From assembly GCA_047651235.1 (NCBI GenBank), contig CP178758.1, positions 3,150,001-3,182,000 of the forward strand: a stretch of DNA of 32,000 nucleotides. The letters are read 5' to 3'. The position numbers were made by a program, and so were the translations under genes. This document shows positions 1 to 32,000 of the stretch, one piece after another. The notes under the pieces are model-generated. The model was given only the letters and a program-made list of their open reading frames with translations. It made no database searches and had not been told where the DNA came from. Every line of letters begins with the position of its first letter. Position 1 is the first letter of the stretch. This DNA comes from Candidatus Electrothrix yaqonensis. GTDB lineage: Bacteria; Desulfobacterota; Desulfobulbia; Desulfobulbales; Desulfobulbaceae.

Positions 1-177
1 GAACCGCTGGACCTGCAGGACAGCAAAGCCCGGATGGAGCAGTGCCGGGTTGTTGCCACCCGGCCCGATCCGGAACGGGAGAATGCAGAAATTATCCTAG
101 TTGAAAAAAAAGGTTATGTCGATACAGCGCAGAATCAGGTGCTCCGCAAGGCCGAGGTGGTGACAGTACGGAACTGA
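1..177 (+). CDS. Partial CDS (3' end only), hypothetical protein
   Basis: Frame 1 is open from the window edge to TGA at 175-177 (...AEIILVEKKGYVDTAQNQVLRKAEVVTVRN*). No family recognised. The 5' part lies outside the window. Confidence 0.4.
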   Translation, partial: EPLDLQDSKARMEQCRVVATRPDPERENAEIILVEKKGYVDTAQNQVLRKAEVVTVRN

Positions 178-290
178 TTATCGCAGGTTCCGCTGCCAGT
201 ACCCGCCCCGGGAAGTAAGGATCAGCCTGCTTTTTTCACTTTCTCTGTTCAGCCTGCTGCTGCCCGCTCACTCAGATGAACCGCGAGCTT

Positions 291-557
291 TTATCGAACC
301 ATTTTGGTTAACTTTATATAAATAATCTTCTTCTTTCCTCCCTCACAGCTTCCCACAATCTTCCCCTGAGTAACGATGCCTTGTTCCACTTCCCAAGTAT
401 AGACAATATCCAGTATATATGATTTCACTCCTGCGGCATTGATCTTCTCGGCGATCTCTGCTTTAAGTTCTTCACAGGACTTTATTGCAGCATATACCTG
501 ACCGCTCCCCAAAAGCACCATTAACAATCCAACAACAAAACTCTTCATAACACTCAT
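291..557 (-). CDS. Small secreted protein, DUF1161-like
   Basis: 88 aa with an N-terminal signal peptide (...LLGSGQVYA/AIK). The pattern KSCEELKAEIAEKI...GKIVGSCEGGKKKIIY is what I recall for DUF1161 periplasmic proteins. A GGGGGA SD lies ~7 nt upstream of the ATG at 557. Confidence 0.6.
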   Translation of the reverse strand: MSVMKSFVVGLLMVLLGSGQVYAAIKSCEELKAEIAEKINAAGVKSYILDIVYTWEVEQGIVTQGKIVGSCEGGKKKIIYIKLTKMVR

Positions 558-647
558 AACAGTATCCCCCTTTTATTTTTTGTAAAAATGCTGACGCAGT
601 CGGCGAAGACACCTCTGTCCCCTGCCCGCTACCTTCTTTAATTTCAA

Positions 648-1148
648 TCAAATACACCGGTCAGAACCTGCAGCTTCCCGGAGCCACTGTTCAACTTGGA
701 TCGGCAAGGGCTGTCTGCCTGCACTTTTTACTGTGCCGTTGATCATCAACGCCGGGGTCATAGTGACACCGGCCCGCCCGATTTCATCCGGATCATAAAT
801 CTGTTCGATATCAGCAGCCAGCTGCAGCCGGTCAAGGATATCAAGAATAAGGGTCTGCAGACTGCTGCAGCTGACGCAGCCGGTCCCGAAAATACGGATA
901 ACCAGGGCTGTGTCCTCCTGCGGTTCTGCACCGCAGTGCCTGCGGTACACCTCCAGCAGGGCCTGCCGGTATTTTTCCTCGCTGCCGGAAGGTATATAGT
1001 TATCTCTGCTGATTTCCGTAAAAAGAAAATGTACAGCCTCCTGCTCATCAACCTGCTGCCGGGCAATACTGTTCAGAGCAGTATCCAGACCGAGGAGACC
1101 GATACTGACCTTGCCGATACGTATAAACCGTGGAGCTGCCGCGTCCAT
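648..1148 (-). CDS. Thioredoxin-fold protein (redox-active disulfide protein 2 / MTH895-like C-terminal domain) with an ~85-aa N-terminal extension
   Basis: The C-terminal half, IRIFGTGCVSCSSLQ...GVTMTPALMINGTVKSAGRQP, matches the small CxxC thioredoxin-like family (GTGCxxC ... TPALxIDGxxxxxGRxP). ATG at 1146-1148. Lies 21 nt downstream of cmk. Confidence 0.75.
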   Translation of the reverse strand: MDAAAPRFIRIGKVSIGLLGLDTALNSIARQQVDEQEAVHFLFTEISRDNYIPSGSEEKYRQALLEVYRRHCGAEPQEDTALVIRIFGTGCVSCSSLQTLILDILDRLQLAADIEQIYDPDEIGRAGVTMTPALMINGTVKSAGRQPLPIQVEQWLREAAGSDRCI

Positions 1149-1169
1149 ATTTTTTCTCTGCCTGTCCAG

Positions 1170-1895
1170 TTAACCGTTGATCACGGCAAGCATCCGGTTA
1201 ATAACCTCATCTACAGCCAGCTGCGATGAATCAATCAGCACGGCGTCTTCGGCTATGATCAGCGGGGCAATCGTGCGTTCCCGATCATTCCGGTCCCGTG
1301 CAATAATCTGAGCCAGAATCTCCTGTTCATCTACCTGCTCTCCCCGTTTGCGTAACTGCCCGACCCGGCGGCGGCACCGCTCTTCCGGGGAGGCATCCAG
1401 ATAAAATTTCCAGGCCGCATCAGGAAAGACAACCGTGCCGGTGTCCCGGCCGTCCGCAACCAGCTGCCCGGCCTGCCCCATTTCCTGCTGCATTGCGGTC
1501 AGGCGGGCCCGCACTGCCGGAACCGCTGAAACCGCAGAGGCAGCCATGCTCATTTCCGGGCTGCGGATAGCCGCGCTGATATCCTCTCCGGCCAGCAGCA
1601 CCCGCACATCCAGCCCGGTCTCCACAGGGGGGAGCAGTCGGAGAGCAAGTTTTTCCAGCAGCAGAGCCAGAGCATCTTGCTGATCGGCACTTTCCGCCCT
1701 GATCCCGGCTTGAGCGCAGGCATAGGCCACAGCCCGGTACATAGCACCGGTATCCAGATAGGTATAGCCCAGTGCATCGGCCAGTCTGCGGCTGACCGTG
1801 GATTTGCCCACTCCGGACGGGCCGTCAATGGTGACCACCTCCAATTTTGCCACAGCCTTTCCCTGCTGCTCAGATTGCTCAAACTGTTTAGACAC
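1170..1895 (-). CDS. cmk: Cytidylate kinase
   Basis: P-loop IDGPSGVGKST, then LGYTYLDTGAMYRA and the rest of the Cmk pattern. The track ORF begins at a TTG (1934). I place the start at GTG 1895, which has an AGGAG SD 7 nt upstream and overlaps the hisC stop by 8 nt. GTG at 1853 is an alternative start. Confidence 0.9.
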   Translation of the reverse strand: MSKQFEQSEQQGKAVAKLEVVTIDGPSGVGKSTVSRRLADALGYTYLDTGAMYRAVAYACAQAGIRAESADQQDALALLLEKLALRLLPPVETGLDVRVLLAGEDISAAIRSPEMSMAASAVSAVPAVRARLTAMQQEMGQAGQLVADGRDTGTVVFPDAAWKFYLDASPEERCRRRVGQLRKRGEQVDEQEILAQIIARDRNDRERTIAPLIIAEDAVLIDSSQLAVDEVINRMLAVING

Positions 1896-3000
1896 AACCC
1901 AGCTCCTGCAGACAGGTAGCCAGTGCAATAACAAAACGCTGGTTCTCTTCCTGCGTTCCCACGGTGATACGGATAAAATTCGGATAACCGTACGCCTTCA
2001 TGGACCGGACAATCACTCCCTTGTACAGCATGGCCTTGTACAACTCGTTGGCATCACCCCGCACATCAATGAGGAAAAAATTGGTGCGGGAGGGATAAGG
2101 CACACAGCCCAGCTCGCGCACCTGGTCCGAGAGCCAGTCCCGACCCGCAGTGGTCCCGTTGATGGTCTTTTCGTAATGCGCTATATCCGTTAAAGCGGCC
2201 AGCGCCCCGGCCTGGGCAGGCAGATTGATATTAAAGGGCTGCCGCACCCGATGCAGCAGGGAGGCTATTTCCGGATGCATGATGCCGAAACCGACCCGCA
2301 GGCCGGCAAGGCCGAAGGCTTTGGAAAAAGTGCGCAGGGCGACCACGGCCGGAATGCCTTCCGGTCGACGGATCAGCGAAAGCACATCAATCCGCTGCTC
2401 CGGCTCGACAAAATCAATATATGCCTCGTCAAGCACCACTAGCAGGTTTTCCGGCAGCTTGGCGAGAAATTCGGCGAACCGCTCTTTGGAAATCAGGGTG
2501 GCGCAGGGATTGTTGGGATTATCGAGAAAGATCAGCCGAGTCCGCTCGTTGACCGCCGCCGCGATACCCTCCAGATCATGCTGCATGTCCTGCAGCGGAA
2601 TAACAATATTCACGCCGCCCCGCACCTGCACGAATTTCTGGTACATCAAAAAGGAGGGATGACTGGTGATGACCTCGTCACCCGGACAGACAAATGCCTT
2701 GACCAGAAACTCGATCACCTCGTTGGACCCGTTGCCGAGAACGATTTCTTCCGGAGTCGCCCCGGTCCACCCGGCCAGTGCTTCGGTGAGGTAATAACTT
2801 GAGCCGTCCGGATACCGGTGCAGGCTGTGCAGCACTTCCTGAGCAGCAGCAACCGCCTTGGGAGACGGACCCCAGGGGTTCTCGTTGGAGGCCAGCTTGA
2901 TGGAGCCGGTGATTCCGTATTCCCGCTCCAGCTCCTCAAGGGGTTTGCCCGGAGGGTACGGGGTTATTTCGGCGACATTGTCTGGGATATTCAGCTTCAT
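1888..3000 (-). CDS. hisC: Histidinol-phosphate aminotransferase
   Basis: Class-II aminotransferase pattern: ITPYPPGKP...KLASNENPWGPSP...YPD. The pyridoxal-lysine region is RTFSKAFGLAGLRVG. The track ORF starts at a TTG (3126) inside an AT-rich leader. The ATG at 3000 gives MKLNIPDNVAEITPYPPGKP and a typical 370-aa length, although its SD is weak. Confidence 0.9.
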   Translation of the reverse strand: MKLNIPDNVAEITPYPPGKPLEELEREYGITGSIKLASNENPWGPSPKAVAAAQEVLHSLHRYPDGSSYYLTEALAGWTGATPEEIVLGNGSNEVIEFLVKAFVCPGDEVITSHPSFLMYQKFVQVRGGVNIVIPLQDMQHDLEGIAAAVNERTRLIFLDNPNNPCATLISKERFAEFLAKLPENLLVVLDEAYIDFVEPEQRIDVLSLIRRPEGIPAVVALRTFSKAFGLAGLRVGFGIMHPEIASLLHRVRQPFNINLPAQAGALAALTDIAHYEKTINGTTAGRDWLSDQVRELGCVPYPSRTNFFLIDVRGDANELYKAMLYKGVIVRSMKAYGYPNFIRITVGTQEENQRFVIALATCLQELGCV

Positions 3001-3282
3001 CAAGTTGTTATCGATTAAAAATTGAGAATATTTTTCCCATATTGAAATTTCCAATTCCAACCCAAGGGACGCCACTGATGCCTGCAATTTGAGAATACTT
3101 GAGACTGTCTCATTAGTTCCTGACAAAAAGATTTACCTGCTCCCGGAAAATTCCTGCCGGCGTGTGCCGATTCTTTCAGCCAGCTGAATAAGGCTCCGAA
3201 TAACTACCTTATGTTGCGTAAAATTTCAAGGAAAAAGAACATCGTTTTTTTCTGTCCTTTCTGACAGAGTATTCCGGGGTAG

Positions 3283-3992
3283 AACCAAAAAATAAGTGAA
3301 GCATTTGATGTTTCCACTCGTACTGTCGAGCGGGTTCGTGAACGTCTTGTAACTCAGGGGTTGGAAGCCGCAACTAACAGAACTGAATCTAAGTGTTCAA
3401 AAAGACGAAAAAATATACCGAAAACGTTACGGATCAGCTCACAACCGTACCGGGATTCCCGACCGCAGAGACATTGATGAACGTCCTGCCGAGGTAAACG
3501 GCCGGGAGCGGATCGGTGACCGGGAAGCCGATACAATTATAGGAAAAAATCACAAAGGAGCTGTCGTCACCCTTGATGAAAGAAAATCGAAACTGCGTCT
3601 TGCAGCCCCCTTGCCCGGCAAAAAAGCAAAGTATGTCAGGGATGCGATTATCTCACTGTTTTCTCTTGAAAAAAAGCTTGTAAAAAACAATCACTTTCGA
3701 TAACGGCAAGGAGTTCGCTCTTCATGAGGAGATTACCGAGAAAATTGAGTGCGGGACCTATTTCGCCAAGCCTTACCATTCCCGGGAAGGAGGACAGAAT
3801 GAAAACGCCAACGGTCTGTTACGTCAATATTTTCCGAAGAATATCGAATTAGTTGATATCACGGTACAGCAGGTTGTAAGTGCTGTGGACAAGCTTAACA
3901 GTAGGCCGAGAAAATGTCTTCAGTCCCAGACACCCTATGAAGTATTTGAGAAACTGACAGGGGTAGATGTCAGTAAAATTATGGGTTATGCA
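3283..3992 (+). pseudogene. IS30-family transposase remnant (multiple frameshifts, N-terminal truncation)
   Basis: Three reading frames together spell an IS30 transposase. They give an HTH fragment (SEAFDVSTRTVERVRERL), then IPDRRDIDERPAEVNGRERIGDREADTIIGKNHKGAVVTLDERKSKL, then ITFDNGKEFALHEEI...YFAKPYHSREGGQNENANGLLRQYFPK...LNSRPRKCLQSQTPYEVF. There are frame breaks near 3455 and near 3685-3690 (an A-run). The conserved Trp residues in GDWE and HSWE are both Arg here. Confidence 0.8.
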
Positions 3993-4005
3993 CTGATGTT
4001 ACGCA
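3993..4005. repeat. Left terminal inverted repeat of the IS4-like element
   Basis: ctgATGTTACGCA. The reverse complement of 4791-4803 is cttATGTTACGCA. Confidence 0.65.
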
Positions 4006-4754
4006 GCCTGAAGTCGCTGCAGCTCATCAGAAGCCGAACGAATAGCTTTCAGATAGAGCTTGGTCTTCAGAGCAAAGTGGTTCATCTTTGTTCTGATTTT
4101 TAGATGCTCCATTTTAAACACCGTGATAACGGAGGCAAAAATATGATTACTCTGCGCATTTACACGACGTGCAGGAGATTTGGCTAATGCTGCGTTGGAC
4201 TTCAAAGATTTATGGTACACCTCGACGTTCCATCGTTTTGTATAGATTGCCGTGATCGTGTTCCGATCCGCTGTCAGCTGACTGCAGGCATCGATCATCA
4301 GGCGCAGCAGTTCATTCTTCGTGACTTCGCTCTGACGTTTTTCCCGGCGGGTTTTCAGGTCGCTGAAACGAATCGGCTTGCGGATGAGGTCGAATGCTAT
4401 GGGGATCGAAACATCATCGACATGATAAAGACCGTTCAGCATGTTGATTCCTTTGATATTGCGCCCTCTGCAATGGTCGTAATGCCAACAGATGAGTTCG
4501 TTTTCATCCATCCACGGTTTTTCCTCAACAGTATCGTCGAATATCAGCACACCGTCTTCGGATGCAACTTCACGGACGGTCGATTTGACCTGTTTCCATA
4601 AATCCCTGGAACTCCATTCACCGTCAGCGAGAAAACGAGTGAATTTATCATAATTTATGCAGCTATCAAGCATATCGGACAAGCCTGTGGCTGTGGCGTA
4701 CCCGAAGGTCACAGCCAAATAATCCGTGTAGAGATCAGGATATTTTGTATTCAT
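3999..4754 (-). CDS. IS4-superfamily DDE transposase, probably internally deleted and non-functional
   Basis: The first DDE Asp region is present (VLIFDDTVEEK...WHYDHCRGRNIKGIN). The C-terminal Y-x2-R-x3-E-x6-K signature is present (YTKRWNVEVYHKSLK). The segment that normally carries the second Asp is missing, and the protein is only 251 aa. Confidence 0.75.
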   Translation of the reverse strand: MNTKYPDLYTDYLAVTFGYATATGLSDMLDSCINYDKFTRFLADGEWSSRDLWKQVKSTVREVASEDGVLIFDDTVEEKPWMDENELICWHYDHCRGRNIKGINMLNGLYHVDDVSIPIAFDLIRKPIRFSDLKTRREKRQSEVTKNELLRLMIDACSQLTADRNTITAIYTKRWNVEVYHKSLKSNAALAKSPARRVNAQSNHIFASVITVFKMEHLKIRTKMNHFALKTKLYLKAIRSASDELQRLQAA

Positions 4755-4790
4755 GCCTCCAGCATACTATCATACTATAATTGGGCCGAA

Positions 4791-4803
4791 TGCGTAACAT
4801 AAG
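4791..4803. repeat. Right terminal inverted repeat of the IS4-like element
   Basis: TGCGTAACATaag. It pairs with 3993-4005. Confidence 0.65.
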
Positions 4804-4831
4804 TCAATAATTAGACAGAGGAAACTGCCTA

Positions 4832-6634
4832 TCACATATCCCCTTTGATCCGCAGAGCTTCCTCCACCGTGGTCAGGCCGCTGCGCACCTTCTGCCAGGC
4901 ATCTTCACTGAGCGTGGTCATGCCTTCCCGGATGGCGACCTGCCGCAGTTCAGCATCTGCTGCTTTTTCCGTAACAAGTTTTTTGATTTTGTCCGAGACA
5001 GGAAAAATTTCAAAAACTCCCATTCTTCCGGCATAGCCGGTGTTTCGGCATTCTTTGCAGCCTTTGCCCCGTTTCAGCTCGATCTGCCCTTGGCCGGACA
5101 CGGGAAACCCCATTTTCTGCAGCTCGGCAACCTCGATCTGATACCCTTCAATACAATGGGGACAGATCTGTCGGACAAGGCGCTGGGCCAGGGCACCGAG
5201 CATGGTGGAACCGATCAGAAAGGGTTCCAGGCCGAGATCCTGCAGACGGACAATAGTGGAGACCGCGTCGTTGGTATGCAGGGTGGAAAAGACCAGATGG
5301 CCGGTCAGAGCAGCCTGCACCGCATGGGTGGCCGTGTCAACATCTCTGATCTCGCCGATCATGATCACATCCGGATCCTGGCGCAGGATATTGCGGAGAA
5401 TGGTAGAAAAGGTGACATCAATCAGCGGCTGGACAGAAATTTGGTTGAAATCCTCATGCACCATCTCCACCGGGTCTTCAATCGTCACAATATTGATTTC
5501 CGGGGAAGCGATTTTTTTCAGGGTGGAGTACAGAGTTGTTGACTTACCGCTGCCGGTCGGCCCGGTGACCAGGACAATGCCGTGCGGAGCAGTGATAAAG
5601 GAGTTGTATACTGCTTTGTCCCGTTTGGAAAAACCCAGATCGTCCAGATCCTGAAAAATAACATGGGTATCCAGGATACGCATGACCGTCTTTTCCCCGA
5701 AAGACACCGGAATGGTGGAAACGCGCAGTTCCGCTTCCCTACCGTCTTTCTGGCCGATTTTGATTCTGCCGTCCTGAGGGCGGCGTTTCTCCGCAATATC
5801 CAGTCTGGCCAGAGCCTTGATACGGGAAGTAACCGCCGAATGCACAGCCTTGGGCAGCTTATAGATGGTATGGAGCACACCGTCGATCCGATAACGGACC
5901 AGACAGCTGTTCCGTTTCGGCTCCACATGGATATCACTGGCCCGCTGCTCCAGAGCATAGTTGAACAGATGATTGACAGCGGCCTTGATGTGCTGGTCTG
6001 TCGAACTCAGTTCCTGGGCGCTGGACAGCTTGACATACTGCTCCAGATTGCCGATGTCCACGGTTGCAGCGCTGCCGGTACTTGAAAACTGATTTTCCGC
6101 TGCTGTAATGGAGCGCTGAAAGCCGAAAAATTCAGCGAGAATCTTGCGGATATCTGTTCTGGTGCTGAGGTAGGGTTTGACTTTGGTCTGGTTGACCTGC
6201 TCAATATCCTCCAGGGGTGTTTTGTTGTCCGGATCATAGGTGACAACCAGGAGAACCCCGTTGCGGATTTCAAAGGGCAGGATCAGATGGTTGACGGCAA
6301 AGGAACGGGGAATCGTCTTGGTGACGATTTCAATATCCAGCTCAAGCGGGTCGAGCTTTTTAAACGGGATGCGCAGTTTGTGGCTCACCGCCCGCATAAT
6401 CAGCTCTTCGGTAAGGAACTTCTGCTGGCTGCCGGGCAGTTCCAGTTTCAGCGAGGAGATGATATCCACCATGTCGGGATATCCCCGGCCGGCCTGCTTC
6501 TGGTCTCCGACCAGTTTGCTGAGCTGCTGCTTTTGTCTGTCCTTATGGCGGAGAACAAACTGTTTCTGTTTGGGGGTCAGCAGGCGTTGCGAGATGAGCA
6601 GATCGAGCAGTTTGTCACTGTTAAGCAATCCCAT
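4832..6634 (-). CDS. GspE/PilB-family secretion or type IV pilus assembly ATPase
   Basis: 600 aa. It has a T2SSE N-terminal domain, Walker A GPTGSGKSTT, an Asp box/Walker B (DPDVIMIGEIRD), a His box (TGHLVFSTLHTND) and a tetracysteine motif CPHC...CKEC. Confidence 0.9.
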   Translation of the reverse strand: MGLLNSDKLLDLLISQRLLTPKQKQFVLRHKDRQKQQLSKLVGDQKQAGRGYPDMVDIISSLKLELPGSQQKFLTEELIMRAVSHKLRIPFKKLDPLELDIEIVTKTIPRSFAVNHLILPFEIRNGVLLVVTYDPDNKTPLEDIEQVNQTKVKPYLSTRTDIRKILAEFFGFQRSITAAENQFSSTGSAATVDIGNLEQYVKLSSAQELSSTDQHIKAAVNHLFNYALEQRASDIHVEPKRNSCLVRYRIDGVLHTIYKLPKAVHSAVTSRIKALARLDIAEKRRPQDGRIKIGQKDGREAELRVSTIPVSFGEKTVMRILDTHVIFQDLDDLGFSKRDKAVYNSFITAPHGIVLVTGPTGSGKSTTLYSTLKKIASPEINIVTIEDPVEMVHEDFNQISVQPLIDVTFSTILRNILRQDPDVIMIGEIRDVDTATHAVQAALTGHLVFSTLHTNDAVSTIVRLQDLGLEPFLIGSTMLGALAQRLVRQICPHCIEGYQIEVAELQKMGFPVSGQGQIELKRGKGCKECRNTGYAGRMGVFEIFPVSDKIKKLVTEKAADAELRQVAIREGMTTLSEDAWQKVRSGLTTVEEALRIKGDM

Positions 6635-6646
6635 AGTATTCTGTTT

Positions 6647-7480
6647 TTACGGCTCCTCCTGTGCAGCCGGGTTAGTCTCCTCATCTCCCAGTATATCAAA
6701 CAGGCCCCAATCCGGCATGGTCAGTTCCGGCATCCATTTATCCAGCCCCCATTCCGGCGGTTCTCCGGCAATCAGCCGTTCCTGCAGCTTTTTTGCCTTG
6801 GGAATGATTGCGGCATCAGGGTACATGGTGAGAATGTATTTCAGGCGGTGTTTGGCCTGGTCATATTTTTCGGTGCGGACATAGAAGACTGCAACATAGT
6901 ATTCATGATTGACGATAAACTCCTTGGCCGCCCGGATTCTGGCTTTAGCCTCTCTGGTGTAGGGAGAATCCGGGAAGGTGCGCAGCAGGCGGGAAAATGA
7001 CCTGATGGCGTCATGGGCACCGCTGACATCCCGGTCCACCCGGTCGGTACGGGAAAAATCACACATACCGATCTGAAACAGGACATAGGGAACAGCCTCG
7101 TTCGAGGGATGCCGTTCTTCAAACTCCTCGTACAGGTCTCTGGCCTCGTCGTAATCTTCGTCATAATACTTGCAGTCTGCTGACTTCAGTTCGGCCAGCA
7201 GAGCCTGGGGACTGAACGGATAATGATCTTTGATTTGCTGAAAATAGTCCAGAGCAGTGCGGTACTTCCCGATTCTGTATGCCTCCATGCCCTTGGTCAC
7301 AAGACTCTCTGCCGGTTCAAACTGCTCTTTGCTGCCTCCTGAACCGAAAAAAGACCAGGAACTGAACATGCCCTCTGTGGCGGAGCAGCCGGTGAGAGAA
7401 AGACAGGCGGCAGCAAGGAGAACATATGCGACGGCATGAACCGGAACTGCACCGTTGTTATAATCTTTTTTTATTGTCAT
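6647..7480 (-). CDS. bamD: Outer membrane protein assembly factor BamD (YfiO-type TPR lipoprotein)
   Basis: Lipobox LSLTGCS after a signal peptide. BamD-like TPR body (YRIGKYRTALDYFQQIKDHYPFSPQA...LLRTFPDSPYTREAKARI...YYVAVFYVRTEKYDQA). Start moved to ATG 7480 (MTIKKD...). The stop lies 12 nt before the gspE-type start. Confidence 0.85.
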   Translation of the reverse strand: MTIKKDYNNGAVPVHAVAYVLLAAACLSLTGCSATEGMFSSWSFFGSGGSKEQFEPAESLVTKGMEAYRIGKYRTALDYFQQIKDHYPFSPQALLAELKSADCKYYDEDYDEARDLYEEFEERHPSNEAVPYVLFQIGMCDFSRTDRVDRDVSGAHDAIRSFSRLLRTFPDSPYTREAKARIRAAKEFIVNHEYYVAVFYVRTEKYDQAKHRLKYILTMYPDAAIIPKAKKLQERLIAGEPPEWGLDKWMPELTMPDWGLFDILGDEETNPAAQEEP

Positions 7481-7919
7481 TATATTGATTATATTGAAAT
7501 AGGCAGACGTTAATTTCATCCTTAAACATCAACATCAGATACACATTTTCACATTGTGAAACCAAAGGTTCCATTCTGTCAGGATACAAATCCAAGGCAT
7601 ACGCATGAATAAAAAAATGACGAAAGGCGAGATATTCACCTAAGGTGTTTTTTAGAGCAGGCGATATGACTTGTTCTTTTGCAGACATATTCAGAAGCTC
7701 TTTATGCCATGAGCCTCCGGTCGGCAAACAGATGCCCCGACTTTTGAGGAGTTGCTTGAGAATATTTTCTATCCCGTTAGAAAAATTGTGAATCAGTGTT
7801 GATACACCTGCAAGTTCCAGGATTGATAAAGAGGACAGCCGGTCGTGCTGCGGAAGTTCGTTGATCACCAGGTCAATATGTTCAAATTCGGCTTCAACTT
7901 TACCCTGCAGGTTATCCAT
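7458..7919 (-). CDS. HEPN-domain protein, HepT-like toxin candidate
   Basis: 153 aa, helical, with an Rx4H motif (RHFFIH). The ATG overlaps the stop of the upstream nucleotidyltransferase gene by 8 nt (ATGGATAA), the classic MNT-HEPN gene order. Confidence 0.7.
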   Translation of the reverse strand: MDNLQGKVEAEFEHIDLVINELPQHDRLSSLSILELAGVSTLIHNFSNGIENILKQLLKSRGICLPTGGSWHKELLNMSAKEQVISPALKNTLGEYLAFRHFFIHAYALDLYPDRMEPLVSQCENVYLMLMFKDEINVCLFQYNQYNDNKKRL

Positions 7920-8190
7920 ATAAAGTCAATCCGTTGGAACATATTGTTTTGCTGAATTTATTTTTTTTCTGTAAATCAAAAAGGTCCACTGGCCTTGAAA
8001 GGCTGAAAATCAGCTCGCTATAAAACTTAAAAAACAGAGAATCAGGAATCCCCTCAACTGCCAAGTCTATATCATTGCCGTCTGTCGCTGGGTCGCAGCC
8101 CGAACCGAACAGAATGACTTTCCTGACATTATACTTTTTCGCTATAGTTTGTATTTCACGCTTGTCCTGCTCTGATATCATCATCGGCAC
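7912..8190 (-). CDS. Minimal nucleotidyltransferase (MntA-like antitoxin candidate)
   Basis: Pol-beta-type NTase motif LFGSGCDPATDGNDIDLAV. The track start at 8190 is GTG. ATG codons at 8184 and 8181 are alternative starts. Confidence 0.8.
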   Translation of the reverse strand: MPMMISEQDKREIQTIAKKYNVRKVILFGSGCDPATDGNDIDLAVEGIPDSLFFKFYSELIFSLSRPVDLFDLQKKNKFSKTICSNGLTLYG

Positions 8191-8210
8191 CGTTATCCAT
8201 GATAGTCTTT

Positions 8211-8660
8211 TTAACAGGGCTGATTGCTTTCCGGCCAGAATGCATGATCAAGTGCCAGTTCACAAGGCCACGGGCATTGTTCCGGAAAAGTGCTTTTGGG
8301 CAGCCCGGTTTCTTTTGCCGCGCCGGTACGGGCATATTTATAGGCCCGCTCAACAGCCTGGGGGATTTTTTGTCTCAGACTGGGATTATCCTGCAGATGA
8401 TCTGCAATCTGATCACGCTGTTCTTCAATGGTATACCGCCAGCTGTTGCCCTGATATCCCGGCTGAAACTGCCATTTGAGGAGGTGAATGAAAAGGACGG
8501 TTAATCTGCTGACAAGTTCACGCTGCAGACTTCGTCCCATATCCTCTATTTCCTCGGCAAGATGCTCGCGGTCAAGTTCCGCAAGTCTGCCTGCCCGGAG
8601 CAGCCCGGCCTGCTGCGTTGTCCAGCCGAAGAAATCGGCAGCATGTAGCTCTTCAGCCAT
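8211..8660 (-). CDS. DUF29 domain protein
   Basis: FFGWTTQQAGLLRAGRLAELDREHLAEEIEDMGRSLQRELVSRLTVLFIHLLKWQFQP matches the DUF29 pattern I know from cyanobacteria and proteobacteria. GGGAA SD upstream of ATG 8660. GC is visibly higher than in both flanking genes. Confidence 0.8.
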   Translation of the reverse strand: MAEELHAADFFGWTTQQAGLLRAGRLAELDREHLAEEIEDMGRSLQRELVSRLTVLFIHLLKWQFQPGYQGNSWRYTIEEQRDQIADHLQDNPSLRQKIPQAVERAYKYARTGAAKETGLPKSTFPEQCPWPCELALDHAFWPESNQPC

Positions 8661-8699
8661 AATTTTCCCTTTTGGTGAGTTATCTATGCGGGATATCGC

Positions 8700-9002
8700 T
8701 TAAACATATTCAGTTGTCCGCTTAATAGACCTTGCGATATTTTTGCTTCTTATTCCTTTCAATCCGGCAACAGTGATTACATCTGTCTTTTTTCCGAACA
8801 ATACCTCAAGATATTCAACAAACTCTATAAAATGCAAACCGATGGGCTTCTTGAAATCCGCGATAATGTCAATATCACTCTCTTCCCGCTGAGTTCCTGT
8901 CGCATATGAGCCGAATAACCCTATTTTTTTAAGGCCGAATTCAGCAGCAAGAAATTGATAATTGTCTCGCAGCTTTTTGGTTATCTGTTCTTTTGTCAGC
9001 AT
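8700..9002 (-). CDS. Minimal nucleotidyltransferase (MNT/MntA-like)
   Basis: LFGSYATGTQREESDIDIIADF is the NTase motif. 100 aa, AT-rich like the two genes upstream. It starts 27 nt after the HEPN-like gene's stop. Confidence 0.8.
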   Translation of the reverse strand: MLTKEQITKKLRDNYQFLAAEFGLKKIGLFGSYATGTQREESDIDIIADFKKPIGLHFIEFVEYLEVLFGKKTDVITVAGLKGIRSKNIARSIKRTTEYV

Positions 9003-9029
9003 AATGAATTGCTGGAGTCGTAGCTTCCG

Positions 9030-9836
9030 TTAGATATTTTTTATATTCTTCGTAATAACTGATGCCAATAATTCAATAAGCCCTAGTTGAAGGAAAACAA
9101 CTTTATCCTTTCTGGTTTCCAGAACGTCAACACTTTCTGTGTTGTCAAAATCATTACCATGGGCCACCTCATGGCGCTTCCTATTGATTTCGTCAAGAAA
9201 TTCTTGCCATAAAGTTCTGCGAGCTACTTTTATTGTACTCTCTTTTAGATTTAGTCTTGATTCCTGGCAACTATAAGGAAAAACGACAAGGCTTTTTTTT
9301 AAGATACTTCTTTCCTTGTCTATAGACTCCTTCAATTCTCGATTTGTTCCTGAAAACACATTGTCAAGCTCTGAGTCATGCAAACAGGAAAAAACATTTT
9401 CTACCCCAAAACCACTGAATATCAACTTAATAGTATCTGGTTTTGGATTCTTGTTTGTAGTCGTTAGAAATGGTTCAAAAGAGATATTGGCTTCAAGTTC
9501 TGAAAATTTTTCCGAAAGATTTTTGACTTTCTTCCAATAACTGTGACTGCGTTTGTCAGGAGGGTTCCCGATATATTTTATGCAATATGTGTTTTGAATT
9601 TTCTGGGGTAATTCGGAGAATGAACAATTTTTATTTAAATCTTGACTTACTGATCTGACAAGTTCTTTTGTAAAACCTTCTAAGTGAGCGACCAACAATA
9701 CCGTTATAGAACGACATAAGGCATTGTACAAATCGTAATTTAAATCTTCTTGCTTTTTAGCTTCACCAAGAAGAATATCTATCTCCTGCCATTTTTCGTC
9801 AAGTTGATCCAGAAATTCCGACAGAAAAGTTGCCAT
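9030..9836 (-). CDS. HEPN-like nuclease (MAE_28990/MAE_18760-type family, recollection)
   Basis: 268 aa and helical. N-terminal LLVAHLEGFTKELV and C-terminal Rx4H motif (NRKRHEVAHGND). Its ATG shares one nucleotide with the DUF262 stop (TAATG at 9834-9838). Confidence 0.7.
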   Translation of the reverse strand: MATFLSEFLDQLDEKWQEIDILLGEAKKQEDLNYDLYNALCRSITVLLVAHLEGFTKELVRSVSQDLNKNCSFSELPQKIQNTYCIKYIGNPPDKRSHSYWKKVKNLSEKFSELEANISFEPFLTTTNKNPKPDTIKLIFSGFGVENVFSCLHDSELDNVFSGTNRELKESIDKERSILKKSLVVFPYSCQESRLNLKESTIKVARRTLWQEFLDEINRKRHEVAHGNDFDNTESVDVLETRKDKVVFLQLGLIELLASVITKNIKNI

Positions 9837-10921
9837 TAGGAGATAACCTCCATCCCCTTTTGAATTCTTGTAGTGAGTTTTGAAACATCTGTGACGCTTC
9901 CTTCAACGGACGAAAAAAAAGTTTTATCATGGAAAAGTTCTCTGATTTTTTTAATATCTAAAGTTTTCTTTTTTTCGGAAAGAGAAACCGGAACGACTAT
10001 TGAGTCAAAAACAGCGGCATTAAATTTTGACATTCTACGAAGTTCGCCATCTACGCTCCTGTATTTTGCGAACGGTAATTTTTCACCTGATAATTTAATA
10101 TGCTCAAAAGTAGATAGAAAGAAATCTTCCATTTTTTCCAATTCTTCTTTGTCAAGTTTATTGAATTGTTCCATTCTTTCTGTTAGGAATTTTTTAAATT
10201 CCCCTTTATACTGTTTATATCCTTCTTTATAAGCTAACGAAAAAAACCTTAAAACAAGCTCCTCGTCTTCCATTTTCTGGACTCTTTTGCTGTCTTCTTT
10301 GTCTAAAGAGCATAATTCTCTAAAGTTATTATTTTTAGATATTTTTTTAATGAGTTTTTTAAACGGCCCTCGACAGGTTGCATTTCTTAACTCTTGAGGT
10401 TCAAGTGTTACAGAACCTGAATTTAACCTTTCAAAAATATCGTATTTAACTTGGCTGTCAGCCGTTGAATCAATACGTAGACATCGAATAGTTCTTTCTT
10501 CCAGTCTTCTAATTAAAAAGGGCGGAAGATCCCTATAGTATGAATTATTTAACTCTGTAAGAACCTCTAAACCATTTAGGGAATATTTATTTTTTAAAAA
10601 ACTATAAATAGCTGTTAATCTTTGCTGACCATCAATAACAGAATATCTTGAAACATCCTCTTCAACTTCTTCGTCAACATCTATATCTTGCGATATATAA
10701 ATAAATGGGACAGGAATATTAAGGATCAAACTTTCAATTAACCTAGAAGAAACTTCGTCACTCCATCGATGCCTCCGTTGATATTCAGGATTTAATTGTA
10801 TAGTTTTTCTGTCTATTTTTTTTACTAATGTTTCAAGATCATACTCAATTGTTTGAGTTTTTACAGTTCTCTCTTTGGCTTTTCTTTGAATGCTTTCTAA
10901 TTTTTTTTTCAGACCGGACAT
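9836..10921 (-). CDS. DUF262 (ParB-like/GmrSD N-terminal type) domain protein
   Basis: Has the QRRHRW...VIDGQQRLTAIYSF motif. No DUF1524/His-Me nuclease half is present. Start placed at ATG 10921 (MSGLKKK...), with an AGGGGA SD 8 nt upstream. The track start at 10984 is GTG. Confidence 0.85.
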   Translation of the reverse strand: MSGLKKKLESIQRKAKERTVKTQTIEYDLETLVKKIDRKTIQLNPEYQRRHRWSDEVSSRLIESLILNIPVPFIYISQDIDVDEEVEEDVSRYSVIDGQQRLTAIYSFLKNKYSLNGLEVLTELNNSYYRDLPPFLIRRLEERTIRCLRIDSTADSQVKYDIFERLNSGSVTLEPQELRNATCRGPFKKLIKKISKNNNFRELCSLDKEDSKRVQKMEDEELVLRFFSLAYKEGYKQYKGEFKKFLTERMEQFNKLDKEELEKMEDFFLSTFEHIKLSGEKLPFAKYRSVDGELRRMSKFNAAVFDSIVVPVSLSEKKKTLDIKKIRELFHDKTFFSSVEGSVTDVSKLTTRIQKGMEVIS

Positions 10922-11004
10922 TGACTTTTCCCCTAACAAACAAATACAATTTAAATATTCCAAAGGTGCAACTGTCAGATACACCTTTGGAACAAGTCCT
11001 CCGT

Positions 11005-11051
11005 TGTTATCAATATTCTACTTTAACAGATAATGTCCTATATTGATAACA
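11005..11051. repeat. Perfect 12-bp inverted repeat (TGTTATCAATAT / ATATTGATAACA) with a 23-nt spacer
   Basis: Arms at 11005-11016 and 11040-11051, read directly. It lies between the stop of the 11062 gene and the DUF262 start, at the high-GC/low-GC transition. Confidence 0.8.
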
Positions 11052-11061
11052 GCTTCATTTT

Positions 11062-12225
11062 TTACCCCTGCATCCCCGCCACAGCCTCCTTCACCAAAGC
11101 CGCCACAGTCGTTCTGACCGGCTCGCCTTGCTCATAAATAGTGATTTCCGTTTCATCCTTCTGCAGAGCCATGAGCTGAAAAAAAGCCTCCTTGGCTTGG
11201 ATTCTTCTCAGCAGGCGGGCCATCAGGCCGCGCACTGCGGGATTGTCGTGCTCGAGAAAATGGAACATCGAGTAAAACGGCGTACTGCGGATCAGATCGG
11301 GCCGGGTGGCGGCAATCTCGCTCAGGCCCCAGAGGGCAGCTTCCTGGGTTCCCTTATCGCCCATAAAGTTGAGCAGATGCCGGGAAAAGGCCCCGTAGAT
11401 GTCTGTCCGGGCGGACACGATGGCGCCGATGGCCTCGACCATTCCCCAGGGCGTGGAAGCGGAATCCGAGCAGGACTCAAAGAGCCGGTGCAGCATATCC
11501 GCCACTGGAGCCGGTTCACGGGTGGAGAGCCGCGCTCCGACCTGCCCGATCAGCCAGGCGGTTTTGTACCGTTTCTGCGGATCCGGCTCATAGAGCAGGC
11601 GCTGCATAAAACGCAGGGTACGCTTATCGTCAAAGCTCAGATCGACCAGCCCGTCAATGTCACCGGCCTCAACCAGCTTTTTGACTGCCAGCTTGGAGGC
11701 CCGTTGTTTTTTCCGTTTGGGGTCACGGGCCGGTTCTATCTCCGGGGCAGCTGTACCGACAGCGGCACCGGGAGCAGGAGCCGCATTATGCGCAGCATTG
11801 TTGCCCGGCAAAGCTGCCCGGGCTTCCATCTCCCTCTTCTGCGAAAAACGCTCGGCAATTTCGGCTACATCCTTATGCAGGCGGACAAAATAGAGCACCC
11901 CGCGCACAGCCCGACCGTCCAGATTCCGTTTGGGACAGATCTGGTGGGTGACATCGTCGTAGTTTTCCACCCGGCCGGTAAGGTAATCGTTCTCCGGGAT
12001 CAGCTCCCAGGCCAGATCCCATTCCTCGCCGCAGGCATAGACTAGGCATTCTACCATAGCCGAACCGACATTATGGCCGGTGGTGTCGCAGACATAGACT
12101 GCGCCGCATTCACACCGGCCCACCGGGAATTCGGTCATTTTGCGCTGCAGGGCCTCCACCGGCCGGCCCACTTCCATGCCGCAGAAGGGGCACCAGGGCT
12201 TTGTGTGTACTTGTTTTTCCGCCAT
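11062..12225 (-). CDS. Zinc-ribbon plus HEAT/ARM-like repeat protein (resembles the family I recall as DVU0298)
   Basis: N-terminal Cys cluster CPFCG...CECG. An Ala/Pro-rich linker with a basic patch (KRKKQRASK). A helical-repeat C-terminus. The ATG shares one nucleotide with the TPR gene's stop (TAATG at 12223-12227). Confidence 0.6.
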   Translation of the reverse strand: MAEKQVHTKPWCPFCGMEVGRPVEALQRKMTEFPVGRCECGAVYVCDTTGHNVGSAMVECLVYACGEEWDLAWELIPENDYLTGRVENYDDVTHQICPKRNLDGRAVRGVLYFVRLHKDVAEIAERFSQKREMEARAALPGNNAAHNAAPAPGAAVGTAAPEIEPARDPKRKKQRASKLAVKKLVEAGDIDGLVDLSFDDKRTLRFMQRLLYEPDPQKRYKTAWLIGQVGARLSTREPAPVADMLHRLFESCSDSASTPWGMVEAIGAIVSARTDIYGAFSRHLLNFMGDKGTQEAALWGLSEIAATRPDLIRSTPFYSMFHFLEHDNPAVRGLMARLLRRIQAKEAFFQLMALQKDETEITIYEQGEPVRTTVAALVKEAVAGMQG

Positions 12226-12860
12226 TATGCTGCCAGTTTTTCTTCCAGTCCCTGAGTAAAACGCGGATCAACCGGGTATCCCAGTTCTTTGGCCTTTTCC
12301 ATGTTGCGCTTGGACTCCTCATAATCGCCAGAAAAATACAAGGCTACCGCCAGATTATTGCGGGCCATTCCATTGTCCGGTTCCAGGGTCACGGCCTGAC
12401 GGGCCGACTCTACAGCCTTGTCGTCCTTTTCCAGCATGGTGCAGACTGACGTCATGTTGATCCAGGCGGTGAGCAGGCGGGGATCGATCTGAATCGCCTT
12501 TTCATAGCATTCCAGAGCAGCCTCGGCATCACCCTGGCCCTGACGGATCAGCCCGATGTTGACATGGGCCTCAGCCATCTTCGGGCTGATCTTTAACGCC
12601 TTTTCGTTGAGTTCCAGGGCCTTGTTGATTTTCCCCTGATCAAAATAAATGGCACCGAGATTGATATAACTTTCCACGGAGTGATCATCCAGCTCAATAG
12701 CCTTTTCCAGTTCACGGACGGCATCCTCTGTCCGTCCGGCCTGCCGGTAGACCAGCCCCAGCTTATGGTGGGCAATAATATTCTCCGGATTCTCTGTGCA
12801 TATCTTCTCCAGTTCACCGATCACGGTATCAACGGAGACCTGTTGTTTCTTTTCTGACAT
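12225..12860 (-). CDS. Tetratricopeptide repeat protein
   Basis: 211 aa made of consecutive 34-aa TPR units (e.g. AHHKLGLVYRQAGRTEDAVRELEKAIELDD, AHVNIGLIRQGQGDAEAALECYEKAIQIDP). Confidence 0.85.
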   Translation of the reverse strand: MSEKKQQVSVDTVIGELEKICTENPENIIAHHKLGLVYRQAGRTEDAVRELEKAIELDDHSVESYINLGAIYFDQGKINKALELNEKALKISPKMAEAHVNIGLIRQGQGDAEAALECYEKAIQIDPRLLTAWINMTSVCTMLEKDDKAVESARQAVTLEPDNGMARNNLAVALYFSGDYEESKRNMEKAKELGYPVDPRFTQGLEEKLAA

Positions 12861-12994
12861 ATATACAGTTCCTTGGACTTCACTTCTTTGGTTGGTTACA
12901 GAAAGGTTGCAGCCACGCCTTTTTCTTCAAAAGCATATTTTTGTACATCATACATTATAGGCAGAAATAACGATGTGGCAAGCGATAAACGCAG

Positions 12995-13025
12995 AAAAGG
13001 GGTGACAGGCCGCAGCCTGCACCCC
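12995..13025 (-). terminator. Rho-independent terminator downstream of the CGGC gene
   Basis: The minus strand reads GGGGTG-CAGGC-tgcg-GCCTG-t-CACCCC followed by TTTTCTGCGTTT. That is an 11-bp GC-rich stem with one bulge plus a U-tract, ~38 nt after the stop at 13063. Confidence 0.7.
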
Positions 13026-13062
13026 CTTGTACAGCTAAAAGAGGTTTTGTTATCCGCGCCCT

Positions 13063-13422
13063 TTAATAATCATGGGTTCCCAGCACTACCTTCACATCGA
13101 ACTTCTTTTCCAAGTTGATCTTCAGGTCATCGTAGGCAATGGGACATTCTGCTGTTTCCATGGCCGCTTTCATACAGGTGCCGAGATGCACCACTTCCAT
13201 CGGCCTGCCGATGTTACCGGTGTTCGCTTTCAGCATCTTGACCCTCGGCACAGTCAGGCCTGGACAGCCGCCGCAGTCAGTCATTGCCACCAGTTCAATA
13301 TCCTCGTCTTTGTACCGGGCGAACTCGCCGTTGTTCTCGGCCATACCTTTGAAGCAGTTCGAGCAGGCAATGCATGAATGATCTTTGATCTTCTTACAGT
13401 AGAGGATTGCGATTTTAGACAT
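13063..13422 (-). CDS. CGGC domain protein
   Basis: 119 aa with ILYCKK...CIACSNCF...MTDCGGCPG...HLGTCM, matching the CGGC domain cysteine pattern. GGAG SD upstream of ATG 13422. Confidence 0.8.
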   Translation of the reverse strand: MSKIAILYCKKIKDHSCIACSNCFKGMAENNGEFARYKDEDIELVAMTDCGGCPGLTVPRVKMLKANTGNIGRPMEVVHLGTCMKAAMETAECPIAYDDLKINLEKKFDVKVVLGTHDY

Positions 13423-13629
13423 GTGGTTCTCCTTTTAGGATGGGATTTAAATGGGGTTAAATATGTAGTTAGCTCTGGTGACGAATAAATCGTGAAGGGG
13501 AGATGTAGTGAATTTCAGGGCCGGGGAACAGTGAAGGCGTTGAATTTGGGCCGCCATTGCACTGTTGCTATAACTGTTTTTTTCTTGTGTTAACTGTCTG
13601 GCATAACATTTATAATTATCAGATGTGGT

Positions 13630-13658
13630 AATGTAGGCAGCGCGGTCTGTTTTGTCAA
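13630..13658 (-). promoter_or_regulatory. Candidate sigma70-type promoter for the CGGC gene
   Basis: The minus strand reads TTGACA (13658-13653), a 17-nt spacer, then TACATT (13635-13630). It would give a ~200-nt leader. Sequence match only. Confidence 0.35.
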
Positions 13659-13745
13659 CGGAAAAAAGCAAGGAAGAGAGGATGTTCAGAGAGCACGGAG
13701 GAACTCTCGCGGAAAAATGATCAGTCTGTTTTACACGCCCCCGCC

Positions 13746-13832
13746 CCCGAAAAGCTGCCCCAGTTTGTGCAGCAGGGCGGTAAGCAGTCTGGAGTCCGCC
13801 GGTTTAGCCTGGTCAGGAAGCGCCACTTTAGG
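13746..13832 (-). repeat. Copy C (most diverged) of the ~89-bp repeat derived from the 3' end of gene 15740-16144
   Basis: Aligns to 15761-15849 with many substitutions and two compensating 1-nt indels. The minus-strand translation is ...KPADSRLLTALLHKLGQLFGGGGV*, with its stop at 13731-13733. Confidence 0.8.
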
Positions 13833-13851
13833 GAACACTGCTGCGGAACAA

Positions 13852-14845
13852 CTATTTTTGAGCGTTATGCCGAAGGTCGGTTATCAGACTAACCACCAGC
13901 CGGATGAGCAGGTCTTTCTGCTCCGGTGCGCTGGAGGCGATAAGCAGGGTCAGGGCGACCAGGACCTGGTCGTCAGGAAGCGACCGGTGCTGATTACTCT
14001 GCAGAAACAGGAGAAAAAGAAACGAACCGATTCGTTTGTTGCCGTCCGTGAATGGATGATCCTTGATGACAAAATAGAGCAGATGGGCTGCTTTTCCCTC
14101 TATGCCGGGATAGAACATCCTGTCCGGCAAAGCTCTGGCCTACAGCCCCGATAATCCCAGCCAAGCCGTGCCCCCGCTCCTGACCGAAAATCTCGGTGGC
14201 CTCGCCTCGTTCCAGTAAATCCAGACGCAGGGAGGCAATAGCTTCCCGTACTTCCGCAGTCTCAGGTACTCTGCCGGTTTTCTTTCCCGCCTTGGGAAGG
14301 GGCAAAGAATCCTCATCATACTGCCAGAGCAACTGCCAGGTGCGGGCATAGTCTCTGACCAGCATCAGCACAGTCCTGCCATCATCATTGACCAGATCGT
14401 GGTTTTCCAAGGTGTTACTCAATAAGTCCAGCACCTGCCTGATTTCGGCAGCACTTTTTTCCGCCAGCCGTTTCTGATGCAATGTGTATCCTTGAACCAG
14501 ATGCTGTTTCAGCACGGTAGTCGCCCAGATACGGAATTGGGTGCCACGCTTGGAGTTAACCCGATAGCCCACGGAAATGATGGCGTCAAGGTTATAGTAA
14601 TCGACCTGATAGGTCTTGCCGTCTGCGGCAGTTGTTGCATTTTTTGCAACAACTACTGAACGCTCCAGCTCCTCAGACTGAAAGATATTACGAAGATGTC
14701 TTGAGATTACCGACTTATCACGCTCAAAAAGCTCAGCAATCTGGTTTAAGGTCAACCAGACTGTCTCATCCTTCAGCCGTACATCAATCCCGGTTTGACC
14801 GTCGTTGGTTTGATATAAAATGACTTCACTTTGCGTAGGTAACAT
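13852..14845 (-). pseudogene. RhuM-family / Fic-DOC fusion gene with a single frameshift
   Basis: ORF 13994-14845 carries the RhuM-type N-terminus (VILYQTNDGQTGIDVRLKDETVWLTLNQIAELF...GTQFRIWAT). The Fic core (GIEGKAAHLLYFVIKDHPFTDGNKRIGS) continues in another frame (13852-14130). The frame changes at about 14113-14122, consistent with a 1-nt deletion. GGAG SD upstream of ATG 14845. Confidence 0.8.
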
Positions 14846-14909
14846 TTGTTTGCTCCTTGTTTGTCGTACAGCAACGGGCTACAGAACCCCTACCTCATCC
14901 TTCCCCCGT

Positions 14910-14998
14910 CCCGAACAGCTGCTCCAGCTTGTTGAGCAGGGCCGTGAGCAGTTTGGAGTCTGCTGGTTTATGTTCGATCAGGAAACGCCATTTGCCGG
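14910..14998 (-). repeat. Copy B of the ~89-bp repeat (orphan 3'-end fragment)
   Basis: 81 of 89 nt identical to 15761-15849 by hand alignment. The minus strand translates as (T)NTSGKWRFLIEHKPADSKLLTALLNKLEQLFGTGEG*. There is no start codon, and an in-frame TGA lies a few codons upstream. Confidence 0.9.
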
Positions 14999-15007
14999 AG
15001 GTATTTG

Positions 15008-15451
15008 TTAAAGCTGTTCAACCTCCTTTGAAGCAATCAGCTCTTCAATTTCCTGAATCAGTGCTGGCAGATTAGGCTGCTCAAAGCTCATATTCGGTGC
15101 CGGAATGCGGTTTCGTTTGATGTTCGGAGGAATATGTTTGTGGTGAGGATGTGTACTTGCCAGAGATGTGCTGTTTGGATGAGGCTGGGAATCGTACCAA
15201 TACAACTTCTCATCATCCTTCCATACTTCGTAGCCGTACCAGTCGGTTACAATGGGAATTTGCCCGAACAGAACACGTTCGCGAAGTACCAGTCTGAATC
15301 CATGCTCGAAGTGCAGTTCCCCGAAAACCCTCCCCAGTGTTGAACCGCGCCGAACAAAGACCAGACTTGAACGCTGCACAGAGGGAAACTGTTCCGTAAT
15401 CGTGTACAGGAACAGTTCGTAATCTTCCGGTGTGCGAAACGGGGTACTCAT
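15008..15451 (-). CDS. DUF6516/TumE-like putative toxin-antitoxin component
   Basis: 147 aa with YWYDSQPHPNSTSLASTHPHHKH, which resembles the DUF6516 pattern (recollection of the ...PHHKH motif). The ATG overlaps the upstream stop (ATGA, 15448-15451). Confidence 0.55.
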   Translation of the reverse strand: MSTPFRTPEDYELFLYTITEQFPSVQRSSLVFVRRGSTLGRVFGELHFEHGFRLVLRERVLFGQIPIVTDWYGYEVWKDDEKLYWYDSQPHPNSTSLASTHPHHKHIPPNIKRNRIPAPNMSFEQPNLPALIQEIEELIASKEVEQL

Positions 15452-15717
15452 GCGGCGACCTGAATAAGACCTTTCAGGCTTGGTGCTTCTCTGTTCTGAC
15501 GCTGAACTTCATTGCGATATTCAGCTAATCGGGTAAGCCAAGTTTTGTACACACTGCCCCACTCACCGAAATCAAGCACCCAGGCATCGTTCTCCGGCTC
15601 TTCACCGCTGACATAAGCGGCATAGAACACATCGGAACGTACCCCGTATTTTCGTTCAAATGATAACAGGTCTTCTTCCAGCGCATGAATATCCATGAGG
15701 ATGTCGCGTAGTTTCAT
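15448..15717 (-). CDS. Small acidic partner protein (putative antitoxin or regulator), unknown family
   Basis: 89 aa. A strong GGAG SD lies 7 nt upstream of ATG 15717. It is translationally coupled to the DUF6516-like gene. Confidence 0.5.
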   Translation of the reverse strand: MKLRDILMDIHALEEDLLSFERKYGVRSDVFYAAYVSGEEPENDAWVLDFGEWGSVYKTWLTRLAEYRNEVQRQNREAPSLKGLIQVAA

Positions 15718-15739
15718 GATATATCTCCTTTTATTTTTT

Positions 15740-16144
15740 TTAATCCATCGGTGTTTTCACCCCGAACAGCTGCTCCAGTTTGTGCAGCAGGGCGGTGACC
15801 AGTTTTGAGTCTGCCGGTTTATGTTCGATCCGGAAACGCCATTTGCCGGTGGAGGTGCGTTCGATTTTGATGTGACTGCGGAGGAGAAAGGTTACGGCTA
15901 CCAGGGTGGCTACCTCGGTGCCGGGGAAGAAGGTTTTGCAGGTTTCATCCTGATTGCGCAGGGCCTCTATGGTTGCGGCCTGCTGCGGGTCTTGGTTGAG
16001 GACGGCCAAGGTGTCCTCAAGGATTTCCGGGTCCAGGTCGGCAGGGGGCGGTGCTGCGGGGAATTCGGCCTGGAAGGCGGCGAAATCCGGGTCAGCGGCG
16101 GCTAGGGTGTGGAGGATGCAGTGGTCTTGTTCAGTTGTGCTCAT
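15740..16144 (-). CDS. 134-aa protein of unknown function, translationally coupled to the CHAT-STAND gene
   Basis: ATG at 16144 lies inside the last codons of the upstream gene (14-nt overlap, 16131-16144). The N-terminal half is acidic and Pro/Ala-rich. A hydrophobic stretch (VATLVAVTFLL) follows, then a conserved C-terminal tail. No family recognised. Confidence 0.65.
   Translation of the reverse strand: MSTTEQDHCILHTLAAADPDFAAFQAEFPAAPPPADLDPEILEDTLAVLNQDPQQAATIEALRNQDETCKTFFPGTEVATLVAVTFLLRSHIKIERTSTGKWRFRIEHKPADSKLVTALLHKLEQLFGVKTPMD
15761..15849 (-). repeat. Copy A of the ~89-bp repeat (the in-gene, intact copy)
   Basis: Encodes GKWRFRIEHKPADSKLVTALLHKLEQLFG within CDS 15740-16144. 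Direct repeats of it lie at 14910-14998 and 13746-13832. Confidence 0.9.
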
Positions 16145-19100
16145 TGAGTTTCTGCTCCAATTGGTCAAGGGGGATGTGTTGCTCCAGTCCGGCCTGCTGC
16201 CAGTTTTGCCGGAGTATGGTTTGGGTTTTCGGGTCGGCGGCTTGAAGTGCCCGGATAAAATTTCGAGCTACGATGACAAAGCTGTGCGGGTCATCAAAGC
16301 GGAGGAAAACCGGCATAGCCTTCAGATACCATTCTCCGGCACTTGCGTAATCCTTCTGTAAGAGGGCAAGCTGTCCAAGCTGGTGATAGGTGCTCGCCGC
16401 GCCATGCTCGTTACTCTGTTTTTCTTTGAGAGTGAGAGATTTTTTATACCAATTTTCTGCTGCTACAAACTCTTGTTGCTCCTGGGCGATTATTCCCAAA
16501 TGGTGATATGTCATTGCCGATCCGGGCTCATCACCTTGTTTTTCTTTGATCTCCAGAGATTTTACATACCATTGTTTCGCTGTTGCAAAGTCGCGCTGTT
16601 CTTCGGCAATTCTTCCTAACTGGTGAAGGGTCACTGACGCACCACGCTCGGTGCCCTGCTCTTCCTCTATCGTTAGAGATTTCTTGTACCATTGTTCTGC
16701 AGCTACAAAGTTCCGTTGCTTTTGAGCGATGCTTCCTAACTGGTGATAGGTGGCTGCCGCCTCGTGCTCGTTGCCCTGTCTGTTAAAAATCGTGAGCGAT
16801 TTCTTATACCACTGTTCCGCTGCGGTAAAATCACGCCGCTCCTCGGCGATAATCCCTATATGGTGATAGGTGACTGCCGCATCGTGCTCGTTGCCATGTT
16901 TTTCAAAGATAGCCAGCGATGTCTTATACCACTTTTTCGCCGCAGCAAAATCCCGCTGCTCCTCAGCAATTCTCCCTAAATCGTGATAACATCTTGCTTC
17001 GCCTATATAATTTTTCTCTTTTTGGTGATGTTCAACAAGGTTGGCAAACAACTGTGCTGCGCCTGCATAATCACGGCTATTCAGAGCATAGGCCGCTAAT
17101 CTTGTAGTTAGGGCGGTGATATCCTGAGCCATGCCAAGATGCTGCGCCAGTTCCAAGGCATGATGAAAATTGCCCTGATGCAGAGCAAAAGGAATGCGTT
17201 GTTCGTGTAATTCTTTCAACGCAAGCTGGTCGGCAAAGCTACCCATGAAATCAACAAAGGCCCGTTTCAACCCTTCCGTTGCCGGATGCTGCCGTTCCAG
17301 ATGACTTTGCAGGGCAGGGTGCATTTGAAAGATATTGCTACCCAGAGCATTGACTAAACCTGCGGTTTCCAGCAAAGCAAAACAGTTTTGAATCGGCTCG
17401 CTGTTTTCCTCCGTGTTCAGCATGTACTGAGCAAGATAATTCTGCTCCACAAACCGCCGATGCAGACCGATCAACTGAAGCACCGGGCCGTATTCCTCCG
17501 GCAGGCCCTGATCAAGCACAGCCAAGGCCGCTAAAATCCGGCTTCCGGATTCGTCTCCTTCAAGCAGGGCAAACTCCTTGCGCAGATCAGCCAGTAGCTC
17601 TTTTGCCCCTTTGTCTTTTAATTGTAGCAGCACCGTGCGCAAAGCCAGCGGATGCCCGTCCAACTCCTCAATCAGAGCACGGAAATCCTCGTCATCCCGC
17701 CTGACGGTCAACCCTAAATCACGCAGCACCTGATTGCAGAACTGCCACAGCTCTTCCCCGTGCAGGCCGGACAGAGGCAGGCGGAAGCATTCCCCGGTAC
17801 TTAGCCATTTTTCCGCAGAGCGGCTGGTGATGAGCACCTTGGTTTTGCCGCCACGCAATCCGGCCAGCAGTTCTTTGAGCAGGCCCCGGTCATCCTCGGA
17901 CAGCATGGGCCGAACTTCCGTGCCTGCAAGCCCGGAGGCGGACTCGAAGTTATCCCAGATCAGCAGAAAGGGGTGCGCCTTCAAGACCTTGATCAACCCG
18001 GCCAGCTTCTGTTCCAGCGGCGCAGCAAGGGCATCGGTACCAAAAATACCGTCAATTAGCTGATTGATCACAAACTCTGCACTGCGGATTTCATCAAAGC
18101 TGAACCAAAAGACCTGCTGCGCAATCTGCTGATCCAGCCCGCCGGTATCCCGCAGCCAATGGAGAAAACCTTTTGCCAAAGTAGTCTTGCCCACACCGGC
18201 CATGCCGTGAATCAGAAAGGCTGCCTGGGGCTGGCGCAAGCGGGCACGTTCCAACTGCTGCACGGCCTGCTGCCGCCCGATAAAGCCGTCATCACCCAAT
18301 TGCCGGGCCTGTTCCGGGAGCGGGTCCGGTGCAGCGTCTTGCTCCAGAGTAAATTTGTCCGCCCCTGGAGTCGCTGCAACCGGTCGTGCCAGCACGGTCT
18401 CATCCCCCTGCATCTGTTGATAGAGCACCGGCACCAGCCAGTCCTGCAAGGGATGTTCACCGAGCAAACAGGGCCGCTGATCATGAACCAGCATGGCCTG
18501 GCGACCGGCACGGGTGGCTTCGGCCACATTGGCGGTTTCCAGTAGGCGGGAGTAAAAGGCAGGCATAAAGTGCTGCGCCCCGCTGACATAGAGGTTATAA
18601 CCCATTGCCATCACGCTACGGATACCGGCCTTGAGCAGGGCCGCTGCTACTGAGGCAAAGGCGTCCTCGGCCTGATCGTCAATCCGGGCCGACTGGCAGG
18701 CGTTGAGCACCATGATCGGAATGCGGTATTCAGCCAGCAGCTCCGAGAGCAGGCGGGCCTCCACCGGGGCAGCCTCAGCCTCGTCATTTTCAAAGAGCAG
18801 CCTGCCCTGCGCCCCGCTTTTGAAAGCGTCCGAGGAAATGCTGTCCTCAGTTGCGCCGTAGCCGCCGTGGCCGTCAAAATGAACAATATGGTAAAATTCC
18901 GGTCTGTCGTGGAGCTGCTGCCGAAGTTGGTCAAAGGTGGGCGGGCGCAGCACGTCAATATGCACAGGCAATTGCTGCTCGCGGGTCAGTTCCACCAGCG
19001 GACGGGACAGGGCATGAAAGCCCACATCGCTGTCCCCGCCGGGTCGGGCAATGACCAGCAGGATGTTGATGCGATCCTTGGGCAAGTTCTCCGGCAACGG

Positions 19101-19604
19101 CAGCGGATCATTCAGGTCTTTGTTGATCTGCCGCTCAATCCGGCAATGATGGGCCAAGGTACCGATCTCCGGGTCATGTATAGCCTCCCAAGGCCAAGCC
19201 AGCACACCGGGATCATCAGAAGAAATCTTCAGATGCAGATTTTCTAGGCCCTTTTGCCGGGCCTCCTGCAACCAGAGATATGCCTGCTTCTGAAACAGGG
19301 CTTCAAAGCAGCTTTTGCCCCATTGTTGCAAGGTATCCTGGACCCGCTCGGCCAGCTCAGGATATGCGCCTGTGGGTAATTCAAGAAACTGCTCCAGATA
19401 CCAGCGCAGATCCTGCTGCAAATTGCTGCTCGGACGACCGGGAACACGGGTCTGATCCGGCCCGGTGAGTGTCACCGGAGCAGAGGTCTTCAGGTCGCTG
19501 CCGCCGCCGCGTATGACGATAAACTGCGGATTGTTCTGCTCGTTGTTCTGATAACCGATATGGTTGATCTGCAACTGGTGCGATTGATGCAGTCGGGAAG
19601 GCAT
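16131..19604 (-). CDS. CHAT protease - NB-ARC (STAND) ATPase - TPR repeat protein
   Basis: 1157 aa. CHAT dyad candidates are HFDGHG (His ~246) and VLNACQS (Cys 303). Walker A is GMAGVGKTT (Lys 473), Walker B is LLIWDNFE, and the NB-ARC GxP motif is GHPLAL. Five near-perfect plus flanking degenerate 40-aa TPR units follow (WYKKSL.I.E.QGNEH.AA.TYHQLG.IA.EQRDF). GGAG SD lies 7 nt upstream of ATG 19604. Confidence 0.9.
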   Translation of the reverse strand: MPSRLHQSHQLQINHIGYQNNEQNNPQFIVIRGGGSDLKTSAPVTLTGPDQTRVPGRPSSNLQQDLRWYLEQFLELPTGAYPELAERVQDTLQQWGKSCFEALFQKQAYLWLQEARQKGLENLHLKISSDDPGVLAWPWEAIHDPEIGTLAHHCRIERQINKDLNDPLPLPENLPKDRINILLVIARPGGDSDVGFHALSRPLVELTREQQLPVHIDVLRPPTFDQLRQQLHDRPEFYHIVHFDGHGGYGATEDSISSDAFKSGAQGRLLFENDEAEAAPVEARLLSELLAEYRIPIMVLNACQSARIDDQAEDAFASVAAALLKAGIRSVMAMGYNLYVSGAQHFMPAFYSRLLETANVAEATRAGRQAMLVHDQRPCLLGEHPLQDWLVPVLYQQMQGDETVLARPVAATPGADKFTLEQDAAPDPLPEQARQLGDDGFIGRQQAVQQLERARLRQPQAAFLIHGMAGVGKTTLAKGFLHWLRDTGGLDQQIAQQVFWFSFDEIRSAEFVINQLIDGIFGTDALAAPLEQKLAGLIKVLKAHPFLLIWDNFESASGLAGTEVRPMLSEDDRGLLKELLAGLRGGKTKVLITSRSAEKWLSTGECFRLPLSGLHGEELWQFCNQVLRDLGLTVRRDDEDFRALIEELDGHPLALRTVLLQLKDKGAKELLADLRKEFALLEGDESGSRILAALAVLDQGLPEEYGPVLQLIGLHRRFVEQNYLAQYMLNTEENSEPIQNCFALLETAGLVNALGSNIFQMHPALQSHLERQHPATEGLKRAFVDFMGSFADQLALKELHEQRIPFALHQGNFHHALELAQHLGMAQDITALTTRLAAYALNSRDYAGAAQLFANLVEHHQKEKNYIGEARCYHDLGRIAEEQRDFAAAKKWYKTSLAIFEKHGNEHDAAVTYHHIGIIAEERRDFTAAEQWYKKSLTIFNRQGNEHEAAATYHQLGSIAQKQRNFVAAEQWYKKSLTIEEEQGTERGASVTLHQLGRIAEEQRDFATAKQWYVKSLEIKEKQGDEPGSAMTYHHLGIIAQEQQEFVAAENWYKKSLTLKEKQSNEHGAASTYHQLGQLALLQKDYASAGEWYLKAMPVFLRFDDPHSFVIVARNFIRALQAADPKTQTILRQNWQQAGLEQHIPLDQLEQKLNEHN
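16334..17000 (-). repeat. Tandem 120-bp coding repeats (TPR units) inside the CHAT-STAND gene
   Basis: On the + strand, TGGTGA(T/A)(A/G)GGT... recurs at 16381, 16501, 16621, 16741 and 16861. Degenerate units lie on both sides. The period is exactly 120 nt and in frame. Confidence 0.85.
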
Positions 19605-19713
19605 GGTCTGCTCCTGTCAGGGATTTGAAAACGAAGAACAACAGCAACAGAATACCATGAATTCGATAAGATTCCAATTCTGTATCGGAGCTGGAGAAGG
19701 CCGTCACTTCCCG

Positions 19714-20625
19714 TTAAAAGAAGCCCGAATACCGAAAAGCGATAAACAGGACGGAACAGGCAAGGACTGCCTGAATAAGATATGCCGGGACAAAGCGCTG
19801 CAGTCTGGCACCGCAGTACATCCCGGCGTATCCGCCCAGGCCGAAAAGCAGGCCGAGTCCCCAATCAGGGGCAACAGCGGCTTGGGGCAGAAAAAAGGCT
19901 GCACAATGAAAAAAGACAACTCCGGCACAGGACGTTATTAGGGTACCCATAAGCGCGGCTCCGGCAACCGTGTGGACCGGTAATCCGAAAACGGAAACAA
20001 AAAAAGGTGCCATGAATGCCCCGCCGCCGATGCCGTATACTCCACCGATGACCCCGACAATCAGACTGAGCAGCATGACGGACCGAGTGGCTATCTGATA
20101 GGTCTGTCCTTGAAAAGTGAACCCCAGCGACTGCACATTAAACCAGGGAGAACTGACCGTCTCTGTCCTCTCCGGACGGCCAGCGGAAGCCCCTCCTTCC
20201 GGCCGCTTCTGCGCTCTTCTGTTTCTGTATATTCTGCAGATACTTTCCAGTAGACGGAAACCTATATAGAGCATGACCACAGCGATAAACCGCTTGAAAA
20301 GAGTCGGATCAAGCAGATAGCGGGTGCGGACAACCGTGCCGACCAGCACACCGGGCAACGTACCGAGAATGACTGCCCAGGTGAGCGGCCAGACCATTCT
20401 GCCTTCCCGGATATACCGGTAGACGCCTCCGGGAATAGCAACCGTATTAAACAGATGATTTGTCGCGCTGACTGACGGGGAGGTGAAGCCGAGATAACTG
20501 ACCTGAAAAGGAAGGAGGAGGAAAGCGCCTGATACTCCCCCCATAGAGGTGAAAAAGGAAATTCCGAAGGACACCAAGGGAGGCAGCCAAGGCTGCACGT
20601 CTATATCTGCGGTCGGAAAATACAC
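19714..20625 (-). CDS. TauE/SafE (DUF81) family anion exporter
   Basis: Polytopic membrane protein with two halves, each with a Gly-rich helix (TSMGGVSGAFLLLP and GGVYGIGGGAFMAPF). GTG start at 20625, 12 nt after the upstream stop. Confidence 0.85.
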   Translation of the reverse strand: MYFPTADIDVQPWLPPLVSFGISFFTSMGGVSGAFLLLPFQVSYLGFTSPSVSATNHLFNTVAIPGGVYRYIREGRMVWPLTWAVILGTLPGVLVGTVVRTRYLLDPTLFKRFIAVVMLYIGFRLLESICRIYRNRRAQKRPEGGASAGRPERTETVSSPWFNVQSLGFTFQGQTYQIATRSVMLLSLIVGVIGGVYGIGGGAFMAPFFVSVFGLPVHTVAGAALMGTLITSCAGVVFFHCAAFFLPQAAVAPDWGLGLLFGLGGYAGMYCGARLQRFVPAYLIQAVLACSVLFIAFRYSGFF

Positions 20626-20637
20626 AGGACAGCAGGA

Positions 20638-20922
20638 CTATTCACCGATCCATCTGTTGAGCGTATTGATAATTTTTCCTGCCTGTCCGGCACTGGAAAT
20701 ATTAAATTTCGATTTGGAAAGGTACTCTCCGTTCCGCTTCTGATAACGGCGGATCGTATATTTCTCCGGCCCGTACTCCTGTTTGTTGCGGTCGAATTCC
20801 TGATAGCGGAAAAGGATCGTCGTCCAAGCGCCTCTGGTCAGTATCTCCTTCTCAAGTTCTTTGACAACCAGCGTCCCTTCTTCTTCGTAGTTAATTGATA
20901 TTTCGTCAATATCAGCAGCCAT
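20638..20922 (-). CDS. Hypothetical 94-aa protein
   Basis: ATG start and coding-like composition, in an operon position between the CHASE2 gene and TauE. No family recognised. Confidence 0.5.
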   Translation of the reverse strand: MAADIDEISINYEEEGTLVVKELEKEILTRGAWTTILFRYQEFDRNKQEYGPEKYTIRRYQKRNGEYLSKSKFNISSAGQAGKIINTLNRWIGE

Positions 20923-20964
20923 GTTTTCTCCTTGAACGTAAAAAATATTTCGTCTGTTCGGGTT

Positions 20965-23118
20965 TCAGTGATGTAGTCTGCCCACGGATGTATGCAGGGC
21001 AAGGGCAGCCGGTACAGGCTCTGTCTCTTCTGTATGCGTATGCTGCGGGGGAGTACTCAGCAGCTGCCGTTCCTGTTCCGATTCGGCGTATTTGATGGCA
21101 ACCTCCCGGAAGGACTCATGCACCCGCATAAAAACAGCAATGAGTTCCGGATCAAAATGTGTGCCGCTGTCCCCCTGCATGATAGCCACAGCCTTTTCAT
21201 GCCTGACCGGTTTTTTGTAGGGCCGTTTTGAGGTCAGGGCATCATACACGTCCGCAATCGCCATGATGCGGCCTGCCAGCGGGATCTCTTCGCCGGAAAG
21301 TCCCTGAGGATAGCCGCTGCCGTCCCATTTTTCCTGATGAGTATACGCGATTTCCAGAGCTTTTTCCAGAAAACGGTTCCTGCCCACTCTTTTCAGCGCA
21401 ATCTCGATGATCTGCTTCCCGTAATATGTATGCTTTTTGATCTCCTCAAACTCGTCTCTGTCCAGACGCCCCGGTTTCAGCAGGATGCTGTCCGGAATGC
21501 CTATCTTGCCCACGTCATGCAGCGGAGCGACCCTGCAGATAACTTCCGTTTCTTCAGAGGAGAGGGCATCCTGGAACTTTTCTGTTTTCTGCAGCTCTTC
21601 CGCCATAATCTGCAGATAACGCTGGGTTCTTCTGATATGCCCTCCGGTCTCCTGGTCCCGTGCCTCTGTCAGTGCTGTGATAATTTCCAGCATTGCCTCC
21701 TGCATCAGAAAAAATTCCTGTTTCCTCTTCCGGCGCCTATGTTCGGACCTATAAAATTTCATCAGATAAACCAGGAAAAAACTGCAGATCAGAGAAAAAA
21801 CAGGATACAGAGGAGAAAGAAAAATACCGGTGGCTGCAAACAGGGCTTCCCCTCCGCGAAAAAGTCCTGCTCCGATCAGGACGAAAGCAAGCAGGCCTGT
21901 CCACGTTCCGAAACGGAAAAACAAAACGGTCGCAGACAGACCTGTGAGTAAAATAATACCGGTTTCCAGCGCCTCCTTCCAGTGAGGATGCAGCAGAAAA
22001 TCTCTGCCGAGAATATTGTCCACAATATTGGCATGAAATTCCACTCCGGGAAAAATCGAATCAAAAGGCATGTGATGCGTATCCTGCAGTCCGGCAGCAG
22101 AGGTTCCCACCAGTACAACCCTGTTTCTGAACTTGCCTGACCGCACATTACCGTTCAGGATGTCGGCAGCGGAAATATACTCAAACGTCCGGGCCGGACC
22201 TCTGAACCTGACAGTAAAAAAACCTTTTCGGTCCAGCGGGATAAACAAATCATCCAGCATGATGCCTTCCACGCCGAACCTGGAAACTCTGAGAAGCTGC
22301 GTTGCGGGCTGCAGGGCCGTGATCACAGTGGCAAGAGAAAGGTTAGGATATATTTTGCCCTGATAGGCCATCAGCAGGGGCACTCTGCGCAATATCCCGT
22401 CATGATCCGGAGACGTATTGACAAAACCGCTCATTTTTACCGCATCATCCAGCACCGGAATATTACAGACTGCGCCGTCCGCCGTAATCAACGGAAGCTG
22501 ATCCGCAGCAGCACCTTCAGCAAACTTGACCGTAATATTGAGCGGTACCGGAAAACAACGGTCAGTCGATTCCTGTCCGGATTCCTCCCCGTCAAAGGTC
22601 AGATACATACCGGGAACAAACTTTCCATGCGCCAGGGTGTCAGCAAGTAACTCTTCACTTTCAAACAGATAATCCGGAATACCCGAATCCCTGAAACTGA
22701 TACCGAACTGATTCTCTATGGTCTTGCGGACATTTTTCAGAGAGGTTCCTTCCGCATCCGGAAAAAAGATATCCAGTCCTACAGCCGCTGGCTGATCAAA
22801 ATTAATTTTCTCCAGTAGTTCGGCAATCCTGTATCTCGGCCAGGGCCATTTTCCGTATTCTTTCAACGATTTTTCATCAATATCCACAATAAGCGGAATG
22901 CCTGTCGTCGCCGAAATGCGGGATGCCCACAGGTAATAGTCGTAAATTTTCAGACTGATGTCGGAAAGAATCGGCTGGGGAAACATGCAGAGGAGGGTCA
23001 TGATTGATGTCGGGAGCATCCCGAACACCAGCGGGAACCAAGGGACAGAATGTTTTGCCCTCCCGGATCGGACTGATCCGGTTCGAGACCGGATGCCTGA
23101 TACAGACGGAACGGTCAT
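20965..23118 (-). CDS. CHASE2 sensor / HD-GYP domain protein (putative c-di-GMP phosphodiesterase)
   Basis: An N-terminal TM helix, a large extracytoplasmic CHASE2-like region (IVDIDEKSLKEYGKWPWPR...) and a TM cluster. The C-terminal domain is HD-GYP (HDVGKIGIP...HQEKWDGSGYPQGL...IADVYDALTSKRPYK). Confidence 0.9.
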   Translation of the reverse strand: MTVPSVSGIRSRTGSVRSGRAKHSVPWFPLVFGMLPTSIMTLLCMFPQPILSDISLKIYDYYLWASRISATTGIPLIVDIDEKSLKEYGKWPWPRYRIAELLEKINFDQPAAVGLDIFFPDAEGTSLKNVRKTIENQFGISFRDSGIPDYLFESEELLADTLAHGKFVPGMYLTFDGEESGQESTDRCFPVPLNITVKFAEGAAADQLPLITADGAVCNIPVLDDAVKMSGFVNTSPDHDGILRRVPLLMAYQGKIYPNLSLATVITALQPATQLLRVSRFGVEGIMLDDLFIPLDRKGFFTVRFRGPARTFEYISAADILNGNVRSGKFRNRVVLVGTSAAGLQDTHHMPFDSIFPGVEFHANIVDNILGRDFLLHPHWKEALETGIILLTGLSATVLFFRFGTWTGLLAFVLIGAGLFRGGEALFAATGIFLSPLYPVFSLICSFFLVYLMKFYRSEHRRRKRKQEFFLMQEAMLEIITALTEARDQETGGHIRRTQRYLQIMAEELQKTEKFQDALSSEETEVICRVAPLHDVGKIGIPDSILLKPGRLDRDEFEEIKKHTYYGKQIIEIALKRVGRNRFLEKALEIAYTHQEKWDGSGYPQGLSGEEIPLAGRIMAIADVYDALTSKRPYKKPVRHEKAVAIMQGDSGTHFDPELIAVFMRVHESFREVAIKYAESEQERQLLSTPPQHTHTEETEPVPAALALHTSVGRLHH

Positions 23119-23242
23119 ACCGGCTCATCCCGGCAGGAGAAGGCAGATGACCGGATACAGCAGTCCTCTCTGCCATGACAGCATGGTTCCGGCTGTACTG
23201 TCGGCTGAATCAACTCCGTTGCCGTCCCCATAGCTCTTTCCA

Positions 23243-23878
23243 TTATCTGACAAAGATTTCCACCCGTCTGTTTCTCGGTTCCGACACATTATCATCGGTC
23301 GGAATCATGGGATCATTCTCACCATGCGATGAGACCTCAAGTGCTTCACGGGGTACATCGGCAGCCAGCAGCTTCTTTTTCACTTCAACAGCTCTTTTTA
23401 AAGAAAGTGCGAGATTATATTCACTGCCGGCCCTGGTGTCGGTATGTCCGACAACGGAAACCCTGCAGGGAAGACGTTCGTGTATCTTTTCCAGCATAGC
23501 AGCCAGCTTTTTCTCCGACGCTTCGGTCAGCTCCGCTGTCCCTGAGGTAAAGTAAAGGATGTAGTGATCAGTACTGTCCGGGATTACCTTCAGTGCGGCC
23601 TGAAAATTTTCCTGAATATCTTGGGCAGACAAAATTTCGGTTGTTGCAGGTATGCAGTTTTCTCCGACCTGCACGGCCTCATAAGCTTCAGAGAGACGAA
23701 TGCTCCCTGCTTTATTCGATATAATGATCTCTCCAACCTTTCCTTCAGTATCCGGTATAAGAACAAACAGATCTCTCTGTGCCGGGCAATAAACCGCATC
23801 CGCCGCATTCTTTTTCTGTCCCGCGCAGCCAGCAATCAGAAAAGCAGACAGGGTCACGGACAGGAAAAGTTTATGCAT
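23243..23878 (-). CDS. OmpA-family lipoprotein
   Basis: Lipobox FLIAGCAG. C-terminal OmpA-like peptidoglycan-binding domain (VVGHTDTRAGSEYNLALSLKRA...NRRVEIFV). Confidence 0.85.
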   Translation of the reverse strand: MHKLFLSVTLSAFLIAGCAGQKKNAADAVYCPAQRDLFVLIPDTEGKVGEIIISNKAGSIRLSEAYEAVQVGENCIPATTEILSAQDIQENFQAALKVIPDSTDHYILYFTSGTAELTEASEKKLAAMLEKIHERLPCRVSVVGHTDTRAGSEYNLALSLKRAVEVKKKLLAADVPREALEVSSHGENDPMIPTDDNVSEPRNRRVEIFVR

Positions 23879-23928
23879 ATATGTTACCCCTCGTTATGTT
23901 ACACTTTCTTGCTCCTTCCGTTTTACCT

Positions 23929-24387
23929 CTACTCTTTCACCGGAGCCGCTTTGACCAGAAAACTGGTCCCTCTGATACCGACCACAGCTGTCGGCGTTTT
24001 GAACTTCACGGAATCCGGTGACAGTCTGCCGATGGCGCCGGAAATATAGGAAGCTGTTCCCTGCACAAGTTCGGTCAGAAATGAAAACACCCCCTGCTTG
24101 GGATTGAAAACATAATGATCGATATTAATTTCACTGTCCGGGCCGAGAGAAATTCTGGTATTATCGGTAAAGATAACCCCCATCGCTCCATTGCCTCCGG
24201 TAATAAGTCTGTCTCCCATCTTGATACGGATGCCGTCTTTCGCTATAATTTGGCGACCGTCACGAAGAATGGTTCCGGAACCGGTGACGTTTCTGAGTCC
24301 GCCGACAAATTCGTGAGCAAAAACAGCTGGTGCCGCAGCAGGAAGTAAACAGGCAAGCAACAACAATACGATTTTTCTTCTCAACAT
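23929..24387 (-). CDS. FecR-domain secreted protein
   Basis: Start moved to ATG 24387 (MLRRKIVLLLLACLLPAAAPAVFA, a signal peptide). FecR-like beta-rich body (G.GTILRDGRQIIAKDG..I..GD.L.TG..G...V.F.D.T...L). Confidence 0.8.
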   Translation of the reverse strand: MLRRKIVLLLLACLLPAAAPAVFAHEFVGGLRNVTGSGTILRDGRQIIAKDGIRIKMGDRLITGGNGAMGVIFTDNTRISLGPDSEINIDHYVFNPKQGVFSFLTELVQGTASYISGAIGRLSPDSVKFKTPTAVVGIRGTSFLVKAAPVKE

Positions 24388-24753
24388 AACTGCCCCCTGG
24401 TATGAAAAATTATTGTTTAAGGGCCCCGTCAGCAGAACAGGAACCTGTATTGCCTTCTGACCGTGCTCACGTGCATCTTTTTTATACAAACAACATTATA
24501 AAGCAGCTATCCGTTTTCCGCGGAAAAATCGATGGTGTTCCTGTCGGCATACTTTGGCCACGGTTCAAAAAACTATCTGAAAGTTTAAAAAATTTTATAT
24601 ATTTATCCAAAATATTACCCATTCTTTCAATATATATTTTTTTCTGAAAGTTAAAAGACAAAAATAAAGAAAAAAGAAAAAAAGACAGAGATGGAAAATC
24701 GACCAGCTGTTCTGTCTGCCAGTTTTCGGCATGAAACAGGAGAAAAACGAATC

Positions 24754-24769
24754 AGGCACCGAACCTGCA
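24754..24769 (+). promoter_or_regulatory. Candidate sigma54 (-24/-12) promoter element
   Basis: AGGCAC-cgaac-CTGCA compared with the consensus TGGCAC-N5-TTGCA. GG and GC are correctly spaced. It lies ~210 nt upstream of ATG 24978. Sequence match only. Confidence 0.3.
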
Positions 24770-24977
24770 GGCTGTATCAAAAATGTATCAAAAAAACAGA
24801 AACAAAAGGATAAATTGCTTTTGACCTGTCTTCTTTTATAGTAATATAGAAAATATTCCGTAAGTAGATAGGAGTTACACCGGACAACAAGGAATACTTC
24901 GGACATACTTCCGCTCATCATCACCGATGATCTAAACAAAAAAAATAGTCATTTCAGCACCCGGGAATTTTTTTATT

Positions 24978-27215
24978 ATGGCCAAAAAAACAGCTCCTCC
25001 GAAAGCCTCCCTTAAACGAACCGTCAAAGATCAGTCCGGGGCTGGCAAGCTTAAAATCGGTGAACTTCTGCAGAAGGCCGGATACATCACTGCGGCCGAG
25101 TTTAATCATGCCAAGGATATCAACAAGAAGACCGGGGAACGGCTGGGTAAAATCCTGCTCGAAAAAGGTATTATTGAACGGGACACCATACCTAATTTCC
25201 TGACTAGACTGCATAACTACACCCTGGTCAACATTGCCGAGGAGCCTCCGGGACAGGATGCGCTTAAGCTCCTTCCTTACGAAACCGCCAAGCAGTACCT
25301 TGCCTTCCCGCTCAGAATTGCCGGTGATACGCTGCAGCTCACTATGGCCGAACCCACCGATGCTCTGGAGGTGGAGGAACTGCAGAATACGGTCAAAATG
25401 GGCCTTGATGTCTGCGTATCAACCGCTAAAGATATCATAGATGCCTACAGAACCTACTATAAAATCGATGATGAAGAGTATAAGTCCTTTTTCGCCGAGG
25501 ATGATGACCAGGATGTTCATGTCGAACAGGTTGAAGACTGGGGTGCCTTGGTTTCCGATGTTGCCGACGAATTCGAGTTCGAAGAAAGCGGTGAAGATGA
25601 TGATGGTGTTTCCGGACAGTTTTCTGCTAATGATGCCCCGATCATCAAGCTGGTCAACGGTATTCTGGTCAAGGCTGTACAGGACGGGGTCAGCGATATC
25701 CATATTGAACCCTTTGAAAGCTCGATGCAGGTACGTTACCGCAAGGACGGTTCCCTGTTCAAGTCCATGAACCTGCCCCTGACGATTAAAAATGCTCTGG
25801 TCGCCCGCATGAAGATCCTAGCTGATCTCAACATCACCGAACGCCGGGTGCCCCAGGACGGACGTATCAGAATCCGGCTGGGCCGGAAAAAGGCGGTGGA
25901 TTTCCGTGTCTCCACCCTGCCGCTGCTCCACGGTGAAGGCATTGTTCTCCGTATTCTGGATAAGGGGTCGCTGAATGTTGATCTGACCAAACTGGGTTTT
26001 GAACCGGAAACGTTTGAGATCCTGAAAAAATGTCTTTCCAGTCCGCAGGGGCTGCTCCTGGTTACCGGACCGACCGGTTCAGGTAAAACCGTTACCCTGT
26101 ATTCTGCTCTCAACTCGCTGAACAGCGAGGATATCAAGATCCTCACTGCCGAGGATCCGGTGGAGTTCAACTTCAAGGGTATTAATCAGGTCAATGTCAA
26201 CGTTGAAGTGGGTATGACCTTTCCCGCCGCCCTGAAAGCCTTCCTCCGGCAGGATCCGGACATCATCATGGTCGGTGAGATCCGCGATATCAGTACAGCG
26301 GAAATCGCCATGAAGGCGGCCATGACCGGCCATCTGGTTTTCAGTACCCTGCATACCAATGACTCACCGTCAACGGTCGGCCGTATGGTGGACATTGGTA
26401 TTCCTCCTTATCTGCTGGCTTCCTCTCTGACTATGGTCCTGGCCCAGCGGCTCGGCAGACGGCTCTGCGCCAAGTGCAAACAGCCGGTCACCATTGAACG
26501 GCAGGAGCTGCGCAATATCGGTTTTACCGAAGAGCAGATTGATACAGAGGGATTTCAGATCTACGGGCCTAAAGGCTGTGCGACGTGCAACGGACTGGGC
26601 TACAAGGGCCGGGTCGGTTTCTTCGAGTTGCTGGAGGTTACGGAAGACGTTGCCCAGGCTATTCAGGCTGAAGTGTCAGAAGAGCAGCTGCGTAAGGTCG
26701 CTGTTCAGTCCGGTATGGTTCCCCTGCGTCAGGCAGCCATTAAAAAGGCCATTCAGGGAATCACCAGTATAGACGAGGTACTCCGCCGGACAGTCGCCCA
26801 TGAGGATACCATGCCTGCCTACCTTGTCAATCCGGATATAGAAGAATACGAAGACGGGGATATTATTATTCAGGAAGGCAATGAGGATGATAAGAATTTC
26901 TACAAGCTGGTCAGAGGCAAGGTCGGTGTCCTGAAGCAGGGGAAAAAAATCGCCGAGATAACCGAGCCGGGAGAGTATTTCGGCGAAATGGCCTGCATTA
27001 TGAACGAGGCCAGATATGCCTCGGTTATTTCCCTCGGACGCTGCAAAATAAAACGGTATCCCGGTGAAAAACTAACTGAACTTATTGAAAAGTATCCTGA
27101 AATTTCGAGAAAACTGTTCAGGACTATGGCAAAGCGGCTGCGTAAAACCGACAATATTGTTATTCAGCTTGCCGGAGGCAAAAGGGGACCGGGACCAGGA
27201 CCGCGACCGCGATAA
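24978..27215 (+). CDS. PilB/MshE/GspE-family ATPase with an N-terminal MshEN-like tandem motif and a C-terminal cyclic-nucleotide-binding domain
   Basis: 745 aa. Core motifs are Walker A GPTGSGKTVT, DPDIIMVGEIRD, TGHLVFSTLHTND and CAKC...CATC. The N-terminus is KIGELLQKAGYITAAEFNHAKDIN-KKTGE-RLGKILLEKGIIERDTIPNFLTRL. The C-terminus is CAP_ED-like (DIIIQEGNEDDKNFYKLVRGKVGV...GEYFGEMACIMNEARYASV). The tail is GPGPGPRPR. Confidence 0.9.
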   Translation: MAKKTAPPKASLKRTVKDQSGAGKLKIGELLQKAGYITAAEFNHAKDINKKTGERLGKILLEKGIIERDTIPNFLTRLHNYTLVNIAEEPPGQDALKLLPYETAKQYLAFPLRIAGDTLQLTMAEPTDALEVEELQNTVKMGLDVCVSTAKDIIDAYRTYYKIDDEEYKSFFAEDDDQDVHVEQVEDWGALVSDVADEFEFEESGEDDDGVSGQFSANDAPIIKLVNGILVKAVQDGVSDIHIEPFESSMQVRYRKDGSLFKSMNLPLTIKNALVARMKILADLNITERRVPQDGRIRIRLGRKKAVDFRVSTLPLLHGEGIVLRILDKGSLNVDLTKLGFEPETFEILKKCLSSPQGLLLVTGPTGSGKTVTLYSALNSLNSEDIKILTAEDPVEFNFKGINQVNVNVEVGMTFPAALKAFLRQDPDIIMVGEIRDISTAEIAMKAAMTGHLVFSTLHTNDSPSTVGRMVDIGIPPYLLASSLTMVLAQRLGRRLCAKCKQPVTIERQELRNIGFTEEQIDTEGFQIYGPKGCATCNGLGYKGRVGFFELLEVTEDVAQAIQAEVSEEQLRKVAVQSGMVPLRQAAIKKAIQGITSIDEVLRRTVAHEDTMPAYLVNPDIEEYEDGDIIIQEGNEDDKNFYKLVRGKVGVLKQGKKIAEITEPGEYFGEMACIMNEARYASVISLGRCKIKRYPGEKLTELIEKYPEISRKLFRTMAKRLRKTDNIVIQLAGGKRGPGPGPRPR

Positions 27216-27219
27216 GTAA

Positions 27220-28011
27220 ATGAGTAAAATATCCGTCTATATTATAGCCCGGAATGAAGCCGATAAGATTCGGCCTGCCATCAACTCCGTCCTTTGGGCA
27301 GATGAGATCATTCTGGCGGATTCCTTCAGTGAGGATGATACCGCCGTTATTGCAGAAAGCATGGGGGCCAAGGTTATCCAGCTTGATTTCCGTGGGTTCG
27401 GTGACCTGAGAAACCGGGCTATGGCTGCCTGCTCATATGACTGGATCTTTTCCTTGGATGCGGACGAGCGTTGCACGCCCGAAGCCAGAGATGAAATTCT
27501 GGCAACTGTTGCCCTGCCTGATCCGGCTGATGCCTATTATATCCCGCGCCGAAATTACTTCATGGGCCGCTGGATCAGGCACTCAGGATTCTATCCGGAT
27601 TACCGGCAGCCTCAGCTGTTCAGAAAAGGTGCTCTAAAATTCAAGACCGATGATCCGGTGCATGAGGAGTATACAATCCACACGGATAAACCGGTGGGAT
27701 ATCTCCGCCAGCCCATCTGGCAGTTCCCCTATAAAAATCTCGAAGAAGTAGCCCGCAAGGCCAACCGCTACTCTACTCTCGGTGCAAAAAAACTCCGACA
27801 ACGCGGGCGAAAAGGCGGCATGGGCACAGCCCTCAGTCGGGGCCTGTGGTCCTTTTTTCACATGTACATTCTGAAAAAGGGCATCCTCGACGGCTGGCCC
27901 GGTCTGGTGATTGCTGTTGGCAACTTTGAGGGAACCTGGTATAAGTACGCAAAACTCCATGAATTGGAAAGCGACTGGCAACCACCGGATTCCCCACCCC
28001 TGAAAAAATAA
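27220..28011 (+). CDS. Family 2 glycosyltransferase (LPS core WaaE/KdtX-like)
   Basis: ISVYIIARNEADKI...ADSFSEDDT...SLDADE (DxD), then YYIPRRNYFMGRWIRHSGFYPDYQ-type C-terminal region. It starts 5 nt after the ATPase stop. Confidence 0.85.
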   Translation: MSKISVYIIARNEADKIRPAINSVLWADEIILADSFSEDDTAVIAESMGAKVIQLDFRGFGDLRNRAMAACSYDWIFSLDADERCTPEARDEILATVALPDPADAYYIPRRNYFMGRWIRHSGFYPDYRQPQLFRKGALKFKTDDPVHEEYTIHTDKPVGYLRQPIWQFPYKNLEEVARKANRYSTLGAKKLRQRGRKGGMGTALSRGLWSFFHMYILKKGILDGWPGLVIAVGNFEGTWYKYAKLHELESDWQPPDSPPLKK

Positions 28012-28059
28012 ATAATGAACTGCTCTGCTTCTCTGTGCCTGAAAACTCTGCCGCAGGCG

Positions 28060-28854
28060 CTACAGATAGGCATTGACTCCCCGTGTACACCAGGTCCGCT
28101 TTTGTTCAATGGTTTCCTGAAGCAGCCGATCGTTTTCCGCTAAGTGACTGCGGTCGTTCCTCGGATGATACAGGTGATATGCCAGGGCATTGAACTTCAC
28201 ATCTCTGCGCATCAGACCGTAATTCAGCAATCTTGCGGTGAATTCAGAATCTTCTCTTCCCCAACCGGTAAAATCCTCGTTAAATCCGTTCACTGCAATG
28301 GCATCCCGGCGCCAGAAGGCAAAATTACAGGTTCTGACTCCGCCCATTCCTCTGTTCTTAAAAGAGACCAGACGGGACAGAAAAGCCGAGCGTAGGCAGT
28401 TTTTTCTGTTCTCAATACTTTCTTTGCACAGCGTTTTGGGCATTCTTTTGGTTGCCAGCACTTCTCTGGACAAATTTTCTCTCAGCAAAACTCTGGTTCC
28501 CTGGACAAAACATCCGTCCTGGGCAAACTGTGCATGATCAGCGATAAAATGCTGTTCCATAATAATATCCCCGTCAATGAGGACAATATAGTCACCGGTT
28601 GTTTTGGCAAGGGCCTTGTTCCTGCTGGCTGACAGCCTGAAGCCCTTATCTTCCTGCCAGGAATGAATCACCGGAACAGATGTTTCAGCAGCAATTCCGG
28701 CGATCATCTCAGCCGTGTCCCGCCTTGAACCGTCGTCGGCAACGATAATTTCAACCGGTTTTCGTGTCTGACGCAGCCCGCTGTTCAGCGACAGTTCCAG
28801 AGCTTCTTTCCAGTTATAGGTTGTTATAATCAGGCTTATACTGACGGACATCAA
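28060..28854 (-). CDS. Family 2 glycosyltransferase (galactosyl/glucosyltransferase-like)
   Basis: ISLIITTYNWKEALELSL...IIVADDGS...VLIDGD, and a C-terminal NGFNEDFTGWGREDSEF motif. Confidence 0.85.
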   Translation of the reverse strand: MMSVSISLIITTYNWKEALELSLNSGLRQTRKPVEIIVADDGSRRDTAEMIAGIAAETSVPVIHSWQEDKGFRLSASRNKALAKTTGDYIVLIDGDIIMEQHFIADHAQFAQDGCFVQGTRVLLRENLSREVLATKRMPKTLCKESIENRKNCLRSAFLSRLVSFKNRGMGGVRTCNFAFWRRDAIAVNGFNEDFTGWGREDSEFTARLLNYGLMRRDVKFNALAYHLYHPRNDRSHLAENDRLLQETIEQKRTWCTRGVNAYL

Positions 28855-29951
28855 GTGCTCTCCCGGACAGGCCGCTGCTGCAGTAATGTTTCTGCTGCGT
28901 CATACACCATCTGCACGGAAATTTCCCGCATACAGGAGCGATGACTGCAGCTGCGTTTTCTGCACTCAAGGCAGTCAAGATGTTCTGCCCGGACAATCCG
29001 GTGCACTGTGCCGTGCGGACCGACTCTGGCTGGATGGGTCGGTCCGAACAGAGCAACCACCGGAATACGGGCCAGAGCGGCCATGTGCATGGGCCCGGAA
29101 TCCAGCCCGATATACAGAGCGGAGCGCTGCAGCAGGGCAGCAGCTCCGAGCAGAGAAAGCCGCCCGGTCGCACTGATCAGAGGTGTCCGCATTAACTTCC
29201 CGATGGATTCCACGTACCTGCTATCCTGGGGGCTTCCGCAGAAAACCATAATTATTCCAATCTTATACAAGCTATCCGCCAAGCTTGCCCAGTGCTCAAC
29301 CGGCCAGAACTTGCTCTGCCAGCGGGCAGCTGCATTGGCATAAACAATTTTCCTATATTCCCGGATTCCCTGTTCACCCAGAAAGGCATCTGCCTCTCGA
29401 CGGGCTTCCCGACCGGTACTGAGATAGAAATCCTCCTCCCTTACAGGACAACCGAGCAGATTGCAGAAAAGGAGATTCTTTTCCTGGGCATGCTGAACAG
29501 CAACAGGAACCGTGATCAAAATATTCTGAAAAAAGGTGTTCAGTTCTCTGGCATCTCTGAAGCCGATCCGGATACCGCCCGGATTTGTCTGCCCCAGTAG
29601 TCCGCTGCGGAACGAGGCATGTAGGTCCAGAATCAGATCATACGGCTGCCGCCTGAACTGCTGACGCAGGTTGTTCAGAACGCCGACAGTGGCCTGCAGA
29701 GCCTGCAACCAGCTCAAGCGGCTAGCCTGCGGTTCACTGGTTGAAGGTATATGTATAGGATATACCGCATCAATACTGTCATTCTCCTCCAGGAGCGGGA
29801 CAAAGGCCTGCTGGACAATCCAGCCGATGGAGCAGTCCGGAAAACAGCGTTTCAGGGCGTGAACCAGCGGCAGGGTATGGACGATATCGCCCAACGAGCT
29901 GGGCTTGATAATCAGAATGCGTTTACCACTGCAGTCTATGGAATGTTCCAC
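28851..29951 (-). CDS. Family 9 glycosyltransferase (ADP-heptose:LPS heptosyltransferase-like)
   Basis: KRILIIKPSSLGDIVHTLPLVHALKRCFPD...IGLDSGPMHMAAALARIPVVALFGPT is the GT9 pattern. Its stop overlaps the next gene's start (ATGA). Confidence 0.85.
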   Translation of the reverse strand: MEHSIDCSGKRILIIKPSSLGDIVHTLPLVHALKRCFPDCSIGWIVQQAFVPLLEENDSIDAVYPIHIPSTSEPQASRLSWLQALQATVGVLNNLRQQFRRQPYDLILDLHASFRSGLLGQTNPGGIRIGFRDARELNTFFQNILITVPVAVQHAQEKNLLFCNLLGCPVREEDFYLSTGREARREADAFLGEQGIREYRKIVYANAAARWQSKFWPVEHWASLADSLYKIGIIMVFCGSPQDSRYVESIGKLMRTPLISATGRLSLLGAAALLQRSALYIGLDSGPMHMAALARIPVVALFGPTHPARVGPHGTVHRIVRAEHLDCLECRKRSCSHRSCMREISVQMVYDAAETLLQQRPVREST

Positions 29952-29971
29952 CGGACAAATAGCTCCTCTTG

Positions 29972-31033
29972 TTACGACGACAGTTTCTTCAACAGAGCAA
30001 TATGGCGGGTAACACTGAGATGGTGCTGTTCAATAAAGCCCGGAGCAACCCTTCTGCGCTGCAGCCGACTGATGACTGCTGCAAGCGTATCTGGATGATT
30101 GTTTTCAATAACTACCCCCTCTTCCTCGGTCAACAGCTCGGAAACTCCGGCAGAACGGGTCACCACCACCGGGGTGCCGCAATGCAGGGACTCTGCCACG
30201 ACCAAGCCGAACGGTTCATACCGGGCCGGGAGGATTGTGTAGTCTACAGCGGAATATAACGCGGAGAGATTGGCAACATAACCGAGATACCGGACATGTT
30301 CGGGAGCAGCAGGAAAACCGCGTAAAGGTTCTCCGGCAACCAGTAGCTCAAAGCGCTGCGGATCAAGACGGGAAAAAGCGGTCAGCAGTTCATTCAGCCC
30401 TTTCCGTCTGTGACCGGTCGAGGGAAAGAGCAGAGTCAGTTTTTCTGCGGAAATATGGTAGTCTGATCTCGCCCGCAGCAGCTCTTCTCCTTCAGGACGG
30501 ATAAAAAAGTCCGTATCAACCGGAGGATAGATAAGGGAGATTTTTTCAGGATCGATCTGCGGGTAATAGGTTGTAATTTCCTTGGCCAGTTCCTTGGAAT
30601 GTACCACTACCCGACCGGTTTTCATTAACATGGCCTGTTCAAAGTCGGTCTCCAGCCGGTCGTGCAGGCACCGTAAAGGATGATTCGGACCGGAACGGAC
30701 CCTGACCGAGGCCGGATGCACCCCGCCGATCACCGCAATCTGCGGACCATAAGTTCGGGTCAGGGCTAGGGAAAGATCATAGTCTGTCCGCATAAAAGAA
30801 CGGTTGCACTGCCGAAGAAAATAATACTTCTTCCAACGGCGGGGCAGAAAAAACAGCTTGGATGTATGCACGGTACACGGCAAACCGGCGGCGAGATTCC
30901 TGTCCACCTCATAGGTGTAAATATGCACCTTATCGCCCGTTGCTGCAAAACCACGAATCAAAGCCAGCAGATAGGCCTCCATACCGCCGCCGCTGCAGAG
31001 CTGATTATGCACTATGGCAATTTTCATCCGCAC
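29972..31033 (-). CDS. Family 4 (GT-B, Glycos_transf_1) glycosyltransferase
   Basis: MKIAIVHNQLCSGGGME N-terminus and a C-terminal EPFGLVVAESLHCGTPVV motif (E-x7-E type). The start may be ATG 31027 rather than 31033. Confidence 0.85.
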   Translation of the reverse strand: MRMKIAIVHNQLCSGGGMEAYLLALIRGFAATGDKVHIYTYEVDRNLAAGLPCTVHTSKLFFLPRRWKKYYFLRQCNRSFMRTDYDLSLALTRTYGPQIAVIGGVHPASVRVRSGPNHPLRCLHDRLETDFEQAMLMKTGRVVVHSKELAKEITTYYPQIDPEKISLIYPPVDTDFFIRPEGEELLRARSDYHISAEKLTLLFPSTGHRRKGLNELLTAFSRLDPQRFELLVAGEPLRGFPAAPEHVRYLGYVANLSALYSAVDYTILPARYEPFGLVVAESLHCGTPVVVTRSAGVSELLTEEEGVVIENNHPDTLAAVISRLQRRRVAPGFIEQHHLSVTRHIALLKKLSS

Positions 31034-31898
31034 CCCGATCCGTACCGTGACTATATATCCGGGCTGTTGTCAGATACTTGATCATTTTTCTCTGCTGTGC
31101 CTCGTTGCGGGAGAATGCGGCCGGCCAGAGAAAAAGCAGCCGCCACCATGCCTGCAGCCGACGCCGCCGACATATCCGGGTGACCGTACTCTTGCTGTAA
31201 TGCTTCTGCAGGAAAAGCAGCTCAGAGGAAATTTTGCGCTGCGCCACTTCGGCATATGGAGTTGACACCTCGCTCTGGCCTTCCAGATGCATCACTGCGG
31301 CATCGGGGATAAGCCCCAGCTGCCATCCCTGCTTCCGGAGTTCCAGACAGAGATCAATATCTTCGGCATAGAGAAAAAAACGTTCATCAAAACCCTGCAC
31401 TGAAGCAACAGCCTCTCTGCGTGCCACCAGAGCCGCTCCCAGTAGCCAGGCAATATCCCCGGGCAGATCGTCAAATTGCCCCTGACTGTAATGCTCACCG
31501 GGATACCCCTGATCCACAGAATTATGCACGCTGCCGTCTCTGTTGAGAATGACCGACCCGGTCATACCAATCTCAGGATGACTGGTCATAAATGCACACG
31601 CTGCAGCAAGACAGCCCGGCTGCAGTTCCGTATCCGGATTGAGAAAAAAAAGCAGTTCCTCAGACGTTTTTGCAATGGCCTGATTATTTGCCGCAGCAAA
31701 ACCGAGGTTCTGCTTGTTGGCAATCAGTTGAACCTCCGGATAGCCGGACCGGACCAGCTCAATACTTCGGTCAGATGAGGCATTATCTACGACAATGACC
31801 CGCCGGTCAATCCCCTTCTGCCTTCGGATTGAATCCAGGCAGCGGATCAGAAGCGGATCGGTATTATAGTTGACTATGATAATACAGAGTTCAGCCAT
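31005..31898 (-). CDS. Family 2 glycosyltransferase (rhamnosyltransferase-like)
   Basis: CIIIVNYNTDPLLIRCLDSI...VVDNASSDRS...NLGFAAANNQ, and a DxD-type AEDIDL motif. Confidence 0.85.
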   Translation of the reverse strand: MAELCIIIVNYNTDPLLIRCLDSIRRQKGIDRRVIVVDNASSDRSIELVRSGYPEVQLIANKQNLGFAAANNQAIAKTSEELLFFLNPDTELQPGCLAAACAFMTSHPEIGMTGSVILNRDGSVHNSVDQGYPGEHYSQGQFDDLPGDIAWLLGAALVARREAVASVQGFDERFFLYAEDIDLCLELRKQGWQLGLIPDAAVMHLEGQSEVSTPYAEVAQRKISSELLFLQKHYSKSTVTRICRRRRLQAWWRLLFLWPAAFSRNEAQQRKMIKYLTTARIYSHGTDRGADENCHSA

Positions 31899-32000
31899 CA
31901 GTCAGGAGGCCCTCCCGTTTCCAGAGAGCAAAGATTTTGGTTCCCGGACAAACAGGACAGCAGAAAACAGAGAAAATAGAAACCCGGTTTCGTAGACCTT
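31891..32000 (-). CDS. Possible 3' end of an upstream minus-strand gene (partial)
   Basis: The minus-strand frame is open from the window edge (...CPVCPGTKIFALWKREGLLTDG*). Its TGA at 31891-31893 overlaps the ATG at 31898 by 8 nt. It is too short to assign. Confidence 0.3.
   Translation of the reverse strand, partial: GLRNRVSIFSVFCCPVCPGTKIFALWKREGLLTDG

Follow-up and report, generated by a model that had tools for sequence, protein, structure and literature searches.

Probable insertion of a PD-T4-2-like DUF262-HEPN cassette next to an orphan type VII antitoxin at a variable hotspot of Candidatus Electrothrix yaqonensis

The window analysed here is a stretch of 32,000 nt from Candidatus Electrothrix yaqonensis (GCA_047651235.1, contig CP178758.1, positions 3,150,001-3,182,000), and all positions are numbered within it. 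Three consecutive genes on the minus strand form an AT-rich block: a DUF262 / ParB-like NTPase gene (9836-10921, 361 aa), a RiboL-PSP-type HEPN gene (9030-9836, 268 aa) encoding a predicted RNase effector, and MNT1 (8700-9002, 100 aa), a minimal nucleotidyltransferase gene of the MntA type. The DUF262 stop codon TAA (9838-9836) and the HEPN start codon ATG (9836-9834) have nucleotide 9836 in common (TAATG), and exactly 27 nt lie between the HEPN stop and the MNT1 start; both junctions are as described in the initial annotation. The G+C content is 31.9% for DUF262, 34.7% for HEPN and 38.0% for MNT1, versus 59.5% for the neighbouring gene at 11062 and 50.3% for the whole window, which agrees with the low values noted earlier for the three genes against about 60% next to them. 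GC3 steps up through the block (0.24 in DUF262, 0.31 in HEPN, 0.38 in MNT1); the three genes therefore differ in composition and the block is not uniform. Orthologs of the three genes show dN/dS values of 0.06-0.12, so these ORFs are real genes and not chance ORFs.

Directly 3' of MNT1, after a gap of 39 nt and on the same strand, a DUF29 gene is found (8211-8660, 149 aa, 53% GC; Pfam DUF29, E = 5.5e-50; dN/dS 0.07-0.12) and no cognate HepT. It is followed, again on the minus strand, by a second and intact MNT-HepT pair, consisting of the antitoxin gene MNT2 (7912-8190; Pfam Polbeta, E = 2.3e-9) and HepT2, a HEPN toxin gene of the HepT-like_2 family (7458-7919; E = 8.8e-18). The MNT2 stop overlaps the HepT2 start by 8 nt (ATGGATAA) and the HepT2 translation reads RHFFIHAY, a canonical Rx4HxY motif; the pair (7458-8190) is complete and canonical. 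Past the GC-normal DUF29, low GC resumes in MNT2-HepT2 (39-40% GC).

GmrSD_N was the sole Pfam domain of the DUF262 protein (E = 2.5e-28). No Pfam match to a DUF1524/HNH nuclease was obtained in this protein or in the neighbouring genes, in line with its first description as a DUF262 protein with a DGQQR motif and without the DUF1524 half. The motifs QRxxxW (48-53), DGQQR (97-101) and FxxxN (163-167) are all invariant in alignment A3. An N-terminal ParB-DUF262 domain precedes a helical C-terminal half. PADLOC models matched the protein over their full length, NsnA with E = 1.2e-77 (260 bits, positions 34-379 of 385) and PD-T4-2_A with E = 7.7e-43 (145 bits, positions 43-361 of 363). The top PDB fold match of the AF2 model (pLDDT 80) was BrxU (7p9k_A, prob 0.98), with ParB N-domains next.

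The HEPN protein exceeded the gathering score of two Pfam families, HEPN_RiboL-PSP (E = 7.3e-18) and HEPN_MAE_28990 (E = 9.1e-9). Its Rx4H motif RHEVAH (R221-H226), already recognised in the initial annotation, is part of a set of residues (N218, R221, H222, H226 and G227) that is invariant in 30 homologs. The motif context is RHEVAHGN, in which the acceptor Tyr of Rx4HxY is absent. The AF2 model is all-helical with a pLDDT of 91; its best Foldseek hit in the PDB had an E-value of 0.27, and PDB profile searches with alignments A1 and A3 returned no meaningful match. As a solved relative is lacking, the HEPN assignment rests on the Pfam HMMs and the invariant Rx4H. PADLOC models, searched against this protein and four relatives at E<=1, gave no relevant match. 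The best 150 of the 303 family representatives include no protein with an MNT-sized extension or fusion: the longest has 375 aa, and almost every full-length one has 250-310 aa. Homologs of the HEPN protein share 38-62% identity, less than the homologs of its DUF262 partner across phyla (63-73%).

MNT1 matched Pfam NTP_transf_2 (E = 2.2e-12) and has the catalytic motif GSx(9-13)DxD (G31-S32...D43-I-D45); the NCBIfam MntA_antitoxin model was hit with E = 1.9e-9 and 37 bits, the curated cutoff being 60 bits. With this, all three family assignments of the initial annotation were upheld by the HMM searches. MNT enzymes neutralise HEPN toxins in MntA-HepT systems, where MntA enzymes AMPylate the Tyr of Rx4HxY in HepT. 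That MNT1 is of this HEPN-neutralising kind is borne out by its orthologs, which pair with a HepT toxin.

Relatives of the HEPN protein were surveyed in 57 loci, each with at least 350 nt of downstream sequence, from genomes, metagenomes, prophages and one plasmid (41 distinct HEPN proteins, 31 clusters at 90% identity). A DUF262 gene was located directly 5' of HEPN in every related locus with upstream sequence. The stop and start codons overlap by 1 nt in 17 and by 4 nt in 8 of 29 cluster representatives (25/29 together). On the evidence of gene order, DUF262 and HEPN are obligate partners, and RiboL-PSP HEPN domains were given as ‘operon with ParB’ by Anantharaman et al. 2013. The genes 3' of HEPN vary by locus (Rep, gpA, resolvase, IS200, tRNA synthetase and others). 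An MNT next to HEPN was looked for by phmmer with MNT1 and MNT2, with an HMM built from 39 MNTs that recovered all positive controls, with a motif regex and by scanning 60 downstream ORFs against Pfam, where the 25 best of the 50 matched families were considered; none of the 57 loci contained one. This is the neighbourhood statistic by which the initial annotation had proposed to judge its own reading of the block as one three-component system with an MNT brake, and by it that reading fails.

The DUF262-HEPN pair has a G+C content of 28-39% in 14 unrelated hosts and is AT-richer than the host in 14/14 genomes. Members in E. coli are located between the portal gene and gpA of P2-like prophages, an interval known as the tin/old defence hotspot (PMC9519451), and one member is carried on a conjugative Klebsiella plasmid. 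Degraded copies were observed in four loci (L014, L057, L064 and L073). The family comprises 116 clusters at 50% identity (E<=1e-30). The E. coli pair had no megablast match in 5,426 complete E. coli genomes and the HEPN protein no tblastn match in 50,697 phage records.

In Candidatus Electrothrix, the site is a variable accessory-gene hotspot between a HEAT-repeat gene and bamD (bamD-mshE). Upon blastn comparison of the window with cassette-free Electrothrix loci (L024, L025 and L028-31), homology ended at 11060-11063, the HEAT stop, and restarted at 9004/9005, 2-3 nt ahead of the MNT1 start. From these breaks it follows that the inserted or swapped unit on the minus strand (9005-11061) contains DUF262 and HEPN alone, together with 140 promoter-proximal nt and most of the 27-nt spacer. 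The gene order in L024 is HEAT-XisH-XisI-HARE_HTH-MNT1-HepT-DUF29-BamD; here the MNT1 ortholog is followed, with an 8-nt overlap, by a canonical DUF86 HepT with the motif RDRLIHDY, and HepT2 is absent from the interval between DUF29 and bamD. L028/29 have the order HEAT-MNT1-frameshifted HepT-DUF29 remnants-BamD, L025 that of HEAT-HARE_HTH-MNT1-DUF29, and L031 an MNT1::HepT fusion. MNT1 is intact throughout L028-31, whereas all that is left of DUF29 there are two short remnants. Five of the loci without the cassette have HARE-HTH, or a 3' remnant of it, 5' of MNT1.

The closest relative, Electrothrix AR4 (L017, a MAG contig), is syntenic from the HEAT gene with 82% nucleotide identity and shows unbroken homology with the window from 11464 to 9035. 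Its DUF262 (88% aa identity, dN/dS 0.08) and HEPN (84% aa identity, dN/dS 0.12, RHEVAH retained) are intact. Of its MNT1 only about the C-terminal third is left, the start and the GS...DxD motif being lost, and its DUF29 is a pseudogene beside IS200. Were an MNT encoded elsewhere in this genome, it could act in trans. The identities of the flanking genes are all about 77-84% and do not discriminate on the order of events.

Orthologs of MNT1 (78-86% identity) are restricted to Candidatus Electrothrix, at the HEAT..bamD site and with the cassette absent. Judged from this synteny, MNT1 is an orphan antitoxin outside the cassette, left from a decayed resident MNT1-HepT type VII module, and DUF29 is a resident neighbour of that module in Electrothrix. 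At 8684-8707 on the minus strand, overlapping the MNT1 stop, ATGTTTAAGCGATATCCCGCATAG (MFKRYPA*) can be set against ATGTCTAAAAGACCG (MSKRP...) in L024. It is suggestive of a relic of the lost hepT start, though weakly so because 8 of the first 12 nt (the first 8) are fixed by coding for the MNT1 C-terminus, which leaves the K-R codons as the independent evidence. MNT1 itself has dN/dS values of 0.06-0.11, and omega is about 0.1 even between lineages without an intact HepT.

The initial annotation had described the DUF262-HEPN association as known and experimentally uncharacterised. It is indeed known, but not uncharacterised: PD-T4-2 (‘DUF262, HEPN’) of E. coli ECOR65 (Vassallo et al. 2022, PMC9519451; proteins RCO39066.1 and an unannotated ORF) shields E. 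coli from T4 when cloned, and its deletion sensitises the native strain. The architecture is the same, with a DUF262/ParB-like gene without DUF1524 followed by an adjacent, co-oriented HEPN gene on mobile elements, the two co-conserved as a stand-alone unit with variable flanks. The top HHpred match of PD-T4-2B is HEPN_RiboL-PSP, with HEPN_MAE_28990 second (PMC9519451), and the Pfam ranking of the window HEPN is equal; the PADLOC PD-T4-2_A model in turn matches the window DUF262 over its full length. The likeness is one of architecture, Pfam/HHpred ranking and the PADLOC PD-T4-2_A model. The window HEPN is about 100 aa longer (268 aa versus about 165 aa for PD-T4-2B), has additional helices between those of the HEPN core and matches no PADLOC model, and the window DUF262 scores higher with NsnA (260 bits) than with PD-T4-2_A (145 bits); membership of PD-T4-2 proper is therefore not established. 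PADLOC v2 did not call the pair as a system because the HEPN matches none of its models.

Similarity with Menshen (NsnABC; Millman et al. 2022; Li et al. 2025, PMC12065111) is confined to the sensor gene. The window DUF262 is NsnA-like over its full length, with a ParB-DUF262 domain carrying QRxxxW/DGxQR/FxxxN and a helical C-terminal half like the ParBDB of NsnA (PMC12065111), but the NsnB ATPase and the NsnC inPIN-nuclease effector are absent after DUF262 in the block and in all related loci, and the partner is a single HEPN. GmrSD, BrxU and SspE share the DUF262 NTPase/sensor domain, BrxU being the top structural match, and differ in that they fuse it to a DUF1524 DNase. The nuclease of the window pair is encoded by a gene of its own and belongs to the HEPN RNase superfamily, and RNA would accordingly be expected as the target in place of modified DNA; the logic of these systems, in which a sensor controls a nuclease, probably applies to the window pair as well. 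With MntA-HepT, the window has in common that MNT1 and MNT2 are minimal nucleotidyltransferases of the MntA kind. There the antitoxin gene comes first and overlaps the toxin gene; the order of HEPN and MNT1 is reversed, and the RiboL-PSP HEPN belongs to another HEPN family in which the acceptor Tyr, present in HepT2 and in the HepT of L024, is absent.

Taken together, the block very probably consists of two independent modules, a PD-T4-2-like DUF262-HEPN cassette and an orphan type VII antitoxin, which came to lie side by side through insertion into a variable hotspot. Joint horizontal acquisition of the three genes had been proposed from their shared low GC; it is not supported, as each module is AT-rich on its own (cassette-free MNT1 orthologs have 31-40% GC) and the homology breaks place the edge of the cassette in the spacer that separates MNT1 from HEPN. 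The three-component reading built on it, in which MNT1 nucleotidylylates HEPN in a single abortive-infection system until DUF262 senses infection, could appeal to the common strand, the 27-nt gap without a detected terminator, the AT-richness of all three genes, an intact MNT1 catalytic motif under purifying selection and the neutralisation of HEPN toxins by MNTs in MntA-HepT. It has become highly improbable, since an MNT is missing from all 57 related loci and MNT-sized fusions from the best 150 of the 303 HEPN representatives, MNT1 orthologs pair with a DUF86 HepT at the same site where there is no cassette, the boundary separates HEPN from MNT1, Electrothrix AR4 retains DUF262 and HEPN without an intact MNT1, the gene order is opposite to that of MntA-HepT and the HEPN has no target Tyr. 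An equally slight chance is given to MNT1 and DUF29 being a functional two-gene module of their own, which would account for an MNT1 without HepT. They are direct neighbours in the window and, 29 nt apart, in L025; purifying selection acts on each of them, and they decay jointly in L017. An intact HepT separates them in L024, however, L028-31 keep an intact MNT1 next to two short DUF29 remnants, and their GC differs (38% versus 53%). A general MNT-DUF29 association is not known. This pairing and an ancestral state of cassette plus MNT1 were both rejected because of the HepT between MNT1 and DUF29 in L024, the HepT remnants in L028-31 and the HARE-HTH or its 3' remnant before MNT1.

A more serious contender, though still an unlikely one, is that DUF262-HEPN is a selfish addiction module without a dedicated anti-phage role, HEPN being the toxin and DUF262 a proteinaceous antitoxin. 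The tight coupling with stop/start overlap, the upstream position of DUF262 as expected of an antitoxin, the mobile, AT-rich and patchy occurrence on plasmids and prophages with four decayed copies, and the parallel with the ParA/Soj-HEPN dyads put forward by Anantharaman et al. would fit this. Nevertheless, the tin/old defence hotspot of P2 is where the E. coli members are found, PD-T4-2 as a relative at the level of architecture confers protection from T4, also in its native strain, and the DUF262 domain in every characterised system is a nucleic-acid sensor and NTPase, not a simple inhibitor (PMC12065111). DUF262 is also better conserved than HEPN, which is atypical of an antitoxin. The addiction and defence readings are compatible, as many toxin-antitoxin systems also act against phage. 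A role in defence is favoured by the P2 hotspot, the plasmid carriage, the AT-richness in 14/14 genomes and the PD-T4-2 precedent.

According to the two-module interpretation, module 1 (~9005-11061) is a mobile AT-rich operon of PD-T4-2 architecture with DUF262 translationally coupled to HEPN. Most likely, the DUF262 protein would sense a phage nucleic-acid cue, and its NTP binding or hydrolysis would license the HEPN partner, in parallel with the control that DUF262 exerts over the fused DUF1524 DNase in GmrSD/BrxU and SspE. Once licensed, HEPN would cut RNA via a composite Rx4H site and phage replication would stop, possibly at a cost to the cell. In module 2, MNT1 would be the survivor of a resident MNT1-HepT (DUF86) pair of which the toxin gene was deleted in this strain. 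MNT1 is probably transcribed by read-through from the cassette, given the 27-nt gap and the terminator not found, and this probable co-transcription leaves some room for functional interplay between MNT1 and HEPN in the window strain. Co-option of MNT1 in this one lineage, either to tune the activity of the RiboL-PSP HEPN or to dampen its toxicity while the cassette became established, is very doubtful. If true, an antitoxin would have been ‘adopted’ by a HEPN effector of foreign origin, which would account for the otherwise unexplained purifying selection on an intact MNT1 that has lost its toxin. More probable is that an NsnA-like DUF262 and a ‘long’ RiboL-PSP HEPN make up a distinct two-gene defence family, a proposal for which the chances appear evenly balanced.

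The comparison calls for caution: tight spacing, a common strand and a shared low GC are insufficient to propose an operon-level system, because defence and toxin-antitoxin genes accumulate in the same hotspots. A handful of syntenic relatives was enough to resolve what looked like a three-gene system into a mobile two-gene cassette and a resident toxin-antitoxin module in decay. The survey also delimits a compact and widely transferred family, found in P2 prophage hotspots, on a plasmid and in cable bacteria, with a strikingly conserved DUF262, and the pair is a reasonable candidate for in trans control of a HEPN RNase by a ParB-like NTPase.

A scan for promoters and terminators gave counts close to the shuffled expectation and no terminator between HEPN and MNT1. 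A hairpin was located on the minus strand at 10958-10992, about 37 nt 5' of the DUF262 start (-21.8 kcal/mol, z = -4.7). It was rejected as a family-wide operator, being specific to the Electrothrix copies, and may serve to terminate or insulate transcription downstream of HEAT or to regulate the cassette. The hairpin is kept in Electrothrix AR4 with compensatory changes (CCAAAGG/CCTTTGG versus CGGAAGG/CCTTCCG).

Six genes, all in the same orientation on the minus strand, occupy the region bounded by a HEAT-repeat gene (11062-12225, GC content 59.5%) and bamD/yfiO (6647-7519). They encode a DUF262 protein of 361 aa (9836-10921, GC 31.9%), a RiboL-PSP HEPN protein of 268 aa (9030-9836, GC 34.7%), a minimal nucleotidyltransferase of 100 aa, MNT1 (8700-9002, GC 38.0%), a DUF29 protein of 149 aa (8211-8660, GC 53.3%), a second nucleotidyltransferase, MNT2 (7912-8190, GC 39.8%), and a HepT-like_2 protein, HepT2 (7458-7919, GC 38.7%). 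The first three are present as described in the initial annotation. Their family assignments are correct, as are the positions of the motifs DGQQR (residues 97-101 of DUF262) and RHEVAH (R221-H226 of HEPN), the TAATG junction in which the DUF262 stop and HEPN start have nucleotide 9836 in common, the HEPN-MNT1 spacer of exactly 27 nt, the lack of DUF1524 in the DUF262 protein, with GmrSD_N as its sole domain, and the GC contrast of the three genes with the HEAT gene. MNT2 and HepT2, missing from that description, form a complete canonical MNT-HepT pair just downstream, with genes overlapping by 8 nt (ATGGATAA), a Polbeta-type MNT2 and the HepT2 motif RHFFIHAY. The pair lies between DUF29 and bamD, a position from which it is absent in L024, an Electrothrix locus without the DUF262-HEPN cassette. 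The longest ORF of bamD overlaps the 3' end of HepT2 by 62 nt; an internal ATG (MTIKKDY..., about 7480) is probably the true bamD start, with the HepT2 stop region still overlapped.

The three genes had been proposed to form an abortive-infection system with a DUF262 sensor, a HEPN RNase effector and an MNT brake, a proposal staked on co-conservation of the MNT. HEPN relatives were collected from one genome per species (16 loci), JGI and ENA metagenomes (31 loci), IMG/VR viral contigs (six loci), exact-protein look-ups of the closest matches and one plasmid. At every locus with upstream sequence, DUF262 was located immediately 5' of HEPN, and among 29 cluster representatives the DUF262 stop and HEPN start overlapped by 1 nt in 17 and by 4 nt in eight. 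The ParB-like NTPase and the Rx4H HEPN are thus an obligate, translationally coupled pair. Downstream sequence of 350 nt or more was available at 57 loci (41 distinct HEPN proteins in 31 clusters at 90% identity), and an MNT followed HEPN in none of them, which refutes the three-component proposal on its own terms. Four tests agreed on this: phmmer with MNT1 and MNT2 as queries, an HMM built from 39 MNTs that recovered all MNT1 orthologs as positive controls, a Pfam scan of 60 distinct downstream ORFs (best 25 of 50 matched families) and a search for the GS...DxD motif. The genes 3' of HEPN are mutually unrelated, among them those for a Rep protein, P2 gpA, a resolvase, IS200, valyl-tRNA synthetase and ParD. 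The HEPN family proved compact when 1.84 billion representatives were searched exhaustively with a profile, which yielded 116 clusters at a cutoff of E≤1e-30 and 303 clusters at E≤1e-3. Among the best 150 of the 303 representatives, nearly all full-length members measured 250-310 aa and the longest 375 aa, so MNT fusions to HEPN are absent among these by protein length.

Comparison with the cassette-free loci delimited the insertion. All of these loci match the window at the nucleotide level up to the HEAT stop (11060-11063), and the match restarts at 9004/9005, 2-3 nt ahead of the MNT1 ATG; the swapped segment therefore comprises DUF262 and HEPN only. In its place the relatives carry HARE-HTH, with or without XisH/XisI. 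The shared low GC content of the three genes, taken earlier to suggest joint acquisition, is no sign of it, since each module is AT-rich separately: MNT1 orthologs in cassette-free genomes already have a GC content of 31-40%, and the DUF262-HEPN pair was AT-rich in 14 out of 14 unrelated hosts (28-39% versus 40-54% in the surrounding locus). The AT-rich stretch of the window is moreover broken by DUF29, a gene of normal GC content. A 35-nt hairpin (10958-10992, minus strand; −21.8 kcal/mol, z = −4.7) lies about 37 nt 5' of the DUF262 start. It is kept with compensatory substitutions in L017, the cassette-bearing locus of Electrothrix sp. AR4, and in other taxa no counterpart was found 5' of DUF262; the hairpin may act as a terminator or insulator behind the HEAT gene, or may have a local regulatory role.

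Homologs of MNT1 with 78-86% identity occur exclusively in Candidatus Electrothrix, on contigs with the window's TPR-HEAT ... BamD-MshE synteny and the cassette missing. The gene order in L024 is HEAT-XisH-XisI-HARE_HTH-MNT1-HepT-DUF29-BamD, where HepT is a DUF86 protein of 119 aa (motif RDRLIHDY), with 8 nt (ATGTCTAA) shared by its start and the MNT1 stop. L028 and L029 read HEAT-MNT1-HepT-BamD with two remnants of DUF29, and their HepT is frameshifted after residue 57, ahead of the Rx4H motif. L031 carries an MNT1::HepT deletion fusion, and L025 reads HEAT-HARE_HTH-MNT1-DUF29, with MNT1 directly adjoining DUF29 as in the window. Because MNT1 orthologs are paired with HepT at these syntenic sites, MNT1 belongs, as the antitoxin, to a resident type VII toxin-antitoxin module that is breaking down in several lineages. 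The window has lost the cognate toxin gene; ATGTTTAAGCGA... (MFKR...) at 8684-8707 might possibly be a relic of the lost hepT start. MNT1 itself is full-length with its catalytic motif kept and a dN/dS of 0.06-0.11 (window 8700-9002; L025:2312-2614; L028:1615-1917), and this purifying selection (omega about 0.1) persists in lineages that have lost the cognate HepT or carry it frameshifted or fused. The simplest idea for retention without the toxin is that MNT1 would neutralise, in trans, HepT paralogs encoded at other genomic sites.

The cassette does persist without MNT1. L017 aligns continuously to window positions 11464-9035 at 82% nucleotide identity, with DUF262 (88% aa identity, dN/dS 0.08) and HEPN (84%, dN/dS 0.12, RHEVAH kept) both intact. 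Past the HEPN stop, MNT1 is reduced to roughly its C-terminal third, lacking the start codon and the catalytic GS...DxD; beyond it lie a DUF29 pseudogene and an IS200 transposase. The dS of the cassette (0.7-0.8) is similar to that of the HEAT flank (0.96), which fits presence of the cassette in the common ancestor of both lineages. MNT1 in the window is most likely a bystander expressed by read-through.

What remains is a further predicted two-gene defence system of known kind; it adjoins an orphan antitoxin, within a variable hotspot. A 'Ribo L-PSP-HEPN ... operon with ParB' was listed by Anantharaman et al. 2013 (PMC3710099). PD-T4-2 of E. coli ECOR65, located at QOYX01000002:338334-339873 ('DUF262, HEPN'; Vassallo et al. 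2022, PMC9519451), protects against T4 when cloned, and its deletion sensitised the native strain; PD-T4-2A matches DUF262, DndB and ParBc, and PD-T4-2B matches HEPN_RiboL-PSP first and HEPN_MAE_28990 second. The window pair is alike in architecture and Pfam ranking but appears to represent a separate subfamily, with a HEPN that exceeds PD-T4-2B by about 100 aa and is matched by none of the PADLOC models. In PADLOC, Menshen NsnA (E = 1.2e-77) outscores PD-T4-2_A (E = 7.7e-43) for the window DUF262, an order common to the whole DUF262 family, E. coli and Paenibacillus members included. Menshen identity was rejected despite the NsnA-like DUF262, since the pair lacks both the NsnB ATPase and the NsnC effector. 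The uncatalogued 'long-HEPN' subfamily and the hotspot itself retain some modest value.

The DUF262 protein contains the motifs QRxxxW, DGxQR and FxxxN, which in ParB-like NTPases group at the nucleotide site (PMC12065111), and in the PDB its model matched BrxU best and ParB N-domains next. For HEPN the model is all-helical and of high confidence, and no solved relative was found among PDB structures. The HEPN motif reads RHEVAHGN with an invariant G227; the Tyr of Rx4HxY, which MntA enzymes modify in MntA-HepT systems, is missing. By analogy with GmrSD, BrxU and SspE, whose DUF262 acts as a DNA sensor that drives a nuclease, the DUF262 protein would sense a phage-derived nucleic-acid cue and license the HEPN RNase in trans, and RNA cleavage would then halt phage replication, possibly by abortive infection. 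DUF262 is unusually conserved, with 63-73% identity across Desulfobulbia, Gammaproteobacteria and Bacteroidota (alignments A1 and A3 of the HEPN and DUF262 homologs); its HEPN partner in the same loci shows only 38-62%. Firmicutes members of the family also exist (L009-L011).

The DUF262-HEPN pair is mobile and resides in defence hotspots. In P2-like prophages, E. coli members are flanked by the portal gene and gpA, a position known as the tin/old defence hotspot (PMC9519451), and a Klebsiella member is carried by a conjugative plasmid. Across Ca. Electrothrix (L017, L024, L025, L028-L031) the HEAT-bamD interval (7458-11061) is a variable accessory-gene hotspot with numerous partial deletions, holding XisH/XisI, HARE-HTH, MNT1-HepT, DUF29, DUF262-HEPN, MNT2-HepT2 and IS200 in varying combinations. 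A truncated DUF262 (aa 1-278, 88% identical) without HEPN was found in Ca. Electrothrix sp. ATG2 (L073:1497-2641), with a GGDEF/EAL gene on one side and a histidine-kinase gene on the other. A 28-nt piece from the 3' end of the HEAT gene is retained there (96% identity), which suggests either that part of the flank travelled with the cassette or that the locus was rearranged or misassembled. Other conflict-system genes of the window, also nearby, encode a RhuM-family protein (13994-14845), a TumE toxin (15008-15451) and a CHAT-NACHT/NB-ARC-TPR protein of 1157 aa (16131-19604) that is similar to antiviral STAND/NLR-like proteins. A DDE_5 transposase gene (3999-4754) lies in a low-GC stretch (43-47%) adjoining the mshE-type T2SSE ATPase gene.

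What the first reader, a model, noticed from the sequence alone, without database searches (positions are those of the whole stretch)
13746..15849. The 3' end of the CHAT-adjacent small gene is present three times and brackets two toxin-type cassettes
Three direct repeats of ~89 bp are present:
- Copy A, 15761-15849, inside the intact 134-aa gene.
- Copy B, 14910-14998, 81/89 identical to A by hand alignment.
- Copy C, 13746-13832, clearly more diverged and carrying compensating indels.

On the minus strand they encode:
- A: GKWRFRIEHKPADSKLVTALLHKLEQLFG-VKTPMD*
- B: GKWRFLIEHKPADSKLLTALLNKLEQLFG-TGEG*
- C: KPADSRLLTALLHKLGQLFG-GGGV*

Each has the same conserved tail and a different short extreme C-terminus.

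Between A and B lies a two-gene DUF6516/TumE-like module (15008-15717). Between B and C lies a RhuM-Fic/DOC gene (13852-14845). Each cassette begins with its own strong SD a few tens of nt after a repeat's stop codon. Each cassette ends 9-20 nt before the next repeat. No recombinase, IS end or promoter is visible inside the array.

The architecture fits serial insertion or recombination at the 3' end of the small gene. In that model the incoming DNA supplies a replacement tail and pushes the older tail plus its cargo downstream. This is analogous to orphan cdiA-CT/rhs-CT arrays, or to islands that regenerate the 3' end of their target gene. I am not aware of this being described for a CHAT-STAND locus.

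The gradient of decay supports an order of acquisition. C is the most diverged repeat, and the Fic gene next to it is frameshifted.
Basis: partly seen in the sequence, partly recalled or inferred. Interest (0 to 1): 0.85.

Follow-up and report, generated by a model that had tools for sequence, protein, structure and literature searches.

The report
Gene-tail relics bracketing toxin/defence cassettes
In a cable bacterium, the last ~90 bases of a small gene next to a CHAT-NACHT-TPR immune-type gene occur three times, with a toxin-antitoxin pair and a broken RhuM-Fic gene between the copies; related genomes show this gene end repeatedly collects such cassettes by recombination, without any visible recombinase.

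Summary
Three direct copies of the small gene's 3' end lie at 15761-15852 (A), 14895-15002 (B) and 13731-13837 (C). They bracket TumA/TumE and a frameshifted RhuM-Fic gene. The organism is Candidatus Electrothrix sp. YB6.

- The unit is locus-specific, not a dispersed repeat.
- Cassette-free, one-cassette and alternative-cassette alleles exist.
- Two independent assemblies carry the same tail-TumAE-tail unit.

Orphan tails recur in other cable-bacterium loci, next to VapBC, an HTH_3 gene and an MmeI-type restriction-modification module. Five of six independent cargo|tail junctions fall at codons ~90-105.

- B and C are native-type tails of different alleles.
- A's odd end (VKTPMD*) comes from a secondary 30-nt deletion that fuses the ORF to the remnant of an unrelated gene.
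- There is no polymorphic-toxin logic.
- Some orphan tails are leftovers of replacement of the CHAT operon.
- There is no integrase, no attC-like fold, no tRNA, and no copy in viral, plasmid or phage collections.

Best reading (about 0.5): homology-anchored serial displacement, as in Rhs C-terminal displacement, with relics kept similar by gene conversion and cassettes stabilised by toxin addiction. This is a new variant of a known kind, of moderate interest.

The parts
16131..19604 (-). CHAT protease - NACHT/NB-ARC NTPase - TPR (STAND) gene, 1157 aa. It is the platform gene upstream of the array.
   Evidence: Pfam hits: CHAT 4.2e-22, NACHT 2.4e-9, NB-ARC 1.1e-7, TPR_12 4.8e-49. Orthologues precede the small gene in L001, L002, L007, L013, L017 and L027.
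15740..16144 (-). Small partner gene, 134 aa, of an uncharacterised family. Its start overlaps the CHAT-STAND stop by 14 nt.
   Evidence: No Pfam, NCBIfam or PADLOC hit. About 50 homologues, mostly Electrothrix/Electronema, always after a CHAT-STAND gene where the context is visible. AlphaFold2 mean pLDDT 75; no significant PDB fold match.
15761..15852 (-). Tail copy A, the in-gene copy (codons ~98-128: T..GKWRFRIEHKPADSKLVTALLHKLEQLFG).
   Evidence: Homology to all other alleles stops at 15760-15762. It carries two private non-synonymous changes.
15740..15755 (-). Remnant 3' end (..TPMD*) of an unrelated upstream gene ('geneX'), now fused in frame to the small gene after a 30-nt deletion that removed the native stop codon.
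   Evidence: Alignment of window, L027 and L025. L027 keeps ..FGAEGG* plus about 20 nt of UTR before this remnant. L025 has geneX intact, at least 103 aa, ending ..SVTPMD*.
15008..15717 (-). TumA-like antitoxin (15448-15717) and TumE toxin (15008-15451), with a 4-nt overlap.
   Evidence: Pfam TumE 55.3 bits against a cut-off of 23.4. NCBIfam TumA/TumE hits are weak and below cut-off. The same module, 84-90% identical in DNA, occurs in L025, L026, L027 and L028.
14895..15002 (-). Tail copy B, an orphan. It is a native-type tail running from codon ~98 through its own stop codon (TGEG*). It has no start codon in frame.
   Evidence: Homology to native alleles runs through the stop codon; for example 93.5% over 107 nt to L009 t1 and 88.8% to L005. 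No start codon in frame, and the frame is offset by 2 from the TumE stop.
14846..14894 (-). Native 3' UTR of the small gene plus the ribosome-binding site of RhuM-Fic.
   Evidence: The block tail + UTR + RhuM is contiguous and homologous in L014 (82% over 739 nt). The post-stop GGTAGGGG motif is shared with L017 and L027 t2.
13852..14845 (-). RhuM-Fic/DOC gene, a pseudogene with one extra base near 14114.
   Evidence: Pfam RhuM 1.9e-23 and Fic 1.1e-9 on two ORFs. tblastn of the intact 322-aa L017 orthologue switches frame at about 14114-14172. The intact form matches PADLOC PDC-S23 at 5e-126.
13731..13837 (-). Tail copy C, the oldest orphan. It is E. laxa-type (..KLGQLFGGGGV*), carries indels, and its left edge is uncertain (codon ~90-101).
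   Evidence: It is 71-79% identical to every other tail in the 87-nt core, while the other tails are mostly 83-94% identical to one another (the diverged orphan L014_t falls to 77-86%).

Best explanation
The two downstream copies are non-coding relics of earlier 3' ends of the small CHAT-STAND partner gene. They were left behind by successive recombination events, each of which placed new DNA between the gene body and its former tail.

Proposed order of events (inferred):
1. The resident gene had a C-type tail.
2. A block from another strain, consisting of the small-gene 3' end (B type), its 3' UTR and RhuM-Fic, was joined in. This shunted tail C downstream.
3. A unit carrying geneX-TumA-TumE was then joined at codon 98. 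This shunted tail B and RhuM-Fic downstream.
4. A 30-nt deletion later fused copy A to the geneX remnant.
5. RhuM-Fic acquired a frameshift.

Proposed mechanism (inferred, not shown): homology-anchored recombination without a dedicated recombinase. Two routes are possible:
- Homology-facilitated illegitimate recombination, with the conserved small gene as anchor.
- Excision of a 'tail + cargo' circle by tail x tail recombination, followed by Campbell-type re-integration at a resident tail. This is the model proposed for Rhs C-terminal displacement.

Once two tails exist, they keep recombining. Gene conversion keeps the orphans coding-like, and crossovers in the tail reshuffle what lies to its left and right. 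Deletion of the intervening cassette is counter-selected when it is an active toxin-antitoxin pair.

The net effect is a small accreting island of toxin-antitoxin and defence genes at the end of a CHAT-NACHT-TPR operon.
For: Shown by tool results:

The tail is specific to this locus.
- A back-translated pattern hits once per genome in four Desulfobulbaceae genomes (E. gigas, E. laxa, Electronema halotolerans and MAG S24.Bin023).
- Two further one-per-genome hits, in a Flavobacteriaceae and a Steroidobacteraceae MAG, align over only 11 residues and look like chance matches.
- It hits four metagenome contigs.
- It hits nothing in IMG/VR, and the plasmid and phage searches returned only short RhuM matches.

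Alleles differ in cassette content.
- Cassette-free: L002, L005, L007, L029.
- One tail plus cytochrome b plus intact RhuM-Fic: L017.
- Small gene - TumAE - orphan tail, in a different downstream context, in two independent assemblies: L026 and L027.
- MmeI module | t1 | 103-aa gene + HTH_3 | t2 | VapBC | t3: L009.
- HTH_3 insertion flanked by a ~130-nt duplicate of the gene end plus UTR: E. laxa.

Linkage of each tail with the cargo to its right is conserved across genomes.
- B + UTR + RhuM matches L014 and L017.
- L009 t1..HTH_3 matches E. laxa tail..HTH_3.

The three window tails are of different allele types and are mosaic. A shares five of the eight A/B-informative sites with C, but its last 16 nt with B.

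The same 212-aa|tail junction is followed by different right-hand DNA in L014 than in L009 and L023. This implies crossovers inside the tail.

The orphans are not decaying neutrally.
- Differences between window B and L027 t2 are 2/1/8 by codon position.
- In the neighbouring genes, third-position identity is 75-83%.
- Yet the orphans lack start codons and sit in inconsistent frames.
- This points to gene conversion.

No recombinase was seen in any array locus whose genes were examined.

The circle and anchor models are published for analogous arrays (PMC2935791; PMC5361080).
Against: - Five of six independent cargo|tail junctions lie within about 45 nt (codons ~90-105). A purely illegitimate joint is not expected to be that focused, so this favours some site preference.
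- No circular intermediate, and no donor with 'small gene - TumAE without a second tail', was observed.
- The upstream end of the L025 and L009 contigs could not be fetched. It is therefore unknown whether a larger element, possibly with an integrase, once sat there.
- Only the 32-kb window of this genome was available, so a trans-acting recombinase or further tail copies elsewhere in the genome cannot be excluded.
- The codon-position statistics rest on 87 nt.
Confidence: 0.5

Rival explanations
1. Site-specific integration. The conserved 3' end of the small gene is the attB of one or more integrases, encoded elsewhere or since lost. Each unit is a decayed integrative element that carried its own copy of the gene end, as e14 and phage 21 do at icd. 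Only the addictive toxin-antitoxin or defence genes survived later deletions.
For: - Junctions cluster at codons ~90-105 in five independent events.
- The duplicated segment is about 130 nt in the two best-defined cases, L027 and E. laxa.
- L025 shows that the TumAE unit was once larger: geneX is intact there and only 16 nt of it remain in the window.
- What remains between tails is mostly toxin-antitoxin modules.
Against: - No integrase was found in the window or among the genes examined at the other array loci L001, L009, L025 and L027.
- No tRNA is present.
- The junctions are not at one nucleotide, and the E. laxa duplicate covers a different segment.
- No shared motif is visible at the cargo-side ends.
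- The tail is absent from viral, plasmid and phage collections.
- In L023 the tail is left by a replacement that also deleted the CHAT gene, not by an insertion.
Confidence: 0.22
2. The orphan tails are functional elements kept by selection. They could act as a peptide, an RNA, or a regulatory or processing signal needed by the downstream cassette.
For: - Orphans keep an open tail frame and native stop codons in at least five loci.
- Their differences are biased to third codon positions.
- The L009 and L023 tails are 90% identical, while the adjacent MmeI module is 78% identical.
Against: - window B, L023 t and L027 t2 have no start codon in the tail frame, and the frame relative to the upstream stop is inconsistent.
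- There is no significant single-strand fold; z-scores range from -1.9 to +0.8.
- There is no Rfam hit and no promoter or terminator signal above shuffles.
- Synonymous variation in the tail of functional alleles is not reduced.
- Copy C, L009 t2 and t3, and the L025 remnant are clearly decaying or truncated.
- The genes downstream of the tails are unrelated to each other.
Confidence: 0.07
3. Artefact or trivial duplication. The repeats could come from assembly error, or from a single local tandem duplication with no link to cassette gain.
For: The genome is a metagenome-assembled or long-contig assembly. The repeats are short.
Against: - The copies differ by 10-30% and by allele type, so they are not collapsed or duplicated reads.
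- The same tail-TumAE-tail structure, with the same junction, is present in two other independent assemblies and in a third as a remnant.
- The DNA between copies is unrelated in each interval, which a tandem duplication would not give.
Confidence: 0.02

Closest known systems
Rhs C-terminal displacement (Jackson et al. 2009, PMC2935791) and orphan cdiA-CT/rhs-CT arrays
   Same: - An intact gene is followed by a string of fragments.
- Each fragment starts with a piece of the gene's conserved region, of variable length.
- Each is followed by different downstream genes.
- The newest unit lies nearest the gene.
- The fragments come from the same clade of alleles.
- No recombinase is present.
- The proposed mechanism is homologous recombination through a circular 'core fragment + cargo' intermediate.
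   Different: - Here the repeated piece is the very end of a 134-aa non-toxin protein.
- The variable part after it is 4-6 residues, not a toxin domain.
- The cargo is independent genes with their own ribosome-binding sites (toxin-antitoxin, restriction-modification, candidate defence genes), not toxin tip plus immunity pairs.
- There is no PxxxxDPxGL or VENN-type demarcation motif.
- Switching copies would not change the protein's function.
T6SS effector-immunity arrays in Vibrio cholerae (Kirchberger et al. 2017, PMC5361080)
   Same: - Sequential insertion downstream of a conserved gene shifts older genes further 3'.
- Alleles are mosaic and spread by homologous recombination.
- Homology-facilitated illegitimate recombination is proposed, with the conserved upstream gene as anchor.
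- The authors make an explicit comparison with integrons, but no integrase is present.
   Different: - There the selected relic is the immunity gene.
- Here the relic is a non-coding gene end, and the selected items are toxin-antitoxin and defence modules.
- The platform is a CHAT-NACHT-TPR operon, not a secretion system.
Integrative elements that regenerate the 3' end of their target gene (e14 and phage 21 at icd; tRNA/tmRNA islands). This comparison rests on my own knowledge, not on a paper read here.
   Same: - Direct repeats consist of the target gene's 3' end and flank the inserted DNA.
- The upstream copy keeps the gene intact.
- Tandem accretion is possible.
   Different: - No integrase is present.
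- The units are only 0.85-1.5 kb.
- Junction positions vary.
- The tail was not found on any phage or plasmid record.
Integron cassette arrays / CALINs
   Same: - Small, mostly co-oriented cassettes that often carry toxin-antitoxin genes.
- Each cassette is bounded by a repeat of about 60-140 nt.
- ORFs are packed tightly against the repeat.
- The arrays grow from one end.
   Different: - The repeat is a protein-coding gene end that is conserved as protein down to 40% identity in Gammaproteobacteria.
- It does not fold as an attC hairpin.
- No IntI gene is present.
- One cassette is inverted and one is 3.7 kb.

Membership tests
Integron cassette array / CALIN | The repeats are attC sites: imperfect palindromes that fold as long single-strand hairpins with R''/L''-L'/R' boxes. 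| tested here: not met
   Single-stranded DNA folds of eight tail sequences (six window folds covering A, B and C on both strands, plus L009 t1 and L014) give z-scores from -1.9 to +0.8. There is no common hairpin.
Integron cassette array / CALIN | An IntI-type tyrosine recombinase with attI at the head of the array. This is required for a complete integron but not for a CALIN. | tested here: not met
   No recombinase domain was found in any window ORF scanned. The head of the array is a CHAT-NACHT-TPR gene plus the small gene.
Polymorphic-toxin C-terminal displacement (Rhs/CdiA/MafB type) | A conserved core is followed by a variable C-terminal toxin domain and a cognate immunity gene. Orphans encode alternative toxin tips. 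| tested here: not met
   Only 4-6 residues follow the repeated segment (VKTPMD, TGEG, GGGV). The cargo genes are separate ORFs with their own ribosome-binding sites.
Polymorphic-toxin C-terminal displacement (Rhs/CdiA/MafB type) | A string of dissociated fragments lies downstream of the intact gene. Each begins with a core fragment of variable length from the same allele clade. | tested here: met
   This holds for window copies B and C. It also holds for L009 t1-t3, L027 t2 and the E. laxa mini-tail, whose left edges lie at codons ~90-122.
Site-specific integrative island that restores the target gene's 3' end | An integrase gene lies inside or next to the repeat-bounded unit. | tested here: not met
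   None in the window. None among the genes called or ORFs read in L001, L009, L025 and L027. The rest of the genome could not be examined.
Site-specific integrative island that restores the target gene's 3' end | Crossover is at one fixed position of the att core. | tested here: inconclusive
   Junctions cluster at codons ~90-105 but are not identical, and one lies at about codon 122. Post-insertion erosion cannot be excluded.
TumE/TumA toxin-antitoxin (Durairaj et al. 2023, PMC10584680) | The toxin matches the TumE (DUF6516) family and is preceded by a small antitoxin gene. | tested here: met
   Pfam PF20126 scores 55.3 bits against a cut-off of 23.4. An 89-aa upstream gene overlaps TumE by 4 nt and gives a weak TumA hit, E=0.0028, below the NCBIfam cut-off. 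Toxicity was not tested.
RhuM-Fic/DOC (PADLOC candidate PDC-S23) | One polypeptide carries an N-terminal RhuM domain and a C-terminal Fic/DOC domain. | tested here: not met
   Both domains are present, but on two ORFs split by a +1 frameshift near 14114. The intact L017 orthologue matches PDC-S23 at 5e-126. The window copy is a pseudogene unless this is a sequencing error.

The most novel reading that the evidence does not exclude
The ~90-130-nt end of the small gene could be a dedicated capture site. On this reading, CHAT-NACHT-TPR operons of cable bacteria would act as an integron-like platform. Toxin-antitoxin and defence cassettes would be inserted at a preferred point (around ..ACC GGC AAA TGG.., codons ~95-105). 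The insertion would depend on an unlinked or still unrecognised recombination activity, or on a sequence-programmed break. The cassettes would then be expressed by read-through from the immune operon, with orphan tails serving as reusable docking sites.
Probability: 0.12. Interest if true: 0.85.

Novelty: new variant of a known kind. Interest (0 to 1): 0.5.

Why it matters
- It shows the 'displacement array' architecture outside polymorphic-toxin loci. That architecture was previously described for Rhs, CDI, Maf and T6SS effector loci. Here it occurs at the end of an NLR-like (CHAT-NACHT-TPR) operon, and the cargo is toxin-antitoxin and defence genes.
- It gives a concrete example, visible across genomes, of how defence and toxin-antitoxin genes can accumulate next to an immune gene without any mobile-element machinery.
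- It shows how short gene-end relics can act as portable homology that keeps reshuffling such islets.
- The junction clustering is a defined, testable anomaly. If it reflects a real site preference, it would point to an unrecognised insertion mechanism.
- Practically, the orphan tails and the fused VKTPMD end are annotation traps. The small gene's true C-terminus is ..LFG(x)4.

Tried and rejected
- **attC-like hairpin.** Folded the tails on both strands. No significant or shared structure, so rejected.
- **Known RNA or tRNA target.** No Rfam hit and no tRNA.
- **Internal promoter or terminator in the tails.** The scan found nothing above shuffles.
- **Dispersed repeat.** Back-translated pattern scans of genome and metagenome collections gave only small-gene loci, plus a few chance-level hits (L008, L012, L016).
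- **Tail carried by phages or plasmids as attP.** Two pattern scans of IMG/VR found nothing. blastn against the plasmid and phage collections returned only short RhuM matches.
- **The tail travels with its left-hand cargo.** The MmeI + 212-aa module and TumAE both occur elsewhere without any tail (L019-L022, L028). Rejected.
- **Translated orphans through read-through or frameshift.** Frames are inconsistent and start codons are missing.
- **Overlapping nucleic-acid element that constrains synonymous sites in the tail.** Not seen.
- **dif/Xer-like or restriction-site explanations for the junction hot spot.** Examined by eye only. No convincing match, and not pursued.
- **Fold of the small protein.** AlphaFold2 mean pLDDT 75. 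Foldseek against PDB gave no hit with E<0.001, only weak resemblances to winged-helix proteins. The afdb50 library was unavailable.
- **Literature.** One attempt failed because the paper (PMC122325) is not held.


Full report
**1. Observation**

The minus strand of 13.7-16.2 kb reads as follows: CHAT-NACHT-TPR gene (16131-19604), small 134-aa gene (15740-16144), TumA-like gene (15448-15717), TumE (15008-15451), orphan tail B (14895-15002), RhuM-Fic (13852-14845) and orphan tail C (13731-13837).

- The repeat finder reports the three copies. A/B is 90% identical over 92 nt and B/C is 66% ungapped.
- With gaps, A/C is 82% over 85 nt.
- A 33-nt core finds exactly these three sites, against none in 100 shuffles.
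- tblastn with the whole protein finds no further copy in the window.
- RhuM-Fic is split by one extra base near 14114, relative to an intact 322-aa orthologue.
- The window contains no recombinase, no tRNA and no Rfam family.
- Promoter-like and terminator-like sites in the array are not in excess over shuffles.

**2. Organism and gene family**

The small protein is 100% identical to a hypothetical protein of Candidatus Electrothrix sp. YB6, a cable bacterium. It has about 50 homologues. Most are from Electrothrix and Electronema (75-86% identity), and some are from Gammaproteobacteria (about 40%).

Where the context is visible, the small gene follows a CHAT-STAND gene, with overlapping stop and start codons.

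The family alignment shows that the normal C-terminus is ..GKWRFLIEHKPADSKLLTALLxKLEQLFG followed by four residues such as TEGG or GGGA. Orphans B (TGEG*) and C (KLGQLFGGGGV*, the E. laxa type) therefore look like ordinary native ends. The in-gene copy A (VKTPMD*) is the odd one.

An AlphaFold2 model (mean pLDDT 75) places the repeated segment as the second strand of a beta hairpin plus the C-terminal helix. No solved structure matches significantly.

**3. Is it a generic repeat?**

No. A back-translated pattern for KPADS[KR]L[LV]TALL hits once per genome in four Desulfobulbaceae genomes: E. gigas, E. laxa, Electronema halotolerans and one unclassified MAG. Two further hits there, in a Flavobacteriaceae and a Steroidobacteraceae MAG, align over only 11 residues and look like chance.

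A relaxed version hits four metagenome contigs, one of them a chance-level match. It hits nothing in IMG/VR. The plasmid and phage searches returned only short RhuM matches.

**4. Related loci**

| Type | Loci | Arrangement |
|---|---|---|
| Cassette-free | Electronema (L002-L004), L005/L006, E. gigas (L007), L029 | Small gene followed directly by an unrelated convergent gene |
| One tail with cargo | L017 | CHAT, small gene, cytochrome b, intact RhuM-Fic, then SLT_2 |
| Same unit as the window | L027 and L026 (two independent assemblies) | CHAT, small gene with native end ..FGAEGG* and about 20 nt of UTR, the 16-nt ..TPMD* remnant, TumA, TumE, 'CAAAC', orphan tail from codon 98 with native UTR, then 5-FTHF cyclo-ligase |
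| Remnant | L025 | Unrelated geneX (at least 103 aa, ending ..SVTPMD*), TumA, TumE, 'CAAAC', 25-nt tail remnant, then the L017-type context (cytochrome b, RhuM remnant, SLT_2) |
| Alternative array | L009 | MmeI-type methylase + 212-aa gene, t1, 103-aa gene + HTH_3, t2, VapB-VapC, t3 |
| Replacement allele | L023/L024 and L014 | The MmeI + 212-aa module abuts an orphan tail |
| Partial duplicate | E. laxa (L001) | An HTH_3 insertion is flanked by a ~130-nt duplicate of the last ~26 nt of the gene plus its UTR |

In L023 the MmeI module is preceded by only the first ~72 codons of the CHAT gene. It has therefore replaced everything from CHAT codon ~72 to small-gene codon ~94.

The MmeI module and TumAE also occur elsewhere without any tail. 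The tail is therefore not part of those modules.

**5. What the comparisons show about the window**

- *Copy A's unusual end is secondary.* Compared with L027, the window lacks 30 nt that include the native stop codon. The ORF therefore runs into the last codons of geneX.
- *The B block is native.* Tail B, its 3' UTR and RhuM are one native block. They are 82% identical over 739 nt to L014, and the post-stop GGTAGGGG motif is shared with L017 and L027 t2.
- *The three tails are different alleles and are mosaic.* At the eight sites where A and B differ, C agrees with A at five. The other three are private changes of A. Yet the last 16 nt of A equal B, and those of C equal E. laxa.
- *The TumE|tail junction is shared.* It is the same in the window, L027 and L025, although the DNA to the right of the orphan differs. 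The 212-aa|tail junction is likewise followed by different DNA in L014 than in L009 and L023. The tail is therefore a point where left and right neighbours are exchanged.

**6. The orphans are not decaying neutrally**

Between the window and L027, third-position identity is 75-83% in the small gene, TumA and TumE. The block has therefore been diverging for a long time.

The orthologous orphans (window B and L027 t2) differ at 2, 1 and 8 sites by codon position. The L009 and L023 orphans are 90% identical, while the adjacent MmeI module is 78% identical.

Several other explanations for this conservation fail:
- The orphans have no start codon and sit in different frames relative to the upstream stop.
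- They have no significant fold.
- Functional alleles show no extra synonymous constraint in the tail.

The simplest reading is continuing gene conversion or recombination with functional tails. By contrast, copy C, L009 t2 and t3, and the L025 remnant are visibly eroding.

**7. Junction positions**

The cargo|tail junctions are:
- TumE at codon 98.
- The 212-aa gene at codon 94-95.
- VapC at codon 99.
- The HTH_3 region at codon ~100-105.
- Fic at codon ~90-101.
- The E. laxa event at codon ~122.

Five of six lie within about 45 nt.

Orphans shorter than about 20 codons would have escaped my searches. Longer ones would have been easier to find, and none was seen. This is the main observation that homology-anchored illegitimate joining does not predict, and it keeps a site-specific mechanism alive.

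**8. Mechanism**

I favour homology-anchored serial displacement (confidence about 0.5). Incoming DNA pairs through the conserved small gene. It is then resolved so that the resident tail and its downstream genes are kept and pushed 3'.

Resolution could occur by either of two routes:
- An illegitimate joint. This is homology-facilitated illegitimate recombination, as proposed for T6SS arrays (PMC5361080).
- Integration of a circle made by tail x tail recombination, as proposed for Rhs (PMC2935791).

What is shown:
- The relic nature of B and C.
- The polymorphism among alleles.
- The mosaicism of the tails.
- The absence of recombinase genes in the loci seen.

What is inferred:
- The order of events.
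- The circle or anchor step.
- Gene conversion.
- Stabilisation of the TumAE interval by toxin addiction.

Rival explanations are site-specific integration by an unlinked or lost integrase (0.22), functional orphans (0.07) and artefact (0.02).

**9. Comparison with known systems**

The architecture matches Rhs/CDI C-terminal displacement and T6SS effector-immunity arrays in topology and in the proposed mechanism. It fails their defining content, because there is no toxin tip and no immunity pair.

It resembles islands that regenerate a target gene's 3' end, but it lacks an integrase. It resembles an integron array, but the repeat is a protein-coding gene end without attC structure.

The TumE assignment rests on Pfam. 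TumE/TumA were defined by Durairaj et al. 2023. Intact RhuM-Fic matches the PADLOC candidate PDC-S23.

**10. Verdict**

- It is a new variant of a known kind: displacement-type accretion at a non-toxin partner gene of a CHAT-NACHT-TPR operon, collecting toxin-antitoxin and defence genes.
- Interest is 0.5. The phenomenon is real, recurrent and tidy, with one unexplained feature (the junction hot spot). It does not require a new kind of machinery on present evidence.

Noticed in passing
window 16131-16144: The stop codon of the CHAT-NACHT-TPR gene and the start codon of the small gene overlap by 14 nt. This suggests translational coupling of the two proteins. The same tight pairing is seen in the related loci.
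   Followed up: partly
window 16374-16986: Four direct repeats with 120-nt spacing and 68-72% identity lie inside the CHAT-STAND gene. They correspond to tandem 40-residue TPR_12-type units (family D1).
   Followed up: partly
window 8211-10984: A low-GC islet (32-35% against about 52% elsewhere) carries DUF29, a nucleotidyltransferase (MNT-like), a RiboL-PSP HEPN protein and a GmrSD_N/DUF262 protein. It is a second small defence or toxin-antitoxin islet a few kb downstream of the array.
   Followed up: partly
window 3999-4754: A DDE transposase fragment (DDE_5/DDE_Tnp_1, 251 aa) is the only mobile-element-type gene found among the window ORFs scanned. It lies about 9 kb from the array.
   Followed up: no
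window 15761-15852 (copy A): The in-gene copy carries two private non-synonymous changes at otherwise conserved residues (L104R, L117V), in addition to the lost native stop. The 'functional' copy looks less constrained than orphan B.
   Followed up: partly
L023 1776-5881 (also L024, L014, L009): An MmeI-type N6-methylase/Eco57I gene plus a 212-aa gene of unknown family replaces the CHAT-STAND gene from codon ~72 through small-gene codon ~94. One immune system has been swapped for another at the same locus.
   Followed up: yes
L009 3074-3105, 3866-3935, 5285-5391: A Desulfobulbaceae MAG has its own three-tail array with different cargo: a 103-aa gene plus HTH_3, then VapBC. The third tail starts 5 nt after the VapC stop.
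   Followed up: yes
L001 10373-10500 and 11452-11579: E. laxa carries a ~130-nt direct duplicate of the last ~26 nt of the small gene plus its 3' UTR, flanking an 840-nt HTH_3 insertion. The UTR also contains palindromic REP-like sequences that recur before SLT_2 in L017 and L025.
   Followed up: partly
window 16131-17800 vs L027 2-2035: The TPR (sensor) part of the CHAT-STAND protein is only 62% identical between two strains. Their small genes are 85% identical and their TumA proteins 98%. This suggests fast or diversifying evolution of the sensor region.
   Followed up: no
L018 2304-2373: In another metagenome contig the small gene loses homology right after ..LLTALL, and the contig ends 70 nt later. 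This may be a further insertion or IS junction inside the tail.
   Followed up: no
L017 3762-3770: The small gene of L017 has a 2-nt insertion (ATCGCGAACAT against ATCGAACAT) that breaks the tail frame. It is either a pseudogene or an assembly error.
   Followed up: no

Follow-up and report, generated by a model that had tools for sequence, protein, structure and literature searches.

The window, the whole 32,000-nt stretch of DNA that was analysed, carries on its reverse strand a large gene for a protein that joins a CHAT protease, a STAND NTPase and a TPR array, and overlapping the end of this gene a small one for a protein of 134 aa. The features of the locus are as follows (coordinates are positions in the window):

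16131..19604, reverse strand: large gene, 1157-aa CHAT protease / STAND NTPase / TPR protein (ORF and Pfam domains)
19272..19604, reverse strand: N-terminal pre-domain, aa 1-111, ahead of CHAT (AF2 secondary structure)
18438..19271, reverse strand: CHAT caspase-like protease domain, aa 112-389 (Pfam PF12770)
17220..18284, reverse strand: STAND nucleotide-binding oligomerisation module, aa ~441-795 (Pfam NACHT, NB-ARC, AAA_16)
16281..17120, reverse strand: seven 40-aa TPR_12-type repeats, aa 829-1108 (repeat register; TRF)
16131..16280, reverse strand: C-terminal tail after the repeats, aa 1109-1157, motif ...LRQxWQQAGL... (homologue comparison)
16131..16158, reverse strand: coupling junction from large to small gene, 14-nt overlap (sequence read)
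15740..16144, reverse strand: small gene, 134-aa protein of an unnamed family (homologues; no domain-database match)
15926..16144, reverse strand: N-terminal acidic helical domain of the small protein, aa 1-73, adaptor-like (family charge; hhalign)
15743..15925, reverse strand: C-terminal basic module of the small protein, aa 74-134 (family conservation; secondary structure)
15008-15717: TumA-like/TumE pair, downstream of the small gene
14895..15002, reverse strand: remnant of an older small-gene 3' end (...GKWRFLIEHKPADSKLLTALLNKLEQLFGTGEG*), behind the TumA/TumE cassette (small-family HMM match)
13852-14845: single RhuM-Fic gene split by a frameshift

Candidatus Electrothrix sp. YB6 encodes a protein with 100% identity to the large protein, which has more than 2300 homologues. 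Pfam matches and motifs bear out the three-part architecture proposed in the sequence-only reading, and every motif quoted there is present. The CHAT domain (E 4e-22; 79 bits, cutoff 24) contains HFDGHG at aa 242-247 and NACQS at aa 301-305, with the codon for His246 at 18867-18869 and that for Cys303 at 18696-18698. Within the STAND module we find the P-loop GMAGVGKTT (aa 467-475; Lys473 codon 18186-18188), LLIWDNFE (aa 547-554, Walker B WDNFE at 550-554) and GHPLAL (aa 650-655, GHP at 650-652), together with helical and winged-helix parts. The switch had been called NB-ARC type, and it may be either that or NACHT, with Pfam matches to both: NACHT at aa 464-598 (E 2e-9; 37.7 bits, cutoff 26.7) and NB-ARC at aa 458-551 (E 1e-7; 31.8 bits, cutoff 23.5). 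Among 30 homologues from several phyla His246 is conserved in 30/30 and Cys303 in 29/30 (HFDGH is intact in 30/30 and NAC in 29/30), and both the Walker A Lys473 and the Walker B WDNxE are found in all 30; the motifs of the STAND module do not vary within the family. The proposal of a conflict module had been staked in advance on the conservation of these residues, and it survives that comparison; judged by them the large protein is apparently active as clan-CD protease and NTPase switch.

The AF2 model of the large protein (mean pLDDT 84.7) has as its nearest solved folds the PH0952 STAND-TPR protein, Apaf-1, NRC1, Avs3 and the peptide-binding TPRs of LGN and KLC, and for the STAND module Foldseek places PH0952 first (6mfv, E 2e-16), with Apaf-1 (1z6t) at E 9e-9. 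Ahead of CHAT the model shows a β-hairpin at aa 9-33 (strands 9-18 and 26-33) and helices at 62-117, and here the family conserves W68-Y-L-E71 and W95-G96. The 40-aa TPR units of the earlier description are seven regular repeats, matched by TPR_12 in six stretches (E 5e-49) and visible in the DNA as a 120-nt period. When 145 repeats from 30 proteins are compared most positions show at least 75% identity, with hypervariability at positions 9, 20, 27, 36 and 40; the array matches the LGN and KLC folds, and the solenoid is presumed to be the ligand- or partner-binding part. The tail that follows is kept in the homologues that bear a small partner and in the SIR2-linked P0117, and its motif is missing from P0155 and P0119.

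As first read, the last 14 nt of the large gene do overlap the 134-aa gene, whose ATG (16144-16142) lies inside the large gene, ahead of the large-gene TGA (16133-16131), with a GGAG (16158-16155) 10 nt upstream of this ATG. The enclosing ORF runs from 15740 to 16168 on the reverse strand and gives 134 aa when started at 16144. An identical overlap occurs in E. laxa, in Electronema and at one Lachnospiraceae locus, and other intact pairs are spaced at about -43 to +31 nt. From this arrangement we read the small gene as translationally coupled to the large one. By its homologues (50 close ones, and 414 cluster representatives at E<=1e-3) the small protein belongs to a real, previously unnamed gene family, whose members keep one fixed pattern of domains at identities from 86% to about 25%; as in the earlier reading it is assigned to no named family, with no match in Pfam, NCBIfam, PADLOC, PDB or a fold search. 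Its acidic N-terminal half, hydrophobic segment and conserved tail are likewise family-wide features. The N-terminal half has a median pI of 4.5 and a net charge of -6, and the basic C-terminal half (median pI 9.7) consists of a hydrophobic helix, a β-hairpin with the motif LLR[TS]HIKIER..GKWxFxIEHKP and an amphipathic helix. This module is the best-conserved part (L88 96%, G100 88%, P110 83% and H91 82% of 146 non-redundant members), and as at least one linked member, L060, has its motif in degenerate form, the motif is not catalytic. The hydrophobic helix, at 11-16 residues, is too short for an ordinary transmembrane segment. No cleavage site can be named from the family alignment: only about 44% of members have R/K just ahead of the conserved Phe at the domain boundary.

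The proposal had also been staked on linkage of the two genes, and this is found in both directions. Immediately downstream of 9/9 sampled large homologues at 45% identity or above (from Desulfobulbales, Gamma- and Betaproteobacteria, Myxococcota, Clostridia and an Acidobacteriota plasmid) lies the small gene, and for 38/40 evaluable small genes a large homologue or the TPR end of one lies directly upstream or is joined to them in frame, the natural fusions joining TPR tail and small protein in P0175 and in P0244/L029/L030. The flanks of nine loci bearing the small gene are unrelated to one another, and the pair travels together in at least five bacterial phyla. At one locus (L020) two receptor paralogues that differ in their TPRs lie in tandem and share a single small gene. 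The small gene also persists beside a decayed large gene (L015, L031) and as an orphan (L007), so that by itself it is not toxic, and it may work in trans. Over long range the small protein keeps about 30-45% identity, compared with 42-61% for the TPR array; being conserved about as well as the array or less, its rate neither supports nor excludes a role as a sensor that contacts the trigger.

The genes downstream do not belong to the two-gene module. They had been counted as four toxin-like genes lacking obvious promoters, and are in fact the TumA-like/TumE pair and the one frameshifted RhuM-Fic gene; the TumA-like gene has a strong RBS and a promoter-like site (15743-15716) in front of it. 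At every other locus compared TumA/TumE and RhuM-Fic are absent from beside the module. In the window the cassette is flanked by a 92-nt direct repeat (14910-15001 and 15761-15852, 90% identity), and the small-gene remnant behind it has 91% DNA identity to 15761-15849. The module's neighbours within the window are TA genes, Fic and a HEPN and GmrSD_N pair, those elsewhere include integrases, transposases, a relaxase and plasmid genes, and the flanks differ even between cable bacteria. No PADLOC system matches the module, and it was not found on viral contigs.

Avs proteins are reportedly NLR-related STAND defence proteins of bacteria, and like them and the bNACHT proteins the large protein has an N-terminal effector, a STAND NTPase and a C-terminal repeat sensor, with fold matches to Avs3 and Apaf-1. 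Caspase-type peptidases are among the N-terminal effectors of bacterial NACHT proteins, whose genes seldom lie in operons, and where they do the operon is poorly conserved (Kibby et al., bioRxiv 10.1101/2022.07.19.500537); here, in contrast, the small partner is conserved across phyla, and no PADLOC Avs model matches the large protein. Type III-E Craspase likewise combines CHAT and TPRs (TPR-CHAT, Csx29) with a dedicated substrate encoded next door (Csx30), and is there activated by an RNA-guided gRAMP complex rather than by the NTPase switch proposed here. However, the domain order is reversed in our protein, with the STAND NTPase inserted between CHAT and TPR, the small protein resembles no named family, and no CRISPR components were found among the window ORFs examined. 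In the bacterial gasdermin and CARD-NLR cell-death systems (Johnson et al., bioRxiv 10.1101/2021.06.07.447441; LypABC, PMC13236601) the protein activated by cleavage is also encoded next to its protease, which is caspase-like or of CHAT type and in some cases fused to NACHT, TPR, LRR or WD40, whereas the partner here has 134 aa, no gasdermin signature and an unmatched predicted fold, and its gene lies downstream, overlapping that of the protease. With the effector-associated and Death-like adaptors of conflict systems in multicellular bacteria (Kaur et al. 2020, PMC7159879; 2021, PMC8195603) the module has in common a small helical domain that occurs both in a stand-alone protein and in an α/β-hydrolase effector, each encoded beside STAND-TPR-caspase proteins, and the family is likewise frequent in multicellular bacteria. 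Unlike these, our pair lacks the homotypic pairing that defines them, since a copy of the domain could not be detected in the STAND protein, and the Pfam EAD, bDLD and EACC models do not match the module proteins. Type IV Thoeris also uses a bacterial clan-CD protease as immune executioner, although its trigger is reportedly a TIR-made nucleotide signal, with no fused STAND or TPR and no small partner.

Large homologues at 42-44% identity adjoin other genes, namely SIR2_2, a DEAD/MZB helicase and a DUF900 hydrolase. The N-terminal domain of the small family aligns with the N-terminus of this hydrolase (L055), which is encoded beside a related CHAT-STAND protein (hhalign probability 96%, E 2e-9; the full-length profile aligns over residues 1-114), an argument for an adaptor domain that consists of one DUF900 example; the domain was not detected in the SIR2 neighbour. 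If the module works as Avs, bNACHT and Apaf-1 do, its TPR array would bind a trigger, upon which the NTPase would oligomerise, bringing CHAT domains together and switching them on. As its N-terminal domain also heads the hydrolase beside a related receptor, the small protein could be tethered to the receptor by this acidic domain, occupying the slot filled by SIR2 or a hydrolase beside more distant receptors. CHAT activation would then cleave or release it, its basic, hydrophobic C-terminal module acting as executioner or signal. We infer that it is a dedicated docked partner of the CHAT protease, most likely a substrate or adaptor, and give about even odds to this reading as a whole, in which the two genes would form an NLR-like conflict module that works in abortive infection or cell suicide.

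A possible but less favored alternative is that the small protein is a regulatory subunit, either a co-sensor capping the C-terminal TPR and tail or an antitoxin-like inhibitor that holds the receptor off until it is lost or displaced on infection, with CHAT the sole effector cutting cellular proteins broadly. The small gene is always encoded next to the receptor's sensor end, in some cases in frame with the TPR tail, the tail motif is kept in partner-bearing receptors, AF2 predicts a compact soluble globule (pLDDT 75, pTM 0.67), small genes that stay intact with no working protease gene are harmless by themselves, and the caspase-like effector of type IV Thoeris reportedly cleaves indiscriminately. 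However, a gene that lies downstream and is translationally coupled cannot yield an inhibitor in excess over its target, the N-terminal domain is also found at the head of a DUF900 hydrolase, which is the kind of protein typical of effectors rather than inhibitors, and the small gene shared by two paralogues with different TPRs argues against a sensor-specific co-receptor.

It is rather doubtful that the module instead serves developmental or stress cell death, or allorecognition, in filamentous multicellular bacteria, for example in the sacrificial or 'ghost' cells of cable-bacterium filaments. Fungal allorecognition NLRs have internally conserved repeats with hypervariable sites, which the TPR array recalls. 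Caspase-domain genes of unknown role in cable bacteria have been noted in relation to ghost cells and the breakage of filaments (PMC12163305), such systems have been tied to multicellular prokaryotes by Kaur et al. (2020, PMC7159879), and the family is often found in bacteria that are filamentous or social (Electrothrix, Electronema, Thiothrix, Thiolinea, Sorangium and Nostoc relatives). Nevertheless, the module is patchy and non-syntenic and often lies by mobile or defence genes or on plasmids, a signature of accessory conflict genes, and it is also present in gut Clostridia MAGs. The developmental and immune roles are not mutually exclusive.

We find it very improbable that the two proteins signal in a prion-like manner, the β-hairpin of the small protein (aa 92-106) being templated by that of the receptor (aa 9-33) as in fungal NLR/HET-S and bacterial Bell/BASS: both hairpins are conserved, that of the large protein is Q/N-rich in the window and a small helical protein does adjoin an NLR-like one, yet the two families have no motif in common when their profiles are compared (best probability 0.6%), the small hairpin is internal and packed in the globular model, the receptor already has its own enzymatic effector, and the gene order is opposite to what is reportedly usual for Bell-NLR pairs. 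Accidental adjacency or a spurious small ORF, for which the absence of any annotation is the sole point, is ruled out by the conserved family, the 38/40 and 9/9 linkage and the in-frame fusions.

The earlier suggestion of a candidate conflict module is supported by the linkage, the catalytic residues and the TA, Fic and mobile-element contexts. In its layout of sensor, switch and protease the large protein resembles the immune receptors of animals and plants, and the recurrence of the pair in at least five phyla makes it a good candidate for an immune or cell-suicide system.

Both genes of the pair lie on the reverse strand, and ORF analysis returned them at the coordinates of the sequence-only reading, which had proposed a conflict module made of a CHAT/NB-ARC/TPR protein and a small protein:

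16131-19604 (-), large gene, ORF of 1157 aa, the CHAT / STAND-NTPase / TPR receptor
15740-16144 (-), small gene, ORF of 134 aa with its ATG at 16144 and its end at 15740, the partner

The ATG of the small gene sits 14 nt inside the large gene, with GGAG 10 nt 5' of it, and for each of the two proteins the databases contain an entry of 100% identity under the name Candidatus Electrothrix sp. YB6. To follow the pair across genomes, loci were collected by exact-protein look-ups together with genome, metagenome and plasmid scans (the metagenome scan with a 13-sequence alignment as query), and were scored with a small-family HMM and the domains of the large protein. Usable upstream sequence was available for 40 distinct small genes: 36 have a large homologue or its TPR end directly upstream on the same strand, two are fused in frame to TPRs, and two (L007 and L047) are orphans in transposon-rich or unrelated DNA. 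Viewed from the large gene, the small gene is found downstream in 9/9 sampled homologues at 45% identity or more (the window, E. laxa, Electronema, Rhabdochromatium, Nitrosomonas aestuarii, Sorangium, Lachnospiraceae, locus L060 and an Acidisarcina plasmid), so that the linkage on which the earlier proposal depended is borne out in both directions, with 38/40 small genes linked or fused. In intact pairs the distance from large to small gene is about -43 to +31 nt, and the 14-nt overlap of the window recurs in E. laxa, in Electronema and in a Lachnospiraceae contig. The small gene is obligately linked to the large gene, closely spaced or overlapping, and in the window it is preceded by a ribosome-binding site. 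Moreover, the flanking genes of the pair vary in all nine loci, three cable-bacterium genomes included, and none of the module's window neighbours recurs at any other locus examined; because the flanks are always different and the window neighbours never recur, the two genes form one mobile unit.

Several loci depart from the simple two-gene arrangement. Natural in-frame joins of the TPR or C-tail end of the receptor to the small protein are seen in P0244 / L030:398-1879, L029:61-1140 and P0175 (P0244 and P0175 being library proteins that unite the TPR tail and the small protein), and these may be genuine fusions or may reflect the loss of a stop codon. On a Lachnospiraceae contig (L020, 1198-9162) two tandem receptor paralogues have one downstream small gene for both, and the module lies within an integrase/relaxase/WYL mobile region. 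At two termite-gut Clostridiales loci (L015:511-3637 and L031:2606-6363) the large gene is truncated or decayed and the small gene intact; in the former the large gene is broken by an opposite-strand TIR_2 gene, and the latter carries two copies of this kind. The large gene of the Acidisarcina plasmid is divided into CHAT-NTPase and TPR genes, and the order there (L056:4417-8410) is CHAT-NTPase, TPR, small gene, the last a clear family member (E 5e-39).

The receptor itself belongs to a large family, with more than 2300 homologues at E<=1e-10. The best 120 of these are full-length CHAT/NTPase/TPR proteins at 42-82% identity, from Desulfobulbales, Gamma- and Betaproteobacteria, Myxococcota, Planctomycetota, Fibrobacterota and Clostridia. 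Pfam places CHAT (PF12770) at aa 112-389 (79.4 bits against a cutoff of 24, E 4e-22), with a secondary Peptidase_C25 match, a STAND P-loop module beginning near aa 441, and TPR_12 over six stretches (E 5e-49). Every motif that had been quoted for this protein was found. Of the proposed NB-ARC-type switch, the P-loop STAND module stands; its clade may be NACHT or NB-ARC (37.7 bits and 31.8 bits, each over its own cutoff), and AAA_16 matched too. As in other STAND NTPases, helical/winged-helix modules and a C-terminal repeat array come after the P-loop. Residue conservation was counted over an alignment of 30 large homologues, in which the catalytic His246 (HFDGH) is kept in 30/30 and Cys303 (NAC) in 29/30, Ser replacing it in one, so the conservation of the dyad anticipated from the sequence holds. 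The Walker A Lys473 (GxxGxGK) and the Walker B WDNxE are each present in 30/30, and a G[HN]P motif resembling the NB-ARC GxP is also conserved. Judged from these residues, the clan-CD protease is apparently active.

An AF2 model of the large protein made from the 30-homologue alignment has a mean pLDDT of 84.7. Its nearest solved fold is the archaeal STAND-TPR protein PH0952 (6mfv; E 2e-16 over 736 columns), with further matches to Apaf-1, the NRC1 NB-ARC domain and Avs3; the top matches are PH0952, Apaf-1 and NRC1, and animal NACHT NLRs are not among them. By sequence, the TPRs are the only part of the protein with solved relatives, and in the model the repeat region matches the peptide-binding TPR domains of LGN and kinesin light chain. 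The array consists of seven regular 40-aa units (aa 829-1108, a DNA period of 120 nt); the number of repeats differs between homologues. When 145 repeats from the 30 homologues were compared, most positions of the unit showed 75-100% identity across phyla, and positions 9, 20, 27, 36 and 40 were hypervariable (entropy 2.6-3.1 bits), as would be expected if a consensus scaffold bore a recognition surface. The pattern resembles that of fungal NLRs, whose repeats are highly conserved internally. A confidently modelled beta-hairpin also precedes CHAT (aa 9-33, window 19505-19580 (-)); it is Q/N-rich in the window genome (QLQINHIGYQNNEQNNPQFIVIRGGG) and has the family consensus LxIRH...FxVxR..DGK.

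The small protein belongs to a genuine protein family. We collected 50 close relatives, at 75-86% identity in cable bacteria and about 40% in Gammaproteobacteria, and a search of a library of 1.8 billion representatives at E<=1e-3 gave 414 cluster representatives, nearly all of them stand-alone proteins of 120-180 aa. The sequence-only reading could assign it to no named family, and our scans agree: there are zero matches in Pfam, NCBIfam and PADLOC, 21 diverse members have no Pfam match even at E<=10, and a sequence-profile search of the PDB returned nothing credible. The AF2 model is compact (pLDDT 75, pTM 0.67), with about six helices, a beta-hairpin at aa 92-106 and a C-terminal helix. Foldseek found no match for it at E<=0.1 in the PDB or in the viral models of BFVD; the weak PDB matches include several winged-helix-type domains (ORC2, Cdt1, PadR, MepR, Fur), a resemblance that gives no more than a hint. 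The acidic N-terminal half and the conserved tail noticed in the single sequence are both seen family-wide: the N-terminal half has a median pI of 4.5 and a net charge of -6, and the C-terminal module, the most conserved part of the family (A..FLLR[TS]HIKIER...GKWxFxIEHKP), is basic with a median pI of 9.7. This motif is degenerate in at least one linked member, L060, which rules out an enzymatic role for its H91/E107 residues and argues that it is structural or forms an interface. The idea that the domain boundary holds a basic P1 cleavage site was likewise rejected, R or K being present in only about 44% of members, as was a transmembrane reading of the hydrophobic segment, which has a length of 11-16 residues and is buried in the model.

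Large homologues at 42-44% identity are without the small gene and have other neighbours instead:

L054, 7827-8984, SIR2_2 protein beside the receptor, without the small-protein N-domain (aa 1-73)
L053 (Tahibacter), 349-8065, two tandem receptors, then a DEAD/MZB helicase and an RNase H-like gene
L055, 2578-4011, DUF900 alpha/beta-hydrolase gene, overlapping the receptor start by 11 nt

The first 90-114 residues of the DUF900 hydrolase are homologous to the N-domain and central helix of the small protein (hhalign probability 96%, E 2e-9 against the N-domain profile; 87% against the full-length profile). This is the one case found of the N-domain fused to an effector domain; a search with the DUF900 N-terminus for additional fusions returned nothing, and comparison did not find the small-protein domain in the SIR2 neighbour of L054 or in a 236-aa neighbour in L055. 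The L054 receptor retains the C-tail motif of partner-bearing receptors (the tail after the TPRs, aa 1109-1157 in the window protein), and in L053 the small gene is absent from both tandem copies. The homologues on cyanobacterial plasmids, about 34% identical, lack a same-strand small gene downstream. A Streptomyces plasmid (L059:4363-8559) carries a three-gene split of CHAT-NTPase, TPR and then a 130-aa gene, whose product resembles the small protein in an 'ARxxxLxLAD..P' stretch and in having a hydrophobic helix, and shows no detectable relation to the small family (probability 0.8%).

The genes that follow the pair in the window had been described as four toxin-like genes without obvious promoters, and are really a TumA-like/TumE pair, with its own RBS and promoter-like site, and one frameshifted RhuM-Fic gene:

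15448-15717 (-), TumA-like gene
15008-15451 (-), TumE gene
13852-14845 (-), RhuM-Fic/DOC gene (PADLOC PDC-S23, 331-aa model)

The frameshift splits the last into 13994-14845 (a 283-aa RhuM part) and 13852-14130 (92 aa, with the Fic motif HPFTDGNKR), and, unless the assembly is in error, the split gene is a pseudogene. A 92-nt direct repeat of 90% identity (15761-15852 and 14910-15001 (-)) brackets the TumA/TumE cassette, and its distal copy (14895-15002) is a defunct small-gene 3' end, finishing in GKWRFLIEHKPADSKLLTALLNKLEQLFGTGEG and a stop. Since the cassette lies between the repeats, and the remnant is nearer the Electrothrix orthologues than the live small-gene end, the cassette is a secondary insertion at the 3' boundary of the module. 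It inserted, or recombined in, at the small-gene end, and its arrival gave the small protein a new seven-residue tail. We do not count the downstream genes as part of a module operon, as no other locus has them and the repeat flanks them. Elsewhere in the window, a low-GC block at 9030-10984 (-) (32-35% GC against about 51% elsewhere) encodes RiboL-PSP-type HEPN (268 aa) and GmrSD_N/DUF262 (382 aa) proteins, probably a horizontally acquired defence pair, adjoined by a DUF29 at 8211-8660. Two T2SSE/MshEN secretion-type ATPases, one with a cNMP-binding domain, and a CHASE2-HD-GYP signalling protein (4832-6634 (-), 24978-27215 (+), 20965-23118 (-)) are ordinary housekeeping or signalling neighbours; there is no tRNA and no Rfam match in the window.

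The CHAT/caspase-NTPase-TPR architecture is already catalogued. Caspase peptidases are listed as one kind of N-terminal domain that bacterial NACHT proteins carry (Kibby et al., bioRxiv 10.1101/2022.07.19.500537), CHAT proteases fused to NACHT or TPR adjoin gasdermins (Johnson et al., bioRxiv 10.1101/2021.06.07.447441), and AP-ATPase-TPR-caspase neighbourhoods have been described (Kaur et al., PMC7159879; PMC8195603). Keyword searches of the literature found no account of the gene pair or of a conserved small partner for the large family. PADLOC-DB v2 likewise gave no system-specific match to Avs or other catalogued defence systems, the weak generic matches of the large protein being TPR (8e-13), SAVED_CHAT (4e-5) and the P-loop PDC-M16A (2e-4). 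In Type III-E Craspase (Csx29 and Csx30) the TPR is N-terminal to CHAT and there is no NTPase, whereas the order here is CHAT, NTPase, TPR; moreover a Csx30-like substrate would be expected, and the small protein matches no Pfam, PADLOC or NCBIfam family. Among the window ORFs examined, none was a CRISPR component. Gasdermin and protease systems have a gasdermin homologue as neighbour, whereas the small protein, with a length of 125-155 aa in the family, has no Pfam or PDB fold match. EAD or Death-like pairs place one adaptor on both NTPase and effector, but here hhalign finds no domain common to the small and large families (best probability 0.6%). Bell/BASS pairs carry a motif common to the small C-terminus and the NLR N-terminus, but profile comparison finds none here, and the small-protein hairpin is internal in the AF2 model. 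The module thus lacks what defines the Avs/PADLOC, Craspase, gasdermin, homotypic EAD and Bell/BASS systems.

Taken together, and by analogy with known receptors, we consider it an even proposition that the pair is an NLR-like module with a dedicated docked partner. Following the precedent of Avs, bNACHT and Apaf-1, a trigger would bind the TPRs and bring about NTP-dependent oligomerisation, which would in turn switch on the protease by proximity. The small protein would be docked via its acidic N-domain, and CHAT might then act on it to free or expose the basic, hydrophobic C-terminal module, making it a substrate or pro-effector. A less probable but serious alternative makes the partner a brake or a subunit at the sensor end, with CHAT as the sole effector; the in-frame fusion of the small protein to the TPR tail, the conservation of the receptor C-tail and the fact that small genes persist harmlessly next to decayed receptors all fit this alternative. 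More specifically, for the docked partner, it is conceivable though improbable that the small protein is a new protease-gated pro-effector, in which a heterotypically docked acidic pro-domain masks a cationic, hydrophobic alpha/beta module of about 60 residues; the same pro-domain could then also deliver the DUF900 hydrolase. That activated CHAT releases this module to cause membrane damage or signalling is, in our estimate, equally doubtful. The module's contexts are patchy, mobile and defence-island-like, with neighbouring defence, TA and mobile genes, and they favour a conflict role; the module may act in anti-phage defence or in programmed cell death in filaments. A scan of viral contigs found no relative of the module.

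On sequence grounds the module is a candidate with good support and a wide distribution. Bacterial NLR architectures with a caspase-like part are on record, but no representative of this type has been characterised, and NLR-like defence proteins are usually regarded as single-gene systems. A cross-phylum small partner that fits no known fold or family points to a step, so far unrecognised, that connects activation of the receptor with death of the cell; this step could take the form of a substrate, adaptor or brake. The small family of 414 representatives and its N-domain merit family definition for genome annotation, and the module provides a concrete, cloneable gene pair with defined point mutants. 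In the literature on cable bacteria, caspase-domain genes are left without a settled role and are discussed in connection with ghost cells (PMC12163305), and the module is a specific candidate for these unexplained genes. If true, the pro-effector would be a minimal gasdermin-independent executioner, widespread in multicellular bacteria, and could underlie cell suicide in cable-bacterium filaments.
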